This document shows, one piece after another, positions 1 through 64,000 of a stretch of 64,000 nucleotides of DNA. This DNA is from Tubulanus polymorphus (Eukaryota > Animalia > Nemertea), in assembly GCF_964204645.1 (NCBI RefSeq), contig NC_134025.1, positions 15,785,101 through 15,849,100 of the forward strand, read 5' to 3'. Within the stretch, counting starts at the first letter, position 1. Every line of letters starts with the position of its first letter. A model generated the notes under the pieces. The model worked only from the letters and a program-made list of their open reading frames with translations, was not told where the DNA came from and did not search any database. The position numbers and the translations under genes are program-made.

Positions 1-3000
1 AAACGTTGTTTTCGGGCCGAAATGTGCTTTTCCAGTCGATTTGAGCGCTTTTGCGCATCGACTTTTTCATTGTTCCGATAAAACGAAAAGTCGACGAGCA
101 AATGTCTTTTCTCGCGCTAAACGACGTTTTCGGGCCGAAATGTGCTCTTTCCGTCAATTTGAGCGCTTCTGCGTATCGACAATTTTATTTTTCCGATAAA
201 ACGAAATATCGACGACCAAACGTCTTTTCTCGCGCTGAACGACGCTTTCGGGCCGAAAGGTGCTTTTCCTGTCGATTTGAGTGATTTTGAATGTCGACTT
301 TTTCATTTTTTCGATGGAACCAATAATCGACGAGCAAACGTCTTTTCTCGCGCTGAACGACGCTTTCGGGCCGAAATGTGCTTTTCTTGTCGATTTGAGT
401 GATTTTGAATATCGACTTTTTCATCTTTTCGATGGAACCAATAATCGACGAGCAAACGTCTTCTCTCGCGCTAAACGACGTTTTTCGGGCCGAAATGTGC
501 TTTTCCCGTCGATTTGAGCGCTTTTGCGCATCGACATTTACATTTTTCCGATAAAACGAAAAGTCGACGAGCAAACGTCTTTTCTCGCGCTTAACGACGT
601 TTTCGGGCCGAAATGTGCTTTTCCCGTCGATTTGAGCGCTTTTGCGCTTCGACATTTACATTTTTCCGATAAAACGAAAAGTCGACGAGCAAACGTCTTT
701 TCTCGCGCTTAACGACGTTTTCGGGCCGAAATGTGCTTTTCCCGTCGATTTGAGCGCTTTTGCGCTTCGACATTTACATTTTTCCGATAAAACGAAAAGT
801 CGACGAGCAAACGTCTTTTCTCGCGCATAACGACGCTTTCGGGCCGAAATGTGCTTTTCCCGTTGATTTGAGTGATTTTGAATATCGACTTTTTCATTTT
901 TTCGATGGAACCAATAATCGACGAGCAAATGTCTTATCTCGCGCTAAACGAAGTTTTCGGGACGAAATGTGCTTTTCCCGTCGATTTGAGCGCTTTTGCG
1001 CATCGACATTTACATTTTTCCGATAAAACGAAAAGTCGACGAGCAAACGTCTTTTCTCGCGCCTAACGACGTTTTCGGGTCGAAATGTGCTTTTCCCGTC
1101 GATTTGAGTGATTTTGCGCTTCGACATTTACATTTTTCCGATAAAACGAAAAGTCGACGAGCAAACGTCTTTTCTCGCGCTAAACGACGTTTTCGGGCCG
1201 AAATGTGCTTTTCCCGTCGATTTGAGCGCTTTTGCGCATCGACATTTACATTTTTCCGATAAAACGAAAAGTCGACGAGCAAACGTCTTTTCTCTCTCTG
1301 AACGACGCTTTCGGGCCGAAATGTGCTTTTCTCGTCGATTTGAGCGCTTTTGCGCATCGACATTAACATTTTTCCAATAAAACGAATTATCGACGACCAA
1401 ACGTCTTTTCTCGCGCTGAACGACGCTTTCGGGCCGAAATCTGCTTTTCCTGTCGATTTGAGTGATTTTGAATATCGACTTTTTCATTTTTTCGATGGAA
1501 CCAATAATCGACGAGCAAAACGTCTTTTCTCGCGCTAAACGACGTTTTCGGGCCGAAATGTGCTTTTCCCGTCGATTTGAGCGCTTTTGCGCATCGACAT
1601 TTGCATTTTTGCGATAAAACGAAAAGTCGACGAGCAAACGTCTTTTCTCGCGCTTAACGACGTTTTCGGGCTGAAATGTGCTTTTCCCGTCGATTTGAGC
1701 GCTTTTACGCTTCGACATTTAGATTTTTCCGATCAAACGAAAAGTCGACGAGCAAACGTCTTTTCTCGCGCTTAACGACGTTTTCGGGCTGAAATGTGCT
1801 TTTCCTGTCGATTTGAGTGATTTTGAATATCGACAATTACATTTTTCCGATAAAACGAATTATCGACGACCAAATGTCTTTTCTCGCGCTAAACGACGTT
1901 TTCTGGCCGAAATGTGCTTTTTCCGTCAATTTGAGCGCTTCTGCGTATCGACAATTTTATTTTTCCGATAAAACGAAATATCGACGACCAAACGTCTTTT
2001 CTCGCGCTGAACGACGCTTTCGGGCCGAAAGGTGCTTTTCCTGTCGATTTGAGTGATTTTGAATGTCGACTTTTTCATTTTTTCGATGGAACCAATAATC
2101 GACGAGCAAACGTCTTTTCTCGCGCTGAACGACGCTTTCGGGCCGAAATGTCCTTTTCTTGTCGATTTGAGTGATTTTGAATATCGACTTTTTCATCTTT
2201 TCGATGGAACCAATAATCGACGAGCAAACGTCTTCTCTCGCGCTAAACGACGTTTTCGGGCCGAAATGTGCTTTTCCCGTCGATTTGAGCGCTTTTGCGC
2301 ATCGACATTTACATTTTTCCGATAAAACGAAAAGTCGACGAGCAAACGTCTTTTCTCGCGCTTAACGACGTTTTCGGGCCGAAATGTGCTTTTCCCGTCG
2401 ATTTGAGCGCTTTTGCGCTTCGACATTTACATTTTTCCGATAAAACGAAAAGTCGACGAGCAAACGTCTTTTCTCGCGCTTAACGACGCTTTCGGGCCGA
2501 AATGTGCTTTTCCCGTTGATTTGAGTGATTTTGAATATCGACTTTTTCATTTTTTCGATGGAACCAATAATCGACGAGCAAATGTCTTATCTCGCGCTAA
2601 ACGAAGTTTTCGGGACGAAATGTGCTTTTCCCGTCGATTTGAGCGCTTTTGCGCATCGACATTTACATTTTTCCGATAAAACGAAAAGTCGACGAGCAAA
2701 CGTCTTTTCTCGCGCTTAACGACGTTTTCGGGTCGAAATGTGCTTTTCCCGTCGATTTGAGTGATTTTGCGCTTCGACATTTACATTTCTCCGATAAAAC
2801 GAAAAGTCGACGAGCAAACGTGTTTTCTCGCGCTAAACGACGTTTTCGGGCCGAAATGTGCTTTTCCCGTCGATTTGAGCGCTTTTGCGCATCGACATTT
2901 ACATTTTTCCGATAAAACGAAAAGTCGACGAGCAAACGTCTTTTCTCTCTCTGAACGACGCTTTCGGGCCGAAATGTGCTTTTCTCGTCGATTTGAGCGC

Positions 3001-6000
3001 TTTTGCGCATCTACATTTACATTTTTCCAATAAAACGAATTATCGACGACCAAACGTCTTTTCTCGCGCTGAACGACGCTTTCGGGCCGAAATCTGCTTT
3101 TCCTGTCGATTTGAGTGATTTTGAATATCGACTTTTTCATTTTTTCGATGGAACCAATAATCGACGAGCAAAACGTCTTTTCTCGCGCTAAACGACGTTT
3201 TCGGGCCGAAATGTGCTTTTCCCGTCGATTTGAGCGCTTTTGCGCATCGACATTTGCATTTTTGCGAAAAAACGAAAAGTCGACGAGCAAACGTCTTTTC
3301 TCGCGCTTAACGACGTTTTCGGGCTGAAATGTGCTTTTCACGTCGATTTGAGCGCTTTTACGCTTCGACATTTAGATTTTTCCGATCAAACGAAAAGTCG
3401 ACAAGCAAACGTCTTTTCTCGCGCTTAACGACGTTTTCGGGCTGAAATGTGCTTTTCCTGTCGATTTGAGTGATTTTGAATATCGACAATTACATTTTTC
3501 CGATAAAACGAATTATCGACGACCAAATGTCTTTTCTCGCGCTGAACGACGCTTTCGGGCCGAAATGTGCTTTTCCTGTCGATTTGAGTGATTTTGAATA
3601 TCGACTTTTTCATTTTTTCGATGAAACCAATAATCGACGAGCAAACGTCTTATCTCGCGCTAAACGAAGTTTTCGGGACGAAATGTGCTTTTCCTGTCGA
3701 TTTGAATGATTTTGAATATCGACTTTTTCATTTTTTCGATGGAATCAATAATCGACGAGCAAACGTCTTATCTCGCGCTAAACGAAGTTTTCGGGACGAA
3801 ATGTGCTTTTCCCCGTCGATTTGAGCGCTTTTGCGCATCGACATTTACATTTTTCCGATAAAACGAAAAGTCGACGAGCAAACGTCTTTTCTCTCTCTGA
3901 ACGACGCTTTCGGGCCGAAATGTGCTTTTCTCGTCGATTTGAGCGCTTTTGCGCATCGACATTTACATTTTTCCGATAAAACGAAAAGTCGACGAGCAAA
4001 CGTCTTTTCTCGCGCTTAACGACGTTTTCGGGCCGAAATGTGCTTTTCCCGTCGATTTGAGTGATTTTGAATATCGACTTTTTCATTTTTTCGATGGAAT
4101 CAATAATCGACGAGCAAACGTCTTATCTCGCGCTAAACGAAGTTTTCGGGACGAAATGTGCTTTTCCCGTCGATTTGAGCGCTCTTGCGCATCGACATTT
4201 ACATTTTTCCGATAAAACGAAAAGTCGACGAGCAAACGTCTTTTCTCTCTCTGAACGACGCTTTCGGGCCGAAATGTGCTTTTCTCGTCGATTTGAGCGC
4301 TTTTGCGCATCGACATTAACATTTTTCCAATAAAACGAATTATCGACGACCAAACGTCTTTTCTCGCGCTGAACGACGCTTTCGGGCCGAAATCTGCTTT
4401 TCCTGTCGATTTGAGTGATTTTGAATATCGACTTTTTCATTTTTTCGATGGAACCAATAATCGACGAGCAAAACGTCTTTTCTCGCGCTAAACGACGTTT
4501 TCGGGCCGAAATGTGCTTTTCCCGTCGATTTGAGCGCTTTTGCGCATCGACATTTGCATTTTTCCGATAAAACGAAAAGTCGACGAGCAAACGTCTTTTC
4601 TCGCGGTTAACGACGTTTTCGGGCTGAAATGTGCTTTTCCTGTCGATTTGAGTGATTTTGAATATCGACGATTACATTTTTCCGATAAAACGAATTATCG
4701 ACGACCAAATGTCTTTTCTCGCGCTGAACGACGCTTTCGGTCCGAAATGTGCTTTTCCTGTCGATTTAAGTGATTTTGAATATCGACTTTTTCATTTTTT
4801 CGATGGAACCAATAATCGACCAGCAAACGTCTTTTCTCGCGCTGAACGACGCTTACGGGCCGAAATGTGCTTTTCCCGTCGATTTGAGCGCTTTTGCGCT
4901 TCGACATTTTCGTTTTTCCGATAGGGGGAATATTTGATACGAAAACGTCTTTTCTCGCGCTGAACGACTTTTCCGGGTCGAAAAGTGCTTTTCCTGACGA
5001 TTTGAGCCCTTTTACGCATCGACATTTTCGTTTTTCCGATAGAGGGAATATTTGATAGGAAAACGTCTTTTCTCGAGCTTAACGACGTTTTCGGGTGGAA
5101 ATGTGCTTTTCCCGTCGATTTGAGTAATTTTGAATATCGACTTTTTCATTTTTTCGTTGGAATCAATAATCGACGAGCAAACGTCTTATCTCGCGCTAAA
5201 GGAAGTTTTCGGGACGAAATGTGCTTTTCCCGTCGATTTGAGCGTTTTGCGCATCGACATTTTTCCGATAAAACGAAAAGTCGACGACCAAACGTCTTTT
5301 CTCGCGCTAAACGATGTTTTCGGGCCGAAATGTGCTTTTCCCGTCGATTTGAGCGCTTTTGCGCATCGACTTTTTCATTTTTCCGATAAAACGAAAAGTC
5401 GACGAGCAAACGTCTTTTCTCGCGCTAAACGACGTTTTCGGGCAGAAATGTGCTTTTCCCGTCGATTTGAGCGCTTCTGCGTATCGACAATTTTATTTTT
5501 CCGATGAAACGAAATATCGACGACCAAACGTCTTTTCTCGCGCTGAACGACGCTTTCGGGCCGAAATGTGCTTTTCCAGTCGATTTGAGTGATTTTGAAT
5601 GTCGACTTTTTCATTTTTTCGATGGAACCAATAATCGACGAGCAAACGTCTTTTCTCGCGCTAAACGATGTTTTCGGGCCGAAATGTGCTTTTCCCGTCG
5701 ATTTGAGTGCTTTTGCGCTTCGACATTTACATTTTTCCGATAAAACGAAAAGTCGACGAGCAAACGTCTTTTCTCGCGCTTAACGACGTTTTCGGGCCGA
5801 AATGTGCTTTTCCCGTCGATTTGAGCGCTTTTGCGCTTCGACATTTACATTTTTCCGATAAAACGAAAAGTCGACGAGCAAACGTCTTTTCTCGCGCTTA
5901 ACGACGCTTTCGGGCCGAAATGTGCTTTTCCCGTTGATTTGAGTGATTTTGAATATCGACATTTTCATTTTTTCGATGGAACCAATAATCGACGAGCAAA

Positions 6001-9000
6001 TGTCTTATCTCGCGCTAAACGAAGTTTTCGGGACGAAATGTGCTTTTCCCGTCGATTTGAGCGCTTTTGCGCATCGACATTTACATTTTTCCGATAAAAC
6101 GAAAAGTCGACGAGCAAACGTCTTTTCTCGCGCTTAACGACGTTTTCGGGTCGAAATGTGCTTTTCCCGTCGATTTGAGTGATTTTGAATATCGACTTTT
6201 TCATTTTTTCGATGGAACCAATAATCGACGAGTAAACGTCTTTTCTCGCGCTAAACGACGTTTTCGGGCCGAAATGTGCTTTTCCCGTCGATTTGAGCGC
6301 TTTTGCGTATCGATAATTTACACTTTTCCGATAAAACGAAAAGTCGACGAGCAAACGTCTTTTCTCGCGCTTAACGACGTTTTCGGGCTGAAATGTGCTT
6401 TTCCCGTCGATTTGAGCGCTTTTACGCTTCGACATTTAGATTTTTCCGATCAAACGAAAAGTCGACGAGCAAACGTCTTTTCTCGCGCTTAACGACGTTT
6501 TCGGGCTGAAATGTGCTTTTCCTGTCGATTTGAGTGATTTTGAATATCGACTTTTTCATTTTTTCGGTGGAACCAATAATCGACCAGCAAACGTCTTTTC
6601 TCGCGCTGAACGACGCTTACGGGCCGAAATGTGCTTTTCCCGTCGATTTGAGTGATTTTGAATATCGACTTTTTCATTTTTTCGATGGAACCAATAATCG
6701 ACGAGCAAACGTCTTATCTCGCGCTAAACGAAGTTTTCGGGACGAAATGTGCTTTTCCCGTCGATTTGAGCGCTTTTGCGCATCGACATTTACATTTCTC
6801 CGATAAAACGAAAAGTCGACGAGCAAACGTCTTTTCTCTCTCTGAACGACGCTTTCGGGCCGAAATGTGCTTTTCTCGTCGATTTGAGCGCTTTTGCGCA
6901 TCGACATTAACATTTTTCCAATAAAACGAATTATCGACGACCAAACGTCTTTTCTCGCGCTGAACGACGCTTTCGGGCCGAAATCTGCTTTTCCTGTCGA
7001 TTTGAGTGATTTTGAATATCGACTTTTTCATTTTTTCGATGGAACCAATAATCGACGAGCAAACGTCTTATCTCGCGCTAAACGAAGTTTTCGGGACGAA
7101 ATGTGCTTTTCCCGTCGATTTGAGCGCTTTTGCGCATCTACATTTACATTTTTCCGATAAAACGAAAAGTCGACGAGCAAACGTCTTTTCTCGCGATTAA
7201 CGACGTTTTCGGGCCGAAATGTGCTTTTCCCGTCGATTTGAGTGATTTTGAATATCGACATTAACATTTTTCCAATAAAACGAATTATCGACGACCAAAC
7301 GTCTTTTCTCGCGCTGAACGACGCTTTCGGGCCGAAATCTGCTTCTCCTGTCGATTTGAGTGATTTTGAATATCGACTTTTTCATTTTTTCGATGGAACC
7401 AATAATCGACGAGCAAACGTCTTATCTCGCGCTAAACGAAGTTTTCGGGACGAAATGTGCTTTTCCCGTCGATTTGAGCGCTTTTGCGCATCTACATTTA
7501 CATTTTTCCGATAAAACGAAAAGTCGACGAGCAAACGTCTTTTCTCGCGATTAACGACGTTTTCGGGCCGAAATGTGCTTTTCCCGTCGATTTGAGTGAT
7601 TTTGAATATCGACTTTTTCATTTTTTCGATGGAATCAATAATCGACGAGCAAACGTCTTATCTCGCGCTAAACGAAGTTTTCGGGACGAAATGTGCTTTT
7701 CCCCGTCGATTTGAGCGCTTTTGCGCATCGACATTTACATTTTTCCGATAAAACGAAAAGTCGACGAGCAAACGTCTTTTCTCTTTCTGAACGACGCTTT
7801 CGGGCCGAAATGTGCTTTTCTCGTCGATTTGAGCGCTTTTGCGCATCGACATTTACATTTTTCCGATAAAACGAAAAGTCGACGAGCAAACGTCTTTTCT
7901 CGCGCTTAACGACGTTTTCGGGCCGAAATGTGCTTTTCCCGTCGATTTGAGCGCTTTTGCGCTTAGACATTTACATTTTTCCGATAAAACGAAAAGTCGA
8001 CGAGCAAACGTCTTTTCTCGCGCTTAACGACGTTTTCGGGCCGAAATGTGCTTTTCCCGTCGATTTGAGTGATTTTGAATATCGACTTTTTCATTTTTTC
8101 GATGGAATCAATAATCGACGAGCAAACGTCTTATCTCGCGCTAAACGAAGTTTTCGGGACGAAATGTGCTTTTCCCGTCAATTTGAGCGCTCTTGCGCAT
8201 CGACATTTACATTTTTCCGATAAAACGAAAAGTCGACGAGCAAACGTCTTTTCTCTCTCTGAACGACGCTTTCGGGCCGAAATGTGCTTTTCTCGTCGAT
8301 TTGAGCGCTTTTGCGCATCGACATTAACATTTTTCCAATAAAACGAATTATCGACGACCAAACGTCTTTTCTCGCGCTGAACGACGCTTTCGGGCCGAAA
8401 TCTGCTTTTCCTGTCGATTTGAGTGATTTTGAATATCGACTTTTTCATTTTTTCGATGGAACCAATAATCGACGAGCAAAACGTCTTTTCTCGCGCTAAA
8501 CGACGTTTTCGGGCCGAAATGTGCTTTTCCCGTCGATTTGAGCGCTTTTGCGCATCGACATTTGCATTTTTCCGATAAAACGAAAAGTCGACGAGCAAAC
8601 GTCTTTTCTCGCGCTTAACGACGTTTTCGGGCTGAAATGTGCTTTTCCCGTCGATTTGAGCGCTTTTACGCTTCGACATTTAGATTTTTCCGATCAAACG
8701 AAAAGTCGACGAGCAAACGTCTTTTCTCGCGCTTAACGACGTTTTCGGGCTGAAATGTGCTTTTCCTGTCGATTTGAGTGATTTTGAATATCGACAATTA
8801 CATTTTTCCGATAAAACGAATTATCGACGACCAAATGTCTTTTCTCGCGCTGAACGACGCTTTCGGGCCGAAATGTGCTTTTCCTGTCGATTTGAGTGAT
8901 TTTGAATATCGACTTTTTCATTTTTTCGGTGGAACCAATAATCGACCAGCAAACGTCTTTTCTCGCGCTGAACGACGCTTACGGGCCGAAATGTGCTTTT

Positions 9001-12000
9001 CCTGTCGATTTGAGTGATTTTGAATATCGACTTTTTCATTTTTTCGATGGAACCAATAATCGACGACCAAACGTCTTATCTCGCGCTAAACGAAGTTTTC
9101 GGGACGAAATGTGCTTTTCCCGTCGATTTGAGTGCTTTTGCGCATCTACATTTACATTTTTCCGATAAAACGAAAAGTCGACGAGCAAACGTCTTTTCTC
9201 GCGCTTAACGACGTTTTCGGGCCGAAATGTGCTTTTCCCGTCGATTTGAGTGATTTTGAATATCGACTTTTTCATTTTTTCGATGGAATCAATAATCGAC
9301 GAGCAAACGTCTTATCTCGCGCTAAACGAAGTTTTCGGGACGAAATGTGCTTTTCCCGTCGATTTGAGCGCTTTTGCGCATCGACATTTACATTTTTCCG
9401 ATAAAACGAAAAGTCGACGAGCAAACGTCTTTTCTCTCTCTGAACGACGCTTTCGGGCCGAAATGTGCTTTCCTCGTCGATTTGAGCGCTTTTGCGCATC
9501 GACATTAACATTTTTCCAATAAAACGAATTATCGACGACCAAACGTCTTTTCTCGCGCTGAACGACGCTTTCGGGCCGAAATCTGCTTTTCCTGTCGATT
9601 TGAGTGATTTTGAATATCGACTTTTTCATTTTTTCGATGGAACCAATAATCGACGAGCAAACGTCTTATCTCGCGCTAAACGAAGTTTTCGGGACGAAAT
9701 GTGCTTTTCCCGTCGATTTGAGCGCTTTTGCGCATCTACATTTACATTTTTCCGATAAAACGAAAAGTCGACGAGCAAACGTCTTTTCTCGCGATTAACG
9801 ACGTTTTCGGGCCGAAATGTGCTTTTCCCGTCGATTTGAATGATTTTGAATATCGACTTTTTCATTTTTTCGATGGAATCAATAATCGACGAGCAAACGT
9901 CTTATCTCGCGCTAAACGAAGTTTTCGGGACGAAATGTGCTTTTCCCCGTCGATTTGAGCGCTTTTGCGCATCGACATTTACATTTTTCCGATAAAACGA
10001 AAAGTCGACGAGCAAACGTCTTTTCTCTCTCTGAACGACGCTTTCGGGCCGAAATGTGCTTTTCTCGTCGATTTGAGCGCTTTTGCGCATCGACATTTAC
10101 ATTTTTCCGATAAAACGAAAAGTCGACGAGCAAACGTCTTTTCTCGCGCTTAACGACGTTTTCGGGCCGAAATGTGCTTTTCCCGTCGATTTGAGCGCTT
10201 TTGCGCTTCGACATTTACATTTTTCCGATAAAACGAAAAGTCGACGAGCAAACGTCTTTTCTCGCGCTTAACGACGTTTTCGGGCCGAAATGTGCTTTTC
10301 CCGTCGATTTGAGTGATTTTGAATATCGACTTTTTCATTTTTTCGATGGAATCAATAATCGACGAGCAAACGTCTTATCTCGCGCTAAACGAAGTTTTCG
10401 GGACGAAATGTGCTTTTCCCGTCGATTTGAGCGCTCTTGCGCATCGACATTTACATTTTTCCGATAAAACGAAAAGTCGACGAGCAAACGTCTTTTCTCT
10501 CTCTGAACGACGCTTTCGGGCCGAAATGTGCTTTTCTCGTCGATTTGAGCGCTTTTGCGCATCGACATTAACATTTTTCCAATAAAACGAATTATCGACG
10601 ACCAAACGTCTTTTCTCGCGCTGGACGGCGCTTTCGGGCCGAAATCTGCTTTTCCTGTCGATTTGAGTGATTTTGAATATCGACTTTTTCATTTTTTCGA
10701 TGGAACCAATAATCGACGAGCAAAACGTCTTTTCTCGCGCTAAACGACGTTTTCGGGCCGAAATGTGCTTTTCCCGTCGATTTGAGCGCTTTTGCGCATC
10801 GACATTTGCATTTTTCCGATAAAACGAAAAGTCGACGAGCAAACGTCTTTTCTCGCGCTTAACGACGTTTTCGGGCTGAAATGTGCTTTTCCTGTCGATT
10901 TGAGTGATTTTGAATATCGACAATTACATTTTTCCGATAAAACGAATTATCGACGAGCAAATGTCTTTTCTCGCGCTGAACGACGCTTTCGGTCCGAAAT
11001 GTGCTTTTCCTGTCGATTTGAGTGATTTTGAATATCGACTTTTTCATTTTTTCGATGGAACCAATAATCGACCAGCAAACGTCTTTTCTCGCGCTGAACG
11101 ACGCTTACGGGCCGAAATGTGCTTTTCCCGTCGATTTGAGCGCTTTTGCGCTTCGACATTTTCGTTTTTCCGATAGGGGGAATATTTGATACGAAAACGT
11201 CTTTTCTCGCGCTGAACGACTTTTCCGGGTCGAAAAGTGCTTTTCCTGACGATTTGAGCCCTTTTACGCATCGACATTTTCGTTTTTCCGATAGAGGGAA
11301 TATTTGATAGGAAAACGTCTTTTCTCGAGCTTAACGACGTTTTCGGGTGGAAATGTGCTTTTCCCGTCGATTTGAGTAATTTTGAATATCGACTTTTTCA
11401 TTTTTTCGTTGGAATCAATAATCGACGAGCAAACGTCTTATCTCGCGCTAAAGGAAGTTTTCGGGACGAAATGTGCTTTTCCCGTCGATTTGAGCGTTTT
11501 GCGCATCGACATTTTTCCGATAAAACGAAAAGTCGACGACCAAACGTCTTTTCTCGCGCTAAACGATGTTTTCGGGCCGAAATGTGCTTTTCCCGTCGAT
11601 TTGAGCGCTTTTGCGCATCGACTTTTTCATTTTTCCGATAAAACGAAAAGTCGACGAGCAAACGTCTTTTCTCGCGCTAAACGACGTTTTCGGGCAGAAA
11701 TGTGCTTTTCCCGTCGATTTGAGCGCTTCTGCGTATCGACAATTTTATTTTTCCGATGAAACGAAATATCGACGACCAAACGTCTTTTCTCGCGCTGAAC
11801 GACGCTTTCGGGCCGAAATGTGCTTTTCCAGTCGATTTGAGTGATTTTGAATGTCGACTTTTTCATTTTTTCGATGGAACCAATAATCGACGAGCAAACG
11901 TCTTTTCTCGCGCTAAACGATGTTTTCGGGCCGAAATGTGCTTTTCCCGTCGATTTGAGTGCTTTTGCGCTTCGACATTTACATTTTTCCGATAAAACGA

Positions 12001-15000
12001 AAAGTCGACGAGCAAACGTCTTTTCTCGCGCTTAACGACGTTTTCGGGCCGAAATGTGCTTTTCCCGTCGATTTGAGCGCTTTTGCGCTTCGACATTTAC
12101 ATTTTTCCGATAAAACGAAAAGTCGACGAGCAAACGTCTTTTCTCGCGCTTAACGACGCTTTCGGGCCGAAATGTGCTTTTCCCGTTGATTTGAGTGATT
12201 TTGAATATCGACATTTTCATTTTTTCGATGGAACCAATAATCGACGAGCAAATGTCTTATCTCGCGCTAAACGAAGTTTTCGGGACGAAATGTGCTTTTC
12301 CCGTCGATTTGAGCGCTTTTGCGCATCGACATTTACATTTTTCCGATAAAACGAAAAGTCGACGAGCAAACGTCTTTTCTCGCGCTTAACGACGTTTTCG
12401 GGTCGAAATGTGCTTTTCCCGTCGATTTGAGTGATTTTGAATATCGACTTTTTCATTTTTTCGATGGAACCAATAATCGACGAGTAAACGTCTTTTCTCG
12501 CGCTAAACGACGTTTTCGGGCCGAAATGTGCTTTTCCCGTCGATTTGAGCGCTTTTGCGTATCGATAATTTACACTTTTCCGATAAAACGAAAAGTCGAC
12601 GAGCAAACGTCTTTTCTCGCGCTTAACGACGTTTTCGGGCTGAAATGTGCTTTTCCCGTCGATTTGAGCGCTTTTACGCTTCGACATTTAGATTTTTCCG
12701 ATCAAACGAAAAGTCGACGAGCAAACGTCTTTTCTCGCGCTTAACGACGTTTTCGGGCTGAAATGTGCTTTTCCTGTCGATTTGAGTGATTTTGAATATC
12801 GACTTTTTCATTTTTTCGGTGGAACCAATAATCGACCAGCAAACGTCTTTTCTCGCGCTGAACGACGCTTACGGGCCGAAATGTGCTTTTCCCGTCGATT
12901 TGAGTGATTTTGAATATCGACTTTTTCATTTTTTCGATGGAACCAATAATCGACGAGCAAACGTCTTATCTCGCGCTAAACGAAGTTTTCGGGACGAAAT
13001 GTGCTTTTCCCGTCGATTTGAGCGCTTTTGCGCATCGACATTTACATTTCTCCGATAAAACGAAAAGTCGACGAGCAAACGTCTTTTCTCTCTCTGAACG
13101 ACGCTTTCGGGCCGAAATGTGCTTTTCTCGTCGATTTGAGCGCTTTTGCGCATCGACATTAACATTTTTCCAATAAAACGAATTATCGACGACCAAACGT
13201 CTTTTCTCGCGCTGAACGACGCTTTCGGGCCGAAATCTGCTTTTCCTGTCGATTTGAGTGATTTTGAATATCGACTTTTTCATTTTTTCGATGGAACCAA
13301 TAATCGACGAGCAAACGTCTTATCTCGCGCTAAACGAAGTTTTCGGGACGAAATGTGCTTTTCCCGTCGATTTGAGCGCTTTTGCGCATCTACATTTACA
13401 TTTTTCCGATAAAACGAAAAGTCGACGAGCAAACGTCTTTTCTCGCGATTAACGACGTTTTCGGGCCGAAATGTGCTTTTCCCGTCGATTTGAGTGATTT
13501 TGAATATCGACATTAACATTTTTCCAATAAAACGAATTATCGACGACCAAACGTCTTTTCTCGCGCTGAACGACGCTTTCGGGCCGAAATCTGCTTTTCC
13601 TGTCGATTTGAGTGATTTTGAATATCGACTTTTTCATTTTTTCGATGGAACCAATAATCGACGAGCAAACGTCTTATCTCGCGCTAAACGAAGTTTTCGG
13701 GACGAAATGTGCTTTTCCCGTCGATTTGAGCGCTTTTGCGCATCTACATTTACATTTTTCCGATAAAACGAAAAGTCGACGAGCAAACGTCTTTTCTCGC
13801 GATTAACGACGTTTTCGGGCCGAAATGTGCTTTTCCCGTCGATTTGAGTGATTTTGAATATCGACTTTTTCATTTTTTCGATGGAATCAATAATCGACGA
13901 GCAAACGTCTTATCTCGCGCTAAACGAAGTTTTCGGGACGAAATGTGCTTTTCCCCGTCGATTTGAGCGCTTTTGCGCATCGACATTTACATTTTTCCGA
14001 TAAAACGAAAAGTCGACGAGCAAACGTCTTTTCTCTTTCTGAACGACGCTTTCGGGCCGAAATGTGCTTTTCTCGTCGATTTGAGCGCTTTTGCGCATCG
14101 ACATTTACATTTTTCCGATAAAACGAAAAGTCGACGAGCAAACGTCTTTTCTCGCGCTTAACGACGTTTTCGGGCCGAAATGTGCTTTTCCCGTCGATTT
14201 GAGCGCTTTTGCGCTTAGACATTTACATTTTTCCGATAAAACGAAAAGTCGACGAGCAAACGTCTTTTCTCGCGCTTAACGACGTTTTCGGGCCGAAATG
14301 TGCTTTTCCCGTCGATTTGAGTGATTTTGAATATCGACTTTTTCATTTTTTCGATGGAATCAATAATCGACGAGCAAACGTCTTATCTCGCGCTAAACGA
14401 AGTTTTCGGGACGAAATGTGCTTTTCCCGTCAATTTGAGCGCTCTTGCGCATCGACATTTACATTTTTCCGATAAAACGAAAAGTCGACGAGCAAACGTC
14501 TTTTCTCTCTCTGAACGACGCTTTCGGGCCGAAATGTGCTTTTCTCGTCGATTTGAGCGCTTTTGCGCATCGACATTAACATTTTTCCAATAAAACGAAT
14601 TATCGACGACCAAACGTCTTTTCTCGCGCTGAACGACGCTTTCGGGCCGAAATCTGCTTTTCCTGTCGATTTGAGTGATTTTGAATATCGACTTTTTCAT
14701 TTTTTCGATGGAACCAATAATCGACCAGCAAACGTCTTTTCTCGCGCTGAACGACGCTTACGGGCCGAAATGTGCTTTTCCCGTCGATTTGAGCGCTTTT
14801 GCGCATCGACATTTGCATTTTTCCGATAAAACGAAAAGTCGACGAGCAAACGTCTTTTCTCGCGCTTAACGACGTTTTCGGGCTGAAATGTGCTTTTCCC
14901 GTCGATTTGAGCGCTTTTACGCTTCGACATTTAGATTTTTCCGATCAAACGAAAAGTCGACGAGCAAACGTCTTTTCTCGCGCTTAACGACGTTTTCGGG

Positions 15001-18000
15001 CTGAAATGTGCTTTTCCTGTCGATTTGAGTGATTTTGAATATCGACAATTACATTTTTCCGATAAAACGAATTATCGACGACCAAATGTCTTTTCTCGCG
15101 CTGAACGACGCTTTCGGGCCGAAATGTGCTTTTCCTGTCGATTTGAGTGATTTTGAATATCGACTTTTTCATTTTTTCGGTGGAACCAATAATCGACCAG
15201 CAAACGTCTTTTCTCGCGCTGAACGACGCTTACGGGCCGAAATGTGCTTTTCCTGTCGATTTGAGTGATTTTGAATATCGACTTTTTCATTTTTTCGATG
15301 GAACCAATAATCGACGACCAAACGTCTTATCTCGCGCTAAACGAAGTTTTCGGGACGAAATGTGCTTTTCCCGTCGATTTGAGTGCTTTTGCGCATCTAC
15401 ATTTACATTTTTCCGATAAAACGAAAAGTCGACGAGCAAACGTCTTTTCTCGCGCTTAACGACGTTTTCGGGCCGAAATGTGCTTTTCCCGTCGATTTGA
15501 GTGATTTTGAATATCGACTTTTTCATTTTTTCGATGGAATCAATAATCGACGAGCAAACGTCTTATCTCGCGCTAAACGAAGTTTTCGGGACGAAATGTG
15601 CTTTTCCCGTCGATTTGAGCGCTTTTGCGCATCGACATTTACATTTTTCCGATAAAACGAAAAGTCGACGAGCAAACGTCTTTTCTCTCTCTGAACGACG
15701 CTTTCGGGCCGAAATGTGCTTTCCTCGTCGATTTGAGCGCTTTTGCGCATCGACATTAACATTTTTCCAATAAAACGAATTATCGACGACCAAACGTCTT
15801 TTCTCGCGCTGAACGACGCTTTCGGGCCGAAATCTGCTTTTCCTGTCGATTTGAGTGATTTTGAATATCGACTTTTTCATTTTTTCGATGGAACCAATAA
15901 TCGACGAGCAAACGTCTTATCTCGCGCTAAACGAAGTTTTCGGGACGAAATGTGCTTTTCCCGTCGATTTGAGCGCTTTTGCGCATCTACATTTACATTT
16001 TTCCGATAAAACGAAAAGTCGACGAGCAAACGTCTTTTCTCGCGATTAACGACGTTTTCGGGCCGAAATGTGCTTTTCCCGTCGATTTGAATGATTTTGA
16101 ATATCGACTTTTTCATTTTTTCGATGGAACCAATAATCGACGAGCAAATGTCTTATCTCGCGCTAAACGAAGTTTTCGGGACGAAATGTGCTTTTCCCGT
16201 CGATTTGAGCGCTTTTGCGCATCGACATTTACATTTTTCCGATAAAACGAAAAGTCGACGAGCAAACGTCTTTTCTCGCGCTTAACGACGTTTTCGGGTC
16301 GAAATGTGCTTTTCCCGTCGATTTGAGTGATTTTGAATATCGACTTTTTCATTTTTTCGATGGAACCAATAATCGACGAGTAAACGTCTTTTCTCGCGCT
16401 AAACGACGTTTTCGGGCCGAAATGTGCTTTTCCCGTCGATTTGAGCGCTTTTGCGTATCGATAATTTACACTTTTCCGATAAAACGAAAAGTCGACGAGC
16501 AAACGTCTTTTCTCGCGCTTAACGACGTTTTCGGGCTGAAATGTGCTTTTCCCGTCGATTTGAGCGCTTTTACGCTTCGACATTTAGATTTTTCCGATCA
16601 AACGAAAAGTCGACGAGCAAACGTCTTTTCTCGCGCTTAACGACGTTTTCGGGCTGAAATGTGCTTTTCCTGTCGATTTGAGTGATTTTGAATATCGACT
16701 TTTTCATTTTTTCGGTGGAACCAATAATCGACCAGCAAACGTCTTTTCTCGCGCTGAACGACGCTTACGGGCCGAAATGTGCTTTTCCCGTCGATTTGAG
16801 TGATTTTGAATATCGACTTTTTCATTTTTTCGATGGAACCAATAATCGACGAGCAAACGTCTTATCTCGCGCTAAACGAAGTTTTCGGGACGAAATGTGC
16901 TTTTCCCGTCGATTTGAGCGCTTTTGCGCATCGACATTTACATTTCTCCGATAAAACGAAAAGTCGACGAGCAAACGTCTTTTCTCTCTCTGAACGACGC
17001 TTTCGGGCCGAAATGTGCTTTTCTCGTCGATTTGAGCGCTTTTGCGCATCGACATTAACATTTTTCCAATAAAACGAATTATCGACGACCAAACGTCTTT
17101 TCTCGCGCTGAACGACGCTTTCGGGCCGAAATCTGCTTTTCCTGTCGATTTGAGTGATTTTGAATATCGACTTTTTCATTTTTTCGATGGAACCAATAAT
17201 CGACGAGCAAACGTCTTATCTCGCGCTAAACGAAGTTTTCGGGACGAAATGTGCTTTTCCCGTCGATTTGAGCGCTTTTGCGCATCTACATTTACATTTT
17301 TCCGATAAAACGAAAAGTCGACGAGCAAACGTCTTTTCTCGCGATTAACGACGTTTTCGGGCCGAAATGTGCTTTTCCCGTCGATTTGAGTGATTTTGAA
17401 TATCGACATTAACATTTTTCCAATAAAACGAATTATCGACGACCAAACGTCTTTTCTCGCGCTGAACGACGCTTTCGGGCCGAAATCTGCTTTTCCTGTC
17501 GATTTGAGTGATTTTGAATATCGACTTTTTCATTTTTTCGATGGAACCAATAATCGACGAGCAAACGTCTTATCTCGCGCTAAACGAAGTTTTCGGGACG
17601 AAATGTGCTTTTCCCGTCGATTTGAGCGCTTTTGCGCATCTACATTTACATTTTTCCGATAAAACGAAAAGTCGACGAGCAAACGTCTTTTCTCGCGATT
17701 AACGACGTTTTCGGGCCGAAATGTGCTTTTCCCGTCGATTTGAGTGATTTTGAATATCGACTTTTTCATTTTTTCGATGGAATCAATAATCGACGAGCAA
17801 ACGTCTTATCTCGCGCTAAACGAAGTTTTCGGGACGAAATGTGCTTTTCCCCGTCGATTTGAGCGCTTTTGCGCATCGACATTTACATTTTTCCGATAAA
17901 ACGAAAAGTCGACGAGCAAACGTCTTTTCTCTTTCTGAACGACGCTTTCGGGCCGAAATGTGCTTTTCTCGTCGATTTGAGCGCTTTTGCGCATCGACAT

Positions 18001-21000
18001 TTACATTTTTCCGATAAAACGAAAAGTCGACGAGCAAACGTCTTTTCTCGCGCTTAACGACGTTTTCGGGCCGAAATGTGCTTTTCCCGTCGATTTGAGC
18101 GCTTTTGCGCTTAGACATTTACATTTTTCCGATAAAACGAAAAGTCGACGAGCAAACGTCTTTTCTCGCGCTTAACGACGTTTTCGGGCCGAAATGTGCT
18201 TTTCCCGTCGATTTGAGTGATTTTGAATATCGACTTTTTCATTTTTTCGATGGAATCAATAATCGACGAGCAAACGTCTTATCTCGCGCTAAACGAAGTT
18301 TTCGGGACGAAATGTGCTTTTCCCGTCAATTTGAGCGCTCTTGCGCATCGACATTTACATTTTTCCGATAAAACGAAAAGTCGACGAGCAAACGTCTTTT
18401 CTCTCTCTGAACGACGCTTTCGGGCCGAAATGTGCTTTTCTCGTCGATTTGAGCGCTTTTGCGCATCGACATTAACATTTTTCCAATAAAACGAATTATC
18501 GACGACCAAACGTCTTTTCTCGCGCTGAACGACGCTTTCGGGCCGAAATCTGCTTTTCCTGTCGATTTGAGTGATTTTGAATATCGACTTTTTCATTTTT
18601 TCGATGGAACCAATAATCGACGAGCAAAACGTCTTTTCTCGCGCTAAACGACGTTTTCGGGCCGAAATGTGCTTTTCCCGTCGATTTGAGCGCTTTTGCG
18701 CATCGACATTTGCATTTTTCCGATAAAACGAAAAGTCGACGAGCAAACGTCTTTTCTCGCGCTTAACGACGTTTTCGGGCTGAAATGTGCTTTTCCCGTC
18801 GATTTGAGCGCTTTTACGCTTCGACATTTAGATTTTTCCGATAAAACGAAAAGTCGACGAGCAAACGTCTTTTCTCGCGCTTAACGACGTTTTCGGGCTG
18901 AAATGTGCTTTTCCTGTCGATTTGAGTGATTTTGAATATCGACAATTACATTTTTCCGATAAAACGAATTATCGACGACCAAATGTCTTTTCTCGCGCTG
19001 AACGACGCTTTCGGGCCGAAATGTGCTTTTCCTGTCGATTTGAGTGATTTTGAATATCGACTTTTTCATTTTTTCGGTGGAACCAATAATCGACCAGCAA
19101 ACGTCTTTTCTCGCGCTGAACGACGCTTACGGGCCGAAATGTGCTTTTCCTGTCGATTTGAGTGATTTTGAATATCGACTTTTTCATTTTTTCGATGGAA
19201 CCAATAATCGACGACCAAACGTCTTATCTCGCGCTAAACGAAGTTTTCGGGACGAAATGTGCTTTTCCCGTCGATTTGAGTGGCTTTTGCGCATCTACAT
19301 TTACATTTTTCCGATAAAACGAAAAGTCGACGAGCAAACGTCTTTTCTCGCGCTTAACGACGTTTTCGGGCCGAAATGTGCTTTTCCCGTCGATTTGAGT
19401 GATTTTGAATATCGACTTTTTCATTTTTTCGATGGAATCAATAATCGACGAGCAAACGTCTTATCTCGCGCTAAACGAAGTTTTCGGGACGAAATGTGCT
19501 TTTCCCGTCGATTTGAGCGCTTTTGCGCATCGACATTTACATTTTTCCGATAAAACAAAAGTCGACGAGCAAACGTCTTTTCTCTCTCTGAACGACGCTT
19601 TCGGGCCGAAATGTGCTTTCCTCGTCGATTTGAGCGCTTTTGCGCATCGACATTAACATTTTTCCAATAAAACGAATTATCGACGACCAAACGTCTTTTC
19701 TCGCGCTGAACGACGCTTTCGGGCCGAAATCTGCTTTTCCTGTCGATTTGAGTGATTTTGAATATCGACTTTTTCATTTTTTCGATGGAACCAATAATCG
19801 ACGAGCAAACGTCTTATCTCGCGCTAAACGAAGTTTTCGGGACGAAATGTGCTTTTCCCGTCGATTTGAGCGCTTTTGCGCATCTACATTTACATTTTTC
19901 CGATAAAACGAAAAGTCGACGAGCAAACGTCTTTTCTCGCGATTAACGACGTTTTCGGGCCGAAATGTGCTTTTCCCGTCGATTTGAATGATTTTGAATA
20001 TCGACTTTTTCATTTTTTCGATGGAATCAATAATCGACGAGCAAACGTCTTATCTCGCGCTAAACGAAGTTTTCGGGACGAAATGTGCTTTTCCCCGTCG
20101 ATTTGAGCGCTTTTGCGCATCGACATTTACATTTTTCCGATAAAACGAAAAGTCGACGAGCAAACGTCTTTTCTCTCTCTGAACGACGCTTTCGGGCCGA
20201 AATGTGCTTTTCTCGTCGATTTGAGCGCTTTTGCGCATCGACATTTACATTTTTCCGATAAAACGAAAAGTCGACGAGCAAACGTCTTTTCTCGCGCTTA
20301 ACGACGTTTTCGGGCCGAAATGTGCTTTTCCCGTCGATTTGAGCGCTTTTGCGCTTCGACATTTACATTTTTCCGATAAAACGAAAAGTCGACGAGCAAA
20401 CGTCTTTTCTCGCGCTTAACGACGTTTTCGGGCCGAAATGTGCTTTTCCCGTCGATTTGAGTGATTTTGAATATCGACTTTTTCATTTTTTCGATGGAAT
20501 CAATAATCGACGAGCAAACGTCTTATCTCGCGCTAAACGAAGTTTTCGGGACGAAATGTGCTTTTCCCGTCGATTTGAGCGCTCTTGCGCATCGACATTT
20601 ACATTTTTCCGATAAAACGAAAAGTCGACGAGCAAACGTCTTTTCTCTCTCTGAACGACGCTTTCGGGCCGAAATGTGCTTTTCTCGTCGATTTGAGCGC
20701 TTTTGCGCATCGACATTAACATTTTTCCAATAAAACGAATTATCGACGACCAAACGTCTTTTCTCGCGCTGAACGGCGCTTTCGGGCCGAAATCTGCTTT
20801 TCCTGTCGATTTGAGTGATTTTGAATATCGACTTTTTCATTTTTTCGATGGAACCAATAATCGACGAGCAAAACGTCTTTTCTCGCGCTAAACGACGTTT
20901 TCGGGCCGAAATGTGCTTTTCCCGTCGATTTGAGCGCTTTTGCGCATCGACATTTGCATTTTTCCGATAAAACGAAAAGTCGACGAGCAAACGTCTTTTC

Positions 21001-24000
21001 TCGCGCTTAACGACGTTTTCGGGCTGAAATGTGCTTTTCCTGTCGATTTGAGTGATTTTGAATATCGACAATTACATTTTTCCGATAAAACGAATTATCG
21101 ACGAGCAAATGTCTTTTCTCGCGCTGAACGACGCTTTCGGTCCGAAATGTGCTTTTCCTGTCGATTTGAGTGATTTTGAATATCGACTTTTTCATTTTTT
21201 CGATGGAACCAATAATCGACCAGCAAACGTCTTTTCTCGCGCTGAACGACGCTTACGGGCCGAAATGTGCTTTTCCCGTCGATTTGAGCGCTTTTGCGCT
21301 TCGACATTTTCGTTTTTCCGATAGGGGGAATATTTGATACGAAAACGTCTTTTCTCGCGCTGAACGACTTTTCCGGGTCGAAAAGTGCTTTTCCTGACGA
21401 TTTGAGCCCTTTTACGCATCGACCTTTTTCGTTTTTCCGATAGAGGGAATATTTGATAGGAAAACGTCTTTTCTCGAGCTTAACGACGTTTTCGGGTGGA
21501 AATGTGCTTTTCCCGTCGATTTGAGTAATTTTGAATATCGACTTTTTCATTTTTTCGTTGGAATCAATAATCGACGAGCAAACGTCTTATCTCGCGCTAA
21601 AGGAAGTTTTCGGGACGAAATGTGCTTTTCCCGTCGATTTGAGCGTTTTGCGCATCGACATTTTTCCGATAAAACGAAAAGTCGACGACCAAACGTCTTT
21701 TCTCGCGCTAAACGATGTTTTCGGGCCGAAATGTGCTTTTCCCGTCGATTTGAGCGCTTTTGCGCATCGACTTTTTCATTTTTCCGATAAAACGAAAAGT
21801 CGACGAGCAAACGTCTTTTCTCGCGCTAAACGACGTTTTCGGGCAGAAATGTGCTTTTCCCGTCGATTTGAGCGCTTCTGCGTATCGACAATTTTATTTT
21901 TCCGATGAAACGAAATATCGACGACCAAACGTCTTTTCTCGCGCTGAACGACGCTTTCGGGCCGAAATGTGCTTTTCCAGTCGATTTGAGTGATTTTGAA
22001 TGTCGACTTTTTCATTTTTTCGATGGAACCAATAATCGACGAGCAAACGTCTTTTCTCGCGCTAAACGATGTTTTCGGGCCGAAATGTGCTTTTCCCGTC
22101 GATTTGAGTGCTTTTGCGCTTCGACATTTACATTTTTCCGATAAAACGAAAAGTCGACGAGCAAACGTCTTTTCTCGCGCTTAACGACGTTTTCGGGCCG
22201 AAATGTGCTTTTCCCGTCGATTTGAGCGCTTTTGCGCTTCGACATTTACATTTTTCCGATAAAACGAAAAGTCGACGAGCAAACGTCTTTTCTCGCGCTT
22301 AACGACGCTTTCGGGCCGAAATGTGCTTTTCCCGTTGATTTGAGTGATTTTGAATATCGACATTTTCATTTTTTCGATGGAACCAATAATCGACGAGCAA
22401 ATGTCTTATCTCGCGCTAAACGAAGTTTTCGGGACGAAATGTGCTTTTCCCGTCGATTTGAGCGCTTTTGCGCATCGACATTTACATTTTTTCCGATAAA
22501 ACGAAAAGTCGACGAGCAAACGTCTTTTCTCGCGCTTAACGACGTTTTCGGGTCGAAATGTGCTTTCCCGTCGATTTGAGTGATTTTGAATATCGACTTT
22601 TTCATTTTTTCGATGGAACCAATAATCGACGAGTAAACGTCTTTTCTCGCGCTAAACGACGTTTTCGGGCCGAAATGTGCTTTTCCAGTCGATTTGAGCG
22701 CTTTTGCGCATCGACATTTACATTTTTCCGATAAAACGAAAAGTCGACGAGCAAATGTCTTTTCTCGCGCTAAACGACGTTTTCGGGCCGAAATGTGCTT
22801 TTTCCGTCAATTTGAGCGCTTCTGAGTATCGACAATTTTATTTTTCCGATGAAACGAAATATCGACGACCAAACGTCTTTTCTCGCGCTGAACGACGCTT
22901 TCGGGCCGAAATGTGCTTTTCCAGTCGATTTGAGTGATTTTGAATGTCGACTTTTTCATTTTTTCGATGGAAGCAATAATCGACGAGCAAACGTCTTTTC
23001 TCGCGCTAAACGATGTTTTCGGGCCGAAATGTGCTTTTCCCGTCGATTTGAGTGCTTTTGCGCTTCGACATTTACATTTTCCCGATAAAAAGAAAAGTCG
23101 ACGAGCAAACGTCTTTTCTCTCTCCGAACGACGCTTTCGGGCCGAAATGTGCTTTTCTCGTCGATTTGAGCGCTTTTGCGCATCGACATTAACATTTTTC
23201 CAATAAAAGGAATTATCGACGACCAAACGTCTTTTCTCGCGCTGAACGACGCTTTCGGGCCGAAATCTGCTTTTCCTGTCGATTTGAGTGATTTTGAATA
23301 TCGACTTTTTCATTTTTTCGATGGAACCAATAATCGACCAGCAAACGTCTTTTCTCGCGCTGAACGACGCTTACGGGCCGAAATGTGCTTTTCCCGTCGA
23401 TTTGAGCGCTTTTGCGCTTCGACATTTTCGTTTTTCCGATAGGGGGAATATTTGATACGAAAACGTCTTTTCTCGCGCTAAACGACTTTTCCGGGTCGAA
23501 AAGTGCTTTTCCTGACGATTTGAGCCCTTTTACGCATCGACCTTTTTCGTTTTTCCGATAGAGGGAATATTTGATAGGAAAACGTCTTTTCTCGAGCTTA
23601 ACGACGTTTTCGGGTGGAAATGTGCTTTTCCCGTCGATTTGAGTAATTTTGAATATCGACTTTTTCATTTTTTCGTTGGAATCAATAATCGACGAGCAAA
23701 CGTCTTATCTCGCGCTAAAGGAAGTTTTCGGGACGAAATGTGCTTTTCCCGTCGATTTGAGCGTTTTGCGCATCGACATTTTTCCGATAAAACGAAAAGT
23801 CGACGACCAAACGTCTTTTCTCGCGCTAAACGATGTTTTCGGGCCGAAATGTGCTTTTCCCGTCGATTTGAGCGCTTTTGCGCATCGACTTTTTCATTTT
23901 TCCGATAAAACGAAAAGTCGACGAGCAAACGTCTTTTCTCGCGCTAAACGACGTTTTCGGGCAGAAATGTGCTTTTCCCGTCGATTTGAGCGCTTCTGCG

Positions 24001-27000
24001 TATCGACAATTTTATTTTTCCGATGAAACGAAATATCGACGACCAAACGTCTTTTCTCGCGCTGAACGACGCTTTCGGGCCGAAATGTGCTTTTCCAGTC
24101 GATTTGAGTGATTTTGAATGTCGACTTTTTCATTTTTTCGATGGAACCAATAATCGACGAGCAAACGTCTTTTCTCGCGCTAAACGATGTTTTCGGGCCG
24201 AAATGTGCTTTTCCCGTCGATTTGAGTGCTTTTGCGCTTCGACATTTACATTTTTCCGATAAAACGAAAAGTCGACGAGCAAACGTCTTTTCTCGCGCTT
24301 AACGACGTTTTCGGGCCGAAATGTGCTTTTCCCGTCGATTTGAGCGCTTTTGCGCTTCGACATTTACATTTTTCCGATAAAACGAAAAGTCGACGAGCAA
24401 ACGTCTTTTCTCGCGCTTAACGACGCTTTCGGGCCGAAATGTGCTTTTCCCGTTGATTTGAGTGATTTTGAATATCGACATTTTCATTTTTTCGATGGAA
24501 CCAATAATCGACGAGCAAATGTCTTATCTCGCGCTAAACGAAGTTTTCGGGACGAAATGTGCTTTTCCCGTCGTTTTGAGCGCTTTTGCGCATCGACATT
24601 TACATTTTTCCGATAAAACGAAAAGTCGACGAGCAAACGTCTTTTCTCGCGCTTAACGACGTTTTCGGGTCGAAATGTGCTTTTCCCGTCGATTTGAGTG
24701 ATTTTGAATATCGACTTTTTCATTTTTTCGATGGAACCAATAATCGACGAGTAAACGTCTTTTCTCGCGCTAAACGACGTTTTCGGGCCGAAATGTGCTT
24801 TTCCAGTCGATTTGAGCGCTTTTGCGCATCGACATTTACATTTTTCCGATAAAACGAAAAGTCGACGAGCAAATGTCTTTTCTCGCGCTAAACGACGTTT
24901 TCGGGCCGAAATGTGCTTTTTCCGTCAATTTGAGCGCTTCTGAGTATCGACAATTTTATTTTTCCGATGAAACGAAATATCGACGACCAAACGTCTTTTC
25001 TCGCGCTGAACGACGCTTTCGGGCCGAAATGTGCTTTTCCAGTCGATTTGAGTGATTTTGAATGTCGACTTTTTCATTTTTTCGATGGAACCAATAATCG
25101 ACGAGCAAACGTCTTTTCTCGCGCTAAACGATGTTTTCGGGCCGAAATGTGCTTTTCCCGTCGATTTGAGTGCTTTTGCGCTTCGACATTTACATTTTCC
25201 CGATAAAAAGAAAAGTCGACGAGCAAACGTCTTTTCTCTCTCCGAACGACGCTTTCGGGCCGAAATGTGCTTTTCTCGTCGATTTGAGCGCTTTTGCGCA
25301 TCGACATTAACATTTTTCCAATAAAAGGAATTATCGACGACCAAACGTCTTTTCTCGCGCTGAACGACGCTTTCGGGCCGAAATCTGCTTTTCCTGTCGA
25401 TTTGAGTGATTTTGAATATCGACTTTTTCATTTTTTCGATGGAACCAATAATCGACGAGCAAAACGTTTTTTCTCGCGCTAAACGACGTTTTCGGGCCGA
25501 AATGTGCTTTTCCCGTCGATTTGAGCGCTTTTGCGCATCGACATTTACATTTTTCCGATAAAACGAAAAGTCGACGAGCAAACGTCTTTTCTCGCGCTTA
25601 ACGACGTTTTCGGGCCGAAATGTGCTTTTCCCGTCGATTTGAGCGCTTTTGCGCTTCGACATTTACATTTTTCCGATAAAACGAAAAGTCGACGAGCAAA
25701 CGTCTTTTCACGCGCTTAACGACGCTTTCGGGCCGAAATGTGCTTTTCCCGTTGATTTGAGTGATTTTGAATATCGACTTTTTCATTTTTTCGATGGAAC
25801 CAATAATCGACAGGCAAATGTCTTATCTCGCGCTAAACGAAGTTTTCGGGACGAAATGTGCTTTTCCCGTCGATTTGAGCGCTTTTGCGCATCGACATTT
25901 ACATTTTTCCGATAAAACGAAAAGTCGACGAGCAAACGTCTTTTCTCGCGCTTAACGACGTTTTCGGGTCGAAATGTGCTTTTCCCGTCGATTTGAGTGA
26001 TTTTGAATATCGACTTTTTCATTTTTTCGATGGAACCAATAATCGACGAGTAAACGTCTTTTCTCGCGCTAAACGACGTTTTCGGGCCGAAATGTGCTTT
26101 TCCCGTCGATTTGAGCGCTTTTGCGTATCAACATTTACATTTTTCCGATAAAACGAAAAGTCGACGAGCAAACGTCTTTTCTCGCGCTTAACGACGTTTT
26201 CGGGCCGAAATGTGCTTTTCCCGTCGATTTGAGCGCTTTTGCGCTTCGACATTTACATTTTTCCGATAAAACGAAAAGTCGACGAGCAAACGTCTTTTCT
26301 CGCGCTTAACGACGCTTTCGGGCCGAAATGTGCTTTTCCCGTTGATTTGAGTGATTTTGAATATCGACTTTTTCATTTTTTCGATGGAACCAATAATCGA
26401 CAGGCAAATGTCTTATCTCGCGCTAAAAGAAGTTTTCGGGACGAAATGTGCTTTTCCCGTCGATTTGAGCGCTTTTGCGCATCGACATTTACATTTTTCC
26501 GATAAAACGAAAAGTCGACGAGCAAACGTCTTTTCTCGCGCTTAACGACGTTTTCGGGTCGAAATGTGCTTTTCCCGTCGATTTGAGTGATTTTGAATAT
26601 CGACTTTTTCATTTTTTCGATGGAACCAATAATCGACGAGTAAACGTCTTTTCTCGCGCTAAACGACGTTTTCGGGCCGAAATGTGCTTTTCCCGTCGAT
26701 TTGAGCGCTTTTGCGTATCAACATTTACATTTTTCCGATAAAACGAAAAGTCGACGAGCAAACGTCTTTTCTCGCGCTTAACGACGTTTTCGGGCCGAAA
26801 TGTGCTTTTCCCGTCGATTTGAGCGCTTTTGCGCTTCGACATTTACATTTTTCCGATAAAACGAAAAGTCGACGAGCAAACGTCTTTTCTCGCGCTAAAC
26901 GACGTTTTCGGGCCGAAATGTGCTTTTCCCGTCGATTTGAGCGCTCTTGCGCTTCGACATTTACATTTTTCCGATAAAACGAAAAGTCGACGAGCAAACG

Positions 27001-30000
27001 TCTTTTCTCGCGCTTAACGACGTTTTCGGGTAGAAATGTGCTTTTCCCGTCGATTTGAGTGATTTTGAATATCGACTTTTTCATTTTTTCGATGGAACCA
27101 ATAATCGACGAGCAAATGTCTTATCTCGCGCTAAACGAAGTTTTCGGGACGAAATGTGCTTTTCCCGTCGATTTGAGCGCTTTTGCGCATCGACATTTAC
27201 ATTTTTCCGATAAAACGAAAAGTCGACGAGCAAACGTCTTTTCTCGCGCTTAACGACGTTTTCGGGTCGAAATGTGCTTTTCCCGTCGATTTGAGTGATT
27301 TTGAATATCGACATTTTCATTTTTTCGATGGAACCAATAATCGACGAGTAAACGTCTTTTCTCGCGCTAAACGACGTTTTCGGGCCGAAATGTGCCTTTT
27401 GTGTGAAATGACTTTTCCCGTCGATTTGAGCGCTTTTGCGCTTCGACATTTACATTTTTCCGATAAAACGAAAAGTCGACGAGCAAACGTCTTTTCTCGA
27501 GCTTAACGACGTTTTCGGGCGGAAATGTGCTTTTCCCGTCGATTTGAGCGCTTCTGCGTATCGACAATTTTATTTTTCCGATGAAACGAAATATCGACGA
27601 CCAAACGTCTTTTCTCGCGCTGAACGACGCTTTCGGGCCGAAATGTGCTTTTCCAGTCGATTTGAGTGATTTTGAATGTCGACTTTTTCATTTTTTCGAT
27701 GGAACCAATAATCGACGAGCAAACGTCTTTTCTCGCGCTAAACGATGTTTTCGGGCCGAAATGTGCTTTTCCCGTCGATTTGAGTGCTTTTGCGCTTCGA
27801 CATTTACATTTTTCCGATAAAACGAAAAGTCGACGAGCAAACGTCTTTTCTCTCTCTGAACGACGCTTTCGGGCCGAAATGTGCTTTTCTCGTCGATTTG
27901 AGCGCTTTTGCGCATCGACATTAACATTTTTCCGATAAAACGAATTATCGACGACCAAACGTCTTTTCTCGCGCTGAACGACGCTTTCGGGCCGAAATCT
28001 GCTTTTCCTGTCGATTTGAGTGATTTTGAATATCGACTTTTTCATTTTTTCGATGGAACCAATAATCGACGAGCAAAACGTCTTTTCTCGCGATAAACGA
28101 CGTTTTCGGGCCGAAATGTGCTTTTCCCGTCGATTTGAGCGCTTTTGCGCATCGACATTTACATTTTTCCGATAAAACGAAAAGTCGACGAGCAAACGTC
28201 TTTTCTCGCGCTTTACGACGTTTTCGGGCTGAAATGTGCTTTTCCCGTCGATTTGAGCGCTTTTACGCTTCGACATTTAGATTTTTCCGATAAAACGAAA
28301 AGTCGACGAGCAAACGTCTTTTCTCGCGCTTAACGACGTTTTCGGGCTGAAATGTGCTTTTCCTATCGATTTGAGTGATTTTGAATATCGACAATTACAT
28401 TTTTCCGATTAAACGAATTATCGACGACCAAACGTCTTTTCTCGCGCTGAACGACGCTTTCGGGCCGAAATGTGCTTTTCCTGTCGATTTGAGTGATTTT
28501 GAATATCGACTTTATCATTTTTTCGATGGAACCAATAATCGACCAGCAAACGTCTTTTCTCGCGCTGAACGACGCTTACGGGCCGAAATGTGCTTTTCCT
28601 GTCGATTTGAGTGATTTTGAATATCGACTTTTTCATTTTTTCGATGGAACCAATAATCGACGAGCAAACGTCTTATCTCGCGCTAAACGAAGTTTTCGGG
28701 ACGAAATGTGCTTTTCCCGTCGATTTGAGCGCTTTTGCGCATCTACATTTACATTTTTCCGATAAAACGAAAAGTCGACGAGCAAACGTCTTTTCTCGCG
28801 CTTAACGACGTTTTCGGGCCGAAATGTGCTTTTCCCGTCGATTTGAGTGATTTTGAATATCGACTTTTTCATTGTTTCGATGGAATCAATAATCGACGAG
28901 CAAACGTCTTATCTCGCGCTAAACGAAGTTTTCGGGACGAAATGTGCTTTTCCCGTCGATTTGAGCGCTTTTGCGCGTCGTTTTTTTCATTTTTCCGATA
29001 AAACGAAAAGTCGACGACTAAACGTCTTTTCTCGCGCTAAACGTTGTTTTCGGGCCGAAATGTGCTTTTCCAGTCGATTTGAGCGCTTTTGCGCATCGAC
29101 TTTTTCATTTTTCCGATAAAACGAAAAGTCGATGAGCAAATGTCTTTTCTCGCGCTAAACGACGTTTTCGGGCCGAAATGTGCTTTTTCCATCAATTTGA
29201 GCGCTTCTGCGTATCGACAATTTTGTTTTTCCGATAAAACGAAATATCGACGACCAAACGTCTTTTCTCGCGTTTAACGACGTTTTCGGGCCGAAATGTG
29301 CTTTTCCCGTCGATTTGAGCGCTTTTGCGCTTCGACATTTACATTTTTCCGATAAAACGAATTATCGACGACCAAACGTCTTTTCTCGCGCTGAACGACG
29401 CTTTCGGGCCGAAATCTGCTTTTCCTGTCGATTTGAGTGATTTTGAATATCGACTTTTTCATTTTTTCGATGGAACCAATAATCGACGAGTAAACGTCTT
29501 TTCTCGCGCTAAACGACGTTTTCGGGCCGAAATGTGCTTTTCCCGTCGATTTGAGCGCTTTTGCGCATCTACATTTACATTTTTCCGATAAAACGAAAAG
29601 TCGACGAGCAAACGTCTTTTCTCGCGCTTAACGACGTTTTCGGGTCGAAATGTGCTTTTCCCGTCGATTTGAGTGATTTTGAATATCGACTTTTTCATTT
29701 TTTCGATGGAACCAATAATCGACGACTAAACGTCTTTTCTCGCGCTAAACGTTTTTTTCGGGCCGAAATGTGCTTTTCCAGTCGATTTGAGCGCTTTTGC
29801 GCATCGACTTTTTCATTTTTCCGATAAAACGAAAAGTCGACGAGCAAATGTCTTTTCTCGCGCTAAACGACGTTTTCGGGCCGAAATGTGCTTTTTCCAT
29901 CAATTTGAGCGCTTCTGCGTATCGACAATTTTGTTTTTCCGATAAAACGAAATATCGACGACCAAACGTCTTTTCTCGCGCTTAACGACGTTTTCGGGCC

Positions 30001-32783
30001 GAAATGTGCTTTTCCCGTCGATTTGAGCGCTTTTGCGCTTCGACATTTTCGTTTTTCCGATAGGGGGAATATTTGATACGAAAACGTCTTTTCTCGCGCT
30101 GAACGACGTTTCCGGGTCGAAAAGTGCTTTTCCTGACGATTTGAGCCCTTTTACGCATCGACATTTTCGTTCTTCCGATAGAGGGAATATTTGATAGGAA
30201 AACGTCTTTTCTCGAGCTTAACGACGTTTTCGGGCGGAAATGTGCTTTTCCCGTCGATTTGAGTAATTTTGAATATCGACTTTTTCATTTTTTCGATGGA
30301 ATCAATAATCGACGAGCAAACGTCTTATCTCGCGCTAAAGGAAGTTTTCGGGACGAAATGTGCTTTTCCCGTCGATTTGAGCGTTTTGCGCATCGACATT
30401 TACATTTTTCCGATAAAACGAAAAGTCGACGACCAAACGTCTTTTCTCGCGCTAAACGATGTTTTCGGGCCGAAATATGCTTTTCCCGTCGATTTGAGCG
30501 CTTTTGCGCATCGACTTTTTCATTTTTCCGATAAAACGAAAAGTCGACGAGCAAACGTCTTTTCTCGCGCTGAACGACGCTTTCGGGCCGAAATGTGCTT
30601 TTCCAGTCGATTTGAGTGATTTTGAATGTCGACTTTTTCATTTTTTCGATGGAACCAATAATCGACGAGCAAACGTCTTTTCTCGCGCTAAACGATGTTT
30701 TCGGGCCGAAATGTGCTTTTCCCGTCGATTTGAGTGCTTTTGCGCTTCGACATTTACATTTTTCTGATAAAACGAAAAGTCGACGAGCAAACGTCTTTTC
30801 TCTCTCTGAACGACGCTTTCGGGCCGAAATGTGCTTTTCTCGTCGATTTGAGCGCTTTTGCGCATCGACATTAACATTTTTCCGATAAAACGAATTATCG
30901 ACGACCAAACGTCTTTTCTCGCGCTGAATGACGCTTTCGGGCCGAAATCTGCTTTTCCTGTCGATTTGAAAGATTTTGAATATTGACTTTTTCACTTTTT
31001 CGATGGAACCAATAATCGACGAGCAAAACGTCTTTTCTCGCGCTAAACGATGTTTTCGGGCCGAAATGTGCTTTTCCCGTCGATTTGAGCGCTTTCGCGC
31101 TTCGACATTTACATTTTTCCGATAAAACGAAAAGTCGACGAGCAAACGTCTTTTCTCTCTCTGAACGACGCTTTCGGGCCGAAATGTGCTTTTCTCGTCG
31201 ATTTGAGCGCTTTTGCGCATCGACATTAACATTTTTCCGATAAAACGAATTATCGACGACCAAACGTCTTTTCTCGCGGTGAATGACGCTTTCGGGCCGA
31301 AATCTGCTTTTCCTGTCGATTTGAGTGATTTTGAATATTGACTTTTTCATTTTTTCGATGGAACCAATAATCGACGAGCAAAACGTCTTTTCTCGCGCTA
31401 AACGACGTTTTCGGGCCGAAATGTGCTTTTCCCGTCGATTTGAGCGCTTTTGCGCATCGACATATACATTTTTCCGATAAAACGAAAAGTCGACGAGCAA
31501 ACGTCTTTTCTCGCGCTTAACGACGTTTTCGGGCCGAAATGTGCTTTTCCTGTCGATTTGAGTGATTTTGAATATCGACTTTTTCATTTTTTCGATGGAA
31601 CCAATAATCGACCAGCAAACGTCTTTTCTCGCGCTGAACGACGCTTACGGGCCGAAATGTGCTTTTCCTGTCGATTTGAGTGATTTTGAATATCGAATTT
31701 TTCATTTTTTCGATGGAACCAATAATCGACGAGCAAACATCTTTTCCCGTTGATTTGAGTGATTTTGAATATCGACTTTTTCATTTTTTCGATGGAACCA
31801 ATAATCGACGAGCAAACGTCTTATCTCGCGCTAAACGAAGTTTTCGGGACGAAATGTGCTCTTCCCATCGATTTGAGCGCTTTTGCGCATCTACATTTAC
31901 ATTTTTCCGATAAAACGAAAAGTCGACGAGCAAACGTCTTTTCTCGCGCTTAACGACGTTTTCGGGCCGAAATGTGCTTTTCCCGTCGATTTGAGTGATT
32001 TTGAATATCGACTTTTTCATTTTTTCGATGGAACCAATAATCGACGAGCAAACGTCTTTTCTCGCGCTAAACGATGTTTTCGGGCCGAAATGTGCTTTTC
32101 CCGTCGATTTGAGTGCTTTTGCGCTTCGACATTTACATTTTTCCGATAAAACGAAAAGTCGACGAGCAAACGTCTTTTCTCTCTCTGAACGACGCTTTCG
32201 GGCCGAAATGTGCTTTTCTCGTCGATTTGAGCGCTTTTGCGCATCGACATTAACATTTTTCCGATAAAACGAATTATCGACGACCAAACGTCTTTTCTCG
32301 CGCTGAATGACGCTTTCGGGCCGAAATCTGCTTTTCCTGTCGATTTGAGTGATTTTGAATATTGACTTTTTCATTTTTTCGATGGAACCAATAATCGACG
32401 AGCAAAACGTCTTTTCTCGCGCTAAACGACGTTTTCGGGCCGAAATGTGCTTTTCCCGTCGATTTGAGCGCTTTTGCGCATCGACATTTACATTTTTTCG
32501 ATAAAACGAAAAGTCGACGAGCAAACGTCTTTTCTCGCGCTTAACGACGTTTTCAGGCTGAAATGTGCTTTTCCTGTCGATTTGAGTGATTTTGAATATC
32601 GACAATTACATTTTTCCGATAAAACGAATTATCGACGACCAAACGTCTTTTCTCGCGCTGAACGACGCTTTCGGGCCGAAATGTGCTTTTCCTGTCGATT
32701 TGAGTGATTTTGAATATCGACTTTTTCATTTTTTCGATGGAACCAATAATCGACCAGCAAACGTCTTTTCTCGCGCTGAACGA
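1..32783. repeat. Tandem satellite array, 118-bp monomer (~278 copies in the window), two main monomer types plus hybrids, higher-order repeats
   Basis: Monomer ~AAACGTCTTTTCTCGCGCTTAACGACGTTTTCGGGCCGAAATGTGCTTTTCCCGTCGATTTGAGCGCTTTTGCGCATCGACATTTACATTTTTCCGATAAAACGAAAAGTCGACGAGC repeats head-to-tail; ORF starts recur every 118 bp (524/642/760). Type B carries GAGTGATTTTGAATATCGACTTTTTCATTTTTTCGATGGAACCAATAATCG. The array ends abruptly at ...GCTGAACGA (32783). Confidence 0.99.
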
Positions 32784-33708
32784 TTATTTTATTTGCTATT
32801 CCTTCAATAGTTATTTCTACCTTTGTTATTTCAGGATTATAATAATTATCAAACTTTATTGCACCATTAGAATATGTTGCAATGGTAAAAAATATTAATA
32901 TACCTTTAATAGATCTTCTTGGGAAGTTAATATTTTCATTAATTATTTCATCATTTGCATTAATAGTTACAGTTTTAAATTTATCAATATAATCATATAA
33001 TAATGAAAATCCTTGATTGTATTGAGTTTGAATTGTGCTAGCAATATTTTCATTAGTTACCGTGTCATATTCTAAACATATATTCGATAATTTATATCCC
33101 ATATCTTTAACAACGCTAGATAATACAATTTCATTTACAGGAGCAAATGTTATCTCAAATATTATATCTTCTTGAATTACATATTTATATAAAGGTGCAT
33201 TATTATTTATCAATTCAAAGTCTAATGGAATTTTATATTTGCTTCCATAAATCATTTTAATCAAATTATCTGTGGCACGAGTTACTATTGCGTCATTAGC
33301 TCCTGATCTTAATTTATTATGGTTTTCCGATTGAATACCTTGAAATATCATATTATTTCTATTTTCTTTAGTTAACCATAAATCTTTATAATGCATAAAC
33401 AAATTATAATCATCTAATGAGAAAACTGTTTCTGGACCAATCTTTATAGTTAATTTTTTAATCAAATATCTTCCAACATTATCAACAACATAATTATTAT
33501 CATGACCAATTACTTTTATATCGGCTCATAAATAATTACTATTTGGAACATAAAAAGTATTTTGAGTTAATCTAGGAATTCTAACTTATAAAGTTTCATC
33601 GGGATTAATATTTGAAGGATTATGTGTAATTATATGATGTGATCTTTCTGCTTTAATAGCATTAGATATTCTAGAAATCTTAGAAGGACTTATATAACTC
33701 CCACTCAT
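32784..33708 (-). pseudogene. Major capsid protein (Polinton/adintovirus hexon-like), two in-frame stops, C-terminus cut by the satellite
   Basis: ATG at 33708 (TAAATG) is in frame with ORF 32629..33465: MSGSYISPSKISRISNAIKAERSHHIITHNPSNINPDETL*VRIPRL...VVDNVGRYLIKKLTIK...YKIPLDF...IFEITFAP...YKLSNICLEYDTV...NINFPRRSIKGILIFF...YNPEITKVEITIEGIANK. This resembles animal Polinton MCPs as recalled. The ORF then runs into satellite sequence. Confidence 0.75.
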
Positions 33709-33728
33709 TTATTTAACAAAAAAATTAA

Positions 33729-35165
33729 TTATTTATTTCTAATCATATTCACTAACCCAAAAATAATAGCACTTACAACTGTAATTAAAAATAAAATAAT
33801 ATGTTCAGCAGCAAAGTTAATAATATTCCCTGCAGATTTCAATATAAAACCAACAATTGATGCAATAACTCCTGGTAAAGCTGCAGCAGATTTTTTAGAT
33901 AGTTCCCATAAATATTTTGCTAATTTCTTTAAACCATCCTTAACTTTATCTTGTATAGAATTATTATCATTCGGGGGTTTATCTGGTTTATTTGGAGTAG
34001 GAGTAGATTTCAAAGCATTTGATATTGCTAAACCTATTGTTGTAAATACCATAGTTAGAGTTGTTAGAATTGAAAGAATTGTTATACCTTCTAGTTTAAA
34101 TAATAATTTTATTCTATCTTTTAATGATATTTTAGAATTTGGTTTTATCAACAAATCTTTAAAAACATCTTTTAATCTTTTAAAATTATTACCAAATTCT
34201 TTTAATAATATATCTCTTTCACCTTTCAGTACTTCTAAATTATCTTTTAAATTATTAATTTCTTTTTTTAAACATGATTCTTTTTGTCTATATTCCATTT
34301 CATCAATTACTTGACGATCAAGATCAGACTTTAATTGTTCTATTTCTTTATTTTATCAGTTAATTCTTTTTCTAAATTGTTAATTTTAATATCTCTTTTA
34401 CTTTTTTCATGCGCAATTTTATCAGCTGATTCTTTCATACCTATAATTTCTCTACGTGTTTGTTCAGGATATGCTTCTAATTCATCATCAGTTAAATCAA
34501 GTAATCCCTTCGTTAAAAGTTTTTCAGTTTGAACTTCAGTGTTTGATTTAAGTTTACTAGTTTTGGAATTATCAGCTTCTTTAGGAATTTTTTTTTGTCT
34601 TAAATTTTCATTAATTATCTTAAAAAATTTAGCATTTCTTTGTTTAAATTCTTTTATATTATCATCTCTTTCTTTTTGTGTAACATCAGTTATAACATCA
34701 TTAATGATTTTCTTAATTCTATCTGGTTTAAATAAATTAAAAGTTGATTGTGTTATTATTTTATCGTTACTTTTAAGATTTGAAATCTTAAAATAATAGT
34801 TGCCTTTCAATTTCCAATAATAATCGCCATTTAAATATTTCAAATCTTCTACTAAATAATCCATACCTTTATTTGTTATATTGAAACCAGATCTTTTTAA
34901 CATTGGTTTAAAATCACTAGCAATTTCATTATATTTTAATTTTTTTTTCTCATTCTGGTACTTCATTTTGAATATCTATTCTCGATTTAGCTCCTCTAAT
35001 ATATTCATCTGTTGATGGGGTTTTAGAACCAGCAACAACTTCTGGTAAATTAGTATTATATTCTGGCTCATTATCATCATTAAAACTTGTTTCACTAAAA
35101 TCAGGTTGTTGTTCATCACTTATACCGGGTTCATCTAAAGGATCCAATGGAATTTCTTCATCCAT
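33729..35165 (-). pseudogene. Polinton protein with acidic N-terminus, coiled coil and C-terminal hydrophobic/amphipathic helices; frameshifted
   Basis: ORFs 34950..35165, 34340..34966 and 33729..34298 are consecutive with only one TAAATG start (35165). The C-terminus has GITILSILTTLTMVFTTIGLAIS and LPGVIASIVGFILKSAG...IILFLITVVSAIIFGLV. A homologous segment lies at 61433-62290. Confidence 0.65.
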
Positions 35166-36387
35166 TTATATAATAAAAAAATTTAAAATATAATATTCCT
35201 CCGATTACAATTCCTATACAAGTTAAAGCTAATTTAGCATTTTCATGGGATTTATTATCATCATTTAGTTTAATCATATCATGTTGAATATTATCAGTTT
35301 TTATATTTTCTGTAGTATTGTAATCTTTTATTTTAGAATCATTATTTAATTTAATATTTTTAGTTTTAGTTTCAGTTGATTGAATATGTTTTTTATTTTT
35401 TTCACCTTCCATTAATTTTGGAGCAGTGATAATCTTTTTATTTATATCATTCAATCCAAATGAATTATCTATTGTTGCAGTTTTAATTAGATTATTGTAA
35501 CCAATTATATTTCCCATTTTTAAAACTAAATCATTAGAAATAATTAATAGATTAGGGCCTATACAATAATTTAATCTAATATGTGATTTATCTAAATAAT
35601 TTTGATATCTTACAATGTTTTCTGGAATAGATCTATTTTTATCATTATGAATGGAATCTTCAAATAAAACTTTGAATTGTTTCTGCGCATCGAATGAAGT
35701 GTTATCATTTCCAATCATTGGGGATCTTGTTTCAATTTGCGCACCTAAAATACATATCAAATAAGTTCTAATAGATTGATTTATTCTTTGTATACCAGCT
35801 TTAGTAAAACCTTCACTATTTTCTAAAATGAAATTAACCCAACCATTATTGTTTTGTTGTTGTATATTATTATAATATTTTGGTAATTCATTCCAATTTA
35901 GTGTTCTTATATCTGAATTTGTTATTATTTTTCCAAATTCTTTAGTATATAATATTCCTAATCCGCCCATTGTTCCAATTTTTGCTCTAAAATCTTTATT
36001 TGAATTAATATTAAATTCATTACATATTTTATAAAACTTAGAAAAATTAATATTATTATTCAATTCTTTAAAATATTTTGAACCTGGTAAAGGACATTCT
36101 AATTCATCTAATATTAATTTTATTTGAAAATAAGTATATATTCGTTCATATTAGATTTTAATAACCATTGTTTTGACTCATTCAAATTTTTGAAATTAAT
36201 TGTATACACATGAAATATATTCCATCTTTACATGAAAATTATTACTTTCAGTAACATAAATATATAAATCAATTAATGAATTTAAAACTTCATTTCTATA
36301 TGTAATATCTTTATTAAAATCTATTGCTGGAATATCATATTTAATTGATTTATTATATTGGAAAGCTTTTGGAAAACTATCTGCCAT
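35158..36387 (-). pseudogene. Polinton protein of unknown function with C-terminal transmembrane helix; disrupted near 36060-36200
   Basis: TAAATG start at 36387 (MADSFPKAFQY...), continuing as ORF 35158..36063 (INQSIRTYLICILGAQIETRS, DAQKQF, RYQNYL, GYNNLI) and ending AKLALTCIGIVIGGILYFKFF. A homolog lies at ~60660-61430. Confidence 0.7.
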
Positions 36388-36388
36388 T

Positions 36389-36862
36389 TATATAATTAAA
36401 AAATTAATAATTTATTAATTCTTTTAATAATTTATCTTGTTCTTCAACTGTTATATGGCCATTTAAACTTATTATATAATCTAGTGTATTCTTTAATTTA
36501 TTAATCTCTTTTATATTAGTTTTAATTTTTTCTTTATTACTTTTTATATTTAATTTTGAACTTATACCAGTTAAAACACTTGAACTTAATCCTCACACGC
36601 CAATTGATATAGCTAAAGGTGTTAATGGACTGAATATTGCTAGAAATGTTATTACAGAACTAATTGTAACCGAACAACTTATAATAAAATAATATATAAT
36701 TTAATAATAATATAATAATATATAATTACTTTTTAAATATTTTTTCTTTTTTATCTTTAAGTCACTTTCAAATTCTAATATTTGTTTTTCTAAATATATT
36801 TTTAATTTAGTTTTATTTATATCATGAGGAATAATATCAATACTATCAACTTTATCTTCCAT
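36389..36862 (-). pseudogene. Small Polinton ORF with central hydrophobic segment, disrupted
   Basis: TAAATG start at 36862 (MEDKVDSIDIIPHDINK...); the downstream frame reads ...TPLAISIGV*GLSSSVLTGISSKLNIKK**...; several stops and frameshifts. Confidence 0.45.
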
Positions 36863-36880
36863 TTATTTAGAAAAAAATTA

Positions 36881-37303
36881 CTAATTAGTAAATTTATATG
36901 CTACAAATATAACAATAACTGTTCCACCTAAAATCCAAATTATTTCATATTTCTGTTGTTCTTTACTTGGGGTATAATAATCTGATAATTTAGGTTTGTA
37001 TAGATGTAATTTGTCTTTATTGGTTACCGCGTTATATAAACTCATTGCATCATCGACTGATTTAAAATCTCTATGTGAAATCTTCTGATCATATAATTCC
37101 TTGTTAATATAATCCATATAGTTTTGTCGTTTTTCTCTGTATTCTTCTGCTGCTTTATTGTATTTCTCTAATGCTAAGTTATGTCTTTTTTGTTCTGTTA
37201 ATGATCCATTTTTATCAATATGCTTAAATAAATAACCACCACCAGTAAATGCTAAAGCGTTAACAATTGCCGATCCTATAATAGTTATAACTGCAGAAGC
37301 CAT
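36881..37303 (-). CDS. Polinton small membrane-associated protein (140 aa)
   Basis: Intact ORF with TAAATG start; N-terminal hydrophobic MASAVITIIGSAIVNALAFTGGGYLF, a coiled coil, and C-terminal TM IIWILGGTVIVIFVAY. Confidence 0.7.
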   Translation of the reverse strand: MASAVITIIGSAIVNALAFTGGGYLFKHIDKNGSLTEQKRHNLALEKYNKAAEEYREKRQNYMDYINKELYDQKISHRDFKSVDDAMSLYNAVTNKDKLHLYKPKLSDYYTPSKEQQKYEIIWILGGTVIVIFVAYKFTN

Positions 37304-37327
37304 TTATTTAGTAAAATAATTATGCAT

Positions 37328-37549
37328 TTATATGGGAGGAATATATTTTTGTTTTTCTAAATAATCAATAGTTAAATTAGATAAAGTAACTGCTAACGTT
37401 AATTTTAAAATATCATTGATATCAAATCTATCAACATTAACACTTCCCATTTTGAATACTTTTTTTCATACCATTGAATAACCAACAGTTACAACTGATA
37501 GTAATGCGCCATTATATAATCCAGTTATTATCCACTTATTATCACTCAT
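37328..37549 (-). pseudogene. Small hydrophobic Polinton protein (~73 aa) with one internal stop; absent from the ORF track
   Basis: TAAATG start at 37549: MSDNKWIITGLYNGALLSVVTVGYSMV*KKVFKMGSVNVDRFDINDILKLTLAVTLSNLTIDYLEKQKYIPPI*. Confidence 0.6.
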
Positions 37550-37891
37550 TTATTTATCAAAAAAATTACTATCATCAAAATATTTAGTTATCTTAGTGAT
37601 GATTAAATCAACATTTATTTCATTACTACTTTTATGATTATCATATATTTTGGTTAATATGTTTTTAATATCATCAATAATTCCATCTTCATTTAATTCA
37701 TAATATTCTAAAGGTGATTTAATTAAATCAATTACTTTTTCTATATTATAATTTTCTTTATTAATCATTGATGCATCGTTAAATGATTTACTTTTTATAT
37801 CAGTAATTACATCATTTAGTTTAATTCTCATTTCTTTACCATGTTTAAAATCAAACCCAAAACATATACTCGGTCCAACAGTTATATTCAT
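37550..37891 (-). CDS. Polinton hypothetical protein (113 aa)
   Basis: Intact ORF preceded by TAATTTTTTTCACTATATAAATG and packed against both neighbours. Confidence 0.6.
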   Translation of the reverse strand: MNITVGPSICFGFDFKHGKEMRIKLNDVITDIKSKSFNDASMINKENYNIEKVIDLIKSPLEYYELNEDGIIDDIKNILTKIYDNHKSSNEINVDLIITKITKYFDDSNFFDK

Positions 37892-37908
37892 TTATATAGT
37901 GAAAAAAA

Positions 37909-38662
37909 TTACTCTCTACATCTTATAACTAATTCATAAATTTCAGGGAAATTATTTAAATCAATTAAGTATCCATTGTGATTTCTAATTTCTAATCTAA
38001 AATTATTAAAACGAGGAATGCATGGTTTGAAATCACATTCTGTTAAATTATAATTTATTTGCGTTCCAAATTCTTTAACATTCTTCAATGGTAAAATGTT
38101 TAGTAAACCAGAATTACAAGTTATATCTTTAGTTGCTTCGAATGTTTTTGTAGGATCGATTAAATTGCAATAAATATAAAAATGTGTGTAAGGTATTAAG
38201 TTTGGTGTAGCATCAACATTTGAATAAAGTTTATCTGGTGTAATTCCTAACAGTTTAGCTATAGGTTTTTTAACTATAAATTGATATTTTTCACTACGAG
38301 TTAACCTAATCCTTATTTTATCAGAACTATCACTTTTTAAAAATCTAATACTAAACCCGGAATTACTACCTAATTTTTTGCCAGGCTTTTCTATCAATTT
38401 CTTGTGACAATGTATCTAAATTATATAACCCTGGTTTTAGATATAAATGATACCTTTTATTTTTTTCCTGAACTATAAACAATTGATGATCAATAGTTTT
38501 ATCCGTTATATTATAAAAAGAATTACATAAACTTATATTAACTAATTTTAAATCTACACAATTCTTAAATTCTCTATCTAATTGAACTAATAAATTATGT
38601 GATTTATAATTTGTTAGTCTTCTTGAATCAACAAATATTCTGTATTCTTTTAATTCTACCAT
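37909..38662 (-). pseudogene. Minor capsid (penton-like, single jelly-roll) protein, frameshifted near 38380
   Basis: ORFs 38366..38662 plus 37909..38397: IFVDSRR...SHNLLVQL...NSFYNIT...PGLYNL / HFYIYCNLID...LLNILPL...FRLEIRNHNGYLIDLNN...ELVI, the motif pattern of Polinton/virophage minor capsid proteins. Confidence 0.7.
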
Positions 38663-38730
38663 TATTTATAACATAAAAAAATTACCACTCATCACTAAAA
38701 ATTAATTTAAATAAAATTTTTCCTAAATAA

Positions 38731-40625
38731 ATGGATGAGAAGATAGCATGCGAAATTTGTGGTGAACTTCTAAGAAAAAGTAATATGGCTCGACATATGA
38801 AAAAACATGATGAAAATTATAAACCCCCTAAACTAAACTGTCCAAAATGTAATAAATTATTCTCAAGAAATTATGTTAAAAAACATTCAGAGAAGTGTAA
38901 AATTAATGGTGCAACGGCTAATGTTGATAGTAATGAAAGTAATAGTAATTCTGTTGAAGTTGAACCTGAAATTATTTGGAAAAGACCTTTCTTATTCTAT
39001 GACAAGGATAATATAAAAGATCATATCTGCGAGCCTTGTCGAATGAAATTAACCCTTTCGCTGCGTACACGCTTGCACCGCCCCCTACGTAAGGTATTTT
39101 CCGAAAAATTCGATTTTTTTCAAATTGTTTTTAACCCCGATTTTTCGCGTTTTTATCGAAGATTATGATGTTATTTAGTGAAAATCAGTAAAAAATCATA
39201 CCAACAGCCTTTTCTGTAGGGGGGGCGTGTTGGGGGGGGGGGGGTCAGGATGGGTTAGAAATTTTTTTTTTTCAGTTTTTCACCCAAGTGCCTATCTCAG
39301 TCTTTGGTGATTGATGATACGGTGTGGATGAAAGAAATTCAATTGATATGGGATATCCTTTTCCGCTGGTAGAGGTACGTAAGTGGGGAGCCATCTCAAT
39401 CCCGCGCAAATTACCATGTGCTCAACAGGCTGACAGCACCAACTACTGACGCATTTTCGCCATCTGTTGTTTAGAAAGCTAACTATCTTGTCTTACATGC
39501 GTTTCCATACTGTTTGCTGTGTACGCGTTCGAGTTATAAATCAATAGGTGCATGACGTTTCTACAACGTCATACGCACAGCACGTGTCACTCATATGACG
39601 TTTCCAAAACGTCACACGTAGCGAAAGGGTTAAGTCCTGAAAATATAGAAGATTGGGAGAATCATCAATTTCGTAAAGCACATATAGATAAAATTTCTAA
39701 TAAATTTGAAACTGAATTCAATGAAAGAAAAAATAGTTTATTAGAAAAAATAAAATATGAGAAAACGTTACCAGATAATAAAGAAACAGTTGAAAAGTTA
39801 GATAAACAATATAATGAATTAACAAGAAAAACATATTATTGTAAATATTGTAAATTGATTATTACAACAAGTAATTCAAATCTACATAATAGAACAATAA
39901 AACATAAAGAAAACGTAAGAAAATACCAGGAGCTTAATGAAGATCTATTACCTATAAATTATAAACAAAAATGCCCACAATGTAATTATGCGACCTTAAG
40001 GCAAGAAGGTACTGTGTTATTTTGTAATGAATGTGGATGGCAAAAGAATTTATGGGGTGAAGAAAAAACTAGAGATTTTCTCATAGAACCAAAATTAAAT
40101 TATCTAGATGAAATTTTTAAAATATTTTCTATAGAAGATCATACACAAGAATATAAGCAATGGCTTGAAAAAATAGAAATAGAAAATAAAAATGGTGAAA
40201 TAACTAAAAAAGATATTATAAAATCAATTATTCCATCAACATTTAACACAAAACAAAAGAAAATGTATTTATATTTATTATTTAATGATTATTATGAAAA
40301 ACCTAAATAAACAGAAGAAGATATGAAAATTATAAAAAAAATATTCAAACAAATATTAATGTATCATTTGGAAAATAGAATAACAGATTCAATAAATTAT
40401 GAATTCTTTTTAAATAAGATTGTAAATTATTTAAACATAGATATTATAATTCCATTTGATGAATTAACAAACAAAAAGAAACAAAGAGAGCGAGATGAAA
40501 TGTGGAACAAGATAGAACTTTATTTAAATGAGAAAAATGAAATGGAAGAAGAACCTAAACAATTAAATGAAAATGAAGAAGCCAATAGTGATTTCGAGTA
40601 TGATGATATTGATTTTATGTTTTAA
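38731..40625 (+). pseudogene. Multi-zinc-finger Polinton protein, interrupted by a piggyBac-type MITE and one nonsense codon
   Basis: Fingers CEICGELLRKSNMARHMKKH, CPKCNKLFSRNYVKKHSEKC, CKYCKLIITTSNSNLHNRTIKH and ribbon CPQC..CNECGW. Removing 39053-39629 plus one TTAA joins ORF 38731 to ORF 39552 in frame (CEPCRMKL|SPENIEDWENHQFRKAH). ORF 40323..40625 is in the same frame 12 nt after the stop at 40310. Confidence 0.75.
39053..39629. mobile_element. Non-autonomous piggyBac-type element (577 bp)
   Basis: TTAA on both sides (39049-39052, 39630-39633); terminal inverted repeats CCCTTTCGCTGCGT / ACGTAGCGAAAGGG; clean removal restores the host reading frame. Confidence 0.9.
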
Positions 40626-43600
40626 TGACCATAAGGTAATGTTTTTATACCATCATCTAAAATATGCCTTTTATCATCAAATGGATTCAAACTAGTTTTT
40701 TCAACTTCATTAATGTACATCTCGTGATCTTCTGATCTTAAACAATTCATTTTGTGTTTCATTACAATTGATTTATATAAACACTTTATATAATCTTGAA
40801 ATTCTATATGTTTATCAACCACATGTTTTGTTATTCCTTTTAACTTTTTAGCTTCATGATCTTTTGTTCTATAACTATACATTTTACTTCTTATCCCAAC
40901 AAATTCAATCATTTCATCACCCCCTAGTTCATCTTTAAATTTACCAGGAATCTTTTTATTATCATTGCTAAATAGTTCATGATCTTTGGGATAATTGCTA
41001 AAATCAAAATGATGTTTTAATGTTTTTAAGTCTTTTGTTATGTCATTTGTCTTGATTCTTAGTATGTACGCGTCAGTATTGAAGCAAATTAATGAAAATC
41101 CACTGTTAAATGTACCATCTTCAGTTGATAAATCATAAAGATAATCTGATGGGTTATATATTTCAAATAAATCTTTAACTTCTTCAGCTAAATCTTTTTC
41201 TGTGTGGCTTAAATTAAAGCAATTTGGTTTAGATTTAATCAATCCAATATTCATATTAAAGCCTAATGAATTACATAATATATTTAACCCTGATATAGCA
41301 ACTTTTCCTTTTTGAGCTGAAGATATTGTTTTGAAACTTTTTGAACCATCTGCTGCATAGAATCCAATGAAGAACCATTTTCTTAAATTATTTTTTGCAT
41401 TTAATACATAATCTGGTACTATCTTTTCTTTAGTTGAAGTATTACTTTTCACTATTGCATGAATATAGAATTCGTCATTATATTCTATAGCAAAATCTTT
41501 AGGATTATTCACATGTATTCTTTAACATTGCGATGATTTCATAACATCTATGATTTTAAAACTTTGTGCGAATAAACTTCTTCACAGAATTTCTTAATTC
41601 TTTCTAATAATTTTAAGTCTTGATTGCATAAATACCAACAATATTTATTGCCCCAAACATAATTATACACACCTGCTGAACCATCTCCCATGAAAAATCC
41701 TTTGATAAAATATTCTTTTTCTTCTAATGTTTCAGGTTCTATATTATAAATATTATCAATAATTTCATCAAATGACATATAATTCATCCTTTGGAAAAAT
41801 CTTTTATGTAATAATTCATCACCAATTTTTATATCAGTTGGTTTTATTTCATCGCCATTTCGTTTAATTAAACTATGATCTTCTGTAACATCAACGAACC
41901 CTAATTTAGTTCTAACTCTATAGATTTTCTTATTTGTTTTATGTCTAATAATATTCTTTAATTTTTTCCATCCATTTCTTGTCCAAACATCCATTAATCC
42001 ATTTATTTGTATTAATTCTTTTTCACCATATGAAATATAACATTCATTTTGTTTTGGAATTATTTCTGAAATTCTTCTTATCAATATTTTTTCATTACAT
42101 TTTAATAATATTGGGGTGTCAGCTGTTACAGAATCAAAATATAATATTTCCATATGCTTTTCCCCAAAAAGTGGTTGTAAAACATTATAATAAAAATCAT
42201 ACATTAATAATTTTGATACTTCTAAAACAGTTGAACCAATGAATATAGGTTTATTAAATTTCATTGACGTTCTTTTTAATTTAACTGCTGTTAAATAATC
42301 TTCAAATCTTTTATTTCCTAAATGTCTAGGACTTGATTGTAAATGTCTTAATCGTTCAGAATTATTTACTAATTCAATATCATTTCTATTTCTAATATTT
42401 TCACATGTTTTACCATAAAAACTATTATTCATTAATTTGAAGAAATCTTTTTCAAAATCTGTTTTTGATATTGTTCTCTGTTGAGTATTGAAATCTATAT
42501 ATTTTTCTAACCACTTCGATTGATTAAATTCAATATATCTATGTACTTTCTTTAATTTCATTCCTTGTTTTAGATAAAATTTTAACATTCTATAATGAAC
42601 AATATAATCGTATTTATTATTTTGAGTAAGTATTAATTTTTCTGTAAAAACATGATCTTTCGGTTTTATTTTCTTCTGGTATTCACTTAAATAACTATCA
42701 TCTACAGTTAAATGTTCTGGGCAATAAGGTTAGTTTCTTGTTTCAGGATATTCTAAATCAACTACAAAGAAATAACCAATTGGTGCTTCATCTTTTAAAC
42801 TCGCAATTGCGCTTTCCCAATCAGTTTTATCATCATTTTCAACTTCTGTTAATATAAAATTTTTGTATGGTTGAGGTTGCATCATTGCCCAGCCATATAA
42901 ATTATTGGCGTCAATATATAATAATTTATATTCATCATTTGCTTTAAAATACCTATCTCCCATAACACCACTAATTCCACCTCTAATTGATTTTTCAAAT
43001 AATAAAACCATATCTGGTTCTTTTAATAAATCTAATTCTACATTTGTATATTTTAAACCACATTGCCAGGTTAAACCAGGACTTGAGTAGCAATAACAAG
43101 GATCAACATTAAAATGATTCAAATTAACTTCTCTAAATTTTTCAAATATGTCAGCCAATATCATCACATCTGATTTTAAATATAAATCAACTAATTCACC
43201 ATGATTTTTCATCTTAAAATGGTTCCAAATATTTAATGTTCTATTAAACACTTCGTCTTTCACATACTCGTCTTTTAATTGATCATAAAATTGATCTTTT
43301 AATAATTCTGTTACATTAAAATCATTGTGTATTTTATAAAATGAATAAGGAATTGCGCCTCTATATCTCAATAATTTAAAATCTTGGTCATTTGGATAAT
43401 AATACCAAGTTATAACAAAATCATTACCAACTAAACTTTTTGATAAATTATCTAATGAACGTGCTAGAAATCTATAAGAATCTAAAAATCTAATGCAACC
43501 AAATTGAAATGAAATATAATTTTCAGATGTTTTAGCTAATAGTTTAAAATCATATTTTCTTACATTTACACCATTCATAGCATTATATTCTTCTATTTCT

Positions 43601-45652
43601 TGATTAATTGAACCCAATTTCCTTGATAATTGTTTTATAAATAGATGGGTATCATAACCTGATAAATTATGAAATAATATTGGTACGAAATTAACTTTCT
43701 AAGCTTGTAAATTGCAATCTTCATGAGCAGCTCCACGATATTTTGAATTTAAATGATCATGATCTCTAACTTTTTTATCAAATGAATAAAAACGTTTTTC
43801 ACAATAACAACAATGAGTTGCATAATTAAAATCAATTTCATCTTCTTTTGTCATAACAATTCTTTTATTTTTGTTTAATAATTTTGCAAAATCACTTTCT
43901 AATTCAATCATTTTATCACAAAAATCATTAACTACATTTTCACCTCTAAAAGAAATATATTGACTTTCATATAATTCAGGATAATTTGATTTTATATAAA
44001 TTCCATAAGCAGCAGCTCTTTGATGAACTTTTTTAATTGTATTTATAATTGGTGGGTCTTGTATTGTGTCTTCATTTAATTCATTTCCTTTATCCATTGA
44101 TTTTAATAATTGCTTTTTGTTATATATTTCTTTTCTATCTTGATCAGTCAATTCTTTATTCAACGATTCAAAATCCCCATAAATTACAAATGGAACAATA
44201 TTCTTAAATTTATGATTAGTAAATTTCAATTTATAATCTTTTTCTGTTGGCATTATTAATTTACAAAAATCTTTATTATCACATAATTCTTTATGTTTTA
44301 ATAATGTATTCTCAGTCATAAATTTAGATAAACATTTTCTACATAGATAAATTTCATTATGGTGATCACTTTCTGTTCTAAAGAATAAATCAATTTGTTT
44401 GAACCACATATAATGTTCATTTTCATCTTTTTTGTAATATAACAAATCTATAGCATTTTCATCATCATAATATTCTGTTAAATATAAAGCTTCCAATGTA
44501 TAATCTTTAATATTTTCAACTTTTGTCTTTGGTAATTGCATTAATTCAAATACATTTATTTTTAAATTATTAACTTTTTCTATTTTAGGAATCATTTTTA
44601 TAGTTACTGGATATTGATCAATTTTATATAATGTTTCATATTTCCGGTAATTTGTTATTCTACAAACATTTTCCTGTGTTGGATGTAAGCAACTAATAAT
44701 TGACCATAGAAAACATTTATTATCTTCATTTTGAATATTTATTACTGCTTTTGTTGTAAATGGTAATTTAATATAAGATGATGCTTTAATATCCTTTTCT
44801 GTTGTAAAGTTTGAATCATTTTAAAACATTTTATTACTTTTTGAGGTTTTATTTCTTTTTGTATTGTAAACATTTAAATCTGAATATATAATTTCATTCA
44901 ATGTTAAGCCAGAACCCTCAAAATATCTTCCTTCAATATGACGTTTAAATTCATTAAATATTTTTTCTAACTTCTCTTTTATTTGTGTTTTTGAAATTAT
45001 TTCTTCAGAGTGTGTTTGAATATTATAATTCATTTTTTCTTCTGACTTTATAAAACTTACTTTCCCAGAGATACTAATTTTTGGATATTCAACATCTGTT
45101 ATCAAATCTAGTATTTTTTCTATTATTTCATTAAATGTACTATAATCTTCTATTGTTGTACCTTTAAAAAATCTAAATATAATAGCTGCAGGACCAATTT
45201 TACTATGTAATGTTTCTAAAATTTCAATTGTATCTTTTATTTCTAGTGAATCAATAAAATTTCTAACATTTTCCATGTAAGGTTTATTTGAAATGGATTT
45301 AGTTTTTGAAGTTGATTTTTTACTTTTTGAGGTTTATCATTAAAATAATCTTTTCCTAAAACATTATTACTCAAATTTTGATGGTGTTTTTCTGTTTCGA
45401 GATGTATGTTATAATTGCTTTTTGTTATAAATTCATCACAAACTTCACATTTTATTTCATCCACATTCATATTTTCTAATCTTTCTTTTCTTTCATTGGA
45501 ATTTTCTGGAGTTTTAAAATCTATTACATATGATTTGCAGTTTTTTCATGTCGTGATTTTTGGGATTTATCGATGTACTTTTTACAATATTGGCAATAAT
45601 ATTGATTTTTATTAACATTATTGTTTACTGGCTGTTGTTCATTTTCCCCCAT
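40622..45652 (-). pseudogene. polB: Protein-primed family B DNA polymerase (pPolB) with N-terminal Zn fingers, vOTU-like and EndoVII-like domains; intein-containing; several stops and frameshifts
   Basis: TAAATG start at 45652 (YYCQYCKK..RHEKTANH; CEVC..HLETEKHH). OTU-like NIQNEDNKCFLWS (~44700-44740) with EHYMWF; ExoI IYGDFES; CCYCEKRF..VRDHDHLNSKYRGAAHEDCNL; ExoII IFHNLSGYDTH; FLDSYRFL; ExoIII YLKSDVMILAD; motif A YIDANNLYGWAM; motif B FKLMNNSFYGKT; motif C YFD^TDA split by the intein; KKLKGI near the end. Confidence 0.95.
41078..42132 (-). other. Intein with LAGLIDADG homing endonuclease in pPolB motif C (pol-c site); ~352 codons, one frameshift and one stop
   Basis: N-junction ILYFD|SVTADTPILLK (Ser1, codon 42132-42130); block B FVDVTEDHSLI (TxxH); block C YFIKGFFMGDGS (~41677-41713); block E WFFIGFYAADGS (~41343-41378); blocks F/G YLYDLSTEDGTFNSGFSLICFN|TDAYIL (Asn codon 41080-41078, +1 Thr). 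Removal gives YFDTDA, equivalent to the YxDTDS catalytic motif. Confidence 0.93.
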
Positions 45653-45736
45653 TTATTAGGGAAAAAAATTACTTGTGGTGATGAGTGGTGTCTCGACCTT
45701 CGACCTCTGATCTGAAAACCTACTTTTCCCATTACT
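45653..45736 (-). repeat. Probable Polinton terminus / terminal inverted repeat (partner end missing)
   Basis: Minus strand AGTAATGGGAAAAGTAGGTTTTCAGATCAGAGGTCGAAGGTCGAGACACCACTCATCACCAC lies between the pPolB start and the BEL RT junction. Inverted-repeat status cannot be confirmed without the other end. Confidence 0.5.
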
Positions 45737-47012
45737 CAATTTGTATGTTGATAATCTGATTTTGAGCACAAAAAGAGTTTCAGCGCCCAAGATATTTCAT
45801 GAATCTCGAGAAATCCTGTATAATGGATGATCTAACATGCGTTCGTGGTCATCAAATGATTGCACCGTCAACGAGTTATCTGACATTGAAGGCGTATCTA
45901 GTGGTAAGATGATGATATATTAGGCATAAAATGGTCCATTCATTACGATCATTTATCGCATACAGATATCAACTTACGTACAAACTCGGCTAATTCAATT
46001 ACTAAACGGCAAATCGTCAGCGATACATCTAAAATGTATGATCCGCTCGGTATTTTTGCACCAGTTACAGTTACAGCAAAAATATTCATCCAAGAATTGT
46101 GGCAATCAAATATCGGTTGGGATGATCCAATTTTGGATGAGAGGCGAGATATTTGGTGTAAGTTGGCTAACGAAATTAGGGCTGTGGCGAAATTGTTCAT
46201 AAATCGCCAGTATTTCATGATAAAAGAGTTCACTACTACCGATGTCACATTAAACGTATTTGCGGATGCCAGTGAGCGAGCATACGGTGCGGTAGCCTTT
46301 CTGTGCTCCAGTAATCAAACATCTCTGTGTATGGCAAAGTCACCAGTAGCACCGATGAAAAAATTATCGGTGCCTAGATTAGAATTATTGTCAGCTACAA
46401 TAGCAGCTAGACTTGTCAAACATATTCGTAGTTCCTTGGAAAATCGTTTAGGTAATATTCGAACGTATATTTGGTCCGATAATCAAGCAGTTTGGAATTG
46501 GTTTTCTTCTCCAAAGATACAACAAAGCGTGTTCGTTGCGCGACGTCTAAATAAGATTAATGAGAGTACACGTGATTGCGTGTGGCGTTATTGTTGTTCG
46601 AAAGATAATCCGGCGGATTTACTTTCACGCGGGTGTTCGGTATCTCAACTATTGGAGTCCGAATTATGGCGGAAAGGTCCCCCTTGGTTAGTTTCTGGTG
46701 ACGTTCTACCAGAAAGTTTGCGAAAAACTTGCTCGTTCGCAAATATCTGCATCGTTAATCCAGTAGTTGAGAGGCCGAAAATCGATGAGTTCGGAATACA
46801 TAGAATTATTGACTTCAAGAGGTATTCAAGTTTGAACAAATTGTTGGATGTAACTGTTGCTGTACGTCGATTCATAGAAATTATTCTGAAGTTGCCTCCA
46901 TCAAATTATTTTGAATTGCTGAAGTGGAGCAGAATTCAATGAATACTTTTATCTCAGATCACTATGTATCCGATTGAAATCAGTTAATTGGAAGCTGGTA
47001 ATCGCAATAGCT

Positions 47013-47871
47013 TGTGATACACCGGTCACAATCCTCTCCTTAGTCGTATATTAATAAAAGCGAATTATTTGAGAAACTGATTTGCTAAACTAACTTTTAC
47101 CTTCCAACCCTCCTGTCATGACGCGGAATGATTTACTCACTCCTTGCTTATCATCGTTGAGTGAGCAGCCACTCTTTGCGAATTACCAACTGACGTATAC
47201 AACCACAGAAACTTTAGAGAGCTAGTATTAATATTTAACACAAATTAATTTTCCTAAAACTTTAGCGATTATAGAGACTTTGTTCTCAATTAATATCCAG
47301 GATATTCAAATTAAATATATTTTCGAAACTTTAGTATTTGTCTCAAATTACGGTACCACTGATTGTTTCTTTTTGAATTATTATAAATACTTTTGATTCG
47401 GAACTACCTTGTGATCAATTATCTTTCTTAAAATCATTCTGTAACTGTTATACTAAATAAATTTTATTACAATACGGGATAAAACAAAACAACAATGTCT
47501 CCCCATACTTCCGTTTTTCTTTTTATAGAAAGTAGTCGGGAGTATCACGAAGTAACAGCGTGATCCTTTCACCAGCCACATTATTAATGCACCCATTGTT
47601 CCGTCCCAATTAAATACGGTTCCGTCTATTCTTAAGTTTATAAAAAAGATTTCTGAATGTTTGCCAGATATCGCAGCAGAAGAACCGAGAAAGAATTATT
47701 TTTACACCAGGCTGATTTATGGTCAGCGCTGATAGATCAAAGCATCAAACAACAACCTGCTTACTACATCTTACTACGTTTGTTGCCTGACAACCATTGA
47801 TAACCACCAACGCATACAGGAAATCAACATTACAAACATTTTTAGCACCTACGAAATCTTGCTGCGGATCA
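47013..47871. mobile_element. Non-coding insertion in BEL pol, possibly a solo LTR
   Basis: Starts TG, ends CA, flanked by ATAGCT / ATAGTT (imperfect target duplication); the BEL peptide resumes afterwards (SFDLYLDQGIVKSKSRL). Confidence 0.45.
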
Positions 47872-48101
47872 ATAGTTTCGATTTATACCTTGATCAGGGT
47901 ATCGTCAAATCCAAGAGTAGATTGATACATGCACCACTTCAAAATACTGCAAAAAACCTATCTTGCTACATACAAAACATCATTTCACGTTCCTACTTGC
48001 ACAAGATGCACACCAATACAGGGCACTACATATATCATTGACAACTCCAATTGCAATGATAGGTGAAAATCATTGGATCCCTCGTGTGCGGCAGTTAGTA
48101 A

Positions 48102-49355
48102 AACTAGGGGTCCAGTGCTCAACAATCTAACAATTTCAATATTCAACGCCCCCTGGCAACCATATACAAAACCAATGACCTTGCAACTCACCACAATTAT
48201 AGAACATGTCAGCAGCTACGATTTTGTAATTGATTGAGATAACAAAATATGCCTCGTTACCAATTTGATATGGAAATACTAAGTTATTCTACTATTCAAC
48301 GCCCCCTGGAGACCATATTCAAAACCCAATGACCTCAAAACTTACCACAACCATAGAACATGTCATGAACTACAACTTTGCAATTGATCATGGTAACAAA
48401 ATATGCCTAGGTACCAATATAATAAGGAAATACTAAGTTATTCTACTATTCAACGCCCCCTGGTGACCATATAGAAAAACAAAAACTAATGTCCTTAAAA
48501 CTTACAACAATCATAGATGATGTCATGAGCTACAACTTTCCAATCGATTGTGGTTACAAAATATGCATAGGTACGAATATAATAAAGAAATGCTAAGATA
48601 TTGTATTATCCAACGCCCCCTGGTGGACATATACGAAATCTAATTACCTTGAAACACACCACAATCATAGAACATGTTATGAGCTACAACTTTTTTATTG
48701 ATTGTGGTAGCAAAATACGCTTAGGTATCAATATAATGTGGAAAAACTTTTTCCCATTTACGAATGAGTACTGGTGACACCAAGATGGCCGCCAATTGCG
48801 TCATAATTGGCTGATGAAAAATACCTGTCTCAGGTATAAAACATCCCTTTCCAAAGAATACCCATCACAAATTGCAATGAGAAATGGTAAACAAGTAGGA
48901 AGCTACAGGACTCAGAATTCGGGCAAAAATTAACATTTTTGGGCACTAAAAAGGTCATAGGACGGCCATCTTGAGTCCGACCGACCGTTTTCTTGATATG
49001 TTGATGGGCCCTGGGGGGGGGGGGGGGGATTCACATATATCCGAAAGATCAAGGTAATTGATCGAAGCGACTTCAAAATTGCCCTCAAAAAGTTCAAAAA
49101 TGTGTAAAAAGTGCTGATTTTGGCGAACAACAATGGCTGCCAGTCGGCAATCTTGATTCTGACAGAGCCAATTTTTGGCCTTAAGATGTGTCTAGGGTAG
49201 ATACATGTGTAACCCAAATATCAAGACGTTACATTGAAGCGTCTTCAAAATTTCCCAAAATAACTGGATTCCGTCTACGGACGGACGAACGGACGGACGA
49301 CGGACGAAAAGTGAACGCAATAGCCCGCTGGGACTAAAGTCCCAAGTGGGCTAAA
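48102..49355. mobile_element. Helentron-associated non-autonomous element (HINE / pearl-like) with internal tandem repeats
   Basis: Inserted in an A-run without a TSD and splits BEL LVK|KLIHQC. Starts AACTAG; four ~155-bp repeats (CAACGCCCCCTGG at ~48144, 48297, 48451, 48611); (GGAC)n microsatellite at ~49277-49306; terminal hairpin AGCCCGCTGGGAC-TAAA-GTCCCAAGTGGGCT. Confidence 0.8.
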
Positions 49356-49508
49356 AAACTAATTCACCAATGTGTGTCTTGTAAACGAAGCAGTGGGCAC
49401 TCTTATCAATGATACTGTCAAGTTAGATCAATGCTACGTTCATTCATTTAGAATTGGTGACGGATATGTCCGTACCGACCTTTCTTTTGGCACATCGAAG
49501 GTTTATAA

Positions 49509-51863
49509 CGGTTCCTGAACTTCGCTGAAAAAGCTGAAACACTGAAAAGCTGAAATAAAAACGCTGAAATTTCAGGGAATTTCCGAAAAACGCCGAAATT
49601 TCAGGGAATTCCCGAAAAACGCTGAAATCGTGCTAGGTACCGACAATACACGTTTTGAAATGTTTTCCGGGCCGGTGTCCGCTGACGAGTCCTGAACCGT
49701 GTTTTATGCTCTACCTTCGGTTACAGAGACATGCCTTAAGGTCGTCGTCATGATCGACTTGATCGATTGCGGATTGCGTGGATTGTTAGATGTGTTTTTT
49801 GCCATAGTTTTATGTGCATATACCGGTACGATCTAACGATGAAGTTATCACTTCATTTGAATAAATTCTTAATCACAGTAATATTAATTCACAATATTTT
49901 TTCTTATGTTTGGTGATTTCTTGCAACTTATCATTGCCAAGTCTCATACAAGTAGTAGCTGAATGAAAGTACAGTTAGGCTGAACCTGATAACCCAAATT
50001 AAGTGCTAGCATGGAACTAATGATTATTTTGATTCTATTTTCGGTGTCATTGAAATTCGTTAATAAAGGTTCAACCGTCATAGTATACTGTACTTAGCAT
50101 TGCTACAATTGGGTGCCATATTTCTACAATTTCTACAAGGAGGAAGGAATCTTTAAGTGTCTTTGTTCCCGGGTAGGGTACGGGGTAAAACCTGGTTTAC
50201 TTTCTCTTTCGACTTGCCGGAGACTACTATCTGCAATGTATTGCATGCTTTGATGTGTCTGGCCTATAGGAGTCGAACGATATTTTTTTCCCATACACAG
50301 GCATGGCTTTAGTGTAGATGAAGGCTAGGCACTGCACATTGTGGATTGACTGGAACTCTTAACTCACAAAATAAAACGAGTCAACAAGAAAGATCCAATA
50401 ATTGGACATTTGTCTAACTATATTATTTAACAGCTTGAAATAACACATTCTGCAAGAGTATACAAAGGAAATCAGTTCTTACATTATATCAGAATCAATA
50501 GTTCGCTTAACTCTGGCTAGAATTCTGGTTCTATTGCTTCATATTCTAATGAAATCCACTAGTATACCTTAGAATATCGCTTAGCTTAAGACTAAAAATT
50601 TGGTACCAGGAAACAGGGAAGAAAAGTGGGTGTACTGTACATACGCAATTGACTTATTTCTCTCTGGTTGAATCAAGTTATTATTGAAATAGCATTCGAA
50701 TAGCCATTTTATTTTTAAAAATTGTGTCGTTCAGCTATCCTGCTGCAAATTTCGCAGTTGAAGTTTACTGGTGCCATCTGATTTCTCAGTATCTCAAAAA
50801 ATTTGCACATTCTAAGCCTGAATCTAAAAATAGAAAAAGGTGCATTTTAGTCGGATATAAAAGAATAGTGGCTAATACACCCTGGACTATATAGCCTATG
50901 GGGTGGGCCTAGTTTGAAAGCACTGAAGTCCGAGAGAACAGCACTTAGTAAATAAATACTGAAATTAAACTTACAAAACACCCAGTACTTGAGATGATGT
51001 ACTTGACAAGAAGTGTCACCAGCTAAGCAAATCAACTTTGTCTATGACTCCTCCTTTTATAGATTCAGTAGTAGTCTAAAAATAAGAATCGGTACATTTT
51101 TCTAACAGTTGGTATGTCATTTCTTCAAAAAAAACTAATTATTATCACGCCACAGCAAATAAATTATTCACAGTTGTTGAATGGTTAGCCCGATTTAGAT
51201 TAATTGGTTGACGCTAATCAGTATGACCCATACGTAGGGGCCTACTGCATGCCATTGGCGTCAATCCATTCCATTCCATTCCACAGTGAATTAAACAGAA
51301 ATTTAGTTAGATCCCTTTTGTCCAAAAGCTGCATCATTAATATAACTAGCTGTCAAATTTAATTTACCTCCTTCAGAGAATACCATAGTGACATAGTCCG
51401 TCGCCCATCAACGTGTTGACAAAAGAAAAGTTGCTCCATGTTTTATACATGAACGTTCAAATAAGATATTTTGCGTCTTGCAGGGAATATTGAGCATAGT
51501 GTTTAAGTTGGCTTGCACGGTTTGTGAATGGGTTTTCCTCATTATGCTGCCTGTATGCATTAAAAATCCGGATTTCAAGCGAATTAATTTGTCCAACAAG
51601 TGGCCCTCTAGAAGTATACTCCACACATACTGTCCATGCGTGTCTCTGTAACCGAAGGTAGAGACTAAAACACGGTTCAGGACTCGGCAGCGGACACAGG
51701 CCCGGAAAATATTTCAAAACGTGTATTGTTGGTACCTAGCACGATTTCAGCGTTTTTCGGGAATTCCCTGAAATTTCGGCGTTTTTCGGAAATTCCCTGA
51801 AATTTCAGCGTTTTTATTTCTGCGTTTCAGTGATTCAGCTTTTTCAGCGAAGTTCAGGAACCG
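49509..51863. mobile_element. Non-autonomous DNA transposon with ~220-bp TIRs and 9-bp TSD (Mutator/MULE-like)
   Basis: GGTTTATAA duplicated at 49500-49508 and 51864-51872; TIR CGGTTCCTGAACTTCGCTGAAAAAGCTGAA... (49509-~49730) mirrored at ~51640-51863; no transposase ORF inside. Confidence 0.88.
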
Positions 51864-53049
51864 GGTTTATAAGTCGATGTTCAACTCCAGAATTGCTTAT
51901 TTCAGACAATGCTATGATAAACAGTTGCGATTGTTAGAACGATATGTTGGTCAGATGGGATGTCGATGGGAGTTCATCCCAAAAAGAGCTCCATGGTTTG
52001 GAGGATTCTATGAGCCACTGATTGGCCTAACGAAAACATGCCTGCGGAAAGTTCTCTAGCGATCTAAACTTTCTTTTATCGAATTAGAAACTCTCGTGAA
52101 TGACAGACCTATCACGGCAGTCGCTCATGGATTCTCCGATCCAAAACCGTTAACACCGGCGTTGGTATTTCAGGGTCGGTCAATAACATCTCTACCATAT
52201 CCAAAAGTTGAACTTTCGGATTCAGACTTTATTAGACAAAATACGAGTATGCAACTTGCATATTTATATGAACATTTTACGACAGATGGAAATCTGAGTA
52301 TCTTGTTTCTTTGAGAGTATTTCACAAACACACAGGGGTTCGCAGCCAATCTGTGAAAATTGGTGATATTGTTCTAATCGAGTCAGAATTTTTACCTCGA
52401 CCTCGTTGGAGCTGTCGCTGTTCGCTGTTATTACTGACTTAAAACAAAGCAGTGATGGTTTCGTTAGATCAGTTAGCCTAAGAACATCGAATGGGTTCAC
52501 AAACCGTCCAGTTTCGAAGCTGTTTCCTCTCGAAGTTTCAGCTTCAACCAAGTTCGTCTCCCCCGAGGTCTTCAGGTTAGAAGAAAATGTTTTGACTAAT
52601 AAACCACAAAGAGAATCGGCTAAAAAGCATCAGAGAAAATAAAAAATCTATTCGATGCTGGTATTGTTTAATGATAACGCATTAACACTGTTCAATACTA
52701 TGTTTGGTATATTCACTGTTTGTATAAAAGTGTTTTTTTCAAATTGAGATCTATTGTGTTAGAAAATAAGTTTGAAAGTGATGTATTGGTTTTTCTTTAA
52801 TTAATCTGATAAACTGTATTAAACTGCTCTAACATTTATGTTTTCGTTGCGCCTGGAGTGTCGGCATTTTACGCCGACTTCACGGTGTGTTTATTACTAT
52901 GAACACATGATCACGTGAGTGTCACGGTAGACTGAATAGGGCTGAAACTGTCTTAAAATACCGTTAGTATGAAAGAGACACGCAAGCTGTTAAATAAGTA
53001 TCTTCTATCGTTTGAAACCTGAGTCAGTTCCTTGTTCAATTGGATACCA

Positions 53050-53394
53050 AGGAATTCGCGAACAACGATGGGCCTGATTTTAGATGACCCTTTGCCCATT
53101 TGGTGGGCAACATCGCTGACCATGCTGGTCTCCATTTTATCTCGCGGCACTTTTATGTTGTCTACGAAGAAGTCGGTTGCTACTTTTCGGCAATTTTCGC
53201 CAGTTTCTTCCTCCATGTTGAAAATGACAACGTTCCTTTGCATCGATCTGCGTTTTAGATCGATGTTTTCTTGGTAGAGCTGCTCGATTTTAAGCTCAGC
53301 ACGTTCGAGACGCCAATTCAACCCGTTTGTCATGTCCAGAAGTTGAAATATTTGGTCATTGTTGGGTACTGTTGGCTGCAGGTCATTTTGCAGA
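53050..53394 (-). pseudogene. LINE ORF1-like fragment (coiled coil plus RRM-type)
   Basis: LERAELKIEQLYQENIDLKRRSMQRNVVIFNMEEETGENCRKVATDFF...VAHQMGK..KIRPIVVR matches the pattern of LINE ORF1 (L1/transposase_22-like) proteins. Confidence 0.65.
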
Positions 53395-53668
53395 GCTTTT
53401 CCCATCGATTTGAACGCTTTTGCGCATCCACATCTTCATTTTTTCGGATAAAATGAAAAATCGACGAGCAAACGTCTTTTCTCGCGCTAAACGACGTTTT
53501 CGGGCCGAAATGTGCTTTCCCAGTCGTTTTGATTGCTTTTGCGCATTGACATCTTCATGCTTCCGATAAAACGAAAATTCGACGAGCAAACGTCTTTTCT
53601 CGCACTGAACAACGTTTTCGGGCCGAAATGTGCTTTTCCCGTCGATTTGGGCGCTTTTGGATATCGAC
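53395..53668. repeat. Detached remnant of the 118-bp satellite (~2.3 diverged monomers, same orientation)
   Basis: GCTTTTCCCATCGATTTGAACGCTTTTGCGCATC...GAGCAAACGTCTTTTCTCGCGCTAAACGACGTTTTCGGGCCGAAATGTGC. Confidence 0.95.
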
Positions 53669-53673
53669 CGCAG

Positions 53674-56235
53674 TAGTCCAGGCTCCAAGTCTCAAAAACA
53701 CTCTAGAAATATGATTTCGCTTACCTGGAATACCTCAAAGCCCAAATTTCCATTGAAGAAAGATAAGATTCTCAAGCTTATTTGGGCAGATTTGTAACCC
53801 TGGGAACATAAGCCGGGCCGAGATATTGCGTTGCTAAGGTAACGTGCTGGAAAAATATATGCTGTAAGGAGGGTTTTTTAAACGGTGGATTACTCAAAAA
53901 GTATTGTAGATAAATTGAAAATTCTTAGACCTACCTATATATTATTGGGTATGGCCTTTCCGATAAAAGCAACAATGAACAGTTTCAACAATGCTATCAT
54001 GCCGAAATTTTACTTTTTATTCAAAATAACTTCATTTTCGCAGTAAGAAGCCCAAATAAGTTGTCAGTGCAGCCCAGTATGATAAAATATTTAACAAATG
54101 TATACATGTCATGTTAGCACGGGTCAATGGCTATCTGGTAGTAACAACATTTTGGGATACTTCCAACTGTCGCCATGGTGACGGGATGCTTAGGGAAAAC
54201 CATGAATTTTCATATAGTCATAGCTGGTTAAAAGTTTTATTGAATTAATTAGAATTACCTCGTCTATAAAATGGAATTGGGATATTTTTACAACATACCT
54301 GCTGACATGTTATCTGGACAACAATATTAAAGCAATTTTACAAGGATGTTACTATGGCAACGGTGCACTTTTTTGTATTTTACTGCAATTTGGGGGTTGA
54401 ATTCTTTTCTATGGACTTTTTTTACATAAAATTTACAATATCAGTCAGTAATTGAAAAAAGTGATTTAAGACCCTCTAAATTAATTTTTCGAATAATTAG
54501 TTATCATTAGTTATGGAGCCAGTTACTATAGAAACAACAGCCAATAAGTAATTGTTGATGATACCAAACATTCTTTTGATATATCTCCATAACCGAAAAT
54601 CCAAAAATCTTAATTTTGGTGTCAACTGATAGATTTTTATGGATAGTATCAATATAAATGCAATCAGTTTCTCATTTAAGATGATCAGTATATGAGTTTC
54701 ATACGATAGTCAGCCAGCCAATCATGGAAAATTCGACGATCACGGCATTTTTTGTTACAGCTTGGCATCTGGGCTCATTTGATAGCAGAGTATGTGGGCT
54801 ATCATGTGTGGTGGATGCCTTTTACAATTTTTTCGTTTTTTGGCCTACAGGGGGCGCTAAAGTCAGACATTTTGAAATTTAAACATCTTCATTCTCATTC
54901 GTCAAGGAAATACACTTTAAACTACTTTTGCTAAGGCCAAAAAAAATTGATACCTTGTTTCTCCGCTCTGTCTGCTGACCTTTTTTTAAAATCGTGATCA
55001 ATTTCACCAAAATAGACCCGGCCGCTATAGAAATGAACTGTTTATAAATTTTATCATATTTTACAAAAATGACCCGGCCGCTGCGGAGAAACAAGGTATC
55101 ATTTTTGTTTAGCCTAAATAATTCGAATATCTCATCTTGGGTTTGGAGTAATTTTGAATGTTTTTGGGATTTCACCCCATTCGATGCCCTCCTTTATAAT
55201 GTTGTGAATCAGTCCTCGTCAGCATCACCATCGTTATCATCATCGGCATCATGCAAAACCTTATTCCTATTAGAACAATCTTCCACAGGACATCCGCAAG
55301 CATCGGTGCATTGTATTCCATGCCTCATACAATTGCATCGAGCTGAATCACAAATCTTACAGTTACATATCGTCAATTCCAGTATATCAGATGGTATCAC
55401 TTCCTTATTGGTGTAAACACATACTAATTCATTGTCTTGCATTTTCCATCCATGGCCAATAGGACTTGGGATTGTCGTTCCTCCGATGGACGACTTCCAT
55501 ACAAACATCTGGTAGTTTGCCCGTTTGACGTGTAAGTGGTATGCATCGCTTGTTGGTGGTAGTGTTTCCATTGCTCCTTTACGGCAAAACATACGGTAAC
55601 GCACTTCATCGAGGCGTTTTGCATTTTTTGAATAGCAGCTTGACAGTTATTTTTCACATGCTTCCACAGTTTCTGTATCAATAACTAAGCTATCTCCCAG
55701 GTTTTTTATTTGTACAAATTCATTGACGTTTTCTTGAACAAACTTCCACTGCTTGACTTTACCTATTCCTCGAACTGCAGAAACGTTGTCACAACCTGAT
55801 AACGCGTGGATTGGCATCAAGAATGGTACACTTTCGCCAAGGCTACTAACAATTTTGTGTATGGCATACGTCGCTTTCTTCATTTTAATGTACAATTCTG
55901 TGATGTTGACAGTTTGGTAAAAGTGAACAAGCAAGAAAAACACGTCAGTGTCTACGGAGTTAACCAATACTGAAGATGAATGCATAACAGATAAATGTCT
56001 AATGATTCTTCCATCAGCTTCTTCAATAGCGCAGCAAAGTTGGGGTTCTTCTTCGATGGTTCCATCTGCGATTTTATAACATTTACCATTACTTGTAAAT
56101 CCACCAAGAACTAATTTCCTACCCCTCGTATCTTTCACAGCTAATGTTTCAAAAACACCCAATAAGAATTTCATGAGGGTCCCTTTGTTGTTGTTATTTG
56201 CGATGTATCTCTCCCTTTGTTGTTGTTATTCGCGA
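53674..56235 (-). mobile_element. Academ(X)-like DNA transposon, 3' portion with XPG-like nuclease and Cys-rich tail
   Basis: ORFs 55647..56174 (EEADGRIIRH, SVDTDVFFLL, HALSGCDNVSAVRGIGKVK; FEN1/XPG-type motifs) and 55209..55604 (LPPTSDAYHLHVKRANYQ, GHGW, CNCKICDSARCNC..GIQCTDACGC). Candidate terminus TAG at 53674; outer boundaries uncertain. Confidence 0.65.
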
Positions 56236-57237
56236 CCAACACCTAGTTGACGTATAGCATATGCTAACCCTACATGCTACAACCCTTCGCTGCTCAGACT
56301 GGAATGAGCTACTAGCTGGGGTTTTGTCCGATCATATTGAAATAGTATTTGACATCAAATTTTATGAATATTACGGATCATAAGGCGCGTTCACACGATG
56401 TTGTTTAGACCGGTCAAAATTTAGTCCGGTCCAGTTTTAGACCAGACCAAGTGTTCTAATTGGCAAAAATTCTGTTCCAAATTGGTCCGGTCCATTTTAG
56501 GCCAGTCTAATTTGGACCGACTTAAAAGAGCGAACCAGGTCCTGTCTAAAGTGTGGACAGATACTGGTACAATGCTGTATGAATTCAATTGTATTAAACT
56601 CGTCACCAATTCGTCATCAAGCATTATAGTTTTTAGATTTCATATAGTTTCTATATTGCCTAAAAATTAATGTATAGACTAATGAATTATTATTTATCTT
56701 AAAATCTCCGCGTGCATTGCTCGCGGAGTATATATCCGTTTTAATTATTCTGAAAATTACCTAAAATCTATCATATAGGCCTATTGATGTGTCCAGATAA
56801 TATGATAAACTGCAATCATCATTTAGATATAAATGTCGGGTAAAATACTTATGGCGACATCTTGCGGGCCCAATCATAACAACCTGTAGCCAATTTTACA
56901 GGGACTCGTATTTGAAGTTTGGGGGGTGAACTATTGCATAGATCATCCAATATCTAGAAAAGGGTGGAAACTCGTATACAGATACTTCCATTTAAATTCG
57001 CTATTCCTCCTAAAATATCCAAAGGATTTCCGTGAAATCTGTTTTTAATTGTTCAAAAATCATTTTTTTTCTCGATATGTCTACTTATATCTACTATATC
57101 AGCCGACCAATAAGTCATGGTTGTAATACGATAAGTCTGACGAGGACCAAGGTAAGCAGAAAAACCTTAGGTTCCGGAATCTTACGACATTACGCCACAT
57201 TGCGAACATACCGACAAAACGAAATACCGACAAATCC

Positions 57238-57500
57238 GTGCGTGGATTACCCTTATATAAAGTGGCTGGGATCGAGGGGCCTTGTGGTGCGTGGATTACA
57301 CTTATATAAAGTGGATGGAATCGAGGGGCTGCGTGTTTGCGTGGATTACTCTTATATAAAGTGGCTGGGATCGAGGGCCGTGTGGTGCGTGGATTTCCCT
57401 TATATAAAGTGGCTGGAATCGAGGGGCTGTGTGTTTGCGTGGATTACTCTTATATAAAGTGGCTAGGATCGAGGGGCTGGGTATGTATCTGGATTACCCT
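57238..57500. repeat. Minisatellite, ~50-bp unit, ~5 copies
   Basis: GCGTGGATTACTCTTATATAAAGTGGCTGGGATCGAGGGGCTGTGTGTTT repeated with variants. Confidence 0.92.
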
Positions 57501-59188
57501 TGTATTATTTACTTGCAATACAATATTGACTATGCGAATAACAATAATATCATACATTACAAGTACGTTACACCATAATATCTTGATAAGGGTAATAAAA
57601 TCGATTTATATAATGCGACGGTGTATTATTTTGTTGAAAAACTACAGAGGTTAAAAATTAAGTCGCCATATTGGAGTTAACCTGCAGGGGCACTGCAAAT
57701 ATTTTATTTCGTATGAGCAATCGAAATACATCTATGTTAATAGTTGGATAATCAAATAACGACCAAAAATAATTTCTCAAAGTCAAAGATAGTCAAATTC
57801 AAATTTTCATAAATTTATTGTCGGCCATTTTGAACTATGGGCTCATAGAAGGCGCTGTGAAAAGTTTTCCTTAAGTAAGCCCATCTTTACCGTTTTAATG
57901 GCAAAACCAGACTCAAAATTAAATACTCTTGTTCTAAATACTTTGTTGTAACATCACATTTTTCTACTCATCATTCTATTTTTGCAATGTATATTTCTCC
58001 ATTTGAGTAGTTGAATAAACAATAATCCATGATGACGGTATGGTTTTATTACAATAAACTCTTTCATATAAAATTCGCATTGTGTGACTTCTTCATTTAC
58101 ATTTCTCCATGTCTAATAAACTGCGGCTATAAGTATCTACTCAATATACATGTTCTCTTTTGTCGATTTTATTCAAACCTTGATGGTCATTAGAGATAGA
58201 GGGAGAGAGAGTCCAAATGTCTTTTGATTTTAATTTTTCAATAATAAAATTCGCTTTAAATCTTTTAAGCTGCTCATACGCTGGTCCTATCAAGGCCTAC
58301 ACCTGGTATGTACTTTCAAAACTGACTGTGCCACCCGATGTCCTCCAAAAGGTTGAAATAGAAATTAGTAAATACTATATTCGAGTCAATTCATTTTCTA
58401 AATTTCTTGCAGTATGCTTCAAGAAAGGACAATTGATTGGTTGCATGGAAATAAGTCGTTTTCGTTCAATTGAAGCCATTCTTTCGTACAATATCGTGCA
58501 TATAGGACTCTATAGCACCTCAATTAGTTGCAGGATATTTCTTTTTAGAAATTGACCTCTTCTCGACTTAATATGTTGGTTTCTCAGCAGCACTTAACAT
58601 TGTTTCAGGATTCAAGTCGATATCAGAATTAGGTGTACGTATTTAACACAGTTGTTAAACATCATCTGCTGTCTGTGATCCAATTTTCAGTTCTCCTTGG
58701 GTATTTGATATGAAGTGGCTGACCCAGTTTGGTACGTTCGAACTGCCAGGCTTATTATATCGCCGTTTAATATGTCTTCTTGGTTTCTGCACACTCAGTC
58801 TAGATTCTGTAATGGTACATTTATCGTCAAAAGTAGAAGTAAATACTGAAGTCACCAACTGTTGTGGTTATAAGATACTAACAACGTCAGGAATAAAATA
58901 TAAACAAAGTGAACTCAAGAAAACGCCAGACACTTCCAGTCATCGAAGAAATGACTAATCCACCATATTTAACCATCTTGATCTTATAAATAGTCACTGA
59001 TTGAAAAATCATACATTAAATACAAAATTATTACGACTTTATTCCCAGCCTTAAGAACTGATATCGAACAACTTCTTGCCAAACAATAATCTGATCCTAT
59101 GCGATCTTTTAATGGTGACCCTTTAATGTGCAGGCAATCATTTTGAATACAAACTCGGTACGAGAGTTTAACCATATCAGCCACTAAA

Positions 59189-59217
59189 TAACAACAATAA
59201 TAATAATGACGACGGCG

Positions 59218-59275
<58 letters not shown>

Positions 59276-59283
59276 TGATAATC
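59189..59283. repeat. (AAT)n microsatellite
   Basis: Long ATAATAATA run at 59218-59272 with imperfect flanks. Confidence 0.95.
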
Positions 59284-59324
59284 AACAGAATAAAACGACG
59301 GTTTCTGCGAGAGGAACAGAAACC

Positions 59325-59745
59325 CTAATAATGTGATTTATATAGCGCTAAATCCAGCAAAGCTCCTCAGAGCACTTAGCATGTGATAAAATGCCTCCTT
59401 AAAAAGAAAGCACGTCATTGATCTGTTTGGAAAGCAGTTGAATGCTTCCTAAACTGATCGAAGGAAGTGATTGCCCACAGACTAACCGGAGACTTGTTCC
59501 ATAATCTTGGGGCACTGGTGGAAAGGGCCCAACCACCGTTAAGACTAACTATGTAACAAGGAACAACTAACGAAACCTGATTGGCTGACCGAGGTACACG
59601 TGATGGAAAAGAAAGCGCAACGAGTTCAGATAAGTATAAAGTGACAAATTCTGTACAGCCTGAAAGAATAGCATAATTACTCCGTAACGGATGTAATATT
59701 CAACTGGTAGCCAGTGTAGATCATGCAGAACATTATTAGCTAGCA
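59325..59745 (-). mobile_element. L2/CR1-group LINE 3' end fragment
   Basis: Minus-strand peptide VLHDLHWLPVEYYIRY (typical LHWLP motif) and 3' tail AGCGCTATATAAATCACATTATTA. Confidence 0.75.
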
Positions 59746-60659
59746 GTACCTTGTCTATGAAAAAACTGTAAGATACTATGGATTGGAGGAATTTTAAAAG
59801 CAAAGTTTACAATCATGTCAATGATTCATTGATAAGTTGTGAAGATTCTGGATAAAAAGGGCAAGGTTTTGGGTTTCACGTATGCATTGTTTCAATCAGC
59901 GACTATTCATGATTCACGTGAAATTTGGTGAAATGACCTATCTCCCATTTTTGGGTGACCTGAATGAAGAACATTGATCCCAAATTGATAAAAAATGGCC
60001 ACCATAATTGACCATTTCATGGAAGTGTAGGCATTTTCCCACCGACCCGTACGGGCAAAATGATTGGCTCCGTTTGACCCCCCAGTACGAGTTTTCAAAT
60101 TCATTATTCACAATTCCCAGACATAATTGTAACTTACTACAGGTTCCCAAGGATAGTGTTTCTCTATTCACCTCTTCGTCACTAGGGTCTTCATCACAAT
60201 CTGATGAAGGTAAAACCTCGATCTGAAATGCCAATACATAAGATATCTAAGTTATTACTTGCATTTTGGATACATCCACGCTGGGGCATTTTTCATGACA
60301 ACGGTGATCAAATTTAAGTGTATTTAAGATATTATTGATTATACAACTCAACGATTTGGAAAAAATAGAAACTTAAGAGTCGAACCATAGGTTTTCTGAT
60401 CTGCCCTGTCTGAATATCACCTTTTCGAATCGATTCAAGTTCATAGTGAATTTGGAGGTGTTATAAACCACAAATGTTGAAATGAGCATTGGGTTTTCAT
60501 AACATATGTCCCGGCAGGTTTTAGTTAGGTTAGGTTAGTTATGAATTAGGATCCATTACACAGTTGTGAGTTAAAATTTGAGAGTTTACTTATTGAAAAT
60601 GAACTTATTTTAACCCAGAATTAACTCTAACTTAGAACTGTGGAACCGGAGCCTGGTTA

Positions 60660-62290
60660 CGGTAAAATAGAAAATATAGATCTAAGAAACATTAAATTTC
60701 AATAAATTACCGACATTTTATGATAATTTAAAATAAGAAAATAGTAATGGTTGGATTTATTTTATTTTAGAAAATAGTGAAGGTTTTACAAAATCAGGTA
60801 TGCAAACAATAAATAAATTTCTTAGAATTTATTCAATTTGCATTTTAGGATCACAAGTTGAAACAAGATCATCGATAATTGGAAATTTAAATACTTCACT
60901 TGATACATAAAAACAATTTAAACTTCTATTTGAAGATTCGATTCATAATGATAAAAATGGATCAATTCCAATACATATTATAAGATATCAAAATTATTTA
61001 GATAAATCTCATCTAAGATTAAATTATTATATTGGACCAAATTTATTAATTATTTCTAATGATTTAATTTCAAAAATGGGAAATATAATTGGTTATGATG
61101 ATTCAATTAAAACTGCAACAATAAATAATTCATTTGGGTTCAATGATATTAATAAAAAGATTATTACTGCTCCAAAATTAATGGAAGGTGAGAAAAATAA
61201 AAACATATTCAATCAACTGAAATTAAAACTAAAAACATTAAATTAGATAATGATTCTAAATGAAAAAAAAATAACAATTCATCAGAAAATATAAAAACTG
61301 ATAATACTCAACATGAAATAATTAAAAGTAATAATAACAAATCACATGGAAATACTAAATTAGCTATAACTTGTATAGGAATTGTAATAGGAGGAATATT
61401 ATATTTTAAATTTTAAATTTCTCATCATATAAATGGATGTAGAAGGTGAAGAAGATATTGGAATGGATACTTTCAATGGAGCTGATATAACCTGAACAAC
61501 CACCTGATTTTACTGACAGAAGTTTTAATGATTATAATTTAGCAGATACTGGTTCTCATAATCCAGGGGGATTTGATAAAACAAATAAATCGAGAATCTA
61601 TCCTAAAAATGATAATCTAGATTTAATAAACAAGATTTAGACAATAATAAATTAATTCATCATTTTAAACCTATATTTGAAAAATCTGGGTATGATATAG
61701 ATGATATAGGTGCGCAATATTTAGCACCAAAATTGAAATTTTTAGTTGGTGAATATTATTATCGTTTGAAATATGATTATTATATCAATATCACTTATAA
61801 AAATCAAATAGAATATTAGCACAATCAACTTTGAGTAATTTAGAGCCGTCTAGAATTAAAAGAATGATTAATAATGATGTAATAACTGATGTTACAAAAC
61901 AAGAAGTAGATCAAAGTAAAAGAGTACTTAAACAAAAAATTGATGAATTATTCCATTATTAATGAAAATTTAGAAACAGAAACAACTTCTAAGCAGAATA
62001 TAACTTCTAAAACTAATAAACCTGAATCAAATAAAGTTCCAATTGAAAAACTTTCTCAAAATGGATTATTTGATGCAACAAATCAAGAATTAGAAGATTT
62101 AGATATAATTTCTGGTAAAGCAATTAGAGAAATAAAAAGAATAGGAAATTGAAGCTGATAAAATTGCACTTAATGAAATAATTAGAGATCATAAAACTAA
62201 AACTTTAGAAGATGAATTATCTAAATTTAATCATGAATTATAACAATTAAAATTAGATAGAGATATCAAAGTAATTAATGAATCTCAATA
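60660..62290 (+). mobile_element. Second, more decayed Polinton fragment, inverted relative to the first
   Basis: Reverse-complement similarity to ~34300-35940: GAAAATAGTGAAGGTTTTAC, GAAGATTCGATTCATAATGATAAAAAT, ATTACTGCTCCAAAATTAATGGAAGGTGA, ACTTGTATAGGAATTGTAAT, then a TAAATG start at 61433 in the same gene order; many stops. Confidence 0.88.
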
Positions 62291-64000
62291 AGAATTTCTG
62301 TGAAGAAACAGAAAACCCTAATGAATCATTGAACACAGCGCACACTATAAATCGTTGTGTCATATGCCTTGAGTATCAGTCTTCGCGCTAGAAATGATGA
62401 TATAAACCTATTCAATTGTGCACCAATTTTGTTTGTGAAGTAACGCGCACCAGCTGATCCGGGTTCAACACAAAGCGTCGATCTTGGCGATATCAAGTTC
62501 TTCCGACGCAAAATAGCATTGAATTTTCACATGTGTAATATTGGACAGTTAAAGATGCTGCATAAAAACGTGCTCAGACAAATCGAATTTTTGAAACGTT
62601 TGGTAAATTTCTAAAAAAATATGAACCCCACGGCTTTTAACTCTGCGCTCCATAAAGAAAAACCAATTACGAAATAAATTTTTGCTTTATCCGTTCAATT
62701 CGCCTATTAGTAGTGAAATTACAGGCTACTGAAATTACGTTTGAGTGTCCTAAAAATAACTTTTAGCGTAGTGTATTAAGCATACGAATGAGCCAATTAT
62801 CACCGACCTTTCATGGGGAATATGTGAGCAAGCAGCGAATGAGTGTATGATAGGTTGTGAATTTTTGGAGAGACATCCAACTTAAATTAAGTGTTGATAC
62901 TCGGAGAAACCACCAAGGTAATTTTTGTCTTTATTGCATTTAGAACAGATTAGAACCTTAAAGAGTGACAACTTGACCCGTAAACTCTGACATACAACAT
63001 ATTTTCTGATCCACAATTAGAGTAATCAAGTTTCTTTCCAGGGATACCATAGCAATGGAGATATTCTTTCAAATCATTAGGTTATAGGTAATCTTGATAT
63101 TGTTGTTAGTATCTAAGTACCTTTATAGGAGATTTTGGCTCATCTGCACTGTGATGTACACTAAGGTTATGGGTCTTGACAGCGAAAGAAGTTTCTCCGC
63201 CATTCTCATGCTCTGCATTTAATGAGTCAGAAGTCTTCATTCTTGGCCTAAAGAAAAGATAACAATTATGAAATATAGCTGCAAAGCAGCGATAACGGGT
63301 TTCTGCATTGTTGGATTAAATGTAGTACAAGGAGGCTTGCAGATGATTTCACTGAAATCAGTTCATAACGTACCGCAATTTTGAAGGAGCGTGAGCTAGG
63401 GGTCAGCACGGCATGGATACGTTGACCAACGTGGCTAAGTGCAAAGTACTAATTTACCAGGTTTAGGGAAAATAACTTCGAAAATAACTGAGATACGGCG
63501 TTTTTACCATTCCCCAGTGGCAGTTGCATAAACTTATTTAGCTGGTTAGCATACTATTCATATGTATATGTACTCACACCAGGTTTTGTGATATTGATAA
63601 TAAAATGGCTGAATTACACGCGAAAAACTGAAGCTAGTACGAGTTTCGAAAATCAACGCCCCCTAGTAGTTAGAATAGGAACTAATTATGTGAGGGGTTC
63701 GTTGTATCTTATATCCAGGTACACGAGTGTGAATTTTCATAAGAATCCCTTCATTCGCCTAGTAGATATCAATGAAAATGAATTTCCAGCAACTTGTAGG
63801 TGGCGCTACTGGAGAACCATATGAGTTACCTACTAAAACCATACATCAATACAAGTGTCTTGTAAAGAAAGGGCTACTAACCACCATTGCAACCACGACT
63901 ATATCGCCAATGGTTAAGAACCTAGGAGCAAAAATCTGTGTTTTTGCAGTCCCCGGATGGCAGTTGTATGAACTAATCATGCAGGTTGGCATATTACACA

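Follow-up and report, generated by a model that had tools for sequence, protein, structure and literature searches.

Among the described systems closest to the locus studied here is the family B DNA polymerase (PolB) of Mimivirus, which carries an intein at the pol-c allele, YGD/TDS, the slash marking the insertion point (Ogata 2005, PMC549080). According to the passages of Green 2018 (PMC5784728) covered here, inteins occur in four families of large DNA viruses, including invertebrate iridoviruses, with DNA polymerase as the commonest viral host; the same passages and four supplement files give zero inteins for Metazoa and make no mention of Polintons. The absence of inteins from metazoans is repeated in PMC8529194 and serves reviews as the basis of drug-target arguments (PMC8529194, PMC5784728). 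Integrated viral DNA polymerases with inteins have been reported from Klebsormidium, Tetrabaena and a labyrinthulid (Gallot-Lavallee 2023, PMC10710043), in an article whose available text and two supplement files do not contain the words polinton, animal or metazoa. In Polintons, an HNH insert has been described in the protein-primed PolB (Jeong 2023, PMC10748475), in an article whose available text has no occurrence of intein, LAGLIDADG, Hint or homing, and Krupovic 2024 (PMC11071308), citing Jeong 2023, suggested that the endonuclease inserts of Polinton polymerases stem from intein invasions. The word intein does not occur in the available portions of Starrett 2021 (PMC8502044) or of PMC11296320, and those of PMC12220804, PMC3671162, PMC5718144 and PMC13768754 contributed general content only.

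Here we analysed a 64,000-nucleotide stretch of a Tubulanus polymorphus contig (NC_134025.1), hereafter the window. A first-pass annotation had proposed a LAGLIDADG intein at the pol-c site of the protein-primed PolB of an endogenous Polinton/adintovirus-like element, acquired by a jump from the RNA-primed polymerase class and carried into an animal chromosome. The intein, its site, the jump and the animal setting were borne out by the evidence below; its view of the intein as a single instance was not, since the same intein was found in several other protein-primed PolB families.

The insert in motif C and its host polymerase

The polymerase motif YFD/TD is interrupted on the minus strand by a 1,055-nt insert (42132-41078), a length one base off whole codons (Table 1). 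One frame gives ILYFD/SVTADTP...TEDH...GFFMGDGS and another gives GFYAADGS...YDLST...CFN/TDAY; the class 1 intein residues (Ser1, block-B TxxH, terminal Asn and +1 Thr) are all present, and two LAGLIDADG helices with their catalytic acids are recognizable from the motifs of the window and in the relatives. The N-terminal half scores 33.9 bits with TIGR01445 (cut-off 24.5), and its PDB sequence matches are PI-PkoII and 9hth, an entry named DNA-directed DNA polymerase. The window's scores with the Pfam models Intein_splicing and LAGLIDADG_3 both fell under cut-off, C-terminal intein models had no match in the window or in eight relatives, and the residue preceding the terminal Asn is Phe in the window and His, Lys or Ser in seven relatives. 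The predicted structure of an intact relative, P0004 (pLDDT 83, pTM 0.85), matched TliVMA (E 5e-18), PI-PkoII, PI-PfuI, PI-SceI and I-DmoI; the Hint fold, which the annotation had put forward for checking, is predicted for the family from this model and for the window from TIGR01445. An intein-free relative, P0159, aligns across the two flanks of the insert with zero residues lost, and intein-free relatives have nothing at the site between YxD and TD. A spliceosomal intron was ruled out, as the coding-strand ends are not GT-AG and the skipped form is present in DNA. Judging from its sequence, the insert is, with near certainty, a real intein.

The window copy itself is dead and cannot work, being broken by the frame change and the stop that the annotation had noticed; reads of sister copies lack this stop. 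The host gene is a pseudogene, with stops at 44821, 43699, 42730 and 41522 and about three frame changes (near 45480, 45290 and 41565). Its extein upstream of the intein matches PF03175 over cut-off (E 7e-16), and across its main stretches it is 66-75% identical to the intact, empty P0159; a PDB sequence search with the window polymerase gave no match. From the PF03175 scores, the window polymerase likely belongs to the divergent Beta class, and P0007, discussed below, likely to the Alpha class.

Table 1. Coordinates of the features of the window and the evidence for each
Feature	Position	Strand	Evidence
Satellite array, 118-bp unit, abutting the truncated capsid gene	1..32784		277 overlapping matches, spacing 118-119 nt
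Polinton-like element, AT-rich, multicopy, left end lost	32785..45900		Reads, gene starts
Likely gene for the major capsid protein, truncated at 32785 by satellite DNA	32785..33708	-	PF16903, E 0.003, under cut-off
VLTF3-like late transcription factor gene, zinc fingers, one breaking stop	39636..40625	+	PF04947, 27.5 bits (cut-off 25)
Protein-primed family B DNA polymerase, pseudogene (host gene of the intein)	40622..45652	-	PF03175
Intein in motif C (YFD/S...N/TD): Hint and inner two-motif LAGLIDADG endonuclease; broken	41078..42132	-	TIGR01445, motifs, empty-site reads
Intein, N-terminal half: Ser1, block A, TEDH, first LAGLIDADG motif GFFMGDGS	41578..42132	-	TIGR01445
Intein, broken stretch: frame change near 41565, stop 41522-41524	41522..41577	-	Motifs, reads
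Intein, C-terminal half: second LAGLIDADG motif GFYAADGS, YDLST block, terminal Asn	41078..41521	-	Motifs; LAGLIDADG_3, E 0.018, under cut-off
BEL/Pao retrotransposon fragment, low-copy host DNA adjoining the element	45908..46942	+	PF05380, E 2e-45

The annotation had suggested looking for intein-plus and intein-minus alleles, and both were found in raw DNA reads that bear the same species label (run X5, from a different sample and study; about 12% of the run examined). Precisely 41078-42132, i.e., 1,055 nt, is omitted by 21 reads (15 starts), and a further 42 reads (26 starts) omit an equal length, net of nine differing flank letters, giving at least 63 X5 reads in all with the exact empty site; a contig from run X1 likewise has the empty form. 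Read depth in X5 was ~580 in the flanks vs ~214 in the intein (ratio 0.37), so that roughly a third of copies carry the intein, with the caveat that flank depth may include distant intein-free families. Forty of 371 variable places were listed, 33 of them in the intein, and the three at the breaks were excluded. Third codon positions accounted for 15 of the 20 listed intein variants common at 15-90% frequency (p 0.0002) and for two of the eight listed places where the window differs from >90% of reads. Shared variants thus favour third positions and window-specific ones do not, so that the intein frame was under selection within the family while the window copy decayed.

The surrounding element and its genomic setting

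Reads and contigs show the element to be integrated and multicopy in a eukaryotic genome, with a depth relative to the BEL/Pao fragment of ~39x for the element and ~15x for the intein. As the window copy is a dead fragment, its Polinton membership rests on the polymerase, the weak capsid match and the copy number. No rve integrase, packaging ATPase or maturation protease was found among the scanned element ORFs of this copy, which is cut at 32785, and neither terminal inverted repeats nor a target-site duplication was found in the window, where the left end of the element is missing. Loose read ends at 32785 indicate that other element copies continue past this point. A PDB sequence search with the capsid gene product gave no match, and a PHROGs search of the element ORFs returned weak matches only.

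Several further features of the window were recorded. A conserved open frame of the element (330 codons, 35161-36150, minus strand) has no Pfam, PHROGs or Atlas match, and an insert of ~585 nt at 39050-39635 in the window copy is skipped by reads and contigs of other copies. Another fragment of the element family, in inverted orientation and more decayed, occupies 60688-62222 and is 71-90% complementary to 34358-35905. Sequence like that of the satellite is found again near 53330-53700, and two inverted repeats of 243 nt (49492-49734 and 51638-51880), 93% complementary and 1.9 kb apart, likely represent a non-autonomous DNA transposon.

Eight gene starts of the element, including those of the capsid and the polymerase, have a T-run and then TAAATG (33708, 35165, 36387, 36862, 37549, 37891 and 45652 (-), and 38731 (+)). 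In 300 shuffles such starts numbered 1.0 on average and never more than 5, for a pattern that was picked after seeing the sequence; the eight are among 37 TAAATG sites, and a shorter T-run precedes a ninth, at 37303. These starts presumably resemble poxvirus late promoters. Taken with the VLTF3 gene, they suggest that the element depends on a helper large DNA virus, which would have given the intein a chance to jump; this is the weakest step of our argument.

Relatives, origin and spread of the intein

A search with the N-terminal half of the window intein found 215 longer proteins, of which the best 120 were examined. The top match, P0001, is an open protein-primed PolB of 1,693 aa with an intein at the identical site; window and P0001 are 65% identical in their inteins and 58% in their exteins. 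Further protein-primed carriers among the matches listed are P0007, P0152, P0153, P0162, P0163 and the P0003/P0004 and P0006 families. All seven intact relatives examined retain Ser1, TxDH, the two LAGLIDADG acids, Asn and +1 Thr, and LAGLIDADG_3 is over cut-off in 6 of 7 intein-bearing relatives. The polymerase relatives of P0001 (n = 120) comprise 110 with contiguous xxDTD, five with an intein and five that were unscorable. An intein-free polymerase of the window's subclade, P0175, is labelled Sulfurimonas sp. and is probably a mis-binned eukaryotic element.

In a search with P0006 among 50%-representative proteins, 59 of 150 matches had a recognizable intein start; those that could be classified were of the RNA-primed type, and only the partial P0453 resembles another protein-primed carrier. 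Intein scans found 17 loci in viral contigs and 37 in metagenome contigs, none of these 54 with a protein-primed extein, and the scans thus showed no intact carrier element within its genomic surroundings. The same intein family also occurs in type II topoisomerases (P0008, P0065, P0074, P0080, P0090, P0092, P0098, P0099, P0101 and P0117), at DQD/TDG (in one case DAD/TDG), which is another D/TD metal-binding motif. By its sequence contexts, the family may target the D/TD motif in unrelated enzymes.

The insertion point, YxD/TD(S) of a family B polymerase, equals the Mimivirus YGD/TDS position given in the available part of Ogata 2005 (PMC549080), and the intein is related to others at that site. 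Protein-primed and RNA-primed inteins are 40-49% identical overall (41-49% in most pairs), whereas the exteins are only 19-30% identical. A first intein tree had 42 rows, and a further one was rooted on seven topoisomerase inteins, with archaeal pol-c inteins left out of the intein trees. In the rooted tree, the eight protein-primed inteins lie within the RNA-primed PolB inteins (branch 100/96); seven of the eight form one clade (100/100), and P0162 stands apart with weak support. A single clade of all eight was neither shown nor rejected by an AU test (p 0.06) from which 12 of the 42 rows, long branches or near-copies, had been dropped. P0007 lies inside the 100/100 clade although its exteins share only 20-32% identity with those of the other carriers, and so implies a second jump from one class of polymerase to another. 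The source of the intein was likely an RNA-primed, giant-virus-type polymerase, although the nearest donor branch is weakly supported (83/65) and the giant-virus assignment of the RNA-primed hosts comes from IMG/VR contigs (three of them labelled giant-virus MAGs) and the available part of Ogata 2005 (PMC549080).

Two readings would take the intein, or the animal, out of this account. The insert might be a non-splicing nuclease domain retained in the polymerase, like the HNH/VSR inserts of nematode, oomycete and mollusc Polintons. Nuclease inserts in Polinton polymerases are indeed already known, and the window copy lacks the penultimate His; the authors of the HNH study reportedly describe a VSR insert as well. 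This insert, however, divides the catalytic YxD/TD, where a retained domain of 350 residues would very likely block catalysis, the predicted Hint fold and the splicing residues are conserved, and precise empty alleles are present, so that we give this reading hardly any credence. Alternatively, the element could come from a protist symbiont or contaminant, or the contig could be chimeric, leaving the intein outside the animal genome; the closest polymerase relatives do often sit on short contigs, one of them labelled Sulfurimonas. Against this, contigs without differing letters link the element end to the BEL/Pao fragment (45680-47043, run X1; 45829-46667, run X3). These short-read contigs, spanning element and host DNA, confirm the join but not its independence, because both runs may be sources of the assembly; the second sample and study, X5, has the element at the depth given above. 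Among the best 120 matches of the BEL/Pao fragment, all 40 with an organism name are animals, the group is described as metazoan in the available part of PMC3118150, and the named relatives of the window polymerase are Pinctada, Sycon and Gigantopelta. A non-animal origin is thus very improbable, and the host of the element is almost certainly an animal.

The distribution of the intein bears on how it spread. In the extein tree, the eight carrier rows amount to eight changes, seven of which are imposed by starred branches; the exteins nearest to that of the window (74%) are empty. In cluster P0152, seven carriers (1,537-1,539 aa) and three empties (1,191-1,193 aa) show differences at only 1-16 of the 891 residues far upstream, and 12 of 12 fixed differences between the two kinds fall inside -7..+44 of the site; in cluster P0162 (three carriers, two empties) 3 of 3 lie 10 residues or fewer from it, and in cluster P0006 (three carriers, one empty) 0 of 3 are near it. 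These are protein-level counts with at most 15 members listed per cluster (for P0152, 7 plus and 3 empty of 136), and they leave out P0284, a divergent empty, and P0279, which has no site motif. Such a local footprint fits co-conversion during homing and equally the recombining in of a resistant empty patch, and it does not give the direction. The empties of P0152 and P0162 also differ from the carriers at the site itself (YFD/TDAM vs YMD/TDSF and LTD/TDST vs FTD/TDSL, respectively), as cut-resistant alleles would.

Against frequent homing count the agreement in outline of intein and extein trees in the main class (the window with P0001; P0006 with P0153) and the persistence, under the same species label, of empty alleles with closely similar flanks. 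One could therefore suppose a single ancient gain in the ancestor of the polymerase subclade, followed by vertical descent and many precise losses through recombination with empties, with splicing kept and homing rare or over. The matching trees are as this supposition would have them, as are the similar intein and extein identities of several pairs (e.g., P0152 and P0003, 66% vs 67-70%), and the footprint could also be a cut-resistant empty patch entering a carrier family. The carriers are scattered, however, with as many changes as carrier rows; separate transfers are needed for P0007 and probably for P0162 (although a single clade is not rejected by the AU test); the two endonuclease acids are retained in 7 of 7 relatives; and the inteins of the window and P0001 are closer than their exteins. 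We regard an old gain with losses as unlikely. It is instead probable, from sequence comparison, that a pol-c intein entered a Polinton-type polymerase, likely from an RNA-primed giant-virus-type polymerase, and likely homes among Polinton genomes.

Starting from what is observed directly (the insert, the empty alleles, the breaks of the window copy, the identities and the trees), homing would proceed as follows. An intact copy, judging from its motifs and predicted fold, would splice via Ser1, the block-B His, the terminal Asn and +1 Thr, and the YxDTD active site would thereby be rebuilt. Once released, the LAGLIDADG domain would cut empty YxD/TD alleles, whose repair from a carrier would bring in the intein together with part of its flanks, as the footprint in the relatives suggests. 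The first jump would likely have taken place in a cell that hosted both a Polinton-like virus and a large DNA virus, and integration would bring the intein into animal chromosomes. A bolder scenario, which we entertain only tentatively and would not favour, has a giant-virus intein in both major Polinton polymerase classes, homing among animal-germline copies as a natural endonuclease gene drive, with virophage-like entry, at which the VLTF3 gene and the common TAAATG starts hint, and an undiscovered large DNA virus of the animal.

Comparison with known systems

No report of a Hint-type intein in a Polinton polymerase was found in the full-text literature covered here, a scope that leaves outside most subscription papers, Repbase and InBase, where an earlier mention may exist. 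The pol-c allele is known; the polymerase class and the host kingdom are new as far as this literature goes. The novelty suggested in the first-pass annotation survives in narrower form, because inteins in integrated viral DNA polymerases had already been reported from algae and a labyrinthulid. What the locus adds is an intein of the splicing type, with an endonuclease domain, that resides in the multicopy DNA of what is very likely an animal, although the gene that it interrupts is viral and not one of the host's own. This intein would record gene flow from large DNA viruses to Polintons and across two polymerase classes, and it is relevant to the question of whether Polintons of animals and helper viruses occur in the same cells. 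The coexistence of alleles with and without the intein makes homing inside animal nuclei directly testable.

The intein resembles that of Mimivirus PolB in its site, its Ser1/Asn/+1 Thr chemistry, its LAGLIDADG domain and its length of about 351 residues, as far as the available part of PMC549080 describes it; the likeness is by description, the sequences compared being PF00136 polymerases and IMG/VR contigs. Unlike in Mimivirus, the host here is the protein-primed polymerase of a small integrating element. The Klebsormidium, Tetrabaena and labyrinthulid cases, in the available part of PMC10710043, likewise involve viral DNA polymerases that contain an intein and lie on nuclear scaffolds, with viruses proposed as carriers, but their hosts are not animals. 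Invertebrate iridoviruses are a parallel in that animal-infecting viruses are able to carry inteins, although, in contrast to Polintons, the four intein-bearing families in the covered passages of PMC5784728 are all large DNA viruses. With the Polintons/Mavericks and adintoviruses of Starrett 2021 (PMC8502044, available portions), the element shares a protein-primed PolB, a probable capsid gene and multiple copies in an animal genome, but the truncated window copy differs from them in having no detected integrase, ATPase, protease or terminal repeats. Finally, as with the nuclease inserts of Polinton protein-primed polymerases (PMC10748475, PMC11071308, available text), a foreign nuclease domain lies inside the polymerase; unlike the HNH insert, the family represented in the window has a predicted Hint domain, splicing residues and empty alleles.
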